Positions 1 to 64,000 of a stretch of DNA of 64,000 nt are shown here, piece by piece. Within the stretch, counting starts at the first letter, position 1, and every line of letters starts with the position of its first letter. The position numbers were made by a program, and so were the translations under genes. The DNA is taken from the NCBI GenBank assembly GCA_964403045.1, contig CAYOEP010000001.1, positions 9,009-73,008 of the forward strand. The letters run 5' to 3'. The notes beneath the pieces were generated by a model. That model searched no databases, was not told the DNA's origin, and saw only the letters and a program-made list of their open reading frames with translations. This stretch comes from an uncultured Candidatus Saccharibacteria bacterium (GTDB lineage Bacteria > Patescibacteriota > Minisyncoccia > UBA6257 > 2-01-FULL-56-20).

Positions 1-381
1 CTGTCGCTGAGCACCTCTTCTTCCTTGTTGGCGATCTTTACCACTTTGCCGTCTGGCTGGATAAGCAGCACGCTGCTGTCTTCGCGCACAAAGTAGTCTG
101 CCACGGGATTTTGCGCGACAGCTTCAAATACCGCCCGGGCTTCTTTACTGAGTTTTGTAGGATCAACTACTGGAAGAAGACTGCCGTCTTGGCCGATAAG
201 CCCTCCAGTTTCGGTAGTCGGCTGTGGCGGAGTACCGGGAGGGAGAAGTCCTCCTTGTGGTGTGCCAGGCCCATGTTCTCCCGGGGGCGTTACCGAAGTT
301 CCTCTGCCAAAGAGGAAGTAGGCAATTAGGATGATTGCCGCAATGAGCGCAATGATTCCAACGATAGAAAGAATACGCTTC
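1..381 (-). CDS. Partial CDS running off the window start; membrane-anchored protein (hypothetical)
   Basis: Minus-strand ATG at 381 opens a frame that continues past position 1. It reads MKRILSIVGIIALIAAIILIAYFLF..., one N-terminal TM helix followed by a Gly/Pro/Thr-rich segment. It is absent from the ORF track because it is truncated by the window edge. Confidence 0.5.
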
Positions 382-425
382 ATATTGAATCTGCTAATAA
401 TTATACACTATTGGCATTTGCGCTT

Positions 426-1094
426 TCATTGAACCACTAGACAGGTTCCCCCGGTACGCGACAATTTCACACAGCTTGTACAGGCGTTAGCTTCATTCAT
501 GCAAGCACTCATGGCCTTTTGGGGGCAAGGGGGAAGGGAAGGACAAGAAGCACATGGGCGGGTAAATGCTTCGTCATGAGGAGTTCTCGAGCGTACTTTA
601 CGACAAACAATCACATCTCTTTTTGTAGTATGCACGGTACCACTCATAAGCCATTGTTCGATGTCGTGGGGCACGCCACGCGCCTCGAGTTTTTGGACTG
701 CTGGGTTTTGTAGTTTTGCAATGTCGGGGTTGATGGTGTTGAAGATAAGAGAGGCTCCTACTAAGAGAAGTATTCCAGTGATTGCGCTCTTGATTCTGTC
801 TTTGGCGTCGGACTGCTTTGAGGCGTTGCCTGCCGAAACACTGTACTCAATAGCAGCAATTACGACGGCGCCGAAGGCGAGGAGCCCAACTACCGCGAGC
901 GAGAAGTTATAGAGGTTGCGGACAGTTTCCGCAGGAGTGTTCCCGCTTTCTCCCTCGGGAGTAGGGATGTACATTTTTACGTTAACCGCGTGCACTACTT
1001 GAAATGTAGAGAATATAGAAGCAATGAAGCCGATAATTAAGGCAAGCACAATGATGTTGCCGTTGCTACACTTAACCTTGGGAAGATTTGGCAT
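426..1094 (-). CDS. TrbC/VirB2-like T4SS pilin paralog with a Cys-rich C-terminal tail
   Basis: Two hydrophobic helices and the motif AIEYSVSAGNASKQSDAKDRIKSAITGILLLVGASLIF. The same motif recurs in the four pilin paralogs at 47122-48868 (SGG/AGD-x-EK...L.YAA...L.A). The C-terminal ~90 aa tail carries many Cys. The true start may be an internal Met. Confidence 0.55.
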   Translation of the reverse strand: MPNLPKVKCSNGNIIVLALIIGFIASIFSTFQVVHAVNVKMYIPTPEGESGNTPAETVRNLYNFSLAVVGLLAFGAVVIAAIEYSVSAGNASKQSDAKDRIKSAITGILLLVGASLIFNTINPDIAKLQNPAVQKLEARGVPHDIEQWLMSGTVHTTKRDVIVCRKVRSRTPHDEAFTRPCASCPSLPPCPQKAMSACMNEANACTSCVKLSRTGGTCLVVQ

Positions 1095-1108
1095 TTTCCT
1101 TGTTTTCT

Positions 1109-2323
1109 TTAGGGAAGGTAAGTAAGAGAGAGAGAAATATTTGCAGACGTAATTCCAAGCTGATCAGTGACATTTTCTGCTTCAACCAGAATATTTATTT
1201 CTTTCTTCTGTTTTACGTCAGTCATGTCTATGTCAAGAAAGGTTTGATTTTTGGGATTTGTTACAGAAGCACGATTTCCATCTATTTCCCATGAGAGGAT
1301 GATGCTAGCAAGGGCATCTTTGCTGTAGTAGAATATTTTTGCAGGGAGGCGTGCTTTTTGCGAGGAAAACACATGATGAGGAAAAGGCGCCTCGAGAACC
1401 ACCTTTGGAAAAATTACAGGCACGCGTATGGTAGTTACTGCACCCAGCCTTTCAGGGTGGTTTTTATAGTTTGATACTTCTACTCTTACCCTGTGGTAAG
1501 TATCTCCCATTCTAAATGTGCGGAAGGAGAAAGTCTGCAGCCCTATGCCGCTCTCTATAAGTTCATCATCAAGATACCATCGTATTTGCCTATTCGAGAG
1601 ATCTACCAGCTTATTGTTGTCTATAATATTGAATGACACGTTAATTTTGGTGGAGGGACCAGGGAGAGCTTTTCCTTGATACCCACGCGGTACGACACTT
1701 TCCGCTTTCCAGTCTATGAGAAATTGCACACTTGCTTCCTTGGCAAGTACTTCTTCTTCAGATTGTGGAATAGACATAAGGTAATTATTAAAACTCTCAA
1801 GCAACTTATCAAGAAGAGTGGTTGCTGCAGGATTATCTAAGGAGGGGGGGTTTTTTTCTAACTGTGAGAGCATTTCAAAAAAACTAGCTTCTGTTGTATT
1901 AGTTTGTTTGCCCTCTGTTGTAATATTAAGAGAATTAAGAAACTGTTCTAATGCTTGCTGAGAGGATTGGTTAGTAGCACTTCCGCTATTGAAATAAGTT
2001 TGATTAAGTTGCAATACTGATTTTACACCATCGATGATCTTTTGCCTCATGCTTTTTTTGAAGCCTTCTGCTTTGAGGTTGTTTTCTAACTCTTGGACAA
2101 GCTGTTGCTGATTTAATTTTCCGTTGGAGTATGCATCGAGGAGTGCGTTGCTAATGATATTTTTAAGAGATATTACTTCCGCTGAAGCACCTGCAGCAAC
2201 GGCAGACCCGGCATTTGCGGAGCTTAAGGAGAAAGAAAGGAAGGCTATGACAAATATGACAAAAAGGAAAATTATTGTTAGAAATCTCGCCCTAGCTTGC
2301 ATACTTGCATAATTGTTTACCAT
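1109..2323 (-). CDS. Secreted protein in the T4SS-like operon (hypothetical; helical N-terminal half, beta-rich C-terminal half)
   Basis: N-terminal signal/TM (FLTIIFLFVIFVIAFLSFSLSSANA) and no recognisable catalytic motif. It sits between the VirB4 and pilin genes on the same strand. Confidence 0.5.
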   Translation of the reverse strand: MVNNYASMQARARFLTIIFLFVIFVIAFLSFSLSSANAGSAVAAGASAEVISLKNIISNALLDAYSNGKLNQQQLVQELENNLKAEGFKKSMRQKIIDGVKSVLQLNQTYFNSGSATNQSSQQALEQFLNSLNITTEGKQTNTTEASFFEMLSQLEKNPPSLDNPAATTLLDKLLESFNNYLMSIPQSEEEVLAKEASVQFLIDWKAESVVPRGYQGKALPGPSTKINVSFNIIDNNKLVDLSNRQIRWYLDDELIESGIGLQTFSFRTFRMGDTYHRVRVEVSNYKNHPERLGAVTTIRVPVIFPKVVLEAPFPHHVFSSQKARLPAKIFYYSKDALASIILSWEIDGNRASVTNPKNQTFLDIDMTDVKQKKEINILVEAENVTDQLGITSANISLSLTYLP

Positions 2324-2390
2324 TTACCACTTGTGCTCCTCGGCTTTTACATTATAACATAACCACCCTTCTCGGATGCGCAGAACTCTC

Positions 2391-2741
2391 CTACTTTGAT
2401 GTTCTCGTGGTTTTCGCAATAACGTTTGCTTTTTTTGCAATCTTTGGATTATTAGTAATAAGCACAGTTATTAAAAAGCCGATAGTTTGTCCGAAAGGAA
2501 AGCCAAGAAGATCTGCAATACTTGTTGCAAGGTAAGCATTTCCTCTAACACCTTTAATGTTGAACCAGAGCTGAAGTGAAAACCAGAGGATAAGGCTGTA
2601 GGCTTTTGCAAAAGCAAGTAAAAAAAATCCAAGAATAGGTATAGCTACAAGGAACTCCCCCGCGACATCAAGCCCGTCACTTGCAAAAAGAAGGGGGAGT
2701 ACAATTAAAATTGTGGGGAGAGAGAATTTTTTTCCTTCCAT
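2391..2741 (-). CDS. Small polytopic membrane protein, T4SS-associated (hypothetical)
   Basis: MEGKKFSLPTILIVLPLLF... with about 3 TM helices. The ORF-track start at 2882 overlaps the VirB4 3' end, so an internal Met at 2741 was chosen. Confidence 0.4.
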   Translation of the reverse strand: MEGKKFSLPTILIVLPLLFASDGLDVAGEFLVAIPILGFFLLAFAKAYSLILWFSLQLWFNIKGVRGNAYLATSIADLLGFPFGQTIGFLITVLITNNPKIAKKANVIAKTTRTSK

Positions 2742-2754
2742 AATAGATAATAGA

Positions 2755-4497
2755 TTAGGAACCTTCGTCTGACTCTTGTAGCTCTTGAGCTTGCTCCATA
2801 AGCTGTTTGGGGTCGGTGGTAATAATTTTGTCTTCAAAGTAGGAAGCGATGATTTGAATGGCAACATGGTTTTGCCCCGCAAAGAAAAGGCCGGTCCCCC
2901 GCGGGGCTTCGAGGAGATAATTTTTCTCTGCTTCTGTGAGGTTGAATGCTTTCCCTACCACATCAATAGTCGCGGGCGATTGGCGGAGGAGAAGCTGGAT
3001 AGTGGAGTTGGTGATAATGGGGCGCCCGTATTTCGAGTTCAGGAAATCTTCCACGTCTTGGGTGATGGTGGTAATGCCAAGATAGTACTTTCGCCCCCTC
3101 TTAACAAGACCAAAGAGGAAGCGCGCGCCTTCCTCGTGCTGCATCATTGTCCACGCCTCGTCCACGATGAGGATACGCTTCGCGCGCCGCGCTCTGACGA
3201 GATTCCAGATAAAATTCAGTACAATATACATCGCGATGGGGCGGAGCTCATCTTCGAGATCGCGGATAGAGAAGATAATAAAGCGATTGTTTACGTCGAT
3301 GTTGGTGGGCTTGTTGAGGAATCCCGAAAAGCTCCCCTTGGTGTATTTGTAGAGGCGGTCAGCCATCCCCCGTCCCCCTTCGAGGTTGCGGAGAATAGTT
3401 TCGAGATCTTCGAGGAGCGGCGGCTCCGCTCCGGTGAAGTCTTCTCCTGGTACGATTTCGCGGGAGGCATATGCCTCGGTGATGGCGCGGTCGAGGATAG
3501 AATCCTCCTCGCTACTTAGTGAGCCGCCCAGCATTAGCTTGAGAAGTCCTGCGATATTGACAATATGCGAGCGGAGTACATCAGACGGATCTTCGCCTTC
3601 TGGCACGACGGGAACGTCGAAGGGATTAATGTGCTCTTCTGAGGAAAGGGAAATGTTGAAGTAGCTCCCCCCGAACGCCTCCGCGAGCGGCTTGTACTCA
3701 TTTTCAGGGTCAATCACGATGACTTCCGTGCCCATCATTAGGGAGCGGAGGATTTCCAGTTTGGTGGCATAGGACTTTCCTGCGCCGGATCGCGCGAACA
3801 CGACTTGGTTGGCATTTTCCAGCGAGAAACGGTCAAAGATAATAAGGCTGTTGTTCTGGCGGTTGATGCCGTACATAATGCCCTCGTCGGAGGTAAGGTT
3901 CTCTGAAACGAAAGGAAAGAAGGAAGAAAGCGGCCCCGAGTTCATTGGGTTCGTGATGGAAATTTTGTCTTCTACCATAGGCAGGATGGTGGAAAATCCC
4001 TCGAGCTGCTGGAAGAGTGCTGGCTTGAAGTAGGTAAGCTTCGCGTCCATCAGTGAAAGGACTTTGCTTTCCAGCTTCGCAAGCTCCTCTTTGCTGTCGG
4101 CATAGATTGTAAGGTAAACACCTACGTTGAAAAGTTTTTCTTGTGATTGCTGGAGAAGGTCGCGGAGATTTTCCACATCGTGAAGCGCAGTTTCGAGCAA
4201 GGGGTCCCGCACTTCCCCCTTTTCCTCTTTGTCTTCAAGCTGGGATTGTATCTGCGCGGTCTTTTTTCGGAGCTTCTTGAGCGCGATGCCGGTGTCGACA
4301 GGTGAGATATGGATGGAAATATCGAAAAGATTGGGGAGGTTGATGAGGGGCGCGAACCAGCCGGTGGAAAGATAGCGGGGATAAGAAAGGATATAGAGTG
4401 TTTTCGCAAACTTATCTCCTATCTTGAGATAGTTCGACTCGACTTTGATGCCTGAGGAGGCAATGATTTTTTTGATACTGTCAAACCTTTCTGACAT
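2755..4497 (-). CDS. virB4: VirB4/TrbE/CagE-family T4SS ATPase, C-terminal ATPase part
   Basis: Walker A FARSGAGKSYATK and Walker B ILIVDEAW. Upstream is the conserved PRYLSTGWFAPLINLPNLFDISIHISP region typical of VirB4. Confidence 0.85.
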   Translation of the reverse strand: MSERFDSIKKIIASSGIKVESNYLKIGDKFAKTLYILSYPRYLSTGWFAPLINLPNLFDISIHISPVDTGIALKKLRKKTAQIQSQLEDKEEKGEVRDPLLETALHDVENLRDLLQQSQEKLFNVGVYLTIYADSKEELAKLESKVLSLMDAKLTYFKPALFQQLEGFSTILPMVEDKISITNPMNSGPLSSFFPFVSENLTSDEGIMYGINRQNNSLIIFDRFSLENANQVVFARSGAGKSYATKLEILRSLMMGTEVIVIDPENEYKPLAEAFGGSYFNISLSSEEHINPFDVPVVPEGEDPSDVLRSHIVNIAGLLKLMLGGSLSSEEDSILDRAITEAYASREIVPGEDFTGAEPPLLEDLETILRNLEGGRGMADRLYKYTKGSFSGFLNKPTNIDVNNRFIIFSIRDLEDELRPIAMYIVLNFIWNLVRARRAKRILIVDEAWTMMQHEEGARFLFGLVKRGRKYYLGITTITQDVEDFLNSKYGRPIITNSTIQLLLRQSPATIDVVGKAFNLTEAEKNYLLEAPRGTGLFFAGQNHVAIQIIASYFEDKIITTDPKQLMEQAQELQESDEGS

Positions 4498-4502
4498 AGG
4501 CG

Positions 4503-5225
4503 CTAGGATGTTGCATTGTCGCTGGGAGCATTTTCCTCTCGTGTTTCTTGGGGTAGCTCGAGATCTTCCCGCTCCACAGTTTCCGGATTGTAGAAGTTGT
4601 AGAAAAGCTCTACGATTTCTTGGTCGTTGAGCACCTTTGTTTCCAACCCCATCGCACGGATTCCTCCCTCCACCTGTGCAACCCGCTGATTGAGCTGGTC
4701 GAGGTTGCGTGCAAAATTTTTCTCTGCCTCTTCTTGGATTTTCTTTTCCCGTTCCTTCTTACTCTCTTTTTTGAAGAATGGGAAAATGCCGCCAAATTTC
4801 GCGCCCGCCCCGCTGGCTAGCGAAACGGAGCCGGAGAACGTAACCACGACGAAGAATTTTTTCTCCATAATTTCATTTTCAGCGACGAACGCTTTCACAA
4901 ACTCGCGGTACTCGGTAAGCTGGTCGCGCAGGAGCTCGGACGGCTCTTCCTCAATACGCTTGTCGATAGTGGCAATGTAATGGTCGATATTGAGCTTGCG
5001 GGAGTGCACAATGATCTGCAGGGGAAAATCGATTCCATTGAGAAAATTTTGAAAGCTGTGCGTGAGGATGTTCTGCTCGTCAACTGATTTAAGAGAGAAA
5101 TTAACTCCGGAGACCATAATAATTTTCAAGAGGCGCCCGTCTTTTGCAAGAATTGCACCTTCCTTGAGGTCCTTGATAGGGATAAGGTCTTGCGTGTTGC
5201 CAAAATTCGCAGTGCTGGAGCTCAT
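4503..5225 (-). CDS. virB4: VirB4 N-terminal domain encoded as a separate ORF (split gene, or frameshift/pseudogene)
   Basis: IPIKDLKEGAILAKDGRLLKIIMVSGVNFSLKSVDEQ... matches the conserved start of VirB4/TrbE. It stops at TAG 4503-4505; the next ORF starts 5 nt downstream in a different frame. Confidence 0.6.
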   Translation of the reverse strand: MSSSTANFGNTQDLIPIKDLKEGAILAKDGRLLKIIMVSGVNFSLKSVDEQNILTHSFQNFLNGIDFPLQIIVHSRKLNIDHYIATIDKRIEEEPSELLRDQLTEYREFVKAFVAENEIMEKKFFVVVTFSGSVSLASGAGAKFGGIFPFFKKESKKEREKKIQEEAEKNFARNLDQLNQRVAQVEGGIRAMGLETKVLNDQEIVELFYNFYNPETVEREDLELPQETREENAPSDNATS

Positions 5226-5290
5226 AGAGATGGTAAGATTTTTGCTGCTTTAATTATATCCTGAGGGGGGCAAAGAGAAAAATGTTGTGG

Positions 5291-5794
5291 TTAATAATCT
5301 ACCCGCTTCGCGATCTTGCGTTGTCCTGAAATGTCTTCGAGAACTTCATAGCGCTCTTGCTGGCTTGCTGCCGCCTGCTTCTTTTGGGAGGAAGATTGCA
5401 GTTTGTGCCACGCCTGCTTGAGGGCAGTGCCGTAGATAATTTGGTCGAGGGCAATCCCGCTTTTCTTAGCTTCCTCCCGCAGTGCATCTTTCGATTTTTG
5501 CATATGGGGCTGATCCGGCTTCCACACGTAGGTTTGTGGGTTCCAGATGAAGAAGAACGCGGAGAGGAGGACTTTTGGGAGTTCGCGGCCATTGATTTTG
5601 ATGAAAGCAAGGGCGCCGGCAGCAGAAACGAGCACAAGGGAAATCATAAACCATGTCCCCATATTGCCGAGGAAAAAGAAGAGGAAAAACGAAATCACGC
5701 CCGCAGAGCCCACGTAGAGGAACTGCTTGAGCGTAAAAGGTCCGATGATTTTGTCTTCGGTTTCTATGAACTGGGGAACTTGGAATTGCGCCAT
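5291..5794 (-). CDS. PrgI-family (VirB3-analog) small membrane protein
   Basis: The N-terminus FQVPQFIETEDKIIGPFTLKQFLYVGSAGVISFFLFFFLG followed by a second TM is typical of PrgI-like proteins of Gram-positive-type T4SS. Confidence 0.6.
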   Translation of the reverse strand: MAQFQVPQFIETEDKIIGPFTLKQFLYVGSAGVISFFLFFFLGNMGTWFMISLVLVSAAGALAFIKINGRELPKVLLSAFFFIWNPQTYVWKPDQPHMQKSKDALREEAKKSGIALDQIIYGTALKQAWHKLQSSSQKKQAAASQQERYEVLEDISGQRKIAKRVDY

Positions 5795-5875
5795 AGCTTT
5801 GCTACCAGTATACCGCAGAATGGCCTGCCGCTACACTCTCGTCTCGCGGCTCTTAGGAGCGCTTTTGGGGAGATG

Positions 5876-6898
5876 TTATTTATCGGAAAGCTTTACTTTT
5901 TTGAGATGGGTGGTGTCTACTACCACACGGGGCGGGGTGGTAGCGCGCGGCGGTGGAGGCGGCGGAGGAGGAAGCGTGCCGCGCGCCTCTTTCTGCTGAG
6001 GGCGCGGAGGCGCTTGGGGCGGTGGAGATTGCGCGGAGGACGTGCCAATTTCAACGTGGGCAGGGCGGATATGGACGGTGGCAGACTGGATAGTAGAAGG
6101 AGCAGAGAAATCCTTTTTCTTCTCGAGAACATTTGATTTTACGGAGAGCCCTTTCTTGATCGGGGCGGCATCGCCGCGCTGGTAGAGCATATGCGGGGCT
6201 CGCACGGGAGGTTGCTGTGCGGGGCGGTGCGGTTGCGGCGGTGCGCTTGGCACAGGCGGGTGCGGGGATGCAGGCGGAGGGGAAGGATGAGAAACTGCCG
6301 CCGGCTTGGGAGTTGGCGGCTTGGGGCGAGGCGCAACAGGGGCTTGAGGCTTATGGATAACTACGCGGGGAGTGGAAATGGTGACTTCCTGCTGAGGAGG
6401 CTGCGGAGGTGCCTTTAGCGGAGGAGGGGCAGATTTATGCGAAGAGGTTGGTTGAGGAGGCGCGGAAGGAGGAGCTGGCTGTGCCGCTATTGCTTTTTTA
6501 GGGGGAAGCGTGGGGGGCGGTGTTTTTTTTTCTGGCTCCTGCGTTTCTTCTTCGTGGGGATGTGGGAGCGGCGCGTATACCTTGTCGAGCTCGTCGCGAA
6601 TGCCTTGGAAGATTCGATTCTCGAGGGAATTTGCAATACTTTCAGCAGTTTTGGGGTCAATCGAACTCTCTTGAGTAATAAGATGCGCTGCTTCTTCGGG
6701 ATGGAGAAAGCCGAGCAGCACGAGACCTGTCGCGCTCGCGATGGCAGGAACTTTTTCGGAGGGTATATGATGTTGCTCGGCAATTCGCGAAATTGTTTCC
6801 GCTATTTGAGGAGAGAAAATTAAGTCCTGAAGGAACTTGGGCAGGGTAAGAAATCGCTTGCGCGCCTGCTGAGTTGTAGGAATTGGAATGGCTGCCAT
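5876..6898 (-). CDS. Proline-rich low-complexity protein (hypothetical, T4SS-associated)
   Basis: Long PPxP/PQPP tracts and a poly-P run (PPPPPPPP). A structured N-terminal ~110 aa precedes the low-complexity region. Confidence 0.5.
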   Translation of the reverse strand: MAAIPIPTTQQARKRFLTLPKFLQDLIFSPQIAETISRIAEQHHIPSEKVPAIASATGLVLLGFLHPEEAAHLITQESSIDPKTAESIANSLENRIFQGIRDELDKVYAPLPHPHEEETQEPEKKTPPPTLPPKKAIAAQPAPPSAPPQPTSSHKSAPPPLKAPPQPPQQEVTISTPRVVIHKPQAPVAPRPKPPTPKPAAVSHPSPPPASPHPPVPSAPPQPHRPAQQPPVRAPHMLYQRGDAAPIKKGLSVKSNVLEKKKDFSAPSTIQSATVHIRPAHVEIGTSSAQSPPPQAPPRPQQKEARGTLPPPPPPPPRATTPPRVVVDTTHLKKVKLSDK

Positions 6899-6918
6899 AA
6901 GGAGTTAATAGGAGTTAA

Positions 6919-9171
6919 TTATGACGACGGATGTTCTTCGCTTGTGACGTTGCCCTTTTCATCAAAGGTGGTGCGAGAACGTACATTCCTCGGCGCCTCT
7001 TCAAGGTTTTCTTTGTCCACCGGCCTTCCCGACGCATCGTAGAGGACCACTTTTTCTTTTGTTGGTTCTGGGGATTTCTTCTCAGCCGAAGGCGTGCCGC
7101 CTTTCAGGAAAATCTCCAGCTCTTTCTCTCCCCGGATGCCAAGGATATTAAGCGCAGCGTTGCTGTTGAACCAGCGGCGGTTTTGCGGGCTGAAGTGCTC
7201 CGGCTTGAGCCCGATATCTTGAGCAGTCTTCTGGTAGGCGCCAAGCGCGTTGTTTTTAGCGAGTTCTTTAAAGAATTCCGACAAATTGTGCGGCGAGAAT
7301 CCCTTCGCAATGCCCAGTATAATTTCTGCCCGGAGAGAATGCAGACCAGCAGCATCCAGTCCATATGGAGTTTTGCCCTTTTTGATATCTTCCTCGCTGA
7401 CGGAAAAGATCTTTGAGAGAGCTTCCGGGCTTGCGGCCTTGAGAGCTTTCTCCTTCTTTTCTTTGAGTTTTTGAATTTCTTCTGCAGGGGCGCCGCGTTT
7501 TTCGGCGGCTTCGAGTTCTTGTTTTGCTTCCACGAGAGCAACGCCGGACTTTCCGCGAAGTTCTTCAAATGTCTTGGCACGGTGGAAGCGCTTAAACTTC
7601 CCTGCATTCTCTTTCGAGAGTAATTTCTCGGCTCCTTGTACTTCATTGAGTCGCCCCGCCTTATTGATGAGCTCCAGCATTGCAATTTGCTCGGGGGTGC
7701 TTTTTGCTGCGTGCACTGATTTGATCATCTGGTCTACGCTCATCTTCTTCTCAAGGCGTGCCTTTTCTGCATCTACGAGCTTCTCTCCGTGGCTCCGGGC
7801 GATCGTTTCTAACCCTCTCCCTGCTCTCTTTGTAAGTCTGCCAACGACAGGCACACTGTGAAGTGTTTTAATCCACCCCTCTGCTGCCTCCTTGTTCTGA
7901 AGTTGTTCAGTGATTTTCTGACCTCGTTCTGTTCGCAACGGCGCAGTGGCTATTCTCCCCATGCCTCTCCCGATGCCTCGCGCTCCGCGCGCCGCTCCCA
8001 TGCCCATAAACCTTCCGCCTTTCTTCGCCCATGCCATTGCCGTTCCTGCTCCTGCAATAGAAAGCCGTTGTGCTACTACAAGTCCTCCCCATATAAGACC
8101 AACGACTACCGCAGATTGCAATCCTGCTTTCAGAATATGGGCGAAAGTCTCTGTTATGAACTGAACTATGCCTTTATAGGAATCGCCTTTCGTTGCTGCA
8201 TCGACGTAAGGCTCTGTTGCAACTCCCGCCATTGCTGCAACCCATAAAAAGAAAAGCATAATTGGCGCGAAGATGGTCCACTTGATGAATACCGACCACC
8301 ATTCACTCCAGTATTTTCTCGTAGTTGGAAAGACCCAAAGTACCCAGATAAGTGGCATGATAATAAGAAGAATAGAAAGCACTACATACCGTATGAGGAG
8401 CATTATCCCAATTGCCCCAACGACTACCGATGTCAGAGCAAGTGCAACGGTCATGAATCCGAGCACGACGATAACATAAAATACTCCTTCCGATTGCGCT
8501 GTTTCCGCGAATACCGATTTTAACTCATTAGCGGCTTGTTTATCTAAATGCCCGGAGCCCGGCTCATTTTCCGGCGTAAAAAACCGCTGGGGATTCAAGG
8601 CCCCCATAATCCTTATGGATAAGCCATCCGGTCCATTGAATCCCTTATCGATGATATATGAGGTAAAAGAATCTGCGGTCCCGATAATGGGCCCTACGAT
8701 CACGAGACTGAAGTTGACGAGAAGCGCGGCGATGATGAGCTTTGCGAAGGCTTTCTTGATGCCGTATTCTTGGACACGAAGAATAGTTGCAACAGCGATG
8801 ACAATTAGGATTGCAGCGAAGCCAAGGTTTGCGATAGAAAGTGATGCCTGAAAACCGTTTTCAACAGTTAGATTGTTATTGAGAATATTCTTGCTTACTT
8901 CGAGAATGAGGTCGATAAAGAAGAATTCCACGTTGAGGATGAACGCGAAAAATGTCGCTATTGCTGAGGCGAGCATTCCGACCACATAGCCGAAGAACCA
9001 TTGGAGGGCGCTCTCAAAAGAAGCTCTCGCGGGCAAGGGAGAAGAAATTCCTACGAATGTTGCAACGGCAAGGAGCAGAAATAGGAAGGGGACTAAGGGG
9101 CGTTTCTTGAATTTTGGACGTACCTGCACAATGGTCAAAACCCTTCGCTTTTTTGATGGTTGTATTGCCAT
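6919..9171 (-). CDS. VirB6/TrbL-like polytopic membrane protein with long cytoplasmic C-terminal extension
   Basis: At least 7 TM helices in the N-terminal 400 aa, followed by a Gly/Arg-rich segment (GMGAARGARGIGRGMGR) and a helical, charged C-terminal tail. It lies immediately upstream of the virB4 block. Confidence 0.55.
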   Translation of the reverse strand: MAIQPSKKRRVLTIVQVRPKFKKRPLVPFLFLLLAVATFVGISSPLPARASFESALQWFFGYVVGMLASAIATFFAFILNVEFFFIDLILEVSKNILNNNLTVENGFQASLSIANLGFAAILIVIAVATILRVQEYGIKKAFAKLIIAALLVNFSLVIVGPIIGTADSFTSYIIDKGFNGPDGLSIRIMGALNPQRFFTPENEPGSGHLDKQAANELKSVFAETAQSEGVFYVIVVLGFMTVALALTSVVVGAIGIMLLIRYVVLSILLIIMPLIWVLWVFPTTRKYWSEWWSVFIKWTIFAPIMLFFLWVAAMAGVATEPYVDAATKGDSYKGIVQFITETFAHILKAGLQSAVVVGLIWGGLVVAQRLSIAGAGTAMAWAKKGGRFMGMGAARGARGIGRGMGRIATAPLRTERGQKITEQLQNKEAAEGWIKTLHSVPVVGRLTKRAGRGLETIARSHGEKLVDAEKARLEKKMSVDQMIKSVHAAKSTPEQIAMLELINKAGRLNEVQGAEKLLSKENAGKFKRFHRAKTFEELRGKSGVALVEAKQELEAAEKRGAPAEEIQKLKEKKEKALKAASPEALSKIFSVSEEDIKKGKTPYGLDAAGLHSLRAEIILGIAKGFSPHNLSEFFKELAKNNALGAYQKTAQDIGLKPEHFSPQNRRWFNSNAALNILGIRGEKELEIFLKGGTPSAEKKSPEPTKEKVVLYDASGRPVDKENLEEAPRNVRSRTTFDEKGNVTSEEHPSS

Positions 9172-9180
9172 TACCTCTTT

Positions 9181-10932
9181 TTAGAGAATTCCTTTTCTTA
9201 TGATTTCATTGAGCCTAGCTTTCGCTACAGACTTCACAAGATCAATTATTGTTTTCATTATCAGCTCTGAATTTTGCCCTACCGTGTTTGCTGTCTTTTG
9301 AATTCTTTCTTGGGCAACTTCTTGAGAGAGGGCTTCGACGACGAATTTCGCAGGTGTAGTATTTTTCCATTCATCGCAAAGTTTAACTGCACATGTATTA
9401 GGAACTTCAGAAGTTTTACAGTCCAAAGTTCCCTCTATGTAATCTTCTCCATAGTCTACCTTCGGATCATCGCCCTTGCCAATATATGCTCTATGAGAAG
9501 AAACGCACACACGAGTAGGGCGAAATCCGTTTCCCGATTCGGCGTCGGATTTCTCTGCTTCTTGCTTTTGCGACGCCCTCAGACCAACTTTTTCCTTCAT
9601 TGTAACAAGAGCCCCAAAAATGTTATTCTGCGGTTTCAGCATTTCACCGTAAGCGACCCACCCCCCCGTTTCGAAGCTTCGGTAAAAGTCTTTTACGTTA
9701 CTCACTACGTCATCTAATGTACACTCTACGCCTTCTTCTGGGGGAACATTAGGAAGCGGAGTCGCAGCAATAGTGAGGAGTGGACCAAAGGAATTGCACA
9801 GGAAAGGCGCGCTTTCTGCAACAACTTCACCCGCCGCGCTCTTTGCTGCCTTTTTGAGAAATCCTTTCCAGTCAGTGACAAATTTCGGTTTTTTCCCGCC
9901 TCTAACCCACGCAAGCGTTTGCCTTGCAATGCCATTAATTATCTTTGACTTGGCACTCTCTAGTAATTCTTCGCCTATTACATCCAAAATCATTTGAGCT
10001 ATGTTGCCTGGGTCAAACACAATATCTCCGAGTCCTAAGAAGGCATGTGCTGTGGGGATAGTCATAAACCCCTTTATAAAAGCAATGAAATGACTTTCCT
10101 CATGCTTCTGCTTGAGCAAGGAAGAAGGGTTCAGGGCAGAATGTAGCTCTTGGGAAAGTTGGTGCGATAGATTCTGTAGTTCTTTTTTCTGGACGTTGAA
10201 GACAAGAAGGGACTTTAGAGGATCAGTTGAATTGACGAGCGTGGAAAGTTGCTTTATTTGGGCAATCAAAAGAACAAATTGCTTGTGGAAAGAAGAGAAT
10301 AGCTCAGGCGCATGCAGCTCTAATACTTCCTGGAGCATCTTCTCTAGCATGAGATTTGTAGCTATGGAAAGGGTTCCTGCTTCCTCCTTGTTGGCAGCAA
10401 TATCGGTAAGATTTTTGATAGCACGCGTATATTTGTTGAAAAACCCCTCAAGACGCTCAAGATAGCCAGATGTATCTGCGGACGGATCTATAATTGCCTG
10501 GGAAGCAATTTTCTCTGCCTTGCGTCGAAGCAACTGCAATTCTTGCTTTATTTCGGAAACTCGATCTGGCGTGAGAATGTCCGTAGAGTTTGTTTGAGCG
10601 AGATTCAATTGCTGCAGAATCTGCTCTTTGCTAAGCTTATTGGCGTCTTTCTCTTTGAGGAAAAGAGAAACTTTGTGTAAATCAATTGCAGTAATTTCTT
10701 TGATAACAGCGTCGGAAAACGCTTCAGTGAGGGTAAAGGGTTCGGAGGAAAGGGTTGCTGGGGGGATAGCTTCGGTGCCGATAGCATTGACAGGGACAGT
10801 CGTCTGGACGTCCTGCGGCGGCGCGGAGGAGTGCGCAGAGAATGAAGAAGAGAAAAAGAACGAGAAAGAGCCCGTCGCTGTTGCTACGACAAGGAATGTG
10901 GCGGCAAGCGTTCTGAACGATGGATGCTCCAT
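9181..10932 (-). CDS. Large secreted Cys-containing protein, first gene of the T4SS-like operon (hypothetical)
   Basis: Signal peptide (MEHPSFRTLAATFLVVATATGSFSFFF), 583 aa, several Cys pairs near the C-terminus. Confidence 0.5.
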   Translation of the reverse strand: MEHPSFRTLAATFLVVATATGSFSFFFSSSFSAHSSAPPQDVQTTVPVNAIGTEAIPPATLSSEPFTLTEAFSDAVIKEITAIDLHKVSLFLKEKDANKLSKEQILQQLNLAQTNSTDILTPDRVSEIKQELQLLRRKAEKIASQAIIDPSADTSGYLERLEGFFNKYTRAIKNLTDIAANKEEAGTLSIATNLMLEKMLQEVLELHAPELFSSFHKQFVLLIAQIKQLSTLVNSTDPLKSLLVFNVQKKELQNLSHQLSQELHSALNPSSLLKQKHEESHFIAFIKGFMTIPTAHAFLGLGDIVFDPGNIAQMILDVIGEELLESAKSKIINGIARQTLAWVRGGKKPKFVTDWKGFLKKAAKSAAGEVVAESAPFLCNSFGPLLTIAATPLPNVPPEEGVECTLDDVVSNVKDFYRSFETGGWVAYGEMLKPQNNIFGALVTMKEKVGLRASQKQEAEKSDAESGNGFRPTRVCVSSHRAYIGKGDDPKVDYGEDYIEGTLDCKTSEVPNTCAVKLCDEWKNTTPAKFVVEALSQEVAQERIQKTANTVGQNSELIMKTIIDLVKSVAKARLNEIIRKGIL

Positions 10933-11009
10933 AGAGCTTTTATTTGGTCTTATTATACCACTTTTGGGGAGCGTGACTTTTCCACAGAGGCAGGTTTACA
11001 GCTTTCTTG

Positions 11010-11837
11010 TCAAGAACATGGGCCGCTGGCGCGGGAGGCGTGGAGAAGGCCGCTCAGCTTGCAGAGCGTTGCGGGGGTGAGGAGCTGGGCGCGTGCGGAA
11101 GGCGGCAGGGAGAGCCTGGAAAGTGCTGCACGAATTGCTACCTCTGGAAATGAAGTTTTAAGGTTATTGACAAGCGTTTTTCGGGGGTGCGCGAATGCGG
11201 CGTGGAGCGTGGTGTAATAGCGTTCCCTATCGCAGGGAAGGCGGTGGCGGGTGGTGAGCTTGATAAGGGCGGAGTCTACACGCGGCGGCGGCATGAAGGA
11301 AGTGCGGGGGATTGTGGTGATGAGGCGCGGCGAAGCCCAGAACTGCACGCTGAGCGCGAGCTTGTTGGCGCGCGGCGCGGTAGCGACAATGCGGTGCGCG
11401 ACTTCCTTTTGCACGACCAGCAGGCACCCGCGCGGCGGCGGCGCGAGCTCGCCTATTTTGCGGAGAAGGATGCCAGTAAGCGAATAAGGAATGCTCCCTA
11501 CAATCACATAGGAAGCATTGGAAAGCGAGGAGGGAATCTGAGGGAGAAGATCGCGTGCGTCGCCTTCCTGCAGGACTGCGGGGATAGGACATTGGGGGAG
11601 CGCTCGCGCAAGAAATGCTGCCAGCCTTCGATCTTTCTCAATTGCAATGATGTGGCGGTAGGGAGCGGCTCGGTCGCTCGCCAGCGGCAGGGTAAGCGCT
11701 CCCTTCCCCGCACCTATTTCCACCACTGTTTCCGCAGCAAAACTGCGCGTTGCATCGAGAATGCGTTGGATGATTGCCCTGTCATTGAGGAAATGCTGTC
11801 CCCATTGCTTCCTTTTCTGTGGGGGGCTATATGGCAT
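11010..11837 (-). CDS. rsmA: 16S rRNA (adenine1518/1519-N6)-dimethyltransferase
   Basis: GQHFLNDRAII signature, SAM-binding VVEIGAGKGALT, C-terminal helical domain. The start was trimmed to MPYSPP..., because the longer ORF overlaps the divergent gene. Confidence 0.85.
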   Translation of the reverse strand: MPYSPPQKRKQWGQHFLNDRAIIQRILDATRSFAAETVVEIGAGKGALTLPLASDRAAPYRHIIAIEKDRRLAAFLARALPQCPIPAVLQEGDARDLLPQIPSSLSNASYVIVGSIPYSLTGILLRKIGELAPPPRGCLLVVQKEVAHRIVATAPRANKLALSVQFWASPRLITTIPRTSFMPPPRVDSALIKLTTRHRLPCDRERYYTTLHAAFAHPRKTLVNNLKTSFPEVAIRAALSRLSLPPSARAQLLTPATLCKLSGLLHASRASGPCS

Positions 11838-11880
11838 AAAGTTATCGATTCTCCTTGCGTGTTGCTTTCTATATTGTATA

Positions 11881-12924
11881 ATGCCAAGTATTAGTACAGC
11901 TTCTACAATTGCAAAGAACATCCAGGAAAGCAAGGCGTTGGTGGGAAAAGCGCTTTTTCTCTTGTGCATTGCGGTAGTGCAAGGAGTGCTATGGTATAGC
12001 GCTGACAGCAGGAAGGGAATTCTTGGCGGTCCCGTGGAAGTGCAGAAAATTCTTGCTGCAGATATTGCCCTACCCCGCGCGGTGCTCTCCGATGTCCCTT
12101 TTCTCCGCGAGGAGAAAGCACGGGATGCTGCATTGGCGGCGCAGGGGCAACTCCTCCCGTCCAGCGCCGAGGAAAGTGCCGCACTCCGCGCGACAGGGAA
12201 TCCTCTAGGGGTGCTCGCAGGCTCTCCCGGTGTGGTTATCTACCATGTGAAGAAGGGCGACACGCTTTCTGGGATCGCGAGTCGGTTTGGAATTTCCCTA
12301 CGGACGGTGGTGGCAGCAAATCCTGAGGTGCGCGCCCGCGCGCTCCACATCGGGCAGTCACTCTACATTTTGCCAGTTGCCGGTGTGGTCTACACAGTAC
12401 TTCCCGGCGACACGCTTGCGAGTATTGCGAAAAAGTTTGACGTTACCGTAAAAGAACTGCGGCAATACAACCACACGCTTGAAAGCGAGGGGTTGCGCCC
12501 CGGGATAAAGCTTGCAATCCCTGGTGTCGTGCCTGAAATAAAGGCGGACAGATCCTATGCAAAAGCGCGGCGCTACTTCGTGCAGCCCGCCCAAGGACTG
12601 AACTGGGGAAAGCTCCATCCTAAGAATGCGGTAGACATTGCAAATGCGTGCGGCACGGAAGTGGATGCAGCGGCTGAAGGGCTCGTGGTAGATATAGGAA
12701 GGAAGGGATGGAACAGCGGCTATGGCCACTATGTGACTATTGAGCATCCCAATGGGGCAAAGACGAAATATGGTCACTTGGGAGAAATTTCTGTTGCCAT
12801 AGGAGACTATGTTGCCCAGGGGCAAAGAATTGCCGAGATGGGCAATACAGGAAACGTGCACGGGCCCACTGGCTGCCATCTTCACTTTGAAGTTTACGGG
12901 ATGGCGAATCCCTTTGTGCGCTAG
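11881..12924 (+). CDS. LysM-domain M23 family peptidase (membrane-anchored)
   Basis: Two LysM repeats (YHVKKGDTLSGIASRFGIS...; YTVLPGDTLASIAKKFDVTVKELRQYN) and an M23 catalytic region (HYVTIEHPNGAKTKYGHL...GNTGNVHGPTGCHLHFEV). Confidence 0.85.
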   Translation: MPSISTASTIAKNIQESKALVGKALFLLCIAVVQGVLWYSADSRKGILGGPVEVQKILAADIALPRAVLSDVPFLREEKARDAALAAQGQLLPSSAEESAALRATGNPLGVLAGSPGVVIYHVKKGDTLSGIASRFGISLRTVVAANPEVRARALHIGQSLYILPVAGVVYTVLPGDTLASIAKKFDVTVKELRQYNHTLESEGLRPGIKLAIPGVVPEIKADRSYAKARRYFVQPAQGLNWGKLHPKNAVDIANACGTEVDAAAEGLVVDIGRKGWNSGYGHYVTIEHPNGAKTKYGHLGEISVAIGDYVAQGQRIAEMGNTGNVHGPTGCHLHFEVYGMANPFVR

Positions 12925-14465
12925 GACAATACTGGCTCGCCCGCGCGAAGCCGGTAGCTGAACGCTTCGGCGAGGTGAGTTTCGGTTACATGAGGAGATG
13001 CTTCCAGGTCCGCAATTGTGCGGGCCACTTTTAATATTCGGTAGTAGCTCCGCGGGGAGAGATTCGCGCGTGCCGCTTGCTCAAGAAACCGAGTCGCCGC
13101 GTCGGTGAGTGCGACGAACCGCGTTGTTTCCTTGCTGCTCATCTCTGCGTTTGTGCAGATAGGAAGGGAGGCAAACCGCGCCCGTTGCAGCTCCCGCGCC
13201 TGCTGCACCTGCACCCGCGCTTCTGCGGAAGTTATCGCCTCGTCGCTGGTGTTGCGGAGCGTTGCCAGAGGAACGCGGGCGACAAATATTTGGAGGTCAA
13301 TGCGGTCAAGCAGCGGCCCGGAAACCTTCTTTTGGTAGCGCGCCACTTCATGGGCAGAACAGGTGCATTCCTTCTGGGTGTCTCCGTAGAAGCCGCAGGG
13401 ACACGGATTCATAGCCGCAAGAAGACTGAAGCGTGCGGGGAAGCGCACGGTGCTCGCGGCACGCGATACCACCACATTCCCCTCTTCGAGTGGCTGGCGG
13501 AGCGCTTCGAGTACATTCCTGGGAAATTCGGGGAGCTCGTCGAGGAAAAGGACGCCCCGGTGTGCAAGGCTAATCTCGCCGGGACGGGGATTGGTGCCGC
13601 CGCCAATCATTGCCGCAGGTGAGGCAGTATAGTGAGGTGCACGGAAGGGGCGGGTGCGCACCACGTCGCCGCCTGCGAGCCCCGCCGCGCTGTATACCTT
13701 TGTCACTTCTATTGATTCCTGGGGAGTAAGTGGCGGAAGGATGCCAACGAGCGCCCGCGCCAGCATGCTTTTGCCCATCCCCGGGGGTCCTGCCATGAGA
13801 AGATTGTGGTTTCCCGCGGCGGCGATGAGAAGTGCACGTTTTGCGCTCTCCTGCCCTTTAATTTCCGCGAGGTCGGGAATTTTGTTTTCTTGGGAAGGGC
13901 CTCCGGTACTACGGGACTGCACTTCGCGCGGCGCAGATCTTCCCTCGAGGATATCGATAAGCTCGCGGAGGCTTGCGGCCGGGACAATCATAATGTCCTG
14001 CACGAGCACTGCCTCCCCCGCGTTCTCTTGCGGGAGAATAAGTTTGTCGAACTTGAGGGTTGCCGCAAGCTCTGCGATGCTGAGCGCTCCCCGCACGGGG
14101 CGGATACTGCCATCAAGGCCAAGTTCTCCGAGAAAGAGAATGCGCTCCTCGCGCTTCGGTTTGAGCTGACCGGAGGCAAGCAGGTAACCGATTGCGATGG
14201 CGAGGTCATAGTGCGACCCTGCCTTCTTCACGGAAGCAGGGGCGAGGTTCACGGTGATTTTTCGATTGTCTCTGTTGGGAGGCTTCGCGCCAACGTGCTT
14301 CAACGCGGAGCTGACGCGCTCCCGCGCTTCGTTCACTGCCTTGTCTGCGAGCCCCACGATGTTGAACGCATGCAGACCTACATTGAGGTCCACTTCTACT
14401 TCTACCAGTGCTGCGTCTACTCCTTCCAGCTCGGCCGCGTAGACTTTTGCAAACTTTTTCTGCAT
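12921..14465 (-). CDS. comM: YifB/ComM family Mg-chelatase-like AAA+ ATPase
   Basis: Characteristic N-terminus (AELEGVDAALVEVEVDLNVGLHAFNIVGLADKAVNEARERV), Walker A LLMAGPPGMGKSMLA and a C-terminal Mg-chelatase ChlI-like region. Confidence 0.85.
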   Translation of the reverse strand: MQKKFAKVYAAELEGVDAALVEVEVDLNVGLHAFNIVGLADKAVNEARERVSSALKHVGAKPPNRDNRKITVNLAPASVKKAGSHYDLAIAIGYLLASGQLKPKREERILFLGELGLDGSIRPVRGALSIAELAATLKFDKLILPQENAGEAVLVQDIMIVPAASLRELIDILEGRSAPREVQSRSTGGPSQENKIPDLAEIKGQESAKRALLIAAAGNHNLLMAGPPGMGKSMLARALVGILPPLTPQESIEVTKVYSAAGLAGGDVVRTRPFRAPHYTASPAAMIGGGTNPRPGEISLAHRGVLFLDELPEFPRNVLEALRQPLEEGNVVVSRAASTVRFPARFSLLAAMNPCPCGFYGDTQKECTCSAHEVARYQKKVSGPLLDRIDLQIFVARVPLATLRNTSDEAITSAEARVQVQQARELQRARFASLPICTNAEMSSKETTRFVALTDAATRFLEQAARANLSPRSYYRILKVARTIADLEASPHVTETHLAEAFSYRLRAGEPVLS

Positions 14466-14534
14466 TGGTGCAATCAGTTGCCCCCTCCCGTGCTATTATA
14501 AGCGAAAGATGCCGTTTTGCCTTAAGCTGGAAAT

Positions 14535-15464
14535 TTGATGAAGAAGAAACTCAGCGTTGCGGCCTTGTTGGTCATTGCCATTGCTGGACTGGTTAGCTTA
14601 GTGCTGCGTCTGCAGTTATTTTCAAAAAGGAGCGCGGAGACAATTCCTCCTCATCGAGCAGAAAGTTCACAGAAAAACAGCAGCAGAGGAATGCAGGTCA
14701 GCATACAGGATCTGCAGAAAAATGCCCGTGCGGCAGCTCGACGGGGGGCTGCATATGTAATGTCGTACCGAGGGCTGCTGAAAGACCCCGGCATTCTATG
14801 GGCGTTGCATGTGGTAAATGAAAAATACTGCCGCGACCCCCAGATCGATGCCGCGCTCAAGAGGCGCTTTCACAAAGAATTTGACAGCCACCCTCTCTAC
14901 TATGCGTATGAACGGCTTTTTGATGAAAGCGCGGTTCACGATTTTCATTACGGAGATTTAAAAAATTGGGAAGCGTACTTCGACGATATTATCCTCCCTG
15001 CGCTCTACTGCGATGTCCGCAGGCCGCCTGAGGATGTGGTGAAAAAAATTTTTTCAATGGAAGGGAAATTTGGCTACTGGCTTACCCATCACTTCCTTGC
15101 GTTGCTCTTTCTGAGAGATCGGGGATGTCTCAAGGAACGCGCCAATGAGATCGAGCGAGATATTGCCGCCGCGGCAGAAAAAATTCGCCTCGAGGAGAGG
15201 CGTGCATCCTTAGTGGATGATGTGTATGCGGAACGGATTGCGATGCTGCTCTACGGAGGGTTTCGGCGATTGGTGGACGCAGACTGGATAGCAAAACTTG
15301 TGGGGCGGCAACGTGCTTCAGGAAGATGGGAAGGAGGCATTCCAGGAATTGGTATTGGAGAAAATCCTCACACTACTGCTCTCGCTGTATGGGCGCTTGC
15401 TGATTACAGCAGATCGTGCCCTTTTGGCGAAAGGCAAGAGCAGAAAGAAGAGGCAGGCCGGTGA
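14535..15464 (+). CDS. Membrane-anchored hypothetical protein
   Basis: N-terminal TM (LSVAALLVIAIAGLVSLVL). No motif recognised by eye. Confidence 0.4.
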   Translation: MMKKKLSVAALLVIAIAGLVSLVLRLQLFSKRSAETIPPHRAESSQKNSSRGMQVSIQDLQKNARAAARRGAAYVMSYRGLLKDPGILWALHVVNEKYCRDPQIDAALKRRFHKEFDSHPLYYAYERLFDESAVHDFHYGDLKNWEAYFDDIILPALYCDVRRPPEDVVKKIFSMEGKFGYWLTHHFLALLFLRDRGCLKERANEIERDIAAAAEKIRLEERRASLVDDVYAERIAMLLYGGFRRLVDADWIAKLVGRQRASGRWEGGIPGIGIGENPHTTALAVWALADYSRSCPFGERQEQKEEAGR

Positions 15465-15473
15465 GGCGCCGAA

Positions 15474-15827
15474 TTATTTCGCGGAAGGTTTTTGCTCCTT
15501 CGCTTTGCAGGTACGGCAGAAGTCTGACTCTGGGGCAACATTCAGAACCTCTTCTTCAATCTCGGCGCCGCACTTCGCGCAGGTGCCGTAGGTACCGTCT
15601 TGAATTTTGCCGAGAGCGATGCGGATGTGGTTGAGGCGTTCGGTAAGGACTGCATCGATGCCAAGCCGAGTACTTTCCTCTTCTGCTTCATCCGCCTCTT
15701 CCTCGAAGCTGTCCACATCATCTCCGAAGTCCATCTTTTGTTTTCCTTCTTCGATCTCCTTTAAAATTGCGCGCTCTTCCTCCTCGAGTTTGCGCCGGTA
15801 GAAATCAATTTTTTCTTTACTCAGCAT
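15474..15827 (-). CDS. dksA: DksA/TraR-family C4 zinc-finger protein
   Basis: A coiled-coil N-terminus with an acidic tip (DD..D) and C-terminal CAKCGAEI...CRTC. Confidence 0.75.
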   Translation of the reverse strand: MLSKEKIDFYRRKLEEEERAILKEIEEGKQKMDFGDDVDSFEEEADEAEEESTRLGIDAVLTERLNHIRIALGKIQDGTYGTCAKCGAEIEEEVLNVAPESDFCRTCKAKEQKPSAK

Positions 15828-16083
15828 GTCTATAATGGTAGCAGAAAATTTTGCAGCCGCAACTTTTTTTACCGGCCGGGGAAACAGGGAAACTTGAACT
15901 GTTGCAGAAGAGATTTAAAGAAGAGAGCGGTGAGCAAGATATCTTGACATAAGTTGCAATTTATTTTCTTATTTTCCTCTCTAGTCTAGGCAAGAGAGAA
16001 GGCTTTGTCGCAAAATATATGTGTCGCAAAATGTAAGCGCCCTATTCCCTTTCTTCTGATGAAGAAGCTATTTTGAGGGTGTC

Positions 16084-16272
16084 CTGTGGAAAAAATGTTT
16101 GTCGACAAACATTTTTTCCACAGATATCCGAATGTTTGTCGACAAACATTTGTTATTTTCTTTCAGCATATGTTTGCTGACAAACACTTGCTAGGAAAGA
16201 ATAATAATGTTTGTCGACAAACATTGTGTTGTATAAAATGTGGATGTTTGTCGACAAACACTTTTTCCACAG
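16084..16272. repeat. Array of five copies of the 18-bp perfect palindrome ATGTTTGTCGACAAACAT at 37-38 bp spacing
   Basis: Copies at 16095-16112, 16132-16149, 16170-16187 (degenerate TGCTGA), 16207-16224 and 16244-16261. Copy 1 is embedded in a 40-bp perfect palindrome (16084-16123). Copy 5 shares the TTTTTCCACAG arm. Confidence 0.9.
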
Positions 16273-16277
16273 TAGTA

Positions 16278-16727
16278 GTGAGTGGTAATCAAGATAGAAA
16301 CCAGCAGATTGGCGCGATTGGGGAAGAGGTCGCGAGTGATTATCTCAGAAACCATGGATTCCAGATACTCGCGCGGAATGTGAGGAATAAGTTTGGGGAG
16401 CTTGATATCGTGGCACGGGAAAACAAAGAGCTGGTAGTTGTAGAGGTAAAAACGCTTCGCGCTACTGAGGGAGGGTTGCTGCCCGAAGACAATCTCACGC
16501 ACCGAAAGAGGATGCGCCTTGCGCGGTCTGCGCAGGCATTTGTTGCAACCCGTGGGGATCTTGTGGCAGAGCAGGGATGGAGAATTGACGTCATATCTAT
16601 TTTATTGTCTAATATTTTTCGAGAGGAACTTTTGAGGGACGGCGGGGAGATATTGACAAAAAGTGGGTATTATTGCGTTGTTAGACACTATCGGAACGCG
16701 GTAGGCGCGGGAGGGATGCTTCCCTAA
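16278..16727 (+). CDS. yraN: YraN/UPF0102-family endonuclease-like protein
   Basis: IGAIGEEVASDYLRNHGFQILARNVRNKFGELDIVARENKELVVVEVKTLRA matches the YraN pattern. The start is uncertain; GTG at 16278 was chosen because the upstream part of the ORF is the palindrome array. Confidence 0.65.
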   Translation: MSGNQDRNQQIGAIGEEVASDYLRNHGFQILARNVRNKFGELDIVARENKELVVVEVKTLRATEGGLLPEDNLTHRKRMRLARSAQAFVATRGDLVAEQGWRIDVISILLSNIFREELLRDGGEILTKSGYYCVVRHYRNAVGAGGMLP

Positions 16728-16739
16728 AAAAGCTGTGCT

Positions 16740-16769
16740 TGACAGAAGAGCGCCGCAAGCGTTATAGTT
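16740..16769 (+). promoter_or_regulatory. Sigma70-like promoter upstream of nusA (TTGACA-N18-TATAGT)
   Basis: TTGACA at 16740-16745 and TATAGT at 16764-16769. A short hairpin followed by a T-run (ccgcat-gcaag-atgcgg GCTTTTT) sits in the leader. Confidence 0.5.
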
Positions 16770-16826
16770 GACATAGCCGCATGCAAGATGCGGGCTTTTT
16801 CATAAAAAAGGAAAAAATTAAAGTAT

Positions 16827-18212
16827 ATGAATTTAAAAGAGCTTTCTCGGGCAGTGGAACAGATTGCCGAGGAGAAGGGACTGAAGCCGGAGGTGGTGTT
16901 AGAAACGGTGGAACACGCCATCGCCGCTGCCTACAAAAAAGAATACGGCCGCCGCGGTGAGATTATCCGCGCGAAGCTTGACCCGGAAACGGGCGAGGTA
17001 AAGTTTTGGCAGGTGAAGCTGGTAGTAGATCCGACCGAAGTGCGCATAGAGGACGAGGCGGAGGAAGAAAATACTCCTGCCCAGAAAGGAAAAGAACTGG
17101 CGCAAAAGGAAAGTCGCGCCAAGGAGACGCGCGCGGGAGCGGAGTCGCAGCAAGGCGAAGAAGAAAAAAAGCTCCCGCGGTTCCATCCGGAGCGGCACAT
17201 TTTCCTCGAGGAAGCAAGGAAGATAAAGCCAGATGCGCAAGTGGGAGATGAACTCATCTTTCCACTGGAGCCAAAGGAAGATTTTGGCCGCATTGCGGCA
17301 CAGGCGGCGAAGCAGGTGATCCTCCAAAAACTTCGCGAGTCCGAGCGGCAGTCTATTCTTGAAGAGTGGCGCGACAAAGAGGGGCAGATTGTGAGCGGCG
17401 TGGTGCAGCGGTTCGAGCGCGGCCATGTGTATGTGGACTTGGGAAGGACGGTAGGCGTAATGTTTGCCAATGAGTCGGTGCCGGGCGAGCACTACCGCAC
17501 CGGGGAGCGGTTGCGGTTTCTTGTACTTGCGGTGCAGGAGGAAACGCGTACACCGGGAATCGTGCTCTCGCGGTCCCACCCGGATTTTGTGGCAAAGTTG
17601 TTCGAGATGGAGGTTCCCGAACTTGCCGACGGCGTGTGTGAGATTAAGGCAATTGCCCGTGAGCCGGGGAGCAGGACGAAGATTGCTGTCGCATCGTATG
17701 AAGAGGGAGTGGATCCGGTGGGTGCCTGCGTGGGACAGCGCGGAACACGCGTGATGGCGGTCAACAATGAGCTTGGCCAGGAGAAAATTGACATTGTGGA
17801 ATGGGTGGAAGACCCCGCGCAGTTCGTGGCGAACGCGCTATCTCCCGCAAAAGTTACTTCGGTGGAGGTATTGCCTCGCAGGGAAGCAAGAGTTTACGTG
17901 CCGGAGGACCAGTTGAGCCTTGCGATCGGACGCGGAGGACAGAACGTGCGGCTCGCGGCGAAGCTCACAGGATGGAAAATTGACGTGCGCTCTCAGACAC
18001 GCCCGGAGGAAGTACAGGAAGGGGGAATTGCGGAGGCGAGAAGTGAAAGTGTGCCTGAGGAAGAAGAGCAAGCGGCGGAGCAGAATGCACAAGAGACGGG
18101 CGGAGAGGAAGAACATGGAGGTACCGAAGCGGAGGATGTTTCCACGGCATCTGCCACCGAGGAAAAAGTTCAAGAGAATGCGTTGCAGGAGGCGCCGGGC
18201 GACAAAAAATAA
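16827..18212 (+). CDS. nusA: Transcription termination/antitermination factor NusA
   Basis: NusA N-terminal domain, S1 and KH regions (RGHVYVDLG...; [11 protein letters not shown]; [11 protein letters not shown]) and an acidic C-terminal tail. Confidence 0.9.
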
Positions 18213-18287
18213 GCTAAAGGATTACAACAACGACGAAAGGCCGTATTACAACACGAAACCTAATAGTAGATATAAATAAAGGTAACT

Positions 18288-20303
18288 ATGGCAGCAGTGT
18301 TCTCAAATATATGGTTTCCGGTGGCGAGCGGGGCGTTCGCGGTAGCTGCGGCAATAGCACTCGCTTCCCGCGTGCTTTCCTACAAGAAGGGAAGCGCAAA
18401 AATGGAGGAAATTGCCCGGGCGATCCAAGAGGGCGCGCGGGCGTATCTGCGGCGGCAGTACCTCACCATTGGGGTAGTTGCAGTGATAATTGCGATAGTC
18501 ATTGGTATTTTTCTGGGCGTGGTGACGATGGCAGGATTTCTCGTGGGGGCAGTTGCATCAGGCCTTGCTGGATATATTGGCATGAGTGTATCGGTGAGGG
18601 CGAATGTGAAAACGGCAGAGGCAGCGCGCAAAGGACTCCCCACCGCGCTCCGGATAGCGTTTTTCGGTGGCTCAGTGACGGGGTTGCTGGTTGCAGGACT
18701 TGCACTCCTCTCAGTAGCGGTGTTCTATCTGCTGACGCATGATGTGCATGCGCTGGTGGGGCTGGGATTTGGCGGAAGTTTAATTTCGGTGTTCGCGCGG
18801 CTCGGCGGCGGCATTTTCACAAAGGGCGCGGACGTAGGTGCTGATTTAGTAGGAAAAGTGGAAGCGGGAATTCCTGAAGACGATCCCCGCAACCCCGCAG
18901 TGATTGCGGACAATGTAGGCGATAATGTCGGCGATTGCGCGGGGATGGCAGCGGATCTATTCGAGACCTATGCAGTCACTTCGGTGGCGGCAATGATACT
19001 GGGCAATTTGCTTTTCCCTGAAATGACACAAGCGGTTCTGTTGCCGCTGATGGTGGGCGGCATTGCGGTTATTGCTTCAGTGCTGGGGCTTTTCTTTGTG
19101 CGTCTTGGCACCCGGCAGTCCATTATGGGTGCGCTCTACAAGGGGCTTGCCGCCGCGGGCGTACTCTCGTTGATTGGCTTTTGGTTCTTGGCGCAGAGCT
19201 ATGAGGGAAACGGCGCAGCGTTTATGTTCCATAAACTTTTCTACTCGCTTCTAGTAGGCGTACTGGTTACCGCGGGTATTGTGCTCGTGACAGAATACTA
19301 TACTTCAAAGTCGTTTCGCCCCGTACGCGCTATTGCGCGTTCCTCTGTAAGTGGGCATGCGACGAACATTATCACTGGTCTTTCTGTGGGAATGGAGGCT
19401 ACAGCATTGCCAGTGGTAATCATCGTTGCGGGAATTTTGGTTGCATTCGCAATCGCAGGATTATATGGAATTGCACTTGCAGTGATGAGCATGCTGTCGC
19501 TCACAGGAATGATAGTTGCTGTTGATGCATTTGGCCCTATTACTGATAACGCGGGCGGCATTGCGGAAATGGCAGAGCTTCCGAAAGAAGTACGGCAAGT
19601 TACTGACGCACTGGATGCAGTTGGCAACACCACGAAGGCAATTACAAAAGGGTACGCGATTGGGTCCGCAGGACTTGCTGCGGTGGTACTCTTCGCGTCG
19701 TACGTGCAGGAGCTGCAGGGAACGCTTTCCACAGGGGGCACGAATGTGGCATTTCCACTAGGAGACCCCAAAATTATCGCCGGCTTGTTCCTCGGCGGGC
19801 TTATTCCCTATCTCTTCGCGGGACTTTCCATGCGCGCGGTGGGGAAGGTTGCAGAAAGCGTAGTAGCGGAGGTGCGCCGCCAGTTCCGCGAGACGCCGGG
19901 ACTAATGGAGGGAAAAACAAAACCGAACTATTCCCGTGCGGTGGACTTAGTTACCGGGGCGGCAATTCGTGAAATGATTATCCCCGCGCTGCTGCCGGTG
20001 GTGATTCCCGTGGTTGTAGGACTAACGCTCGGCGCGGCAGTGTTAGGGGGGTTGCTGGTTGGATCTATTGTCACAGGAATCTTCGTTGCAATTTCAATGA
20101 CCACCGGCGGCGCTGCTTGGGATAACGCCAAGAAATATATTGAGGAAGGACAGCACGGCGGCAAAGGCTCGGAGGCGCACAAGGCGGCGGTAACCGGCGA
20201 CACAGTAGGTGACCCCTACAAGGACACGGCTGGCCCTGCGATCAATCCATTGATTAAGGTAATCAATATTGTTGCGCTTTTGCTTATTCCTTTCTTGTTG
20301 TAG
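18288..20303 (+). CDS. hppA: Membrane-bound H+(or Na+)-translocating pyrophosphatase
   Basis: About 16 TM helices, with [18 protein letters not shown] and [20 protein letters not shown] motifs. Confidence 0.9.
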
Positions 20304-21084
20304 TGTAGGGTGATAATTTATCTTCCTCACCTTTCTTCTTTCCGTACGCGTAGTCCGCGGCCATCCAGCTTAACTCAAAGATTGCACGCTGGGTATCGGC
20401 GACTGCTTGGTCTTCAATAATGACTGCGATGTAGGGCTCCCGGAATGTCACGTAGAATACTTTATTGTCGTAGATATTCATCTCAAGTGAGAATTTGAAT
20501 GTTTCGTGGGGGACGAATTTTATTCTGGTAACTGCCATATCATAGCTAGCTATATATGCTTTCGCTACCGGGGTGTCTGGGACGATTGCTCTTTCCCAGA
20601 TCTTTCGCCTTCTTCGTTCAGCAGCATACCAGATAGCGTACTTTTTAATTGTTCTCAAAAGGCCATCGTTGTCCGAATAAGCCAAAATTTCTGTTTTAGC
20701 AGTAAGTGAATCGTTAAAGACTTCTTTAATTCCTTCTATGCCTTGGAAAAAACGGATCCCCGGCTTGCCCACCCCGAGATTATAGAGGGAGTAGAGGAGC
20801 GGCAGGCCGCTTTTTGCGAGCTCTACACTCCGCTCGAGATGCTTTAGCATTTGCTCTGCCTTCTCTGGCGGCGAGGGGACGTAGGTGAGCTTTTTCTCTT
20901 CCGGGAGATGGTAAATGAGTTGTTTTTTCTCGAGCTTCTTCAGGACATTGTAGAGATCCCCGCGTTTGAGGTTGACCTTTTGGAGTAGTTGTGCAGGAGT
21001 GGATTTCCCGCCCTGGAGGAGCGTCTCATATACCTTAATTTCTTTCGGGGAAAGCCCTATGGTTTTCAGGACATTTTCAAGCAT
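20284..21084 (-). CDS. TrmB-family transcriptional regulator
   Basis: N-terminal wHTH ([52 protein letters not shown]) and a C-terminal TrmB-type domain. Its 3' end overlaps the hppA stop by 20 bp (convergent). Confidence 0.7.
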
Positions 21085-21120
21085 AGGTACAAGAAAAGTA
21101 TATACATACCAAGATATATT

Positions 21121-21249
21121 TGTCAAGTATTAGTGACAATTTGTGAGAGAATTTTGATAAAACCCTCAGAATAAGGGAAAAATTGTCATAGTACTGTGAC
21201 AAGATTTTTGTTACAAATACTTGACAAAAATATTGGCCAGGTATATAAT
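21121..21249. promoter_or_regulatory. Divergent control region: TGACAA/TTGTCA inverted repeats plus consensus promoter TTGACA-N17-TATAAT
   Basis: TTGTCAAGTATT (21121-21132) is the reverse complement of AATACTTGACAA (21213-21224). TTGTCATAGTACTGTGACAA (21184-21203) is a near-palindrome. The -35 TTGACA is at 21221-21226 and the -10 TATAAT at 21244-21249, upstream of the SD AAGGAGG and the ATG at 21287. Confidence 0.6.
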
Positions 21250-21286
21250 TGTGGCGGAACCATTGAAAACTAAAAGGAGGGTGAAA

Positions 21287-21787
21287 ATGAACTGGGATGT
21301 GTACAAGAAAGTCTCCGCCATCAGTTACGCTATCGAAGGGCTGGCTAGCAGGCGGCTTCCCAAAAACTGGAAGATCGACCTGGATCCATTTGTGCCAATC
21401 TCGATCCGAGAAAAGAGGACATCATGGGAGGAACGCGAGAAGGCGATCATCGAAGCACTACGTGAGATCGGGCACGAGATCGTCAGGCAGCAGATCAATT
21501 GGAAAGGGTGGGATTACTGGTTCGTGAACTACGAAACCAACGTCCACCGGTGGTGCCTGGGGTGCGTACAGTCGGTTTTGGGCGACCGCAAGTACATCGA
21601 GTACGTCGAGGAGCTTAAGAAAATCTTGAAAGATCACGGAGTGAGCGAGGCGTGGGAATACTTCACCGCGCAGTTTAAGGGCTGCGGCTTGCACATCGAC
21701 AGGCTCCTCTTTGCCGTCACTTACTGCTTGTTGGCAAAGGAGTTCGAGAAAAAGAACTTGAAAGCCACCGATTCCGAGGAGGCATGA
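21287..21787 (+). CDS. Hypothetical protein (166 aa, Trp-rich), first gene of a codon-usage-distinct island
   Basis: Strong SD AAGGAGG 8 nt upstream. Codon usage differs from neighbours (ATC/GAC/AAG/CTG preferred), and no known motif was seen. Confidence 0.55.
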   Translation: MNWDVYKKVSAISYAIEGLASRRLPKNWKIDLDPFVPISIREKRTSWEEREKAIIEALREIGHEIVRQQINWKGWDYWFVNYETNVHRWCLGCVQSVLGDRKYIEYVEELKKILKDHGVSEAWEYFTAQFKGCGLHIDRLLFAVTYCLLAKEFEKKNLKATDSEEA

Positions 21788-21995
21788 GCGGGGATCCTTG
21801 GCGAAATTCCGGGGTAGTAGCTGGATATAAGCCAGGGCGACACCCGCAAGAGTTTTGGGAGTTCTCGATAAAAAACTCCCACGTCTTTTTCTGAAACGGA
21901 TATGCAATCAGTTTCAGAAAAAGCCGTTATGGTTAACGGCAAAAGTTCTTTGGTAGCTCTCGGAAGCCCCGAGACAGAAAGCGGAGGGTAGACAA

Positions 21996-22226
21996 GTGAA
22001 AAAGCAAAAAGTGATCATCATAAAATCCATGAACCTGACCCCCGAGCATGAGCTCGAGAAGCGCCTGGAGGAGTTGGGGCCCGGGTGGAATGTCGTTTCA
22101 GCTTCCACCTCTCTCACTACCCACGGCACCATGGATTATCATAACAAGAGAGAGGGAGTTATACTCGACGGGATCGCGCGACACATATACTTCGTGACCA
22201 CCGTGATCGTGGAGAAGGTTGAATAA
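21996..22226 (+). CDS. Hypothetical small protein (76 aa), island gene 2
   Basis: GTG start with GGAGGG 6 nt upstream; same GC3-rich codon usage as 21287-21787. Confidence 0.45.
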   Translation: MKKQKVIIIKSMNLTPEHELEKRLEELGPGWNVVSASTSLTTHGTMDYHNKREGVILDGIARHIYFVTTVIVEKVE

Positions 22227-22258
22227 TTCTCGGATGGCTCTCGAGACAGAGAAAGGAA

Positions 22259-22513
22259 GTGGCGATGCCTACAGGGCGAGTGTTCAAGAGTGCAGTTCCC
22301 GGAGGAGGGTTTGGCTACATGGGATACGTCCGTTACTGCGTGGACGGGATTGTCCACGTGTATGAGGCCCGTGATCCACTGGGAGTCCTCATGAAGCGGA
22401 AGGTGACTCGTTGTGATGGGAGGAGTTGCGAGGACGCGTTAGTGGAAGCCGAGGTAGGATACGAGTCACTCGGGGACCTCCTTGAGCTTCTCGAGGAGGG
22501 AAGCTCGGAGTAA
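22259..22513 (+). CDS. Hypothetical small acidic protein (84 aa), island gene 3
   Basis: The ORF is followed immediately by a strong intrinsic terminator; codon usage as the two preceding genes. Confidence 0.45.
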   Translation: MAMPTGRVFKSAVPGGGFGYMGYVRYCVDGIVHVYEARDPLGVLMKRKVTRCDGRSCEDALVEAEVGYESLGDLLELLEEGSSE

Positions 22514-22514
22514 G

Positions 22515-22555
22515 TAACGCGACTGCTGTGTGTGTTTGCACAGCAGTCTTTTTTA
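22515..22555 (+). terminator. Rho-independent terminator
   Basis: GACTGCTGTG-tgtgtttg-CACAGCAGTC, a 10-bp GC-rich stem, followed by TTTTTTATT. Confidence 0.8.
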
Positions 22556-22619
22556 TTGCCATTTCATTTTTGGTGTGGTAGCATGTCTCTTTATGAAGAG
22601 AGAGAGAAGTACTACAGAA

Positions 22620-23204
22620 ATGTATCTCGTCCCCACAGTCATTGAGAAATCACAATTCGGCGAGCGGGCGTATGATATTTACTCCCGCCTCTTGAAGGAG
22701 CGCATCATCTTTTTGGGAGGGCCGATTAACGATGCGGTGGCGAATGCGGTGATTGCGCAGTTGCTGTTCTTGGAGCACGAGGATGCGAAGAAAGATATTT
22801 ACCTCTACCTGAATACTCCGGGCGGATCGGTCACGGCGGGGCTCGCGGTTTATGACACGATGCAGTATGTGAAGCCCGATGTGGCGACTATTTGCGTGGG
22901 CATTGCGGCATCGATGGGTGCGGTGCTTCTCGCGGCAGGGAAGAAGGGTAAAAGATTTGCGCTTCCCAACTCGGAGATTTTACTGCATCAGGTAATGGGC
23001 GGCGCCGAGGGGCAGGCGGTAGAAATTGAAATCACCGCGCGCCAGATTATTAAGATTAAGAACAAGATTAACAGCATCCTCGCGAAGCACACTGGCAAAC
23101 CGCTCAAGCGCATTGAGAAAGATACTGACCGCGACTTTTACCTTGACGCGGCAAGCGCGAAGGAGTACGGCATTATTGACAAGATTGTCCAGACCAAAAA
23201 GTAG
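22620..23204 (+). CDS. clpP: ATP-dependent Clp protease proteolytic subunit
   Basis: [26 protein letters not shown]...[20 protein letters not shown]...[12 protein letters not shown]...LLHQVMGG has the Ser/His/Asp triad context. The start was trimmed to MYLVPT. Confidence 0.9.
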
Positions 23205-23268
23205 CCGCGCCGCCGGGGAAATTGGCAAGGATGGGAAGCGCCGTGTGGTACAATTGGCGTAGGGCCGC

Positions 23269-24465
23269 GTGCGGCGCGCAGAAATTCCAATGACTCGCGA
23301 AGAAAAAATCCAACGCATTCTTGCGAGGAATGTGGTAGAGGTGACAGAGAAAGCCCACCTCGAGAAGCTGCTGCAGGGAACAAGAAAGCTGAGAGTGAAA
23401 TTCGGCGTGGACCCCACTTCGCCGGATTTACACCTTGGTCACGCAGTCGCCTTACGGAAACTCGCGGAGTTTCAAGAGCTGGGGCACAAGGTAATACTCC
23501 TTATCGGGGATTTTACCGCCCGCATTGGCGACCCCTCAGGGCGCGCCGAGACGAGAAAAATGCTTTCAGAGCGTGAGGTACGCATCAATATGCGGCACTA
23601 TCTGGCACAGGCGGCAAAGCTGATTGATGTCAAGAAGGCAGAGGTCGTCTACAACAGCAGCTGGTTTTTACGTGAGGGAACAGAAAAAATCTTGGAGCTC
23701 GCGGCGCTTGCAAGCGTACAGCAGATGCTCCATCGCGATGAATTCCGCAAGCGAATGCGCGAGGAGCGCGAGATAAGCCTGTTGGAAATTTTTTACCCCC
23801 TCTTCCAGGCGTACGATTCGGTGAAGGTGCGTGCGCAGGTAGAGATAGGGGGCACTGACCAGACGTTCAATCTGCTGATGGGAAGAAAGCTCCAGCGCCA
23901 CTTTGGCATGGAGCCGCAGGATATACTGACGCTGCCGCTTCTCGAGGGGCTCGACGGCAAGAGAAAAATGAGCAAGAGTTATGGGAACTTCATTGGCATT
24001 GACGAGAAGCCAGATGCAATGTTTGGGAAAGTGATGTCGATCCCTGATGAGTTGGTGCCGCGCTACTTCCTGCTGTGCACTGACTTGGGTGAGGAGGAAA
24101 TTCGCGAGTACACAAAATCATTGCATCCGAAAGAGCTGAAGGAGAAACTTGCGTTTGCAATAGTGAAAATTTACCACGGAGAAGAAGAGGCGCTTCGGGC
24201 AAAAGAACAATTTACACTTCTCTTTACCAAGAAGGAGATGCCGGCACAACTGCCTCCTCTCAAGGTACATAATAAGCACATTGCAGCTGAGGATGTGGTG
24301 CTGCTGAGCGGCGTGGTGTCAAGCAAGAGTGCAGCGCGGCGACTTATCACCCAAGGCGGCTTCCGGGTCAACGGAATCCAAAAGAGCAATCCCGCAGAAA
24401 TTCTTACACTCAAGAGGGGCGACGCATTAAAGATTGGCAAGCATCACTTCTTCCGCGTGCAGTAA
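23269..24465 (+). CDS. tyrS: Tyrosine--tRNA ligase
   Basis: HIGH-type motif (PDLHLGHAV), KMSKS (KMSKSYGNF) and a C-terminal S4 domain (AARRLITQGGFRVNG). The start could be MTREEK at 23290. Confidence 0.85.
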   Translation: MRRAEIPMTREEKIQRILARNVVEVTEKAHLEKLLQGTRKLRVKFGVDPTSPDLHLGHAVALRKLAEFQELGHKVILLIGDFTARIGDPSGRAETRKMLSEREVRINMRHYLAQAAKLIDVKKAEVVYNSSWFLREGTEKILELAALASVQQMLHRDEFRKRMREEREISLLEIFYPLFQAYDSVKVRAQVEIGGTDQTFNLLMGRKLQRHFGMEPQDILTLPLLEGLDGKRKMSKSYGNFIGIDEKPDAMFGKVMSIPDELVPRYFLLCTDLGEEEIREYTKSLHPKELKEKLAFAIVKIYHGEEEALRAKEQFTLLFTKKEMPAQLPPLKVHNKHIAAEDVVLLSGVVSSKSAARRLITQGGFRVNGIQKSNPAEILTLKRGDALKIGKHHFFRVQ

Positions 24466-24511
24466 GAGATCGTTCGCTTTCTCGCCACAAGAGGGGGTAT
24501 AATAAGGCAGT

Positions 24512-24826
24512 ATGGACGCAATTCTCAAAGCAAACATTTTCTTTTTTATTACCGCCGTTGCGGTCGTTGTGGTCGCGGTATTAATTGCTGCAGTGCTTGT
24601 GCTAGTGCTCCAAATCCTTTCCGATATCCGCCGCATTACCTCGCTTGCCCGTGAGGAGAGTGAGCGAATTTCCCGCACGCTTGAGTTTTTCCGCAGTGGG
24701 GCACAGGAGAAGGGAGAAAAAGTGTTTGCGCTTTTGGACAAGCTTGGCGTGAAGAGAAAAAAGGGAACGCACCGCCGATCTGTAGCGCAAGGTCGGAAAG
24801 CGAAACGAACAAAAAAAGAAGAATAA
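24512..24826 (+). CDS. Small membrane-anchored protein (hypothetical)
   Basis: N-terminal TM (IFFFITAVAVVVVAVLIAAVLVLVL) and a basic C-terminus. Confidence 0.4.
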   Translation: MDAILKANIFFFITAVAVVVVAVLIAAVLVLVLQILSDIRRITSLAREESERISRTLEFFRSGAQEKGEKVFALLDKLGVKRKKGTHRRSVAQGRKAKRTKKEE

Positions 24827-24833
24827 CAATACA

Positions 24834-25250
24834 ATGGCAGCGAAGCGAAAAAGAACGACCCGCAGGAAGAAGCCGCGCGGCGGGGGTGCGATTGAGCTTG
24901 GGCTCCTTGCCGCTGCCGCCGCGGGCGTTGCGTTGCTCTATAGCAGCAAGAAGGGCGCGACAGCCCGTAAGGCAATTCGCGGATGGATGGTGAAAGCGAA
25001 AGGGGAAGTGCTCTGCAAGCTGGAGCGACTTGCCCATGTCGACCATGCCTCCTACGAGCAGACGGTAGACAAAGTACTGGCAAAGTACCGCAAGCTCAAG
25101 GATGTGAGTGCTGAGGAAGTGCGCGCGCTCTCCCGGGAGCTCCGCGCCGCGTGGCGGCACATCGCGCGCGAGATTTCCCGCGCGGATACCGCAGGCAAAA
25201 GAAAAACCACCCACTCCCGCCGCGGCACCTCGCGGAGAAAGAAGGCATAA
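24834..25250 (+). CDS. Small basic membrane-anchored protein (hypothetical)
   Basis: Arg/Lys-rich termini flanking one hydrophobic helix. Confidence 0.35.
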   Translation: MAAKRKRTTRRKKPRGGGAIELGLLAAAAAGVALLYSSKKGATARKAIRGWMVKAKGEVLCKLERLAHVDHASYEQTVDKVLAKYRKLKDVSAEEVRALSRELRAAWRHIAREISRADTAGKRKTTHSRRGTSRRKKA

Positions 25251-25265
25251 ACAAAAATTGAATTT

Positions 25266-25339
25266 TGGAGCGGGAGACGGGAATCGAACCCGCGTCCTCA
25301 GCTTGGAAGGCTGATGCACTGCCACTGTGCTACTCCCGC
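25266..25339 (-). tRNA. tRNA-Gly (anticodon TCC)
   Basis: Hand-folded cloverleaf: acceptor GCGGGAG/CTCCCGC, anticodon stem TCAGC/GCTGA with loop CTTCCAA, T-loop TTCGATT, CCA encoded. Confidence 0.8.
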
Positions 25340-25437
25340 GCCGCTGCTTACTCTATCGCAGGGCCTTCTGTTTTGCAAGCTGCCATAGTTGATTATTTCA
25401 GCAAAGTTGCTACAATAAGGCAACTACTGCAGCCGCT

Positions 25438-26043
25438 ATGGAGCATAGATCAAAATTCTACATCTCCCGCCGAACGAAACTGCTCATCGTGTTCTTTGGG
25501 GTAGTAGTGGTTTCCTACTCCCTCACCCGTATTATGAATGGATCGGCAAGCATCCCCACTGAGTTTCAGGAGGCTCGCGAACAGGGAGCGATTATCGCGC
25601 AGAATATCGTTTCGCTTTCTAACGACTCCTCAAAAATTTTAAAGAGAATTAGCGAGCTCGATAAGGAAAAGCGCTACATTGAGGCGGTGGCGGAGGCAAA
25701 GAAAATGTTGGAGAAAAGCGCGGCGGTGCGCAATGAGGCAGTGAAGCTTGCAGCGGAGCTTGAGAAAATGACCAAGGCGCTCGACAGTATCAAGGGAGGA
25801 AAGGCGAAAAATGCCGCGCTGGAATCGATTACCAATTGGGTGGCGCTGATGAATCGTCTTGTGGACTATAGCGCTTCACTCTCGCGGCTCTCTGAGGTAC
25901 TGCAGGCGCGCTTTGAGAACCGCCCGACCGATCAGCAGGTAGGCGTCTTGATCGAGCAAGTCAACGCGGAGATTCGTTCTATCAATAACTTCAACGAGCA
26001 GGCGCGGCAGGCAATCCGCCGTATGGACTTTCTGGTGCGATAG
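25438..26043 (+). CDS. Membrane-anchored coiled-coil protein (hypothetical)
   Basis: N-terminal TM, then a long helical region. Confidence 0.4.
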   Translation: MEHRSKFYISRRTKLLIVFFGVVVVSYSLTRIMNGSASIPTEFQEAREQGAIIAQNIVSLSNDSSKILKRISELDKEKRYIEAVAEAKKMLEKSAAVRNEAVKLAAELEKMTKALDSIKGGKAKNAALESITNWVALMNRLVDYSASLSRLSEVLQARFENRPTDQQVGVLIEQVNAEIRSINNFNEQARQAIRRMDFLVR

Positions 26044-26061
26044 CGGTATGCTCGAAGAGAG

Positions 26062-26137
26062 GCGCCTGTAGCTCAACGGTGAGAGCAGCCGTCTTATAAG
26101 CGGCAGGTTCCTGGTTCGAATCCAGGCAGGCGCACCA
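26062..26137 (+). tRNA. tRNA-Ile (anticodon TAT)
   Basis: Acceptor GCGCCTG/CAGGCGC, D-stem GCTC/GAGC, anticodon stem GCCGT/GCGGC with loop CTTATAA (TAT at positions 34-36), T-loop TTCGAAT, discriminator A, CCA encoded. Confidence 0.65.
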
Positions 26138-26173
26138 GATTACAGGAAGGGATTTGGAAAGAAACCAACAAAA

Positions 26174-26794
26174 ATGCAGGAGTCAATCAATCCAATTCGC
26201 ATAAAAATTATCCTCGGGAGTACGCGGCAGGGGCGTTTCAGCGAGAAGCCGGGAAAGTGGATTTTGGAGGAGGCAAATGCCCTTGATAACGTTGCCGCGG
26301 AGTTGCTCGACTTGCGCGACTACCCAATGCCGTTTTTTGATAGCGCCACTTCGCCTGCGGGAGCGAAAGGAAACTATGCGCATGAAGCGGTGCGACGATG
26401 GGCGGAAAAAATCAACGAGGGCGACGCCTTCATCATCGTGGCGCAGGAATACAATCATGGGTACACGGCGGTCCTCAAAAATGCGCTGGATATGATTTAT
26501 CCGGAGTGGAACAGAAAACCCGTCGGCTTTGTTGCCTATGGCGGCGTGATGGGCGCCCGCGCGGTAGAACAACTCCGGCAGGTTGCTGTGGGACTTGGCA
26601 TGGCGCCGATACGGAACACTGTCCATATTCCCAACGATATCTTTTTCCCGGCTGTGGCGGGCAAGGCACCCTCAGATATAAAGGAGATGTTTCGGCCTAT
26701 GCGGGAAGGCCCCGCAGGAGATTCTGTGGCAAAGTTTTTTGACGAGTTGCTGTGGTGGGCGCGTGCCTTGAAGAAGGCGCGGGCGGAAAAATAG
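26174..26794 (+). CDS. NADPH-dependent FMN reductase family (flavodoxin-like) oxidoreductase
   Basis: IKIILGSTRQGRFSEKPGKWI at the N-terminus; a flavodoxin-like fold pattern. Confidence 0.65.
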   Translation: MQESINPIRIKIILGSTRQGRFSEKPGKWILEEANALDNVAAELLDLRDYPMPFFDSATSPAGAKGNYAHEAVRRWAEKINEGDAFIIVAQEYNHGYTAVLKNALDMIYPEWNRKPVGFVAYGGVMGARAVEQLRQVAVGLGMAPIRNTVHIPNDIFFPAVAGKAPSDIKEMFRPMREGPAGDSVAKFFDELLWWARALKKARAEK

Positions 26795-26858
26795 CGCTGC
26801 GTTTTTGGAAGAGCCGCTTCCCGTCGCCTGCGCGGGAAGGAAGGATGCTTACAGCTGT

Positions 26859-27830
26859 ATGGATATTATTCAAGTTACAGAGCTTACTAAGAAATTTGGG
26901 GATGTGCTTGCCGTTGACCATATTTCCTTTACGGTGCGAAAGGGAGAAATTTTTGGTTTTCTCGGGCCAAACGGAGCAGGAAAATCTACCACTATCAATA
27001 TGCTCTCAACTCTTTTAAGGCCAACGGAAGGGAGTGCGACTATCAATGGCTTCGATGTGCTGACGCAACGCGATGAGGTGCGCAAATCTATTGGCCTCGT
27101 CTTTCAGGACCCTTCGCTTGATGATCGCCTTACTGCAGAAGAGAACCTCCGCTTCCATGCAAGGCTTTATGGCGTGCCAAAGACTGTGTACAGAAAGCGG
27201 ATGGAAGAAGTGCTACGGTTGGTTGATTTGTGGGATCGCAGGGAAGGCATTGTCAAGACATTTTCTGGGGGAATGAAGCGGCGCCTTGAGATTGCCCGAG
27301 GACTTATCCATTATCCACGCGTGTTGTTCTTAGACGAGCCTACGTTAGGCCTTGATCCTCAAACTCGCGTGCATCTTTGGGACTACATTTTGAAGCTGAA
27401 GCGCGAGCGGGGCATGACGATTTTTATGACTACCCATTATATGAACGAGGCAGAATATTGCGACAGGATAGCAATTATTGACCATGGGAAAATTGTGGCT
27501 TTGGATACCCCCGCAAACCTTAAAAAGCAAGTTGGGGGAGATGTGGTTCGTATAAAATCGCATGATAAGGCATTGAAAGAAAAGCTCCGCGCCCGCTACA
27601 AGAAAGAAGTACAGGAAGAGAATGGAATGATGCAGTTGGAGATTTCTGATGGAGAAAAGTTTTTGCCACAGCTCTTGGGCGAATTTGGCGCAAGGATTGA
27701 TGCGGTAGAGCTGCGGAAACCTACGCTCGACGATGTGTTTCTTGCGCTCACCGGGCGTACGATAAGGGAGGAAGAAGCGTCGGGAAAAGAGTATATGCGG
27801 CAGCAGCTGCGTATACGGGGGCGCAGGTAG
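26859..27830 (+). CDS. ABC transporter ATP-binding protein (ABC-2/DrrA-like)
   Basis: Walker A GPNGAGKSTT, signature FSGGMKRRLEIARGL and Walker B VLFLDEPT. The start was trimmed to MDIIQV. Confidence 0.85.
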   Translation: MDIIQVTELTKKFGDVLAVDHISFTVRKGEIFGFLGPNGAGKSTTINMLSTLLRPTEGSATINGFDVLTQRDEVRKSIGLVFQDPSLDDRLTAEENLRFHARLYGVPKTVYRKRMEEVLRLVDLWDRREGIVKTFSGGMKRRLEIARGLIHYPRVLFLDEPTLGLDPQTRVHLWDYILKLKRERGMTIFMTTHYMNEAEYCDRIAIIDHGKIVALDTPANLKKQVGGDVVRIKSHDKALKEKLRARYKKEVQEENGMMQLEISDGEKFLPQLLGEFGARIDAVELRKPTLDDVFLALTGRTIREEEASGKEYMRQQLRIRGRR

Positions 27831-27836
27831 ACAACG

Positions 27837-28622
27837 ATGATGCACTTTCTCGTTCCCATTGCTACTATCTGGCAACGCGAGATTCTCCGGTACACGAGAG
27901 ATAGAATTCGCATTGCAACCACACTCATTCAGCCGTTAATGTTTTTGGCTGTCTTTGGAGTGGGATTGCGGCAAACACTTGCCCAAGGAAATTTTGGCAT
28001 TGACTTTGTGCAGTTTATGTACCCGGGAATCATCGCGATGAGCGTGATGGGGGTTGCCTTTTTCTCCGCTATTTCCACGGTGTGGGACAGGGAATTCGGG
28101 TTTTTGAGAGAAATTCTTGTCGCGCCGGTGGCGCGCACCTCCATTGCCTTGGGGAAGGCGCTGGGCGCGACTACTGTGGCTGCCCTCCAGGCGTTTATTT
28201 TACTACTCCTTGCCCCGATTCTTGGCATCCGTATTGATCCTTTTTCACTCCTCGAGCTCTTTTCTCTTCTACTGTTTTTGGCGTTCGCTATTTCTGGTAT
28301 TGGGCTGTTGGTCGCTTCGCTGATGAAAACAACGGAGAGTTTTGGGCTCCTGATGCAGGTACTGGTATTTCCTATGTTCTTTCTCTCGGGCGCATTCTTC
28401 CCCTTGACTAAAGTTCCCCTGTGGATGCTGGCTATTGCACGCCTCAACCCCCTTACCTACGGCGTGGATGCCCTCAGGCAAATTATTTTACGCCCGCAGG
28501 TTGCGCCTGAAACACTGCGCACCGTGGTGCTGTATCCTGTCGCAGTCAATGCGCTTTTTCTCATTGCTTTTTCTGCGGTGATGGTGAGCGCGGCGGTTGC
28601 CGTGTTTACGAAAAAAAGCTGA
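27837..28622 (+). CDS. ABC-2 family transporter permease
   Basis: Six TM helices; adjacent to and co-oriented with the ATPase. Confidence 0.75.
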   Translation: MMHFLVPIATIWQREILRYTRDRIRIATTLIQPLMFLAVFGVGLRQTLAQGNFGIDFVQFMYPGIIAMSVMGVAFFSAISTVWDREFGFLREILVAPVARTSIALGKALGATTVAALQAFILLLLAPILGIRIDPFSLLELFSLLLFLAFAISGIGLLVASLMKTTESFGLLMQVLVFPMFFLSGAFFPLTKVPLWMLAIARLNPLTYGVDALRQIILRPQVAPETLRTVVLYPVAVNALFLIAFSAVMVSAAVAVFTKKS

Positions 28623-28627
28623 CTGCA

Positions 28628-30496
28628 TTACCGCACGGCAACAGTTACGGGCTTGATGCGGAAGGGCTTGAGAAGTGCGTAGAACTCGTCCTGTTCAATA
28701 GTTTCCTTTTCGATGAGGGTAGTGGCAATCTTCTTGAGTGCCCGTTTGTGCTTGGTGAGGACTTTCTTGGCGACTTCGTATGCCTTGAGAATAAATTTTT
28801 GCACTTCCTTGTCGATAATTGCTGCAGTATGTTCTGAATAATTTTTCTCAGTTGCAATTTCTCTTCCGAGAAAGAGGAGTTCGTCCGTTTTGCCAAAGGT
28901 AATAGGGCCGAGCGTCTCGCTCATGCCATAGCGGGTTACGAGCTTCCGCGCAAGCTCTGATGCCTCTCGCAAGTCATTGGAGGCGCCGGTACTCACATCT
29001 CCAAAAGTGATTTTCTCTGCGGCATAGCCGCCCAGCATCACGGCAAGCTCGCTGAGAAACTGCGCGCGGGTGCGCAGACGCCGTTCTTCGGAGGGAAGCT
29101 TGAGTGTGTAGCCGCCTGCCATGCCGCGGCTGATGATGGTGACTTTCCTGACAGGATCAGAATCTTTGAGCGAGGCGGCGACGAGCGCGTGCCCCCCTTC
29201 GTGGTAGGCGGTGATTTCTTTTTCTCTTGGCGAGATGACGCGACTGCGCCGCTCAGGGCCGAGAAGCACTTTGTCAATGGACTCCAGAATATCTTCTTGG
29301 GAAATATATTTTTTGTTCCGCCGCGCGGCAAGAATTGCTGCTTCATTCATAAGATTGGCAAGGTCTGCGCCGGAGAATCCAGGCGTGCGGATAGCAATTT
29401 GCTTGAGATCAACGCTCGGTCCAAGGGTTTTGCCGCGGCTATGGATGACAAGGATTGCCTCGCGCTCTTTGATGTCGGGAAGGTCGAGTACTACTCTTCG
29501 GTCGAAGCGGCCGGGGCGGAGGAGTGCAGGATCGAGTACGTCGGGGCGGTTGGTAGCGGCGAGCACGATGACTCGGGTATCGCGGTCAAATCCGTCAAGC
29601 TCCACGAGTATTTGGTTGAGGGTTTGCTCACGCTCGTCGTTGCCGCCGCCGAGCCCTGCACCTCGCTGTCGCCCCACAGCGTCGATTTCGTCGATAAAAA
29701 GAATAGCGGGCGCCGCGCGCTTTGCAGTTGCAAAGGCATCACGAATGCGCGCCGCGCCAACCCCGACGAACATTTCCACAAACTCTGAAGCAGAGGTATG
29801 GAAGAACGGCACATTGCTTTCTCCCGCGACTGCCCGGGCGAGGAGCGTTTTGCCTGTTCCCGGAGGGCCGACGAGGAGCACGCCGCGGGGAATCTTTGCT
29901 CCCATCTCGAGGAATTTTTTGGGATTTTTCAGAAATTCTACTATCTCTTGGAGCTCCTCTTTGGCTTCTTTGAGGCCTGCGACATCCTTAAAGCTCACTT
30001 TTTCTTTTGAGGGCGAGGAGAGGCGAATGCGCGAGCGCCCGAAGGTGAATGCTTGGTTTACCCCTGTCTTTGCTTGACGAAACATAAACCAAAAGATGCC
30101 GAGGATGATAAGGAGCGGGAAAATGGTGGGGATGAGGATGCTCGCCCAGAACCGAAAGCCTGTCTGGTCTTCTACTGCAATTTCGACGTCCTGTATTGTT
30201 TCGGGGAGTACACCGAGATTCACGAGGGTTTCCGTAAGTCCTGTCTCGAGCTCTTTTTTGGAAATGAGTTGATCACCGCCCTTCAGGGTAATAAGGAGAG
30301 TTTCTCCTTTGATCACAATAGACTCTACTTTCCCCGCGTTAATTTCTTTGGCGAGGCGATTCAGTGAGATTTGTTCTGGTTTGCCGGCTTCCACGAAAAG
30401 CGAGAGGAGCATGGAGAAGAGAATTAAAAAAAGAATTGCTCCTAGGAGGCTCTGCATCACGCTGTTGCGGGGGCGCTTTCGAAAGATATGCTTCAT
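28628..30496 (-). CDS. ftsH: ATP-dependent zinc metalloprotease FtsH
   Basis: Two N-terminal TM helices, AAA+ Walker [21 protein letters not shown], and the zinc site HEGGHAL. Confidence 0.95.
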
Positions 30497-30592
30497 ACCG
30501 ATTTATTGTAGGCGAGAAAGAGAAGATGGTCAAAGCATTGGTGCGACGGCAAGCTTGCAAAAAGAGGAAAATTCGGTAAGGTGAGGAGGAAT

Positions 30593-30666
30593 GGTGCCCG
30601 TAGCTCAATTGGCAGAGCACCAGATTGTGGCTCTGGTGGTTGCCGGTTCAAGTCCGGTCGGGCACC
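30593..30666 (+). tRNA. tRNA-His (anticodon GTG) with encoded G-1
   Basis: An extra 5' G pairs with discriminator C73. Anticodon stem CCAGA/TCTGG with loop TTGTGGC, T-loop TTCAAGT. CCA is not fully encoded. Confidence 0.75.
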
Positions 30667-30716
30667 CAGGCGGTGCGCTTTGGGGAATATGGGAATATTG
30701 ATGCGTTTATGGTAAT

Positions 30717-31559
30717 GTGAAGGGGAGTATGAGAAAGAAAAGAGCTGGATTTCTCAATGTAATAGCAGGAGTAGTGGTGGCGATCGTTGCCCTCGGGATG
30801 GTTGGTGTCTATGTTGCGAGGAATGTTGCGTTCCAAAGCAAAAGCGCAAGTAGCCAACCTGCTTCTCGCTTGGGCGCGGGCACGAATGAGCATTCTGGAG
30901 TCAACAAGCTTCCCCTCCAGGGGAGCAGCAAGAAAGAGCCACCAGCACTGGCAATCAAAATACTTTCTCCTCGTGAAGGAGAAAAGTGGCGCGCGGGCAG
31001 CGCCCACACAATTCGGTGGATGGCGCCCTCGGAAAAAGTGCGCGCGGTCAATATTTCCGTGGAGTTTACAGTTCTTTGTCCCGAAGTCGCCTCATCGGAC
31101 TGCAAGACGGAGAGAAAATCTCTAGAGATTGCGCGCGGTGTACCAAATAGCGGTTTCTACGACTGGAAAGTGCGTCAGGTAGGTGCGTTTCCGAAGATTC
31201 ATATTGAAGGCTTGTCGGAAGCAGGCGAAATGCTCGCCCGCGCGACGAGTGGTGAGTTTAAGATTCTCTCGCCCCCGCAAACGGTAGTAGTGGAGATAGG
31301 TAGCACGGATGTGGTTCCGGCTACAGCGTATCTTCGCGAGGGAGATGCGGTGCAGTTTTTCAATAATGGAAAAAGGGTAGTGCACCTTACCTTCCAAGCG
31401 CGCACCGAAAGCCCGATCCCTCCAGGGCTGGAGCAGCCGATAGCTATCCCTCCTCATGAGTCGTATATCGCTACATTCCCGGTGGCAGGGGAATGGAAAT
31501 TTTGGGACCCTGCGGATGCAAATATTCAGGGAATGATTGTCGCTCGCAAGGAAGGGTAG
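30717..31559 (+). CDS. Membrane-anchored extracytoplasmic protein (hypothetical)
   Basis: N-terminal TM (FLNVIAGVVVAIVALGMVGVYVA), then a beta-rich region with two Cys. Confidence 0.4.
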   Translation: MKGSMRKKRAGFLNVIAGVVVAIVALGMVGVYVARNVAFQSKSASSQPASRLGAGTNEHSGVNKLPLQGSSKKEPPALAIKILSPREGEKWRAGSAHTIRWMAPSEKVRAVNISVEFTVLCPEVASSDCKTERKSLEIARGVPNSGFYDWKVRQVGAFPKIHIEGLSEAGEMLARATSGEFKILSPPQTVVVEIGSTDVVPATAYLREGDAVQFFNNGKRVVHLTFQARTESPIPPGLEQPIAIPPHESYIATFPVAGEWKFWDPADANIQGMIVARKEG

Positions 31560-31661
31560 GCGCGTAGCCCGGCTTTTGTGGCAGTGGCGAGCGGGGTGCT
31601 CGCGTGCGGTTTTTCTGGAGAGTGGACAGAGGAGAAGAGAGTGTGCTACAATAGGCGCGCT

Positions 31662-32426
31662 ATGGAACAACATTCATCACCGTCCGCAGCAAGCGTATAC
31701 GCGCTTCCCGCCGCGATTGTGCTTGCGGGCGCACTTATTGCGGGAGCAGTGCTCTACACAGGGGCACATTCTTCATCTCCTGCCCTGACAGGAAATGTCG
31801 CCGCAGTCGCGGGGACTGCAGGAAAAACGGCAGGGCAAAGAGGCGCCCCCCAGCCTTCCCCATCTCCAGCGCTAGACGGCTTGCGGAAGGTTACGAAGGC
31901 GGACCATATACGAGGCAGTGTCAGCGCGCCGGTAAAAGTTGTTGAATTCTCTGATATGGATTGTCCTTTCTGCGCCCGGTTTCATCCCACGATGCAGCGT
32001 ATTATGCAGGAGTACAAGGGGAAGGTTGCATGGGTTTATCGCCACTACCCACTTGATAGCCTGCACCCTGGTGCCCGCCCCGCGGCAGAAGCAGCAGAAT
32101 GTGTGGCGGAGCAGAAGGGCAATGACGGTTTTTGGCAGTATGCGGACAAGTACTTTGCAGCACGGTCTTCCGGCCAGCAGCCTGACCTAGATAAGCTTGC
32201 TATGGAAGTTGGCGTCAATATGGATCAGTTCTCGAAGTGCCGCAGTTCACGGAAATATGCAAAGCGGGTACAGGAGGACGCGGACGATGCGACGGCGTCG
32301 GGCGCGCGGGGAACGCCCTACAGCGTGGTGATTGCGCCGAACGGGCAGAAGTTTTCGTTGAACGGCGCGCAGCCCTATGAAGCAGTACGCCGGATGATTG
32401 ACGCAGCACTCAAGCTTACGAAGTAA
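31662..32426 (+). CDS. dsbA: DsbA-family thiol:disulfide oxidoreductase (membrane-anchored)
   Basis: The CPFC active site (DMDCPFCARFHP) in a thioredoxin-fold context, with an N-terminal TM. Confidence 0.8.
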   Translation: MEQHSSPSAASVYALPAAIVLAGALIAGAVLYTGAHSSSPALTGNVAAVAGTAGKTAGQRGAPQPSPSPALDGLRKVTKADHIRGSVSAPVKVVEFSDMDCPFCARFHPTMQRIMQEYKGKVAWVYRHYPLDSLHPGARPAAEAAECVAEQKGNDGFWQYADKYFAARSSGQQPDLDKLAMEVGVNMDQFSKCRSSRKYAKRVQEDADDATASGARGTPYSVVIAPNGQKFSLNGAQPYEAVRRMIDAALKLTK

Positions 32427-32992
32427 TGAGAAAAAGAATTTCCGCATTGCGGAAAATATTGCGAACACCCCGTTACGCGGTAGCGGCGGGAGGGCTTGCC
32501 GCGGCGCTGTTTATTTTTCTCGCGTTAATGAAAAACTTTCGCGTGCTAGGGGAAACAGCGTCTTCGCCCGCATTTTCATTTTCTGAGTGGCTTGGACTTG
32601 TGTGGGATTTGCTGCGGGGAGGAGTAATGAATTTGGGGTGGTTTGGATTGTTGCTGTCAGGAACGATGTCGATGCTGTTCGGGATCAATATCGCAGTGCT
32701 GTGGTATGTGCGCGCGGCGAACAAGAAACTTCGGGCGAAAGGAAGCACCGCGGCACTGGGCGGCACGATTGCGGGAATTTTGGGAGTGGGATGCGCATCT
32801 TGTGGGTCCATTCTTCTTACTTCAATCCTTGCTTCATTCGGCGCGACGGGGCTGATTGCCCTGTTTCCGTTGCGGGGGCAGGAATTTGCCATTGCGAGCA
32901 TCGTCCTTCTGCTGATTTCGCTCTCCGGGCTCCTGAAAAGCGCTGCGCTCCCGCCGGGAGTATGTGCGGTTCCCTCGCGGAAATCGGTATAG
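32426..32992 (+). CDS. Four-TM membrane protein with intramembrane CxxC (putative redox partner of DsbA)
   Basis: GVGCASCGS lies inside the predicted TM3; the start overlaps the dsbA stop. Confidence 0.45.
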   Translation: MRKRISALRKILRTPRYAVAAGGLAAALFIFLALMKNFRVLGETASSPAFSFSEWLGLVWDLLRGGVMNLGWFGLLLSGTMSMLFGINIAVLWYVRAANKKLRAKGSTAALGGTIAGILGVGCASCGSILLTSILASFGATGLIALFPLRGQEFAIASIVLLLISLSGLLKSAALPPGVCAVPSRKSV

Positions 32993-33019
32993 CGCTGGAT
33001 TTGTGCTATTCTAGAAGGA

Positions 33020-34672
33020 GTGGATATTGCGCAAGAAATTCGCGGCATTGTTCGCGGCGAGGTTACCTCGCGAGAAGAAGATTTGCAGCATTACAGCAGG
33101 GACGCGAGCTTATTTCGGGTCACTCCTTCGCTGGTGGTCTTCCCTCGTGATGCTGCAGACATTAAGGCGCTGGTGCACTTCGTGGCAGCCCACAAGCGGC
33201 GAATGCCTTCGTTATCGCTGACCGCCCGCGCCGCAGGCACAGATATGACCGGCGGCCCCTTGTCAGATTCTATCGTGGTGGATACTACAAAGTACTTGCA
33301 CCACTTGAAAGAATTGAATGCGGAGAAGAAGTATGTGGTGGTTGAGCCGGGCCTTCCCTACCGCGAGATGGAGCGGGAAACTTTAAAGCATCATCTTATT
33401 TTCCCCTCTTACCCTGCCTCGAAAAACCTTTGCGCGCTTGGCGGAATCGTGAACAACAATTCCGGCGGCGAGCGCTCCCTTGTGTACGGCAAGACTGAGG
33501 ATTATGTAGAGTCGGTCAATATGGTGCTCGCGGACGGGAACGAATACCAGTTTGCCAAATTGTCCCGCAGGGAGTTGGAGAAAAAAATGCGGCAGCAAAA
33601 TTTTGAGGGGAAAGTATATCGTGAGATGTTCCAGCTTGTGGAGGAACACTATGAAGAAGTAAAACGCGCCCGTCCCAATGTTTCCAAAAATTCTACCGGC
33701 TACAATATTTGGTCAGTATGGGACGGGGAGCATTTTGACCTCAGTAAAATTTTTGTGGGAGCGCAGGGAACGCTCGGCATTATGACGGAAGCGCGACTTC
33801 GGCTCGTTCCCACAAGGCCCTATCGTGGAATGCTAGTGGTATTCCTGAACGACTTCCGCAATGTGGGCGAGGTGGTGACGGCAGTGCTGCCGCACAAGCC
33901 CGCCGCGTTCGAATCATTCGACGATCATACCCTGCGCCTCGCACTCAAGTTTCTGCCGGAATTTATGCAGCTCCTCAAGCCAAAGAACCTTTTCGCGCTC
34001 GCGCTCCAGTTCCTCCCGGAATTTCTCATCATCCTCCGCCATTTGAAGATGCCGAAGCTCGTGCTCCTCATTGAGTTTGAAGGGAAAAGCCACCATGAGG
34101 TGATGGAGCGCATTGAGGACACGAAGAAGTCGCTGGAAAAGTTTCCCGCAACGGTGCGGGTGGCGGCGAACAGGAAAGAATCGGAGAAGTATTGGGCAAT
34201 TCGGAGGGAGAGCTTCAATCTCCTCCGCCGCAAGGTGCGAGGGAAGCATGCGGCTCCATTTGTGGACGACATTATCGTGCGCCCCGAATTTCTCCCCGAA
34301 TTTCTCCCCAGGCTTTATGCGATTCTCGACCGCTATCAGCTGCTCTACACCATCGCAGGGCACGTGGGGAACGGCAATTTCCACATCATCCCCCTTATGG
34401 ATTTGAGGCAAAAATCGGAGCGGGAAAAAATCCCCCGAGTGTCGAAGGAAGTTTACAAATTAGTACTCCACTATGGCGGGTCGCTTTCCGCAGAGCACAA
34501 CGATGGGCTTATTAGAGGACCCTATCTGCAGCAGATGTACGGCCGTAAGGTTTTTGATATGTTCGTGCGGGTGAAAAAGATTTTTGATCCGCAAGGGATT
34601 TTTAATCCCAGAAAGAAAACGGGAGCAAGCCTGCGATACGCAATGGCGCACATTCGCAAGGACGAGCCCTAA
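33020..34672 (+). CDS. FAD-linked oxidase (GlcD/D-lactate dehydrogenase-like)
   Basis: PCMH-type FAD-binding N-terminal domain (VVFPRDAADIKALVHFVAAH...ARAAGTDMTGG...VVDT) and a C-terminal FAD-oxidase domain. Confidence 0.8.
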   Translation: MDIAQEIRGIVRGEVTSREEDLQHYSRDASLFRVTPSLVVFPRDAADIKALVHFVAAHKRRMPSLSLTARAAGTDMTGGPLSDSIVVDTTKYLHHLKELNAEKKYVVVEPGLPYREMERETLKHHLIFPSYPASKNLCALGGIVNNNSGGERSLVYGKTEDYVESVNMVLADGNEYQFAKLSRRELEKKMRQQNFEGKVYREMFQLVEEHYEEVKRARPNVSKNSTGYNIWSVWDGEHFDLSKIFVGAQGTLGIMTEARLRLVPTRPYRGMLVVFLNDFRNVGEVVTAVLPHKPAAFESFDDHTLRLALKFLPEFMQLLKPKNLFALALQFLPEFLIILRHLKMPKLVLLIEFEGKSHHEVMERIEDTKKSLEKFPATVRVAANRKESEKYWAIRRESFNLLRRKVRGKHAAPFVDDIIVRPEFLPEFLPRLYAILDRYQLLYTIAGHVGNGNFHIIPLMDLRQKSEREKIPRVSKEVYKLVLHYGGSLSAEHNDGLIRGPYLQQMYGRKVFDMFVRVKKIFDPQGIFNPRKKTGASLRYAMAHIRKDEP

Positions 34673-34714
34673 CATTGCGGGCACGCCAGGCGTCGCGTAT
34701 AATAAAACTATTCT

Positions 34715-35398
34715 ATGCTGCTCTCCCGCGACGCAATTTTACGGCATATGCAGGAAGGGAACATCATTATTGATCCCTTCGACGAACGCAAGCTTAACAC
34801 GGCAAGCTATGATGTGACGCTGGGTCCGTGGTATTGGCGCGAGAAGCATCCCACCGGCAGGGCGGCAGTGCATAATCTTTACGATGAACGCTCGACCAAG
34901 CTGGTCTGGGAGGGGCCCTTTGAGGCGGAACCGGTCGAGGAGGTAGAGAAAAAGATTGAGCAAGAGCTCAAGAATGTTCCCCGCAATGCGCGCATTATCC
35001 TTCTTGGACCCGGCGAGACAATTCTCGCTCATACCGAGGAGTACATCGGCGGGCGCAACTGCTGTGTGGGGAAAATGTACGCCCGCTCTTCGTTGGGAAG
35101 GAATTTTGTGGAAGTGTGCAAGGATGCGGGATGGGGCGATGTGGGGTATTTCAATCGCTGGACGATGGAGGTGACCAACAATTCACAGCATTTCTATATT
35201 CCGCTTGTAGTCGGGCGGAGGATTGCCCAGATGGTATTCTACGAGGTGGAGCCTATCACCCAGCGCGAAGGGGATTATGTGAAGGAAGGAGGGAAATATC
35301 AGGTTGCAAGCGAGCTTGAGGAATTGAAACGCACTTGGAATCCCCATATGATGGTGCCGCAAATGCACCGCGATTGGGAAATAGAGGCGGGAAAATAG
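34715..35398 (+). CDS. dcd: dCTP deaminase-family protein
   Basis: LSRDAILRHMQEGNIIIDPFDERKLNTASYDVTLGPWY matches the dCTP deaminase/dUTPase fold N-terminus. Confidence 0.8.
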   Translation: MLLSRDAILRHMQEGNIIIDPFDERKLNTASYDVTLGPWYWREKHPTGRAAVHNLYDERSTKLVWEGPFEAEPVEEVEKKIEQELKNVPRNARIILLGPGETILAHTEEYIGGRNCCVGKMYARSSLGRNFVEVCKDAGWGDVGYFNRWTMEVTNNSQHFYIPLVVGRRIAQMVFYEVEPITQREGDYVKEGGKYQVASELEELKRTWNPHMMVPQMHRDWEIEAGK

Positions 35399-35407
35399 GA
35401 TCAACTT

Positions 35408-36649
35408 TTGTGTAGAAAGGGCAGCATGCATGACGCGCACATAGCAAGGCTGGTGCGGGCAGAAGCAAGGCGCCAGCGGGAAACACTCAACCTTATTGCT
35501 TCCGAGAATTTTGTCTCTCGGGATGTACTTGCCGCCTTGGGTTCGCCGTTCACCAACAAGTACGCGGAGGGATATCCAGGCGCCCGTTACTACGGCGGCA
35601 ACTGCTACGCGGATGAGCTGGAACGTTTGTGCCAGCGTCGCGCCCTGCGGCTTTTCGGGCTGCGGGAAGAGGAGTGGGGTGTGAACGTCCAGCCGTATTC
35701 CGGATCGCCCGCCAACCTTGCGGTTTATCTGGCACTCGTGCCGCGTGGCGGAAAAATTATGGGAATGCGCCTTGATATGGGAGGCCACCTCACCCACGGC
35801 CATCATGTGAGTGCAACAGGGAAATTTTGGACACCGGTGCACTATGGCGTGAAAAAGGGAACAGAGCGTTTGTGCTACAAGACAATCGCCCGTCTCGCGG
35901 CAGAGGAGAAGCCCAAACTTATTGTGACAGGCTACACCGCCTATCCCCGCAGGATAAATTTCCAAAAGTTCCGCGCTATTGCCGATTCTGTGGGGGCGTT
36001 GCTTTTGGTGGATATGTCCCACATTGCGGGACTGGTGGCGGCGGGAGTGCATCCTTCTCCGTTCCCGTTTGCAGATGTGGTGACCACCACAACGCACAAG
36101 ACGCTTCGCGGCCCGCGCGCCGCGCTGATTTTCGCAAAAAAGGAACTATTGCCCAAGATAAACAAAGCGGTGTTTCCGGGGCTGCAAGGAGGCCCGCATC
36201 TCAACCAGATTGCGGCGGTTGCGGTAGCGCTCCACGAGGCAGGGCAAGCTTCTTTCCGCGCGTACGGGAGACGTGTGGTGCGCAACGCCGCCGCACTCGC
36301 TGCGGCGTTGCAGAAAGAAGGATGGCGCATCGTGACAGGGGGAACTGATACCCATCTCTTGCTTGTCGATGTGGCGGCGCGAGGCATTTCGGGCAAGACA
36401 GCAGAGACGCGCCTTGAGCGTTGCGGAATTGTCGCGAACAAGAACACAATTCCCTATGACTCTCGTGCTCCTGCAGATCCATCGGGCATTCGGCTGGGTA
36501 CAGCATCCCTTACAACTCGGGGAATGGGCGTGCGGGAGATGCGCACTATCGCTATTCTTATCTCGCGTGCGCTGCGGGGCGATCGGGGCATTGCGCAAGA
36601 GGTACGCAAGCTCTGCCGCGCATTTCCCATTCCCGCGCATTTTCGCTAG
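35408..36649 (+). CDS. glyA: Serine hydroxymethyltransferase
   Basis: LIASENFVSRDVLAALGSPFTNKYAEGYPGARYYGG and the PLP-lysine region TTTTHKTLRGPR. The start may be a few codons downstream. Confidence 0.95.
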   Translation: MCRKGSMHDAHIARLVRAEARRQRETLNLIASENFVSRDVLAALGSPFTNKYAEGYPGARYYGGNCYADELERLCQRRALRLFGLREEEWGVNVQPYSGSPANLAVYLALVPRGGKIMGMRLDMGGHLTHGHHVSATGKFWTPVHYGVKKGTERLCYKTIARLAAEEKPKLIVTGYTAYPRRINFQKFRAIADSVGALLLVDMSHIAGLVAAGVHPSPFPFADVVTTTTHKTLRGPRAALIFAKKELLPKINKAVFPGLQGGPHLNQIAAVAVALHEAGQASFRAYGRRVVRNAAALAAALQKEGWRIVTGGTDTHLLLVDVAARGISGKTAETRLERCGIVANKNTIPYDSRAPADPSGIRLGTASLTTRGMGVREMRTIAILISRALRGDRGIAQEVRKLCRAFPIPAHFR

Positions 36650-36657
36650 GATAGAGA

Positions 36658-37494
36658 TTGATGCGAAAGATAGACGGCAAGAAAATCGCGGAGCGCATTC
36701 TGGAAAAGCTTGCGGCAACACCGCCACCGCAAAAAAAATTCCTTGGCGCCGCGCTGGTAGGAAATAATCCTGCCTCCGAGGCGTTCCTGAAGAAAAAACA
36801 AGAGGCGGCGAAGGCGGTGGGCGTGGAGTTTCGCCTCTATCAGTTTCCTGAGGAAATTTCTGGAGACGTATTGCGCAGGAAGGTACGCGAGATTGCACTC
36901 CATACAACCTGTGGGGGGTTCTTGCTACAACTCCCCCTCCCACCGCACATCAATCCCCATTATGTGGCGAACGTTATTCCGAGAGAGAAAGACGTGGATG
37001 TGCTGGGTGAGCGTGCGAGGGGGGCGTTTTATAACGGGAGAAATTCTGTATGCCCTCCTGCCGTAGGAGTGGTAGAGGAGGTACTGAGAGAGGTAGATTG
37101 GCGGCTTGAGGAAAAGCTGCTTGCGGTGGTGGGGCTTGGATTTTTGGTGGGGCGCCCCATCGCGGTATGGGCGATGCGCCGCGCGCGGAACACCCTCCTT
37201 TTTCATAAAGACAGCGACTTCGCCCTCGTTGCCGAGGCGGATTTGGTAGTCACGGGAGTGGGAAAATCAGGAGTGGTACGCCCTGAAATGCTCAGGGAAG
37301 GGGCTGGGGTAATTGATTTTGGCTATGACCAAGGGCGGGGAGATCTCGCGCCGGAATGTTTGTCGACAAACATTGCGTTCTACACCCCTACACCCGGCGG
37401 CACGGGACCGATACTGGTAGCAAAACTGATAGAAAACTTTGTTCTTCTCAACGCGCCTGCGCCCCGCCCAGCGGCGCAAACTCGTGAGAGATAG
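36658..37494 (+). CDS. folD: Bifunctional methylenetetrahydrofolate dehydrogenase/cyclohydrolase
   Basis: IDGKKIAERILEKL at the N-terminus and VVGLGFLVGRPIA/GVVRPEM/TPTPGGTGPI motifs. It carries one copy of the 18-bp palindrome in a loop region (37356-37373). Confidence 0.9.
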   Translation: MMRKIDGKKIAERILEKLAATPPPQKKFLGAALVGNNPASEAFLKKKQEAAKAVGVEFRLYQFPEEISGDVLRRKVREIALHTTCGGFLLQLPLPPHINPHYVANVIPREKDVDVLGERARGAFYNGRNSVCPPAVGVVEEVLREVDWRLEEKLLAVVGLGFLVGRPIAVWAMRRARNTLLFHKDSDFALVAEADLVVTGVGKSGVVRPEMLREGAGVIDFGYDQGRGDLAPECLSTNIAFYTPTPGGTGPILVAKLIENFVLLNAPAPRPAAQTRER

Positions 37495-37499
37495 AAAAG

Positions 37500-37574
37500 G
37501 GTGCGCGCGCCTGGATTCAAACCAGGGACCTTCCGGGTGTAAACCGGACGCTCTTATCACTGAGCTACGCGCGC
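37500..37574 (-). tRNA. tRNA-Val (anticodon TAC)
   Basis: Acceptor GCGCGCG/CGCGCGC, anticodon stem TCCGG/CCGGA with loop TTTACAC, T-loop TTTGAAT. Confidence 0.75.
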
Positions 37575-37690
37575 CTCTCGTAGCTATATATCATTGTGGG
37601 AAAAGAAATGCAAGCAACAGCAAGAATGCTACAATAGAGGAGATGGAATAGGAGGAAAAAGGTCGATATTGTTTTTCTTCACAATATTGT

Positions 37691-38431
37691 ATGTGGGGTT
37701 ATCTTATTGCCATCCCTCTGGTGTTCATAGTTTCTGGGTTGAAGATCGTCAACCAATATGAGCGGGGAGTGGTGCTCACGTTAGGGAAGTACACTTCCAC
37801 GCGGCAGCCGGGGCTCACGTGGATTTTCCCCGCAATCCAGAGGATGCTCAAGGTGGATATGCGGATTAAAGTTATCGATGTGCCGGATCAGGATTGCATG
37901 ACGCAGGATAATGTGTCGGTCAACGTGAATGCGGTTATTTACTACCGTATTGCCTCGGCAGAGAAAGCAGTTCTCGAGGTAGAAAAGTACAAATACGCGG
38001 TTTCTCAACTTGCGCAGACTACAATGCGGGACATAGTTGGAGAGGTTACTCTCGACGATCTTCTTTCGAAGCGTGATGAGATCTCTGCGAAGATTCAGTC
38101 TATTGTTGACAAGGTATCTGATCAATGGGGCGTGAAAGTGCAGTCGGTGGATTTGAAGCATGTGGAATTACCGCGAGAGCTAAAGAGGGTAATGGGAAAG
38201 CAGGCAGAGGCAGAGCGAGAACGCCGTGCGGTGATTTTGAAATCAGAAGGAGAGGTGAAGGCAGCAGCGAATTTGGTAGAAGCTGCGAAGATGCTGGGGA
38301 GTACCCCTGGGGCGCTCCACTTGCGCACACTGCACACCCTCAACGACTTGAGCTCCGATCAGTCAAATACTGTTATCTTTGCAGTGCCACTGGAGGTGCT
38401 TCGGGCATTTGAGAGGGTTGAGAAGAAGTAA
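37691..38431 (+). CDS. SPFH/band-7 (stomatin/prohibitin-like) membrane protein
   Basis: N-terminal TM, then the SPFH core (KIVNQYERGVVLTLGKY...VDMRIKVIDVPDQDCMTQDNVSVNVNAVIYYRI) and a coiled-coil C-terminus. Confidence 0.85.
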   Translation: MWGYLIAIPLVFIVSGLKIVNQYERGVVLTLGKYTSTRQPGLTWIFPAIQRMLKVDMRIKVIDVPDQDCMTQDNVSVNVNAVIYYRIASAEKAVLEVEKYKYAVSQLAQTTMRDIVGEVTLDDLLSKRDEISAKIQSIVDKVSDQWGVKVQSVDLKHVELPRELKRVMGKQAEAERERRAVILKSEGEVKAAANLVEAAKMLGSTPGALHLRTLHTLNDLSSDQSNTVIFAVPLEVLRAFERVEKK

Positions 38432-38685
38432 AAAGCAAAGAGGGACAGCGGGAATTTGTCATGCTGCAGTTGCAAAACTCCGCTTGGGTTTTGTTGGCAA
38501 CAATCTGCACCTGTGAGAGCGCAGAGTCATTAGCGGACTACAATTACTGAACGCCGCTTGAACTTTCTTTGAGTGGTAATCCGCCTCCTGATGGGTAGGG
38601 AGTTGCCCAGTGGCGGCGCCAAGCCGACCAAACGGCTGAGCGGAGAGGGTAAGTAATCGCTTCCAAATTTTCAAAATGCCTTGAA

Positions 38686-38759
38686 TGGTCGGGCCGCCGA
38701 GATTCGAACTCGGGCTACATGCTCCCAAAGCATGCGTGCTGCCATTACACCACGGCCCG
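38686..38759 (-). tRNA. tRNA-Pro (anticodon TGG)
   Basis: Acceptor CGGGCCG/CGGCCCG, anticodon stem CATGC/GCATG with loop TTTGGGA, T-loop TTCGAAT, CCA encoded. Confidence 0.75.
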
Positions 38760-38803
38760 CGGCCTTCACATTAGCGCATCTTTTCGCTAGAATCAACGCC
38801 GAA

Positions 38804-38875
38804 GCCCCCGTAGCTCAATGGACAGAGCAGCGGCCTTCTAAGCCGTTGATGCGGGTTCGATTCCTGCCGGGGGTG
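38804..38875 (+). tRNA. tRNA-Arg (anticodon TCT)
   Basis: Acceptor GCCCCCG/CGGGGGT (G1-U72 wobble), anticodon stem GCGGC/GCCGT with loop CTTCTAA, T-loop TTCGATT. Confidence 0.65.
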
Positions 38876-38973
38876 CAGGAAGTTGAGGTTGACAGTTCTA
38901 ATGCTGTGGCATTGAATAGGGAGGCAACTACGGCGTTCGTTGACAACTTTATTCTTATTAAAGGAGGTGCGGA

Positions 38974-39264
38974 ATGCGCAGGAGGAGGTTGGCGCTGTTT
39001 GGCGTGTGCGCGCTTGCGCTGGTTGCGGCGAGCTGTATGCCGACCCGGAATCCTGTTACCTTGCTCCCTAGCGGCACTGATGGAATCGCAGGATTTTGGG
39101 ATGGGCTGTGGCACGGGATTATCTCTCCTATCACGCTTTTCGCTTCAGTATTTTCGGACAAGGTGAGCATGTACAATATCTTCAACAATGGCTGGCACTA
39201 CGATGCCGGTTTTCTCATCGGCATGTGGCTTACCTTTATCTTTATGAGCGGAAAGGCTGAGTAG
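38974..39264 (+). CDS. Small lipoprotein (hypothetical)
   Basis: SD AAAGGAGGTG upstream and a lipobox (LALVAAS-C) after a basic N-terminus. Confidence 0.6.
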   Translation: MRRRRLALFGVCALALVAASCMPTRNPVTLLPSGTDGIAGFWDGLWHGIISPITLFASVFSDKVSMYNIFNNGWHYDAGFLIGMWLTFIFMSGKAE

Positions 39265-39332
39265 GTTGTTTGTTTCTATCACGCCCCTGTTGGGAAGCAG
39301 CAGGGGCGTTTGCACGCTTTTTGCTTTATGGA

Positions 39333-39388
39333 TGGTGCCGCGGGAGGGAATTGAACCCCCGACGCAAGGCTCTTCAGGCCTTCGCTCT
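39333..39388 (-). repeat. Partial tRNA-Phe copy (3' 56 nt), a direct repeat of 41464-41519
   Basis: The 56-nt run TGGTGCCGCGGGAGGGAATTGAACCCCCGACGCAAGGCTCTTCAGGCCTTCGCTCT is identical at both positions. This copy lacks the tRNA 5' half. Confidence 0.9.
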
Positions 39389-39389
39389 G

Positions 39390-41123
39390 CTATACATTGA
39401 GAGGCAGTGCTGCAAGCTTTACAGTAAGCCAAGGTATTGCAAGAAAGATAGTAGAAAAAAGGAAAAGGAAAGCCAATTTCTTCGCCACTCTGCGTCTTGG
39501 GCTAATCCACCAGACAGAATAGCGCGCCGTCTTCAGCTGATTAAAGAGTTCCTCATCCCCCTTCCTGATTTTTTTGAAGAAGAACGCGAGAATAAAAGCG
39601 AGAGGGATGACGAAATACAGAAGAATATACAAACCAATGTACAAAACTAGCTCCACATGACTATTACTTGGGGAGTGTATGATAAGTCTTGCCTCACGTG
39701 TTACGTTTTCCACCAGTTCCCACGAGAGAAGTTTACTTAGAATTTCAAGCGCGAGCACTGGAACTGTAATGAGATAAAGAGAAGCAGCGAGGCGCCGCCT
39801 CCAAATATATCCCTTTTCCCTAAGTGCGTTGGTGATTGAGGCAGCGCGCGGGTTTTGCTCTTTTGGCTTGATGAGGAGGGTAGTAGCTATAACTGTGCCT
39901 ATAATACTTACACAATTCGCCAGCCCTACGAGCGCAAGCGTGCGGGCGCCTTTTTTGTTGCGCAGCTCTCGGAATACGATCCATCCTCCTATCAAACTGG
40001 CGAGGACGGAAGAGAGAAAAAACAGGATGGAGCCAGATAGTATGGGGTGCTGGAAGAGAAACGAGGAATAGTGCACTCTGAAAGGTGCGCGAGGATCGAT
40101 CCATAAATCTTGAGTAAAAGCTCTTGAGGGAGCATAGATTTCAATTTTTGTGTAGGGAACTTCTGAAGGAGTAGTAGGAGCAAGATGTTTTCCTATGGAA
40201 GCTGTCTGATCAATAAAATAATTGACCTTGGTGTAGCGTCGAATCTCGTTGAAGGTTTCTGGAGTTCGGTAGCCGATGACACGGATGGTGGCAGGGATTT
40301 CTTTGTTTCCGTATGCGCTGGTAGGTAAGAGAGGGTAGTAAATTTTTGTGGTGGGGAAAGCAACAAGAACACTCCGTGAACGTGTGGTGCTCGGCGCAGT
40401 ATCAGATGCCGCAATCCAAGATACGACAAAGGTAAAATCCTTGCCGATGTAATGACTAAGAGCAGGGATGGTATTCTCCTCGATATGAAGACCCTTTTCA
40501 CGAAGGTATTGGTAGACCCCCCTTGCAGTTTTTGCAGTAATGACCTCAGCTGCAAGCCCACTTTTTTCAATGTGCTTGTAGGCGACGACATCTGTTGTAA
40601 TTGAAGGTATTGCAATTGAAGATAATGAAGCAGGAGCATCTGGGTAGTATAAAGGACCACTGTAATGAAGTCCCCAAAAGTTTCCCCATCCTCCGGCGAG
40701 AAAAATGGGGTAGAGCTGAGTTGCTGCCAAAAATCTTTTGATGGAAAAAAGTGCGAACTTTGCCTTTCCTGTAATCTCTTCCCCTCGCAGTTGTGGAAAA
40801 TTGCTCTTAAGATCAACAGTGACTTTCGTTGGCGGCGCGGGAACAGGAAAGATCCACACCGCATCTTCTCTTGATGCCTGTAAGTTGATACTAAGAAGCA
40901 TTTTTTCTATCCCATTCTCATAACCGATGAGAGCCTGCTGACTATATTCATCGGCATAAGTCCAGTCGCCCCATCTTTTTGGTTCGTTGAGGTAGGGAGA
41001 AACGATTTTAGAGGGGTACCTGATGACTATCCCATCTGCGAATGTATAAGAGGGAGCGAGTGTTAAAGCGAAGAGGGCGACCACGGTGACAGGAAGTAAA
41101 ATTGTTGCAAGGGGTATTTTCAT
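39390..41123 (-). CDS. Large membrane protein (signal peptide, ~330-aa extracytoplasmic domain, C-terminal multi-TM domain); hypothetical
   Basis: 577 aa. Its stop codon abuts the partial tRNA-Phe copy. It is the only gene between the two tRNA-Phe repeats. Confidence 0.5.
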   Translation of the reverse strand: MKIPLATILLPVTVVALFALTLAPSYTFADGIVIRYPSKIVSPYLNEPKRWGDWTYADEYSQQALIGYENGIEKMLLSINLQASREDAVWIFPVPAPPTKVTVDLKSNFPQLRGEEITGKAKFALFSIKRFLAATQLYPIFLAGGWGNFWGLHYSGPLYYPDAPASLSSIAIPSITTDVVAYKHIEKSGLAAEVITAKTARGVYQYLREKGLHIEENTIPALSHYIGKDFTFVVSWIAASDTAPSTTRSRSVLVAFPTTKIYYPLLPTSAYGNKEIPATIRVIGYRTPETFNEIRRYTKVNYFIDQTASIGKHLAPTTPSEVPYTKIEIYAPSRAFTQDLWIDPRAPFRVHYSSFLFQHPILSGSILFFLSSVLASLIGGWIVFRELRNKKGARTLALVGLANCVSIIGTVIATTLLIKPKEQNPRAASITNALREKGYIWRRRLAASLYLITVPVLALEILSKLLSWELVENVTREARLIIHSPSNSHVELVLYIGLYILLYFVIPLAFILAFFFKKIRKGDEELFNQLKTARYSVWWISPRRRVAKKLAFLFLFSTIFLAIPWLTVKLAALPLNV

Positions 41124-41463
41124 GTATAGAAAAAAGATCTTTTCCGGGTAGCTGATTTCTTGCTATTTTAGCACATTGCGTTGGTATTTTAGATGCAACG
41201 TACAGCTGAACACCTTAGCTTGGAGATTTGAATATGGCACTAGCTTCAACTTGGAAACTAGCAGTTTATGTAGCCTCCTGAACTTGAGGTTTTCCTGAAG
41301 AAAAGTGGCAACACGGCAACACCTGGATTGCCTCTAGTTTGAGAAGAGAGTGAATGAAGTGAACGCTCCCCGTGATATGTGATATAAGTAGGAGACTAAG
41401 GAATGCGAAGAGATAGATGCCACGGATTATGGGGCATGATGATGTGGAATAAGGAAGGGGGTA

Positions 41464-41540
41464 TGGTGCCGCGGGAGGGAATTGAACCCCCGACGCAAGG
41501 CTCTTCAGGCCTTCGCTCTACCACTGAGCTACCGCGGCAG
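41464..41540 (-). tRNA. tRNA-Phe (anticodon GAA)
   Basis: Acceptor GCCGCGG/CCGCGGC, D-loop AGTGGTAGA, anticodon stem AAGGC/GCCTT with loop CTGAAGA, T-loop TTCAATT, CCA encoded. Confidence 0.8.
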
Positions 41541-41589
41541 GAACTACCGGGTATAGCGTACTCGATTTTTTATTTCTGCGCAATATTTT

Positions 41590-42696
41590 TTACTGCTTTG
41601 TTGCGAGGCTGAGCAGGAGACGTCGCTCTTCCGGCTTCAGTGCTTTTACTACAAACCGATAGGTTGTGCCAAGAGAAAGGCGTTGCTTCATCTCGTCCAC
41701 ACTGCCGAATTCTGAAACATGGATAATGCCTTGAAGATCATGGGGAAGATCGATAACTGCTCCGAAGGGGTTAAATTTATAAACGACCCCTTCTACTTCA
41801 TCGCCATCCTTGAAGTACTCTGCCGCTTTCTCCCATGGATCTTCCATCAGCGCTTTGAAGGAGAGAAAGACTTTCCCGTTCCGGATATCAATAATTTTTG
41901 CTTTCCGCACCTCGTTGAGCTTTACGCTCTCCTTGGGATTGGTAATGAGTCGATGGTCTACTTCTGATACGTGCACGAGGCCCTCGATGGAAGGGTTGTC
42001 AACGAATTTCACAAACACGCCGAAATCGGCAATTCCCGACACCATCACATCAACATCTTGCCCCACTTCGTAGTGCTCGAGGAGCTCTTTGAGGTTTGGC
42101 ATCAGGGTTTCGCGTTCGGAAATAATCAGCTTTTTGCTGCGGGGGTTGACATCGATAATTTTGACGTTCAGTTCTTGACCCACGAACTCCTTAAGCGCTT
42201 CTGCAATTTTTTGGCGATCTCCCTGCTCGACGACAGGGTAGTGTTCGCTGGAAAGGCGAGAAACAGGGAGAAATGCCTTCAAGTCGAGCACATTCGCGAT
42301 AAGCCCTCCCGATGAGCTGCCGATGATTTTTGCTTTCACTATCTCGCCGCTTTCTTGGAGTTCTTTTGCTTGTTGCCACAAGCGCTGCTTGTCTGCCTCT
42401 GAGAGGGAAAGTTCCACATATCCTTCGTCATTTTCGATGCAAACCACTTTTGCGTGTACGGTGTCACCGGGCTTGAGGGATTTCAGGAGGTCTTTCGCGT
42501 TCTGCATCTCGATACCATAGACGATGCCAGTGCCAAGATTGCCGATGGCAAAGAACACGCGCCGTGGCTCCTTTTTTAAGAGCACGGCTTCCACAATGTC
42601 GTTTTCTTGAATGGGCTTGTACTTTTTGAGCGATTTTTTAAACCACTGATAGAACGGGTTTTGTGGCTTTTTTGCGGTAAGCGATGCCATCATCAT
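41590..42696 (-). CDS. rpsA: S1 RNA-binding domain protein (ribosomal protein S1-like, 4 S1 repeats)
   Basis: Repeated S1 modules (GDTVHAKVVCIENDEGYVELSLSE; GEIVKAKIIGSSSGGLIANV; GQELNVKIIDVNPRSKKLIISERE; GQDVDVMVSGIADFGVFVKF...). Confidence 0.7.
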   Translation of the reverse strand: MMMASLTAKKPQNPFYQWFKKSLKKYKPIQENDIVEAVLLKKEPRRVFFAIGNLGTGIVYGIEMQNAKDLLKSLKPGDTVHAKVVCIENDEGYVELSLSEADKQRLWQQAKELQESGEIVKAKIIGSSSGGLIANVLDLKAFLPVSRLSSEHYPVVEQGDRQKIAEALKEFVGQELNVKIIDVNPRSKKLIISERETLMPNLKELLEHYEVGQDVDVMVSGIADFGVFVKFVDNPSIEGLVHVSEVDHRLITNPKESVKLNEVRKAKIIDIRNGKVFLSFKALMEDPWEKAAEYFKDGDEVEGVVYKFNPFGAVIDLPHDLQGIIHVSEFGSVDEMKQRLSLGTTYRFVVKALKPEERRLLLSLATKQ

Positions 42697-42820
42697 AGAT
42701 TCCGTCCTGTGCTTTCAGTCATTGTGCACAGGAGACGAGAGGGATTATAGGAGAGCGGGGAGAAAAATGCAAGCATGCGAGAATTGCAGCAGAGCGGGAA
42801 ATAGCGTACAATGAGGCGGC

Positions 42821-43381
42821 ATGGTGGTGCAGTATTTTGGCGATGGCTATTTTCGTATTGCGAGCGGCGAGGCAACACTATTGATCGATCCCCCCGCTCG
42901 TGCGAGGGCAAAAGGCGGGGTGCGGCTTATAACAAAAATTGCCCCCGGATCATTTTTGCCTGTTGCTCGTGACGAAGTGCGGTTTCCCGGCGAATACGAG
43001 CTTGAAGGATGGGAAATCGAAGGAGTGTCACTCCAAGATGGCGCGTCGACAGTTTACGCCGTGCGCCGCGAGGATATCACAATGGGGATTTTTGGCGCAT
43101 TGCGGGAGACGCATCTCGGCGAGGTGATGGAAAAACTTGGCAGTATTGATATTCTTGTGTGCACGCTCCCGTCCGGGAAGGATGCTTCCTTTTCAGTTGC
43201 CGAGAAGGCGCTGAAAGCGCTCGAACCCCCGCTCGCGATTGTCGGCGCGGAGCCGCGCGAGGCATCCCGCATTATGGAAAAATTTAATTCGCGGGCGGAA
43301 CGGCTGGAGAAGGTAACGGTAAAAAGGAAAGATCTTACAGAAGGGGAACGGCTCATCGTACTTACGCCGCTGGCAAAATAA
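42821..43381 (+). CDS. Metallo-beta-lactamase-fold hydrolase (UPF0173-like)
   Basis: [24 protein letters not shown]...[11 protein letters not shown] has the pattern of the short MBL-fold family. Confidence 0.55.
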
Positions 43382-43383
43382 CT

Positions 43384-45810
43384 ATGGCACAAATTGAGAA
43401 GCGTCCCATCACGAATGAACTCAAGGAATCCTACCTCGATTACGCGATGTCGGTGATTGTGTCGCGCGCGCTCCCGGACGCGCGGGACGGCCTCAAACCG
43501 GTGCATCGGCGAATTCTTTGGGCGATGTGGGAGAGCGGGCTTACCCATAGCACGAAGTTTCGGAAATCTGCCAACGTGGTGGGAGAGACATTAGGAAAAT
43601 ACCACCCTCACGGCGATGCTGCGGTCTATGACGCGCTTGTGCGGATGGCGCAGGAATTTTCCATGCGCTACCCCATCATTGAGGGGCAGGGAAATTTTGG
43701 ATCGGTGGATGGCGATTCGGCCGCAGCAATGCGCTACACAGAGGTGCGCCTCGCAAAAATTGCCGAGGAGCTCCTGCGTGATATTGAGAAGGATACAGTA
43801 GATTGGCGCCCCAACTATGACGGAACTCGAAAGGAGCCGGTGGTGCTTCCCGCCAAATTGCCGCACCTCCTCTTAAACGGAACGCTGGGCATCGCGGTGG
43901 GGATGGCGACCAACATTCCGCCGCACAACTTGGCTGAACTGGTGGATGCAATTTTATACCTTGCTGACCATCCCAAGGCGACACATCAGGAATTGATGCG
44001 CATTATCCAGGGACCTGACTTTCCCACGGGAGGTCTGATTTTCAATCGCGAGGAAATTGTACGCGCATACGCTGAGGGACGCGGGACGATTACGATGCGC
44101 GCCCGCGTGGAGATGGAAGAGCGCAAAAAGAAGAGCGGCAGCTCAAGCTGGGCGATCGTGGTTACCGAGCTTCCCTATCAAGTCAACAAGGCAGAGCTCA
44201 TCGCCCGCATTGCCGCGCTGGTGCAGGAGAAAAAGATCGAAGGCATCCGTGACTTGCGCGATGAATCAGACAAGGAAGGCTTACGGGTAGTCATCGAGCT
44301 GAAGGGAGAGGTAGCGCCGCAGAAGGTGTTGAACTATCTCTACCGCCACACTGATCTTCAGCGGGATTTTCATATGAATCTTGTTGCACTCACTGACGGG
44401 CTCCAGCCGCAGCTGCTCTCCATTAAGGAAGCGCTCCAAATCTATCTTGATCATCGCAAGGAAGTAGTCCGCCGCCGCACACAGTTTGATCTTAACCGCG
44501 CGAAGGAGCGGGCACACATCCTTGAGGGGCTTGCGAAAGCACTCCACGCTATTGACAGAGTCATTGCAACCATTAAGAAAGCGAAAGACAAAGAGGACGC
44601 GCGCTCCAAGTTGGTGCGTCAATTTTCCCTGACTGAAGCGCAGGCAACAGCGATTCTTGAAATGCGTCTCCAGACGCTCGCCGCTCTTGAGCGGAAAAAG
44701 ATAGAAGATGAGCTAAAAGAGAAGAAAAAGCTTATCAAGGAACTGACATTAATCCTGAAAAGCCCCGCGCGTATGCTTGCCGTGATCAAAGGAGAGCTTC
44801 GGGAGCTGAAGGAGCAGTACGGCGATCCGCGGCGCACCAAGGTGGTGGCGCGCCCTGTCGCGACATTGACTGAGGAGGATTATGTGCAGGAAGAGGAGGT
44901 GGTGATTACGCTCTCTGCTGGTGGCTATATCAAGCGTATTGCGCCGGGGGCGTTTCGCAGTCAACGACGCGGAGGCAAAGGGTTAATTGGCTCTGATGTG
45001 GGTGACGAGGACTTTATCAGCCATTTTCTCTGCGCGCACACGCACGACCGCATTCTGTTCTTTACCGATCGCGGCAAAGTGTTTCAAGCAAGAGGCTATG
45101 AAATACCGCAAGGAAGCCGCACCGCGAAAGGAAAAGCAGTACACCACTTTCTTGAAATTGCACCCTCCGACCGTATCAGCGCGATTGTAAATGTAGGCAA
45201 GGAGGATGAGGCGAAATATCTTGTGATGGCAACGGAATCAGGGATGATCAAGAAAACTTCTCTCAACCAGTTTCGCAACATTCGCCGCACTGGCATTATG
45301 GCTATTGACTTGAAGAAAGGCGATGCGCTGCGCTGGGTGGGTACTTCCCGCGGCAACGATGAAATTCTCCTCATTACGCGGAAAGGGCAGGCAATTCGGT
45401 TCCGCGAGAGCCAGGTGCGGGCAACGGGACGGAACAGTGCAGGAGTACGTGCAATTCGCCTTAAACAGGGGGATAAAGTTATCGGCTTTGATATAATTCG
45501 AGAGAAGGACAGTGCGAAAGTGCTTACGGTTATGGAGAATGGATTTGCAAAACAAACTCCTCTTGCGCAGTACAAGCTGCAGCAACGGGGCGGGTTAGGG
45601 ATTAAGACTGCCAACATTACCGAGAAAACAGGAGAAATTGTGGCAGGGAGAATAGTCACGCAAGAGGAGGAAATCCTCGCCCTTTCCGCGAAGGGCCAAA
45701 TTATCAAGACGGCACTCGCGAGCGTGCGCACTACAAGTCGCGCCGCGCAAGGGGTGCGTATTATGCACCTCAAGAAAGGAGATTCTATCGCGGGGATCGT
45801 GGTAAGATAG
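43384..45810 (+). CDS. gyrA: DNA gyrase subunit A
   Basis: [34 protein letters not shown], the catalytic Tyr region [10 protein letters not shown], and C-terminal beta-pinwheel repeats. Confidence 0.95.
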
Positions 45811-45817
45811 GAAGAGT

Positions 45818-47125
45818 ATGCCGTTTGGCTTAACACAAAAACAGCTCGCCATTGTGCTCATCGGGGCTATTCTAGTGGGAGGCATTGGCTTTTTCCTCTA
45901 CATTAACATGGGCGGTAAGCGTAATAGCAGCGGCGTGCCGGGAGGGGATGTTATCGAGTTAACAGCATGGGGCCCCTTTCCTGAAGCGATGCTTAAGGAC
46001 GCAATCGATAGTTTTGATGGCGCCAAAATTATCTACACCCAAATCGAACCTTCGAAGTATAAGAAGAAGCTTTTGGATGCGCTTGCGGCAGGCAAGGGGC
46101 CGGATATCTACATGGTGGATAGCCGCGCGCTTCCTCAAGAGCTGGAGAGGATTGTGTCTGCTCCCGGCGGGAAGATTACGCCGGTAGAAGTGCAGCAGCT
46201 TTTTCCCGATGTAGTAACGCACGATTTTGTATATGAGTCAGAAGATGGCACTCCAAATATTTACGGGCTCCCGCTCTACCTTGACACACTTGCCCTTGTC
46301 TACAACAAAGATATTTTCAACCAAGAAGCCGTCCTCCGTCCTCCTGCTACTTGGGAGGAATTCCAGCAGGTCGTGCAGCATCTTCGTAAACTTAATCAGT
46401 ACGGGCAAATTACCCGCGCCGCCGCCGCGATAGGGGGCTCAAAGAAAAGCATCGCAAACGCGGTGGATATTTTAAACCTCTTGATGCTGCAAAATGGCAC
46501 AAAATTTGTGGACGAAAAGACAGGACACGCGGTTTTTGCTGGAGGCAGGGCTGGGGAAGAGGCGTTGAACTTCTATCTTCAGTTTGGCAACGCGGGATCC
46601 CCCTACTACACCTGGAATGATCTGCAGGGCGACTTCCTCCAGCGGTTTGTGGACGGAAAAGTGGCGATGATTTTTGCCTATAAGTCGCAGGTAAACGACA
46701 TTCTCGCCCGCGCCCCGTTCCTCAATTTTGCAATTGCCCCTGTGCCGCAGCCGGAAGGGAGGGAAGTGGACGTCAACTATCCTTCCTATTGGGGACTTGT
46801 AGTCTCATCGCAAACGAGGGAGCCGGAGGTGGCATGGGACTTTGTAGTGCACGCGGCAACAGACGAGGACGCTGCACAAGCAAGAATTACCGCTACCAAC
46901 TTGCCCCCCGCACTCAAATCGCTCTATGAGCCTTTGCTGAATGATCCTAGCTACTACGCGTTCGTACAGGAGGCACTGACGGCGAAATCGTGGCACCAGC
47001 CGGATGAAGAGCTCGTGCAAGAGATATTTTCTACAGCAATGCAGCGTGTGCTTGCGGGGAAAACGGATGTGCAGGGGGCGCTGCAGGAGGCTGAGGAGAA
47101 ATTGAACGAGGAAGTACTACAATGA
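45818..47125 (+). CDS. ABC transporter extracellular solute-binding protein (family 1, sugar-type), membrane-anchored
   Basis: N-terminal TM anchor and an SBP_bac_1-like pattern (GPDIYMVDSRALPQE...MIFAYKSQVND). Confidence 0.7.
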   Translation: MPFGLTQKQLAIVLIGAILVGGIGFFLYINMGGKRNSSGVPGGDVIELTAWGPFPEAMLKDAIDSFDGAKIIYTQIEPSKYKKKLLDALAAGKGPDIYMVDSRALPQELERIVSAPGGKITPVEVQQLFPDVVTHDFVYESEDGTPNIYGLPLYLDTLALVYNKDIFNQEAVLRPPATWEEFQQVVQHLRKLNQYGQITRAAAAIGGSKKSIANAVDILNLLMLQNGTKFVDEKTGHAVFAGGRAGEEALNFYLQFGNAGSPYYTWNDLQGDFLQRFVDGKVAMIFAYKSQVNDILARAPFLNFAIAPVPQPEGREVDVNYPSYWGLVVSSQTREPEVAWDFVVHAATDEDAAQARITATNLPPALKSLYEPLLNDPSYYAFVQEALTAKSWHQPDEELVQEIFSTAMQRVLAGKTDVQGALQEAEEKLNEEVLQ

Positions 47126-47595
47126 AGATAATGCATAGCTGGAAAAAAAAGGTATTTCCGACCTTTGTCGCCCTCGCCACAGGAATTCTGGTTGCCCGCC
47201 CCGCGAGTGCCCACAGCATTGGGCTTCCGTACTGGCCTTCCAAGAGTAACCCAATCGTGCCGTGCAGTGCGTTGGGAACTGGTGGAAGGCCGGCTTGCAC
47301 CAGCTGGTGCGATCTTATTCACCTTGCCCAGCACGTGATTTATTTTCTGCTCACGCTTGCTATCTTTATCGTCGGACCGTTTATGATAGGGGTAGGAGGC
47401 ATTATGCTGATGATTTCGGCGGGCGCTCCGGAGCGGATGGCGCAGGGCAAGAAGGTGCTCACCGGTGCGGTAATTGGAATGCTGATCGGGCTGTTTTCCT
47501 ATCTCATCGTGGGTACCATTTTCTTCCTTATTGGGATAACATTTGGATGGAGGGGAAGCAACGGCAACTGGTCGTCAATACAATGTAGAGTATGA
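47122..47595 (+). CDS. TrbC/VirB2-like pilin paralog 1
   Basis: Signal peptide, a Cys-containing segment, and two TM helices around the motif ISAGAPERMAQGKKVLTGAVIGMLIGLFSYLIV. Confidence 0.6.
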   Translation: MKIMHSWKKKVFPTFVALATGILVARPASAHSIGLPYWPSKSNPIVPCSALGTGGRPACTSWCDLIHLAQHVIYFLLTLAIFIVGPFMIGVGGIMLMISAGAPERMAQGKKVLTGAVIGMLIGLFSYLIVGTIFFLIGITFGWRGSNGNWSSIQCRV

Positions 47596-47957
47596 GGAAG
47601 AATCTTTTTCAGTTGAGGTGGTGCCTATCGGTGTTCAGGAGCTATGTGTATTCGCTGGGCATAGTGAGTATTGTGCAAGCAGGCGGGTATGGGTATGGGT
47701 CCTTTAACCTGCCAAGCCCTATCGGCTGTGAGGATTTTGGCTGTGTGGCAGAGAAGATCGCGATTGCCCTAAGCTATCTCGCCGTGCCTATCCTTACGGT
47801 AATGGTGCTTGTGGGCGGCTACCAGATTATGTTTTCCGCGGGCAACCCAGAGAAACTCAAAGCAGGCAAGCGCACAATCCTCTATGCGGCGATTGGCTTC
47901 CTCGTGGTGCTCATTGCCCAGTCGGCACGGCTTATCATTATGAGTATTTTTACTTAA
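47592..47957 (+). CDS. TrbC/VirB2-like pilin paralog 2
   Basis: The motif MFSAGNPEKLKAGKRTILYAAIGFLVVLIAQS lies between two TM helices. The start overlaps the previous stop. Confidence 0.6.
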   Translation: MRKNLFQLRWCLSVFRSYVYSLGIVSIVQAGGYGYGSFNLPSPIGCEDFGCVAEKIAIALSYLAVPILTVMVLVGGYQIMFSAGNPEKLKAGKRTILYAAIGFLVVLIAQSARLIIMSIFT

Positions 47958-48023
47958 TATGGTACAATAAAGAACGTGCATGTGGACATCGAAAGGTCGT
48001 TTATTTAAAATGAGGGCGAGTGC

Positions 48024-48443
48024 ATGAGACTAAGCAAAGAAAAATTTATAGGAATCTTTCGAGAAGGTGTAATAAAAGTAATTGTTCCAGTTACAATTAC
48101 TGTAGCAGGGCTTTGGCGAGCGCCTCTTGCTTATGGCCTACTAGCAGTGCGCAATGATGCGCCGCAGCTTAAAGTGCGGGACTGGAAAGGTATAGAAACT
48201 ATGCTTTGTAACTTTGCGGATACAATGGCGGTGCTCTTCTTTGTGGTTGCTGTAGTGTTTACATTAGTTGCGGCATATCAGTATCTTGTATCAGGGGGTG
48301 ATACCGAGAAAGTTAAGAAGGCGTCCAAGACTCTCACATATACAGCAGTAGCGGTAGTGGTGGCGTTGTTGGCGTTCGCATTTCCACGAATAGTCTTTTC
48401 TATTTTTGGGGGTGGTAGAATGAATGATGCGTGTGCGAGTTAA
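48024..48443 (+). CDS. TrbC/VirB2-like pilin paralog 3
   Basis: YQYLVSGGDTEKVKKASKTLTYTAVAVVVALLAFAF. Confidence 0.55.
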   Translation: MRLSKEKFIGIFREGVIKVIVPVTITVAGLWRAPLAYGLLAVRNDAPQLKVRDWKGIETMLCNFADTMAVLFFVVAVVFTLVAAYQYLVSGGDTEKVKKASKTLTYTAVAVVVALLAFAFPRIVFSIFGGGRMNDACAS

Positions 48444-48484
48444 CTTATATCAGTATAAATTGAGATCAAAGGTCGAAAAAGTGT

Positions 48485-48868
48485 GTGCAGCAAAAAACTA
48501 TGCGTAAGGTTGTAAAAGGGATGGCAAGTATCGCAGCGTTAGTAGTTCCGGTAGTAGCGCTCGCGGCTGGGAATGCAGGCGGGCCTAACCCTGTTCCTGA
48601 CTCTCCCATCAAAACCATTTCAGGTGCGCTCCAGCTTCTCTGTAGGATTTTTGCGTGGCTGTTTACCTTCTTCATCGTCATTGCCGTCATCTTCGTGTTG
48701 CTTGCTGCGTGGAAGTATCTCACTGCGGCAGGTGATGCGGACAAGGTGAAGTCAGCGAACCAGAGCTTGATTTATGCCGCGGTTGCGGTTGGCGTGGCGC
48801 TTATCGCAAAGGGAGTCCCCACGATTGTGTCTACATTGATGGGCGGGCAGGACATTACTGCCTGCTGA
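48485..48868 (+). CDS. TrbC/VirB2-like pilin paralog 4
   Basis: Signal peptide (ASIAALVVPVVALAAG) and the motif WKYLTAAGDADKVKSANQSLIYAAVAVGVALIAKG. Confidence 0.6.
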   Translation: MQQKTMRKVVKGMASIAALVVPVVALAAGNAGGPNPVPDSPIKTISGALQLLCRIFAWLFTFFIVIAVIFVLLAAWKYLTAAGDADKVKSANQSLIYAAVAVGVALIAKGVPTIVSTLMGGQDITAC

Positions 48869-48906
48869 TAATTCCTATAGCGAGGACTTGCCTCTAAGTC
48901 TAGATA

Positions 48907-48948
48907 GAAATTTAAAGCCCCCGGCACGTGTTGTGTTGGGGGCTTTGA
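48907..48948. terminator. Bidirectional intrinsic terminator between the pilin array and the convergent GC-rich block
   Basis: AAAGCCCCC-ggcacgtgttgtgtt-GGGGGCTTT with T-runs on both sides. Confidence 0.7.
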
Positions 48949-48952
48949 GGTT

Positions 48953-49924
48953 TTAGGGATCAACGACCCAGGTTTTCACTGTACCCTCTCCCATCAACCT
49001 CACCACGTTCGTGGTGAGGCTGATGTACTCGTCCGGCTGGAGCACCACCGGGGCATGTCCCAGCTCCTGAAGGTATACTGGCTGATCCTCAGGAGTGACT
49101 GCCCGAAAGTCGTGCTCTCCGTAATCGAGCCAGGGGCTCCATTGGTTAGGATGGAGCTCCAACACGAACGGGTTTTCTTTGGTGTACTGCGGCCCGATGT
49201 TGATGACGCGGACCGCGTTCGGTGCTGGTAGTGGTGCATTCACTGCCGCCGTGCGGGGACTGGATGGGGACAGCTGCACCTCGCCGCGGAACACCTGGGC
49301 AAGGCCGTGGTCAATGCCTCGCCGTACGTTCCCCAGTGCGCTGGTCGCCTCGGGGAAGAAGAGCGAGATGATGAGTCCCGCAAAAACCACGACGGCAAGC
49401 CGCCGCGACCATTTACGGAACTCATCGCCGCCCTTCCCGAGAAATCCGAGAATAGCGAGGACGCCCGCGGCGAGAAACAGCACGGGGATCGCAAGGGGTC
49501 GCCTCCAGAGAGGCATCACACTCATAAAGAGCGCGACGCTACTCTCGACGAGCAAGGTCCACAGCACGAGGTTGACATACCTCGCGCCGAGTCCCCGTTC
49601 CTTGTTCCTCCCTGTTGCCACAAGCGCCGCGTCCACGATCATCCCCAAGGGCGCCGCGATGAACGCCAGAAGCAGTGTTGCGGCAACCCAGAAGAGTCCC
49701 GCGATTGCCGCAAGCGGAGCTCCCACCAGCGGAAGCACGCCGAAAAGCAAGAGGGGCAGCGGTACAAGGACGACTACAAGAGCCACCCTACGCAGCGAGG
49801 CGAGGTATACCTCGCCTACAGGCCTTCCTGCCGGATCGATGCGCGCAAGGCGCGCAACGATCGCCGTAAACTCCTGCCCGCCGGAGGCGAGCAGTTCCCC
49901 AAGAATTTCCCAGAGAATTCTCAT
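48953..49924 (-). CDS. Polytopic membrane protein with C-terminal soluble domain (hypothetical), GC-rich block gene 3
   Basis: 6-7 TM helices. Local GC and codon usage (GC3-rich) are distinct from the flanking genes. Confidence 0.5.
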   Translation of the reverse strand: MRILWEILGELLASGGQEFTAIVARLARIDPAGRPVGEVYLASLRRVALVVVLVPLPLLLFGVLPLVGAPLAAIAGLFWVAATLLLAFIAAPLGMIVDAALVATGRNKERGLGARYVNLVLWTLLVESSVALFMSVMPLWRRPLAIPVLFLAAGVLAILGFLGKGGDEFRKWSRRLAVVVFAGLIISLFFPEATSALGNVRRGIDHGLAQVFRGEVQLSPSSPRTAAVNAPLPAPNAVRVINIGPQYTKENPFVLELHPNQWSPWLDYGEHDFRAVTPEDQPVYLQELGHAPVVLQPDEYISLTTNVVRLMGEGTVKTWVVDP

Positions 49925-49940
49925 TTTCGTTCATCTCCTT

Positions 49941-50534
49941 TTAGAATCCGAGGTCATGGCCCCGGTCAGTTCTGAACCGCCGGATGCGGTTGCGCAGCCG
50001 CACCATCCGGCGGAGCACTCGCCGCTCCTCCCGCGCGATTCGATCACGCGGGACGAGCGAGAGGAGGTACTGCACCCGCTCGAGGTAGCGCGCAGGGGTG
50101 CTGCACGCGATCAGCCTGTCGAACTCCTCGGGTGAGCGCAGCTCCAGTACCCCGAGGAATTCAAACAGCCGCTCCCTCTCGCTTTGCTCTCGCTTTTCTT
50201 GGAGGAAGCGGTAGAGATCGGAAAGCGCTTCCTCCAGCATGTAGAGCCGATGCATGCCGCGGTATCTGTCGATGGCATGCATTAGCCCTTGGTAAGCGCG
50301 CTCGTTGCTGGCGCGGAGCTCTCCGTAGATGAAACTCCACAGCTCCACGCGCACCTCGCCGATCCGCTTTTCGCGCTCGGCGTGATTTTGGAGAACCTCC
50401 TCCGCTCCTCTCCCAAAGGCACCTCTGAAAATTCCAAAGATGCCTGCGAGAAAGTTCACGATCGGCTTAAGCAGAGTGATGGTAACTCCCTCTGTAAATC
50501 CTTCTAGGAGCCCCCCTTTCAACCAAGACATCAT
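49941..50534 (-). CDS. Hypothetical protein with amphipathic N-terminus and Arg-rich helical body, GC-rich block gene 2
   Basis: 197 aa; no motif recognised. Confidence 0.45.
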   Translation of the reverse strand: MMSWLKGGLLEGFTEGVTITLLKPIVNFLAGIFGIFRGAFGRGAEEVLQNHAEREKRIGEVRVELWSFIYGELRASNERAYQGLMHAIDRYRGMHRLYMLEEALSDLYRFLQEKREQSERERLFEFLGVLELRSPEEFDRLIACSTPARYLERVQYLLSLVPRDRIAREERRVLRRMVRLRNRIRRFRTDRGHDLGF

Positions 50535-50541
50535 TCTCCTC

Positions 50542-51135
50542 CTAGTCGCGGTAGATGTCGAGGTGGCCGCGCACCTCGCTCCCCGCGACGAAAAACTCCA
50601 GCGCGGCGTCCCGCTTCACCTTCTTGCGGTAGAGCGTGACGCCATCCTTATCGGTCAATTTCAGTTTCTTCCATCCGCGGGGAAGCTCGGGATCAACCAC
50701 GACCACTTGCGCTCCCCGCACGCCTTTGTCCTTCTTGTTGAGGACCTGCACAAAGACCGTGCAGATCCTTCCCTTCCGGGCTTTCCGGAAGAGCAGGCGC
50801 GCCGGCGCCACCTTTTCTCCCTTGATGACGACCGGCTTGCGCTTGGATTTGGTAGTGCCCGCGATTTGGGCGATCACCGAATATTTCCCGGGCTTGTCGC
50901 AGATGAACTTCTTGGTCGCCTGACCCTCGGCGTCGGTGAGCAAGGCCTCCTCTTCCTCCTTCCCCTGCTCGAGCAGGTAAAGGAGAATGGGAACCCCCTC
51001 ACGGGGCAATTTTTCGCTGCTCCGGTCGATCACGGTGACAGTTGCGTAAAACTGCCATCCGTCTTCTGTCTCTACCGGCTCGGTGATGGAGATTTCCCGT
51101 ATGATGAGAAGCTCTTGTTGCACGAACCCTACCAT
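50542..51135 (-). CDS. Hypothetical protein with two carboxypeptidase-regulatory-like beta-sandwich repeats, GC-rich block gene 1
   Basis: LTDAEGQATKKFICDKPGKYSV and LTDKDGVTLYRKKV resemble CarbopepD_reg-type repeats. There is no signal peptide. Confidence 0.4.
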   Translation of the reverse strand: MVGFVQQELLIIREISITEPVETEDGWQFYATVTVIDRSSEKLPREGVPILLYLLEQGKEEEEALLTDAEGQATKKFICDKPGKYSVIAQIAGTTKSKRKPVVIKGEKVAPARLLFRKARKGRICTVFVQVLNKKDKGVRGAQVVVVDPELPRGWKKLKLTDKDGVTLYRKKVKRDAALEFFVAGSEVRGHLDIYRD

Positions 51136-51302
51136 TCTACCTCCTTTCTGTCTGGGTCGTTTTCAGTTGTGAGATGCTTCTTCTAGCTTACCATAAAATT
51201 AATAAATAGTCAAGTCCTTATATTTAAGTATAAGCGTGGCGTAGGGGCAATATTGACACCCTCTTGCTTCTCGGTATGTTGGAGCGGTATAGTGTGCGGG
51301 AA

Positions 51303-51384
51303 GCCCCCGTGGCGGAATTGGAAGACGCGCATGGTTTAGGACCATGTCCCGCAAGGGGTGGAGGTTCAAATCCTCCCGGGGGCA
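51303..51384 (+). tRNA. tRNA-Leu (anticodon TAG), class II with long variable arm
   Basis: Acceptor GCCCCCG/CGGGGGC, anticodon stem CATGG/CCATG with loop TTTAGGA, a long variable arm (TCCCGCAAGGGGTG) and T-loop TTCAAAT. Confidence 0.7.
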
Positions 51385-52115
51385 CTGCGATCGCTTTTTA
51401 CGCACTTGGCACACTGCTTTGAGAGGGAATTGATCAGGAAGGTGCGGAAACGAGCTGGAGAAACGCCGAGTAGGCTGCGAAGCGATGAAGGGAATGCGCT
51501 GCCGGGCTTGAGGAAGAGCAGTCGCGGGAGAATTTGGGTGCCGTATTTTTCTGAGATGACATGGATAAGGTGGAAGGAAATAGTGTAGCCGCGTAGACGC
51601 ACGAAAGATTGCACTGTGATATCCTGCGAAAGTGCCTTTTGCAAAAATTGGTTAAGTTGGGCACGGGTAAAATCACATGGCTTTTCTTGGCGCGCCACAA
51701 ATAGGGCAATTCCCTCATCAACCCACCGTAGGGCTCGGGAGTTTATCGTTCGGTGAAAAATGTGAGCGAGCTCATGGGTGAGGATTTTTTGAAACGACGA
51801 TTTCCTATGGCAGCTTTCTTGGGAAATAACAGAGGGACTTAAAATGTAAATAGTGTTGCAATGCGCTTTTGTAATCGCCGCAACCCAATCAGGCGTATTC
51901 TTGGCAACTTTCTTATCGAGTTCTTTTCGTGAGTAAATAAGTTCGCATACTCCTTTCGGGGCAGGAGTGTTATAGAAACCCTCGAGCGTAGCAAGTAAGT
52001 TTTGCAGTGTTGTTTTGAGTGCGACAGGGTCATCGCAAGTTGCGGAGAGCAATGTCCATCGTTGCCCCCTCGACCCTGCGTTAAAAGGAAGACGCTGTTT
52101 GCGATGATTCAGCAT
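51366..52115 (-). CDS. Putative zinc metallopeptidase (HExxH) (hypothetical)
   Basis: The ILTHELAHIFH motif. Its 3' end overlaps tRNA-Leu by ~19 nt on the opposite strand. Confidence 0.45.
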   Translation of the reverse strand: MLNHRKQRLPFNAGSRGQRWTLLSATCDDPVALKTTLQNLLATLEGFYNTPAPKGVCELIYSRKELDKKVAKNTPDWVAAITKAHCNTIYILSPSVISQESCHRKSSFQKILTHELAHIFHRTINSRALRWVDEGIALFVARQEKPCDFTRAQLNQFLQKALSQDITVQSFVRLRGYTISFHLIHVISEKYGTQILPRLLFLKPGSAFPSSLRSLLGVSPARFRTFLINSLSKQCAKCVKSDRSAPGRI

Positions 52116-52163
52116 GCGCAGGAACTACACAAAAGGAGGCAGCTTTGTGGGATTCTTTGGTCA

Positions 52164-53051
52164 TCACTTCAATTTCCTACGCCGGCGGTGGAAGGCGCGG
52201 TGGACTTCTTGGAGTGCTTTGTTGGTGAGGTGGGTATAGATTTGGGTAGTTGTCACGCTTGCGTGGCCGAGGAGTTCCTGCACCGCGCGGAGGTCGGCAC
52301 CGTTCATTAAGAGGTCGGTGGCAAAGCTGTGGCGGATCATATGCGGGTGCACGCGGTGCGGGATTCCCGCCTCTGCCGCGCGGCGCTGTATCATCCTTTG
52401 CACCGCTCGGGGGGTGATTCTGCCGAGCACTCTGCCTTTTTTGGAGAGGCTTACGAAGAGCGCTTCTTGCGCGTCATCACGCCGCGCGAGATAGGATTGG
52501 ATCGCCGCTTTTGCGGTATCGGAAAGGAAAACTACCCTAATTTTCTCTCCCTTTCCCCGCACTGAGATTTCTCCTCTTTCGAACGCGAGCGTACGGTTGA
52601 GCGCGCAGAGCTCAGAAAGGCGGAGTCCTGTGGAGAACAATGTTTCCAAAATTGCCTTGTCGCGCAGGTCGCGGAGCGAGGAGCCGCGGACATCGAGAAG
52701 CCGCTCCAAGTCTTCGTAGTCGAGAATATCAATTTGACGCTTTGCTATTCGGGGGAGTTCTATTTTTTCGGCAGCAAGGGTTGTAATGTCGCGTTTTGCG
52801 AGGTACTTGAGAAAATTGCGAAGCGCGATGAGGTAGTAGGTCTGAGTAATTTTCTTTATCCCTTTTCGCGCGAGCGCGAGGCGGAACTTGCGGACTGTTT
52901 CCTCAGTAATATGCTCGGGAAGGGTAATGCGCGCAAAGGCAAGGAATTCGCGGAGATAGCGGGCATAATTCTTGCGGGTGGCAAGCGAACGGTTTTTCTC
53001 CAGCTCGAGGTAGTTGAGATAGTCGTCGAGCAACGTGGCGATTTTTGCCAT
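52164..53051 (-). CDS. xerC: Tyrosine recombinase XerC/XerD family
   Basis: N-terminal SAM-like core-binding domain; catalytic R...HxxR...Y ([36 protein letters not shown]). Confidence 0.85.
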
Positions 53052-53155
53052 TTCCTATATTGTACGACACTTTTTCTCCTGAAGGAAGACAAGGTAGCAG
53101 CAGTGCGGCGCCGTGCCACTTGCGCTTTTCTCATAATTGGGGTAGAATTCCACCA

Positions 53156-53422
53156 ATGCTTTCCAAGCGCACGAAATCGAAACTGGTCAAGGAATTTCAG
53201 ATACACGAGAAGGACACTGGTTCTGCGGAGGTGCAGATTGCTTTTCGCACCAAGCAGATTGAGGAGCTCGTGCGGCACCTCAAGAAGCATCCGAAGGACA
53301 ACCATTCCCGCCGCGGTCTCCTCAAAATGGTGGGACATCGCCGTCGTCTCTTGCAGTACCTCAAGCGCACCGACCCTAAAAGCTACGAGAAGGTGGTGAC
53401 AAAGTTGAATCTAAGGAAGTGA
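53156..53422 (+). CDS. rpsO: 30S ribosomal protein S15
   Basis: [48 protein letters not shown]. Confidence 0.9.
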
Positions 53423-53964
53423 GTGTGAGAAATAAGGCAACGACCACAGCCTCGGATTTTTACTCCAGCCAACGCGTGGGTATTTTTGTAGATGTGCAGA
53501 ATCTTTATCACTCCGCGAAGAATCTCTATCAGAGTAGGATTAACTACAAAGAGCTACTGCGTGCACTTGTGGGAGGGCGCAAGCTGATTCGTGCGGTAGC
53601 GTATGTGGTGAAAAGCGATGCCTCCACCGGCGAGGGGTCGTTTTTTGACGCGCTGGAGAAGTCAGGACTGGAACTGCGCTCAAAGGATTTACAGGTGTAC
53701 CCCGACGGGATGAAAAAGGCAGATTGGGATGTGGGGCTTGCGGTGGATGCGATTCGGATGTCAGCCTTCCTCGATGTGGTAGTGCTGGTTACAGGCGATG
53801 GCGATTTTGTGCCGCTCGTGGAGTATTTGAAGTGGGGGACAGGGCGACTGGTTGAGGTTGCAGCAATTCACAAAACTGCATCCTCCAAGCTCCGCGAGGC
53901 GGCGGATCGGTTCTACAACATCGAGGATATTCCCCGAATCTTCATCAAGAAGAAAATTGTTTAG
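53419..53964 (+). CDS. NYN-domain (LabA-like) predicted ribonuclease
   Basis: [11 protein letters not shown]...LIRAVAYV...[14 protein letters not shown] has the NYN/LabA acidic residue pattern. Confidence 0.75.
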
Positions 53965-53976
53965 CAAGCTTTTTCT

Positions 53977-56118
53977 ATGTCAATTCACGAAAAACGTACG
54001 TTTTCGGTTGATGTTGGCGGCTCGCCGCTCCGCTTAGAAATATCCTCCCTCGCGGAGCGTGCCAGCGCTGCAGTGCTTGCGCGCCATGGCGAAACTGCCG
54101 TACTGGTGACGGTGGTAGTGGGCAAGAAAGATGCGGACGTGAATTATGTGCCCTTGCGGGTGGACTACGAGGAAAGGTTTTACGCCGCTGGCAAGATTAT
54201 TGGGAGCAGATTTATCCGCCGCGAGGGGCGCCCTTCTGAGGAAGCGATTTTGACCGGGAGGCTAGTGGATCGCGCTATTCGACCTCTGTTTCCCAAGCAT
54301 CTCCGCCGCGAGGTGCAAGTTGTTGCAACAGTCCTTGCCTACGATGAGGAGCATGATCCGGACTTTCCCGGCCTTATCGCCGCCTCTGTGGCACTTGGCA
54401 TTTCTGAAGCGCCTTGGAATGGGCCGGTGGGCGGCGTGCGCGTTGCCTTAGTGGATGGAAAAGAAATTCTTGCTCCTACTCGTACGCAGATCGAGCGTGC
54501 AAGCTGTCATAGCTTTGTCGCGGGCGTGCAGGGAAAGATCAATATGGTGGAATTTGAAGGGAGAGAGGCCTCTGAAGAGCAGGTGCTTGCACTTTTTGCT
54601 TGCGCGCAGAAAGAAATTGACAAACTCGTGGATTTTCAGAGGAAGATTATCGCCGAGCTCGGCAAGCAGAAGTTAGAAGTGGTACCACCTTCGCACCCCG
54701 AACTTGAGCGGGAAGTACAGGAGTTCCTTGCTCCAAGAATGGAAGCCGCCGTGTTTCATTCACAAATAGCGGGCGAGGGAGGGCTTGCGTCTCTGAAAGA
54801 GGAGCTACGAGCGCACTTGGAGGCGCGCATCAAAGAAGGCGCGCTCCCGCCCGACACAAATTTGAAGAACGCTGATCTCCTCTTTGAGGATGCGGTGGAT
54901 GCCTTTGTGCATAAAAGTATCCTTGAAGAGGAAAGGCGTCCTGACGGGAGGAAACTTGATGAGGTGCGGCAGCTGGAAGGCGCGGTGGGCATTTTCTCCC
55001 GTAACCACGGATCGGCGATTTTTGTGCGGGGGAGCACGCAGGCGTTTGCGGTGACCACACTGGCGCCTCCCGGGGCGGAGCAGCTTATTGAGACGATGGA
55101 GATGAGCGGCAAGCGAAGATTTATGCTTCACTATAATTTTCCTGCATACTCGGTAGGGGAAATCGGGGCATTCCGCAGCCCGGGACGGCGGGAAATTGGT
55201 CACGGAGCACTCGCCGAGAAAGCGGTGAAATATGTACTGCCGCCGCAGGAAAAGTTTCCCTACACGATTCGGGTGGTGTCGGAAATTCTTTCCTCCAATG
55301 GCTCTTCTTCGATGGCAACAGTATGCGCAGGCACACTTTCCTTGATGGACGCAGGCGTTCCTATTGCACGACCGGTGGCGGGAATTGCTATGGGGTTGAT
55401 GAAAGACGAGAAGGGGAATTACAAAATCCTTACCGATATTCAGGGCCCTGAGGATCACCATGGCGATATGGATTTTAAAGTTGCAGGCACAGAGCGTGGC
55501 ATAACAGCGATTCAGATGGACGTGAAAGTAGAGGGCGTGCCGCACAAAATTTTACGAGAAGCACTCGTGCAGGCAAAAAAGGCCCGCAATGAGATTCTCT
55601 CGTTTATGCGGACAGTAATTGCGGCACCTCGCCCCCAACTCTCGCCGCTCGTACCCAAAATTGTCCGCCTCCACATTGACCCTGACAAAATCGGACTTGT
55701 GATCGGCGCAGGAGGAAAAACAATTAACAGCCTCATTGCAAAGACAGGCGTACAGAGTATTGACCTCGAGGAAGATGGGAGCGTCTATATTGCAGCCGAT
55801 GACATGGAAAAAGCACATGCCGCGGCAAAGGAAATTGAAATGATGACCAAAGAATTCCACGAAGGAGATATAGTAGAAGGCAGAGTCTCCAAAATTCTCG
55901 ATTTTGGTGCTATTGTAGATTTAGGCGGCGGGCAGGATGGGATGGTGCATGTCTCTGAGCTGAAGAATGGTTATGTGAAGGAGGTCTCTGATGTAGTGAA
56001 GGAAGGCGATGTTGTGAAGGCAAAAGTAATTAAGGTAGATCCTGCCACCGGTCGCATAGGGCTTTCGCTAAAGCGACTCGATGCGGAGCATGGCAAAAAG
56101 TCGCGACACACTCAGTGA
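53977..56118 (+). CDS. pnp: Polyribonucleotide nucleotidyltransferase (PNPase)
   Basis: Two RNase PH domains (including GDMDFKVAGTERGITAIQMDVK), plus KH and S1 C-terminal domains. Confidence 0.95.
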   Translation: MSIHEKRTFSVDVGGSPLRLEISSLAERASAAVLARHGETAVLVTVVVGKKDADVNYVPLRVDYEERFYAAGKIIGSRFIRREGRPSEEAILTGRLVDRAIRPLFPKHLRREVQVVATVLAYDEEHDPDFPGLIAASVALGISEAPWNGPVGGVRVALVDGKEILAPTRTQIERASCHSFVAGVQGKINMVEFEGREASEEQVLALFACAQKEIDKLVDFQRKIIAELGKQKLEVVPPSHPELEREVQEFLAPRMEAAVFHSQIAGEGGLASLKEELRAHLEARIKEGALPPDTNLKNADLLFEDAVDAFVHKSILEEERRPDGRKLDEVRQLEGAVGIFSRNHGSAIFVRGSTQAFAVTTLAPPGAEQLIETMEMSGKRRFMLHYNFPAYSVGEIGAFRSPGRREIGHGALAEKAVKYVLPPQEKFPYTIRVVSEILSSNGSSSMATVCAGTLSLMDAGVPIARPVAGIAMGLMKDEKGNYKILTDIQGPEDHHGDMDFKVAGTERGITAIQMDVKVEGVPHKILREALVQAKKARNEILSFMRTVIAAPRPQLSPLVPKIVRLHIDPDKIGLVIGAGGKTINSLIAKTGVQSIDLEEDGSVYIAADDMEKAHAAAKEIEMMTKEFHEGDIVEGRVSKILDFGAIVDLGGGQDGMVHVSELKNGYVKEVSDVVKEGDVVKAKVIKVDPATGRIGLSLKRLDAEHGKKSRHTQ

Positions 56119-56122
56119 GATA

Positions 56123-56434
56123 ATGGCGGAGAATCCCTCCCAAAATACTTCAGGAATAATTCCTTCCTCGCCGGAATTGAAGGTGCGGACAATGCGAGGC
56201 GACCTTGCTTCAATTGCGACGCGTGCTTCGGAAATCGAGCAGGGTAGTGTTCCGGTACCGCAGCAAGCTGCGGATTTTCAGGCACCGTTTGTGGCAGAAG
56301 AAGACACGCGCGAGCAGTCATGGCTCAAAAAGCACGCGCGCTTGCTGGTGGTGCTCGGGCTGATTGCACTCGCAGCCGCTGCAGGGGCAATTTTCATTGC
56401 GTTTGTTCTTCCTGCCTTACGGGGAAGCAGTTAA
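56123..56434 (+). CDS. Small C-terminally TM-anchored protein (hypothetical)
   Basis: C-terminal [23 protein letters not shown]. The start was trimmed so it does not overlap pnp. Confidence 0.35.
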
Positions 56435-57468
56435 TTCTCAGCTTTTTCGGGATTTTTAATTACTTGCTCGGTGCGCTTTTGAAGTTTTTTGAGAAGTGCT
56501 TTGTCGTCGCGCAGCTTGAGGCGCACGTTATCAAAGCCGGTGCCAATTCGCTCCCCTTCAAAGAAATAGCTGGATCCGGAACGGGTCACTACGCCGCACT
56601 TGATAGCGGCGTTGAGCACATCTGCTTCATAGGAAATGCCTTTCCCGTACATAATGTCGAACTCGGCAAACTTGAAAGGAGGAGCGACTTTATTTTTCAC
56701 CACTTTTGCCTTCACACGGGTGCCCACTACTTCTTCTCCTTTCTTCACCTGGGCGGTACGGCGGACATCAATGCGCACTGACGAATAGAACTTCAGCGCC
56801 TTGCCGCCGGGCGTAGTTTCGGGATTGCCAAAAAACACACCAACTTGCATGCGGATTTGGTTGATAAAGAGGATAGCAGTTTGGGTTTTCGAGGCGATTG
56901 CGGTGAGTTTGCGGAGTGCCTGGGACATCATCCGGGCCTGCAGGCCAATGAACTGTGCACCCATTTCTCCTTCAATTTCCGCGCGCGGCGTAAGTGCGGC
57001 AACAGAGTCTACCACAACTACCGAGAAGAGCTTAGAGCGCACGAGACTTTCCAAAATATTGAGCGCCTCCTCGCCATTGTCTGGCTGAGAGATGATGAGA
57101 TCATCAACTTTCACGCCGAGGCGGCGGGCATATTCAGGGTCGAGTGCGTGCTCGGCGTCGATGAATGCTGCCCTGCCGCCCTTCTTTTGCGCTTGAGCAA
57201 TCACATTGAGTGCGAGCGTGGTTTTGCCGCTTCCCTCAGGCCCGAAAATCTCTACGATGCGTCCCCGGGGGATGCCTCCCACCCCGAGTGCGAGGTCGAG
57301 CGAGAAAGAGCCAGTGGGGATGACAGCAACATCTACCTTGCGGGTTTCACCCAATCGCATTACTGACCCTTCGCCGTACTTCTCGCGCAGGGAAGCAACA
57401 AGCTGAGCGATATCGCTCGCTTCCTCAGATGATGTGCCTTTTTTTGTTTTCTTCTTTGCTGCTGCCAT
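56431..57468 (-). CDS. recA: Recombinase RecA
   Basis: Walker [14 protein letters not shown]1/L2 loop regions and the [12 protein letters not shown] motif. Confidence 0.95.
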
Positions 57469-57511
57469 TCTTGCTTGATGGCATCATACCATACTTTCTC
57501 TGGGATGTCGC

Positions 57512-58246
57512 TTATTGAGAAGGATGGGTTTCGCTGCGGGGGATTACTTGAATTGGCGGTATATCTTGGGTAGATGCTTCAGGCTGGAATATTACACGCC
57601 GCCGCACTACGCGCTTTTGGCCGAGCAGCTTTTTTGCGGAGAACTCGACGACATTGAGGCCGGGGGAGAGCGGCACTTCTACGCTCCATGTTCCATCGGG
57701 AGCGGCGGGGATTTCTTCACCATTGAGGAAAAGCCGCGCTCCCGGTGCCACCCGTCCTTCGAAGAGAATTTCTTGGTGCGAGGTTACAACTTGTTCTTCT
57801 TGGGGAAATGAAATTTGAAGCTCGGGGATGCCCACGATGCTCGGGAGGCGCACTGCGAGGTAGAGTGCGAGCGCGAGGATTACAATTCCAGCTCCCCACA
57901 GCGCCTTGCGGACGGGTTTTTGAGCGAATCGATTGCGAGGGAGCATATCGTGAGGACCTGAGTCCTCAAGAAGATTTTGCGCTCTGAGCGATTGCCACCA
58001 TTCTTCGCCGTCGAAGTCGAGAATCCTGCCAAGCGTGATGAGATAGCCGCGCACATAGGGGGCGGGAGGAAGTTTTTCAAAATTGCCGCGCAGGAGGTTT
58101 TCCAAATGGTGGAGCGCAATGTCGCTTTCTTCAGAAAGCTTCTTGAGGGAAATTCCCCGCGCTTTCAGCTTCTCACTGAAGAAGATTTCGAAATCCAAGC
58201 TTTGGGGCTCGGGGGCGTGGGGGCGGCGAGAATCCATATGCTCCAT
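57512..58246 (-). CDS. RodZ-like HTH-domain membrane protein
   Basis: N-terminal HTH (GISLKKLSEESDIALHHLENLLRGNFEKLPPAPYVRGYLITLGRIL), a single TM and an extracytoplasmic C-terminus. Confidence 0.6.
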   Translation of the reverse strand: MEHMDSRRPHAPEPQSLDFEIFFSEKLKARGISLKKLSEESDIALHHLENLLRGNFEKLPPAPYVRGYLITLGRILDFDGEEWWQSLRAQNLLEDSGPHDMLPRNRFAQKPVRKALWGAGIVILALALYLAVRLPSIVGIPELQISFPQEEQVVTSHQEILFEGRVAPGARLFLNGEEIPAAPDGTWSVEVPLSPGLNVVEFSAKKLLGQKRVVRRRVIFQPEASTQDIPPIQVIPRSETHPSQ

Positions 58247-58256
58247 AAGAACTTTC

Positions 58257-60500
58257 TTATTCTAAAAGGTGGTCAGGGATATTTTCAAGGAAAACCTCGC
58301 GCGGCTTCGCGCCATCGCCAGGGCCAATAATATGATGCTCTTCCATAATATCGAGAAGGCGCGCGGCACGGGCATAGCCTATCCGCAGGCGCCGCTGCAG
58401 CAGTGAAGCGGACGCTTTCTTTGCTTGCGCGACGACCCGCACTGCTTCGCTATAGAGATCATCTTCCTCTTCGCCCTCCTCACGCCCAAGTGCGTCGAAA
58501 GAAATTTCCCGCGTGGCACCGGAGAGCGTTTCCTGCCCCTCCTGCGCTGCATCTTCTTCTTCGCTTTCCTCGTTGCCAAAGTAATCCGCGTTGTGCTCTT
58601 TAATAAAGGAGACAACCCTGCGCACTTCTTTCTCTGAAATGAAACTGCCTTGCACGCGGACTGGTTTTGAGGTTTTGGGCGAGAGGTAGAGGAGGTCGCC
58701 GCCCCCGAGGAGCTTTTCCGCCCCGCTCATGTCGAGAATGGTGCGGGAGTCGATTTGGCTGGCAACTTGGAGGGCGATGCGCGCGGGAATGTTCGCCTTG
58801 ATAAGCCCGGTGAGAATTTCCACTGAGGGGCGCTGGGTAGAGAGGATAAGGTGGATACCGGTCGCCCGTGCCATTTGCGCGAGGCGCACAATGCCTCCCT
58901 CCACCTCTTTTCCATGAGAGGTCATTAAGTCAGCAAGTTCGTCAACTACGATAACTACGTAAGGAAGCGTTCCCTTCTTTTTGGCAAGGTAAGAAGTAAT
59001 GTTCTGGCTTCCCGATTCGAGGAGGACATCATAACGCCGCTCCATTTCTTGAATTGCCCAGCGGAACACATTGAGTGCTTTTTTGCTTTCTGTCACGACA
59101 GGGGCGGCAAGATAAGGAATACCGCTGTAGAGCGAAAGTTCTACGCGCTTGGGGTCAACAAGAATAAGTCGGAGGGTCTGAGGTGTATGGCGGTAGAGGA
59201 GGGCGGTGAGAATAGAATGGATAACTACCGATTTTCCGCTACCAGTGGATCCTGCAATGAGAAGATGAGGCATTGTGCTGATATCGGGAAACAGCGGATT
59301 GCCCGCCACATCCCTTCCCAGCGCAAAGCTCAGCGGTCCTGCCTTTTGGAATTCGGGATAGCCGAGCAGGCTGCCGAGGCGCACGAGCGCTGCAGATCGG
59401 TTGGGTACCTCAATGCCCACGAGTGACTTGCCGGGAATTGGTGCTTCAATACGGATAGGGTGCGCCGCAAGCGCAAGCGCGAGATCTTTATGGAGCGCTT
59501 CAATGCGGGAGAGCTTAATTCCTTCCGCAGGCTTGAGGGTGTAGCGGGTGACTTTGGGCCCTACATTGATTTCTCCCATCTCCACTTGGATACCAAAGCT
59601 CTCCAAGGTACGCTTGATGACATTTGCATTCGCGCGCAGGTCGCCGGTAGTGGGCCGCTCGTTGTTCGAGGAAAGGAGGGAAAGCGGGGGGAAAGTATAG
59701 TTGTCGAGGTTCTTTTTTGAAAAGAGCGAGGAGAGCAGAGTCCCTTTCCCGCTTTTTGCGCTTCCGCCGCGCCGGGATTTGGAGGTAGGTGATACTGGCT
59801 TCTCCGCTTCGTCGTTGTCTTCATCTTCTTCATCTTCTTCTTCCTCCTCTTCCTCACTTTCTTCTTCTTCGCTTTCTTCCTCTTCCTCTTCGTTTTCGTT
59901 TTCTTCCTCTCTCTCTTCGCCTTCTTTCTCTTCGCTGTTTTCTGTTGCGGCGGTGCGGCTCCTATGTGATGGCGCGACGAGATGTGTGATGCTTTTTCCG
60001 ATAATTCTGAGGAGCGGCGCGAGCTTCAGCGGCGTGTTGAGCGCAGCAAGAAGGGAAATAAGGGAAATGGCGGCGAGAATGAGCAGCGCCCCTGTCGTGC
60101 CGAAGGGAGCGCGGAGGGAGCTGCCGAGCATTTTGCCGAGAATGCCGCCATTGTGCGGTGAGAGCAGCTCAATGGCGGCGAGAATCGACAAGAAAAGTGC
60201 GACAATTCCCCAGAACGCGATGCCAAAAAGACGCTCGTGCCGTTCCAGAAACAGCATTAGTGCGAGCGCGAGGAGTGCGAGGGGAAGAAAAAGGAACCCG
60301 ATGCCGAGCAGTGTGTGGAATCCATTCGCAATTGCGGATCCTGCCGGTCCTGCATTCCCTGTCCATGCCAAGACAAGTAGCGCAGCAGCCGCGGCGAGCG
60401 CTACCGCGGCAATACTCCTTTTCGTCTCTTCGCGGAGCACGCTCTCGCTCCGCCGTCGCTGCCTTCCGAACAGCCGCCACCGTCGTGATGTTTTTGCCAT
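58257..60500 (-). CDS. ftsK: DNA translocase FtsK/SpoIIIE
   Basis: N-terminal TM helices, an acidic poly-Glu linker, Walker A GSTGSGKSV and a C-terminal winged-helix gamma domain (LYSEAVRVVAQAKKASASLLQRRLRIGYARAARLLDIME). Confidence 0.9.
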   Translation of the reverse strand: MAKTSRRWRLFGRQRRRSESVLREETKRSIAAVALAAAAALLVLAWTGNAGPAGSAIANGFHTLLGIGFLFLPLALLALALMLFLERHERLFGIAFWGIVALFLSILAAIELLSPHNGGILGKMLGSSLRAPFGTTGALLILAAISLISLLAALNTPLKLAPLLRIIGKSITHLVAPSHRSRTAATENSEEKEGEEREEENENEEEEEESEEEESEEEEEEEDEEDEDNDEAEKPVSPTSKSRRGGSAKSGKGTLLSSLFSKKNLDNYTFPPLSLLSSNNERPTTGDLRANANVIKRTLESFGIQVEMGEINVGPKVTRYTLKPAEGIKLSRIEALHKDLALALAAHPIRIEAPIPGKSLVGIEVPNRSAALVRLGSLLGYPEFQKAGPLSFALGRDVAGNPLFPDISTMPHLLIAGSTGSGKSVVIHSILTALLYRHTPQTLRLILVDPKRVELSLYSGIPYLAAPVVTESKKALNVFRWAIQEMERRYDVLLESGSQNITSYLAKKKGTLPYVVIVVDELADLMTSHGKEVEGGIVRLAQMARATGIHLILSTQRPSVEILTGLIKANIPARIALQVASQIDSRTILDMSGAEKLLGGGDLLYLSPKTSKPVRVQGSFISEKEVRRVVSFIKEHNADYFGNEESEEEDAAQEGQETLSGATREISFDALGREEGEEEDDLYSEAVRVVAQAKKASASLLQRRLRIGYARAARLLDIMEEHHIIGPGDGAKPREVFLENIPDHLLE

Positions 60501-60590
60501 CGTGCATTATTTTCCTACGAAACAGGCAGGGAAGCAACTATTCCAGTCGTGGGGTAGGCAGAGAATTTCTAATACGGTACACTAAGAAAA

Positions 60591-61379
60591 ATGGAACGGC
60601 GCGCTACAGACCAATCTCTGCGAAAAAAAGAGCTTATCGTTTTTGATCTTGACGGCACACTCGCGGAGAGCAAGTCGGCGATGGACGCCGAGATGGCTTC
60701 CCTGCTCAAGGATCTTCTTCATAAAAAAAAGGTAGCGGTGATTTCGGGGGGAAGGTTTTCCCAGTTTCAAAAACAATTCCTCGCCTCGCTGCGTTGCCCT
60801 CCCTCCCTGCTGGAGAAATTATTTCTCTTCCCCACAAGTTCGACCACGTTCTACCGGTTCCAAGAAGGGGAATGGAGGCAGGTATATGCAGAAAGCCTTA
60901 CCGAGGATGAGAAGCAAAAAATTCGCCGCGCCTTTGCAGAAGCATTTCGCAGGACCTCTTATCGGCAGCCTGCGAAAATTTACGGAGAAGTAATTGAGGA
61001 CAGAGGAACGCAGATTACCTTTTCTGCACTGGGGCAGGAAGCGCCGGTTGCCGAGAAGAAAAAATGGAACAGCAAGCACGACGTGCGGGATGCGCTGATG
61101 GAAGTGCTCCGCGCGCAGCTCCCTGAGTTTGAGGTGCGGAGCGGGGGGCTTACCTCTATCGATGTGACACGCAAGGGAATTGACAAGGCATACGGTATTC
61201 GGCAGATCGTACGCCATACGGGTATTCCCTTGGAACAGATGCTGTTTGTGGGTGATGCAATTTATCCGGGCGGCAATGACTATGCGGCGGTACGGACAGG
61301 GATTGACTATGTGCGTGTTGCGGGCCCCGAGGAAACGAAAGCGTTCATCCGTGCCATCCTTGGTCGGGAGGAAAATTGA
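60591..61379 (+). CDS. HAD-IIB family hydrolase (phosphomannomutase-like)
   Basis: DxD motif (LIVFDLDGTL), a cap-domain architecture and a C-terminal GD motif (FVGDAIYPGGND). Confidence 0.55.
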   Translation: MERRATDQSLRKKELIVFDLDGTLAESKSAMDAEMASLLKDLLHKKKVAVISGGRFSQFQKQFLASLRCPPSLLEKLFLFPTSSTTFYRFQEGEWRQVYAESLTEDEKQKIRRAFAEAFRRTSYRQPAKIYGEVIEDRGTQITFSALGQEAPVAEKKKWNSKHDVRDALMEVLRAQLPEFEVRSGGLTSIDVTRKGIDKAYGIRQIVRHTGIPLEQMLFVGDAIYPGGNDYAAVRTGIDYVRVAGPEETKAFIRAILGREEN

Positions 61380-61388
61380 CAGAGAAAG

Positions 61389-61901
61389 GTGCGGCACTCT
61401 ATAGTGGTGGCGATGGAGGAAAGATTTCAAAGCGCCGGAGGTGCGACGATGACGGGAAAAGAGGTGGTGCGCACGATTATGGAATTTATGCGCGCGGCGC
61501 CAAAGTTTTCCTACCGCATTACGATTGGCACTGATTCGGAGGTGGAGGGGGGCACAATGACTGAGTTTGTTACTGCCGTGGTGGTGCATCGGATTGGCAA
61601 TGGGGGAAGGTATTTCTGGCGGCGCACGCGCCTCGGCAAATTTCATACCGTCCGCGATCGCATTATTCAGGAAGTGCTCATTTCCCTAGAAGTGGCGAAA
61701 CAACTGTTGGGCGAGCTGGAGCATGCTGGAAAAGATGAGCTACTAGACTGGGAATTTGAAATTCATGCGGACATTGGCAGCAATGGAAAGACGAGTGCAA
61801 TGATTCGGGAAGTGGTGGCAATGATCCGCGCGAATAATTTTTCTGCTCGCACGAAGCCGGGAAGCTATGCCGCGAGCTGCGTTGCTGACCGCCACGTGTA
61901 A
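61389..61901 (+). CDS. YkuK/DUF458-family RNase H-like protein
   Basis: ITIGTDSEVEGGTMTEFVTAVVVHRIGNGGRYFW...EIHADIGSNGKTS...KPGSYAASCVAD matches the DUF458 pattern. Confidence 0.6.
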   Translation: MRHSIVVAMEERFQSAGGATMTGKEVVRTIMEFMRAAPKFSYRITIGTDSEVEGGTMTEFVTAVVVHRIGNGGRYFWRRTRLGKFHTVRDRIIQEVLISLEVAKQLLGELEHAGKDELLDWEFEIHADIGSNGKTSAMIREVVAMIRANNFSARTKPGSYAASCVADRHV

Positions 61902-61908
61902 GAGCAAT

Positions 61909-62487
61909 ATGAAAGGAGACACGCTGGTAGTCGATATTGAGACAAAAAATTTTTTCACTGACCCTGATGTGGGGTGGAACAACTTTGGCGCGCTCCAAAT
62001 ATCGGTAGTGTGCGTCTATTCGTATGCCGAGGATCGTTATATGTGCTTCGAGGAGGATGAGTATGAGAAGCTCGCTGATATCTTTCGCAGGGCGCATCGC
62101 ATCGTGGGTTTCAGCAGTAATCGTTTTGATGTGCCGGTGCTGCAGCACTACTTCCGCCGCGCGGGCTACGGGGATGAGTTGAATCTTTGGGCAAAAGAGC
62201 GGGTGGACCTCTTGGTAGAGATTGAATCTGCCATTGGATCGCGGGTGAGCCTGAACCTTCTTGCGTTCGCAAATCTGGGCGTGGGGAAAAGCGGCAAGGG
62301 ATCGGAAGCAATTCAGCTATACCGGAGCGGCCGTATCGAGGAACTGAAAAAGTACTGCGCCCGCGATGTGTGGCTTACAAAGGAGCTCTACGACCTCTAC
62401 CGGACACGCGGCCGCCTACTTGTACCCGAGAAGCGGACGGGCGAACTCATTGATGTCCCGTTGAGGCGCCCCGCGGCGGATAGATAG
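61909..62487 (+). CDS. Predicted 3'-5' exonuclease, RNase H-like fold (DEDD/PolB-exo-like)
   Basis: LVVDIETKNFF (Asp-x-Glu) with downstream acidic motifs (RFDVPVL; YCARDVWLT). It overlaps the 3' end of the YkuK-like gene. Confidence 0.55.
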   Translation: MKGDTLVVDIETKNFFTDPDVGWNNFGALQISVVCVYSYAEDRYMCFEEDEYEKLADIFRRAHRIVGFSSNRFDVPVLQHYFRRAGYGDELNLWAKERVDLLVEIESAIGSRVSLNLLAFANLGVGKSGKGSEAIQLYRSGRIEELKKYCARDVWLTKELYDLYRTRGRLLVPEKRTGELIDVPLRRPAADR

Positions 62488-62507
62488 GGCCCAAAGGAGA
62501 AAATCTT

Positions 62508-63740
62508 ATGGCAAAGCAACAGAGAATTTATCTTGATTATGCGGCAACCACGCCGATTGCTCCCGAGGTAGCGCGGGCGATGGCGCCGTACCTTTCTGAA
62601 AAATTTGGCAATCCCAATTCTCTGCACCAGTACGGTCAGGAGGCGCGCGCGGCGGTCGATGCGGCACGCGCCCGCGCGGCGGAAATTTTGGGCCTCGATC
62701 CGCTTGCGGGTTTTCGGGAGATAATCTTTACCGGATCAGCAACAGAAGCAAACAACCTTGCCTTACGGGGTGTGGTGCGCAAGGCACTGATGGACAATGC
62801 AGTGCCCCGCCCCAAGGTGTTGATTTCTGCAGGTGAACACAAGTCAGTACGGGAGACCGCGCTCGCGCTCCGTGCCGAGGGAGTGGAAGTTGCTTTTATT
62901 CCGCTTACCACGCGCGGGACAGTGCGGCTGGATGCGCTCCGCCAACATATCGACGAGCGGACTGTGCTGGTATCGGTGATGTATGTGAACAACGAGACGG
63001 GGGCTGTGCAGCCGATCGAGAAAATTGCTGCAATGGTGGCGGCAGTGCGCGCGGAAAAGAAGAACGGCTACCCTCTCTTCCATACCGATGCGGTGCAGGC
63101 ATTCCAGTGTTTTTCCTGCGGTCCCCGCGAGCTTGGCGTGGATATGATGACGCTCTCGGCGCACAAGCTGTACGGGCCGAAAGGGGTGGGCTTGCTCTAT
63201 GTCCGCCTCGCGCCTACTCCTCATGCCCGTGCGCTGGGGCCCCGCGCGGTGCTTGCGCCGCTTATCACAGGGGGAGGGCAGGAATTCGGAGTGCGGTCGG
63301 GGACAGAAAATGTGGCAGGTATTGTAGGGTTTGTGCGGGCGCTGGAGCTTGCGGCAGCACGGCGCGACAAAGCACGGCGGCACCTCGGGAAACTGCAGCA
63401 ACGATTCTGGGAGCGCCTCCGCGCGGCGATTCCCCACCTGCGGCGCAATGGGGATGCTGCAGGATCGCCGCATATCCTCAATATTACATTTCCCGCAGTC
63501 CGCGCTGAGGAGCTTGTGCTCCGACTTGACCTTGAAGGAATCGCAGTTTCTTCTGGGTCAGCATGCAGCTCACGGGCGGCGGAAGCATCGCATGTACTTG
63601 AGGCGATGGGACTCTCCCACGCGCAAGTACTGCGGAGCGTGCGTATCAGCTTTGGAATGCCCACTACTGCCCGCGAAGTTGACAGAGCAGTCCGCAGTAT
63701 TACAATGATTTTCTCCAAGAAGAAAGGCCGCAGTTTGTAA
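62508..63740 (+). CDS. iscS: Cysteine desulfurase (class V aminotransferase, NifS/IscS-like)
   Basis: IYLDYAATTPIAPEV, PLP-lysine SAHKLYGPKGVG and the active-site Cys region SSGSACSS. Confidence 0.9.
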   Translation: MAKQQRIYLDYAATTPIAPEVARAMAPYLSEKFGNPNSLHQYGQEARAAVDAARARAAEILGLDPLAGFREIIFTGSATEANNLALRGVVRKALMDNAVPRPKVLISAGEHKSVRETALALRAEGVEVAFIPLTTRGTVRLDALRQHIDERTVLVSVMYVNNETGAVQPIEKIAAMVAAVRAEKKNGYPLFHTDAVQAFQCFSCGPRELGVDMMTLSAHKLYGPKGVGLLYVRLAPTPHARALGPRAVLAPLITGGGQEFGVRSGTENVAGIVGFVRALELAAARRDKARRHLGKLQQRFWERLRAAIPHLRRNGDAAGSPHILNITFPAVRAEELVLRLDLEGIAVSSGSACSSRAAEASHVLEAMGLSHAQVLRSVRISFGMPTTAREVDRAVRSITMIFSKKKGRSL

Positions 63741-63755
63741 CTACCCACGCTTACG

Positions 63756-64000
63756 ATGAGGAAATTTCGCGCGATACTTTTTATCATTCTTCTCCTTCTG
63801 ATAGGGGCATGGCTGCTGGGAGGATCGGAAAGACAGGACACGCTTGCAGGGTTTTGGGGGCGGCTCCGCGAGGGCATTTCCCACTCGCTTGAATACCCCG
63901 CACCGCTTGAGAAAGATAACAATCCTTCTAATGCACAGAAGAAGACTCCAGCGCTTTCTCGTCCGGTAGCGGCATATGAGGATGCGGTGGTAAAGGCGGT
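63756..64000 (+). CDS. Partial CDS (5' end), membrane-anchored hypothetical protein running off the window
   Basis: MRKFRAILFIILLLLIGAWLLGG...; no stop before 64000. Confidence 0.4.
   Translation, partial: MRKFRAILFIILLLLIGAWLLGGSERQDTLAGFWGRLREGISHSLEYPAPLEKDNNPSNAQKKTPALSRPVAAYEDAVVKA

Follow-up and report, generated by a model that had tools for sequence, protein, structure and literature searches.

A gene for a predicted NYN-domain nuclease between rpsO and pnp, and its conservation in Parcubacteria-type Patescibacteria

Three genes are arranged head to tail on the plus strand of the analysed DNA, a stretch of 64 kb that we refer to as the window: rpsO, a gene for a NYN-domain protein, and pnp (Table 1). 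Both flanking genes scored well above the NCBIfam cut-offs, S15 with 123.4 bits against 63.65 (TIGR00952) and PNPase with 840 bits against 525 (TIGR03591). The same-strand trio reported in a preliminary description of this DNA, with a 181-aa reading frame from 53419 in the middle, was confirmed by these Pfam and TIGR profiles, and the protein motifs quoted there, including GDGDF, were found in the NYN translation. This is the only NYN gene in the window. The G+C contents of rpsO, the NYN gene and pnp are 0.52-0.53 compared to 0.523 for the window and thus nothing suggests a recent insertion of the NYN gene.

Table 1. Positions of genes and sequence features at the rpsO-NYN-pnp locus of the window
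Feature	Position	Strand	Remarks
Divergent XerC/D-type tyrosine recombinase gene	52164..53051	-	Pfam Phage_integrase 1.7e-40 and SAM-like N-terminal domains
rpsO, ribosomal protein S15, 88 aa	53156..53422	+	Pfam PF00312 Ribosomal_S15 3.5e-34; NCBIfam TIGR00952 equivalog
AAGGAAG, Shine-Dalgarno-like, for NYN gene	53413..53419	+	read from sequence; within last rpsO codons
NYN-domain protein gene, 179 aa from GTG 53425	53425..53964	+	ORF open from GTG 53419 = 181 aa
Predicted catalytic aspartate D25	53491-53493	+	numbered from 53419
Predicted catalytic aspartate D104	53728-53730	+	numbered from 53419
Predicted catalytic aspartate D127	53797-53799	+	numbered from 53419
Spacer NYN/pnp, 12 nt, CAAGCTTTTTCT	53965..53976	+	read from sequence
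pnp, polynucleotide phosphorylase, 713 aa	53977..56118	+	TIGR03591 equivalog 1.5e-252; Pfam RNase_PH (two), KH_1, S1
Small protein, hydrophobic C-terminal segment	56081..56434	+	without Pfam match; later ATG may be true start
recA	56431..57468	-	translation; convergent with operon

Two start codons are available for the NYN gene. GTG 53419 overlaps the rpsO stop codon (TGA, 53420-53422) as GTGA, which amounts to a 4-nt overlap of the genes, while a start at 53425 leaves a gap of 2 nt. The latter is probably the true start, because it is preceded by the Shine-Dalgarno-like AAGGAAG, which ends 5 nt upstream of it as read from the sequence, and because the NCBI protein P0001 of 179 aa, 99% identical to the window protein, fits this position. 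The overlap with the rpsO stop codon described earlier therefore applies to the longer reading frame, and the likely start lies 2 nt behind the stop; the gap before pnp, given as 13 nt, is 12 nt long. A Shine-Dalgarno-like sequence placed inside rpsO would permit translational coupling of the NYN gene. A scan of positions 52000-57600 for promoters and terminators gave nothing convincing within the operon on the plus strand.

The window protein is a single-domain, stand-alone NYN protein that matches Pfam PF01936 over the complete profile (positions 1-145 of 145; 2e-31, 109.9 bits, gathering cut-off 24.2). Its AlphaFold2 model (pLDDT 87.4) shows strands alternating with helices, in agreement with the three-layer alpha/beta/alpha fold and parallel central sheet of PIN-like proteins. 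The best structural matches were PDB entry 2QIP and the NYN domain of MARF1, followed by FEN-type PIN-like nucleases. D25, D104 and D127 align with D14, D92 and D115 of 2QIP, which correspond to D358, D426 and D452 of MARF1; none of the three varies among 25 NYN sequences, nor do D110 and D129, and the alignment of these sequences contains 72 invariant columns. Profile, predicted fold and catalytic aspartates thus uphold the earlier NYN/PIN-like assignment, and from sequence and model the protein is a predicted nuclease whose metal-binding site is intact. The hypothetical NYN equivalog of NCBIfam, TIGR00288, was matched over a partial stretch with 19.1 bits, far below the family cut-off of 178.45, and a PDB sequence search at E<=10 returned nothing beyond 2QIP. 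In a search of a representative library the NYN family comprised 165 clusters at E<=1e-30, 1471 at E<=1e-10, and 3778 at E<=0.001.

Within the PIN-like superfamily, the NYN domain considered here corresponds to the NYN.COG1432 or LabA-like group (PMC5499597). The protein behind 2QIP, VPA0982 of Vibrio parahaemolyticus, is a LabA-like NYN of this group that was crystallised by structural genomics. It has no known link to rpsO-pnp. The Patescibacteria subfamily that includes the window protein is conserved much more tightly. LabA of Synechococcus elongatus belongs to the same broad family (PMC5499597) and is known only genetically as a feedback regulator of circadian KaiC; no kai genes were recognisable in the window. 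Since the biochemical role of LabA is undefined (PMC5499597), and since the PADLOC model 'NYN' gave a domain-level match (8.4e-13), the window protein might be regarded as an RNA-binding regulator of the cyanobacterial LabA kind, devoid of catalytic activity, or as a toxin or defence nuclease merely sitting in the operon. We consider this very improbable in view of the invariance of the catalytic aspartates, the housekeeping nature of the neighbours with no antitoxin or defence genes nearby, and the fact that in many lineages the gene keeps its place and has the base composition of its host, unlike mobile defence genes. The PADLOC match (PDLC01154) is confined to positions 150-304 of a profile of 310 residues. 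A defence or toxin identity was rejected, as this match is at domain level rather than full length and a defence neighbourhood is missing.

More is known about the chemistry of two other NYN enzymes. According to Chi and White (2024, PMC11346440), the CRISPR-associated NYN protein of Bacteroides fragilis is a Mn2+-dependent, sequence-nonspecific endonuclease for single-stranded RNA that is inactivated by D13A. Like the window protein it is a prokaryotic stand-alone NYN, with a model that best matches 2QIP and MARF1 and with the same catalytic aspartates. The same report states that it cuts RNA back to a protein footprint and proposes it as a trimmer of exposed RNA, a job done in other species by PNPase, RNase R and RNase J2 (PMC11346440). 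It adjoins cas6 in a type III CRISPR locus, in contrast to the window gene in its housekeeping operon. For the NYN domain of MARF1, cleavage of single-stranded RNA with Mn2+ or Mg2+ is described (PMC6294520). This domain (PDB 6FDL, 5YAA) is, however, only a part of a large protein of eukaryotes, which also contains RRM and LOTUS domains, and it shares only 15-17% identity with the window protein. A further small stand-alone nuclease of the NYN-like group, Rae1/YacP of Bacillus subtilis (NYN_YacP, PF05991; PMC5499597), is described as a ribosome-associated, ribosome- and translation-dependent endoribonuclease (PMC12067863).

Gene order was compared in 80 species-level Patescibacteria genomes, at loci chosen by NYN similarity. 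Some of the loci come from complete genomes, among them OY970216.1, OY970175.1, OY970354.1 and JBLYPX010000001.1. By tblastn, 72 of the 80 genomes encode S15 just upstream of NYN, and 62 encode PNPase just downstream. ORF calls at 75 loci identified S15 as the immediate upstream neighbour in 60 cases, PNPase as the immediate downstream neighbour in 53, and both in 48, with median gaps of 9.5 nt (S15-NYN) and 25 nt (NYN-PNPase) and many overlaps of 4 nt and 1 nt. Independent gene calls with Pfam labels gave an identical map in the relative L081. The rpsO-NYN-pnp order is thus kept in relatives, which speaks against a LabA gene found at random loci, a possibility left open in the preliminary description. 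Because this order is conserved across many ultra-small bacteria of the Parcubacteria type, the NYN gene can be regarded as a stable operon member. Mean identities to the window proteins in 49 genomes were 60.5% for NYN, 58.3% for S15, and 51.0% for PNPase, a comparison that is biased because the loci were picked by NYN similarity; by sequence, NYN appears about as conserved as S15. This NYN family is catalogued as enriched in the Candidate Phyla Radiation (CPR), with 1840 of 2321 CPR genomes compared to 264 of 1198 other bacteria, and its function is listed as "unknown" (PMC6744442 Supplementary Data 1). Our literature search found no paper that joins the NYN domain with CPR, Patescibacteria or Parcubacteria, or that treats an rpsO-NYN-pnp operon.

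Homologues also occur in other contexts. In Doudnabacteria, close homologues are part of a tight block rmuC-NYN-PIN-uvrD/PD-(D/E)XK, while in DPANN archaea the genes next to the homologues vary. Several of these archaeal neighbours are DNA-related, and no conserved partner that could hint at a function was found among them. These contexts count against a role in RNA metabolism. A DNA-directed nuclease acting in recombination or repair, alongside the reported activity of PNPase on DNA ends, nevertheless seems improbable to us: the B. fragilis and MARF1 enzymes were both shown to cleave RNA, and the passages on their assays report none on DNA (PMC11346440, PMC6294520), small genomes are dense in information-processing genes and such neighbours are possible by chance, and the rpsO-linked NYN proteins form a sequence cluster apart from the Doudnabacteria/DPANN type (51% versus 61% identity).

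In E. coli, the region between rpsO and pnp carries the terminator T1, the promoter P2, and a pnp leader hairpin that is cleaved by RNase III (PMC5029454). In the window, rpsO likewise precedes pnp, but a coding gene of 540 nt fills the intergenic region, so that rpsO and pnp are not adjacent, and the leader is gone; the E. coli region encodes only the antisense sRNA SraG (PMC5029454). Some of the Patescibacteria relatives resemble E. coli more closely, having terminator-like hairpins and a long covarying hairpin before pnp. Such a covarying hairpin between NYN and pnp was found in 10 relatives. It is a long duplex with 92% of its positions paired and with compensatory changes in 12 of 17 pairs; in the relative L052, for example, it is located at 5007-5062. 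In the window, by contrast, a structured 5' leader of pnp is absent: the NYN/pnp spacer holds no significant structure and no promoter-like or terminator-like site on the plus strand, and a covariance model of the relatives' hairpin (R1) gave no match in the window. Rfam searches of the whole window, at gathering cut-offs and at E<=1, yielded tRNAs and chance matches only, with no S15 or pnp leader family, and those of 8 hairpin-bearing relatives yielded tRNAs only. An apparent resemblance to the relatives' hairpin (AGACAAGGTAG) in the region upstream of rpsO was dropped, since folding of 53052-53170 gave z = 0.12 and therefore no structure upstream of rpsO.

These results bear on the preliminary description, which hinted at pnp leader processing or RNA turnover in an organism that may lack the standard RNases. 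As a leader-processing enzyme, NYN would join in PNPase autoregulation and stand in for RNase III. This proposal draws on the position of the gene, which is that of the E. coli intergenic region with its RNase III-cleaved hairpin (PMC5029454), and is in line with the covarying hairpins of the 10 relatives. Processing of a pnp leader is nevertheless unlikely in this organism because the window has no leader: the spacer measures 12 nt and the hairpin model found no match. The long duplex of the relatives is an RNase III type of substrate, while the characterised NYN enzymes cut single strands (PMC11346440, PMC6294520), and NYN persists beside rpsO where pnp is gone from the locus. RNase III, moreover, is widespread in this group. 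It was listed for 2068 of 2321 CPR genomes; the corresponding counts are 2025 for RNase J, 1977 for RNase Y, 1758 for YbeY, and 1257 for the RNase P protein (Meheust et al. 2019, PMC6744442 Supplementary Data 1). RNase E/G, present in 2 of the 2321, is the sole standard RNase missing from the group (PMC6744442 Supplementary Data 1). The idea of an organism lacking the standard RNases therefore finds no support in the group-level tables, and we rate the proposal as a whole as highly improbable. The relatives' hairpin, in turn, offers a route to asking whether these bacteria have PNPase autoregulation.

Within the 64-kb window itself, genes for RNase III, RNase J, RNase Y, YbeY, the RNase P protein or RNase E/G were not recognisable, and Rfam detected no rnpB. 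A protein-only RNase P of the PRORP or HARP type was considered as well and appears unlikely, given the distribution of the RNase P protein stated above; no PRORP or HARP structures were among the fold matches listed, and the window protein consists of nothing but the NYN domain. To our knowledge, there is no experimental study of RNA decay in the Candidate Phyla Radiation.

The link of NYN to rpsO is tighter than that to pnp. At 5 related loci rpsO-NYN is kept and pnp is absent, and at others a terminator-like hairpin or a structured leader lies between NYN and pnp. The partnership of NYN and PNPase is therefore not obligatory, and the adjacency to pnp may simply follow from an insertion after rpsO. 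The protein might be a ribosome-specific nuclease made together with S15, either a factor of 30S biogenesis and rRNA maturation that trims exposed extensions of pre-16S rRNA or a ribosome-associated endonuclease that cuts RNA on the ribosome, with PNPase as a mere neighbour. The short and often overlapping junctions with rpsO, the pnp-less loci, the hairpins behind NYN in several lineages, and a conservation equal to that of S15 agree with this explanation. RimM and RimP, which act in 30S maturation, are largely missing from CPR bacteria, and RbfA is absent in about half of them (PMC6744442). Trimming to a ribonucleoprotein footprint by the B. fragilis enzyme (PMC11346440) also fits. Taken for itself, we regard the ribosome-specific explanation as rather unlikely.

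Our tentative preference is for a broader role in RNA metabolism, in which the NYN gene is a fixed part of the rpsO-pnp cluster in Parcubacteria-type Patescibacteria, passed on vertically, and encodes a metal-dependent single-strand RNA endonuclease that is co-expressed with S15 and PNPase and serves RNA processing or decay. Gene order with its tight spacing, sequence conservation, fold and catalytic residues are the observed part of this picture, and the enrichment in CPR and the chemistry of the two assayed NYN enzymes also speak for it. The absence of internal promoter-like or terminator-like signals from the window operon counts in its favour, and rpsO, NYN and pnp would be transcribed together in this organism. 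With a ribosome-binding site inside the end of rpsO, NYN may be translated in a coupled manner with S15. By analogy with the two assayed NYN enzymes, the protein would be a Mn2+/Mg2+-dependent endonuclease acting on exposed single-stranded RNA with little sequence preference. As a housekeeping enzyme it might introduce internal cuts in mRNA, possibly also in precursor or defective rRNA, and the resulting new 3' ends would be removed by PNPase, the co-expressed 3'-5' exonuclease. It would probably act alongside RNases Y, J and III, which these bacteria usually have, and not in their place.

A bolder version of this role is speculative and in our opinion unlikely. Here, the rpsO-linked NYN protein would be a core RNase of the Parcubacteria-type radiation that has so far escaped notice. 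Cells would produce this housekeeping endonuclease in large amounts, with its translation coupled to that of S15, and its near relatives would be those in Doudnabacteria and DPANN archaea. One possibility is that it has taken over steps of 30S and 16S rRNA maturation in lineages without RimM and RimP and often without RbfA; the other is that NYN and PNPase make up a minimal module of two enzymes for RNA degradation and nucleotide recycling in cells unable to make nucleotides. If so, the bacterial-archaeal identities of 51-61% would point to transfer of an important function between ultra-small groups.

These findings overturn nothing: the family of the protein, the chemistry it probably catalyses, and the genes on either side were known before. 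The rpsO-pnp pair is a textbook operon, and here a predicted nuclease gene is fixed inside it across a very large bacterial group. The gene can be cloned and is a tangible candidate for a housekeeping RNase specific to this lineage, and in-vitro tests are straightforward because the protein has 179 aa, a single domain, and clear active-site residues.

The surroundings of the operon are conserved as well. Recombinases of the XerC/D type are its conserved upstream neighbours, occurring at 43 of 80 related loci, and in the related loci listed their genes lie shortly before rpsO but on the other strand. Homologues of the small protein encoded downstream of pnp follow pnp in the related loci listed, and were found at 27 loci overall. 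In lineages without a local pnp, the protein encoded directly after NYN has an RT(M/F)..D(L/M) motif in common with this small protein, as judged by eye only. The wider conserved neighbourhood continues with recA, then a gene for a RodZ-like HTH protein, then ftsK, and the corresponding Pfam matches (RecA_N, HTH_25, FtsK) have the same order in the window and in L081.

The rpsO, NYN and pnp genes lie head to tail on the same (+) strand of the window, and profile matches to all three proteins bear out the presence of a predicted NYN nuclease gene between the other two. Base composition is uniform across the cluster, and a scan of the + strand found neither promoter-like nor terminator-like sites inside it. 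The preliminary description had the NYN gene overlap the rpsO stop codon and end 13 nt before pnp. The overlap holds for the GTG at 53419, but not for a second in-frame GTG at 53425, which is the more probable start. Because the latter is preceded by the ribosome-binding sequence AAGGAAG (53413-53419) and yields an ORF corresponding to a 179-aa NCBI protein (P0001, 99% identical), the NYN gene most probably starts 2 nt past the rpsO stop. The distance from the NYN stop to the pnp ATG is 12 nt.

The NYN assignment was upheld by the Pfam profile search and by a confident AlphaFold2 model (pLDDT 87.4, pTM 0.83). Searched with a profile of 25 relatives, solved structures gave a single match, 2QIP (VPA0982, a protein of no known function; E 2e-27). 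In Chi and White (PMC11346440), the catalytic aspartates D13/D118/D143 of the B. fragilis NYN enzyme are equated with D14/D92/D115 of 2QIP and D358/D426/D452 of MARF1. After correction for the 3-residue offset between the chain index of 2QIP and native numbering, the three 2QIP aspartates align in the profile alignment with D25, D104 and D127 of our protein (numbered from the GTG at 53419). These residues are invariant among the 25 aligned sequences, as are many basic residues. Both assayed NYN enzymes, MARF1 and that of B. fragilis, are endonucleases on single-stranded RNA (PMC6294520, PMC11346440). The former is active with Mn2+ or Mg2+ (PMC6294520), the latter requires Mn2+, acts without sequence preference and trims RNA to a protein footprint (PMC11346440). 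The NYN.COG1432 group was listed as 'function unknown' in the 2017 PIN-superfamily classification (PMC5499597). The protein did not reach the TIGR00288 cut-off and matched the PADLOC NYN model at the domain level only; a role as regulator, toxin or defence protein is highly improbable.

In a synteny scan, 80 loci were recovered, each species being represented by a single genome. Almost all are titled Patescibacteria, Paceibacterota, or Jorgensen-, Lipton-, Azam-, Moran-, Falkow-, Komeili-, Buchanan-, Taylor- or Zambryskiibacteria; the best database matches of the window protein were named Candidatus Parcubacteria and Liptonbacteria. By tblastn, 72 of the 80 loci have S15 just upstream of NYN and 62 have PNPase just downstream; contig ends truncate most of those lacking a match. 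In our own ORF calls S15 immediately preceded NYN in 60 of 75 loci, PNPase immediately followed in 53, and 48 had both neighbours. Hence the order is kept in relatives, which refutes a generic LabA gene found at random loci. Median gaps were 9.5 nt (S15-NYN) and 25 nt (NYN-PNPase), and overlaps of 4 nt or 1 nt were frequent. For one related locus, L081, an independent set of gene calls carrying precomputed Pfam labels gave the same map as the window: gyrA ... xerC(-), then S15, NYN, PNPase and an unknown gene (+), followed by recA(-), a gene for an HTH protein(-) and ftsK(-). Averaged over 49 genomes carrying the whole trio, identity to the proteins of the window was 60.5% for NYN, 58.3% for S15 and 51.0% for PNPase, a comparison favouring NYN, as loci were ranked by NYN similarity. 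In five loci (L047, L048, L049, L059, L072), xerC(-) and rpsO-NYN are retained but pnp is missing from the locus. The gene directly after NYN in these encodes a protein of one homologous group (cluster 8), which, judged by eye, has a motif in common with the small protein normally following pnp.

Long NYN-pnp spacers in relatives are strongly structured (z -4 to -9). Those of L071 and L054 open with a terminator-like element, a perfect GC-rich hairpin and then a run rich in T. A long hairpin with its 3' end close to the pnp start is common to 10 loci. RNAalifold on 8 seed sequences, whose selection for folding qualifies the covariation, gave 23 pairs, 18 with compensatory changes. In the 10 sequences 92.4% of positions were paired and 12 of 17 pairs showed double (compensatory) changes; none of 500 shuffles reached any of the measures, and shifted-partner controls were far lower. 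Nucleotides are conserved around an internal loop (A.A...AG / CU...A), and no Rfam family matched. A covariance model detected 2 more copies; every copy was on the + strand, between NYN and pnp. This hairpin may be a target of PNPase autoregulation or of RNase III. The E. coli rpsO-pnp intergenic region contains terminator T1, promoter P2 and hairpin R, which RNase III cleaves (PMC5029454). The relatives' layout of rpsO, NYN, terminator and/or hairpin, and pnp mirrors this arrangement, and NYN therefore falls between rpsO and the pnp leader. Terminator-like hairpins also occur between rpsO and NYN in some divergent lineages. The covariance model found no copy in the window, in whose lineage the leader is lost. 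The preliminary suggestion that NYN processes the pnp leader is unlikely to apply in the window and is very doubtful as the function of the protein. The spacers of L032 and L011 contain a different long hairpin built on GTCATTCCGAGCTTTGCG...AAAGCTCAGGATGAC (z -8.6 to -9.5), which resembles a repeated palindromic element and not the leader hairpin.

No rnc, rny, rnj or rne gene was recognisable within the 64-kb window, which holds a DEDD-type exonuclease-like and a YraN-like ORF. It had been proposed that the organism may be short of standard RNases. Group-level counts for 2321 Candidate Phyla Radiation (CPR) genomes and 1198 from other bacteria (Meheust et al. 2019, PMC6744442, Supplementary Data 1) do not support this: RNase III is present in 2068 CPR genomes (916 other bacteria), RNase J in 2025 (350), RNase Y in 1977 (694), YbeY in 1758 (916), the RNase P protein in 1257 (582) and PNPase in 2008, while RNase E/G is 'depleted' (2 versus 826). 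The NYN family, fam00139, is flagged as 'enriched' (1840 versus 264). Labelled 'unknown' and not mentioned in the paper's main text, it comprises 3861 proteins (median length 177 aa) and extends to archaea, with 29 DPANN genomes and 7 others. On these counts the CPR RNase set is Firmicute-like with NYN added to it.

The NYN gene is thus conserved, has an intact active site, and is tightly spaced and fixed between rpsO and pnp. The three genes would be co-transcribed, with NYN translation probably coupled to that of S15. The product would be a metal-dependent endonuclease of single-stranded RNA whose internal cuts may supply 3' ends to the co-expressed PNPase. We tentatively favour such a housekeeping role in RNA processing and decay. 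Because precursor rRNA and defective rRNA are PNPase substrates as well, this role overlaps with the main rival, a ribosome- or rRNA-specific function, which we regard as rather unlikely. The latter is favoured by the closer linkage of NYN to rpsO and by the absence of RimM, RimP and often RbfA from CPR (PMC6744442).

Homologues outside the rpsO context were found in Doudnabacteria and archaea. The former are very conserved (80-98% identity within the group) and lie in a tightly packed rmuC-NYN-PIN_3-uvrD/PD-(D/E)XK block, with rpsO not adjacent. In L088, where the block is partly duplicated, the gaps are 11, -1 and 0 nt. The block looks like an uncharacterised nuclease-helicase module. Single-domain NYN proteins of DPANN archaea (Woesearchaeota, Nanoarchaeota) and one Hydrothermarchaeota genome are 51-61% identical to bacterial ones. 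The DPANN proteins are highly conserved, the best 120 DPANN matches to a Woesearchaeota query showing 72-82% identity. Their neighbourhoods vary and often include FEN1, PolB, RNase HII or OGG. These neighbours, the Doudnabacteria block and the proximity of xerC, recA and ftsK would fit a role in DNA repair, which is nevertheless improbable. Doudnabacteria and archaeal sequences formed one cluster (61% identity), separate from the rpsO-linked type (about 51-55%). This degree of identity across two domains suggests horizontal transfer.

The NYN protein family and its probable chemistry are already known, as are the genes on either side, and the CPR enrichment has been tabulated (PMC6744442). Our literature search found no paper connecting NYN with CPR or with an rpsO-NYN-pnp operon. 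Three points appear to be new: that the gene order is fixed across Parcubacteria-type lineages, that NYN is more tightly coupled to rpsO than to pnp, and that a subset of relatives has a covarying pnp-leader hairpin. The gene is a clear experimental target, though not a conceptual surprise.

Coordinates of features in the window and, numbered within each locus, in related loci (L handles)
Source	Feature	Position	Strand	Remarks
Window	rpsO	53156-53422	+	88-aa S15; Pfam 3.5e-34; NCBIfam equivalog TIGR00952
Window	NYN ORF	53419-53964	+	181 codons; Pfam NYN (PF01936) 2e-31, whole profile covered
Window	pnp	53977-56118	+	713-aa PNPase; TIGR03591, 840 bits
Window	TGTTTGTCGACAAACA array	16096-16260
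Window	Sixth TGTTTGTCGACAAACA copy	37357-37372
Window	tRNA-Ile	26062-26137
Window	Membrane/secretion-type ORFs	426-10932
Window	Membrane/secretion-type ORFs	45818-48868
L042	Leader hairpin	1199-1253		between NYN and pnp
L050	Leader hairpin	5573-5642		between NYN and pnp
L051	Leader hairpin	5539-5629		between NYN and pnp
L052	Leader hairpin	5007-5062		between NYN and pnp
L053	Leader hairpin	5601-5664		between NYN and pnp
L055	Leader hairpin	5524-5582		between NYN and pnp
L061	Leader hairpin	3283-3345		between NYN and pnp
L070	Leader hairpin	5636-5718		between NYN and pnp
L073	Leader hairpin	2414-2478		between NYN and pnp
L075	Leader hairpin	5506-5565		between NYN and pnp
L087	Doudnabacteria block	3396-9948
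L088	Doudnabacteria block	98-1686 and 3961-8914
L056	Archaeal NYN	4664-5170
L074	Archaeal NYN	5001-5537
L082-L086	Archaeal NYN

Other features of the window include a 16-nt palindrome, TGTTTGTCGACAAACA, in five copies with a regular spacing of 37-38 nt, flanked by TGTGGAAAAAA and TTTTTCCACAG. The array sits upstream of a YraN-like gene and nusA, overlaps the 5' part of an ORF extension that is probably spurious, and could be an operator array or an iteron set; a sixth exact copy lies elsewhere in the window (chance expectation 0.02). The tRNA-Ile gene has the anticodon TAT (UAU). In most bacteria AUA is read by a lysidine-modified CAU tRNA, and this difference suggests an alternative decoding route in the organism. 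Several small proteins (121-157 aa) of the two membrane and secretion-type ORF clusters resemble proteins annotated as T4SS_pilin (PF18895) in L081, where these occupy the corresponding site downstream of gyrA.
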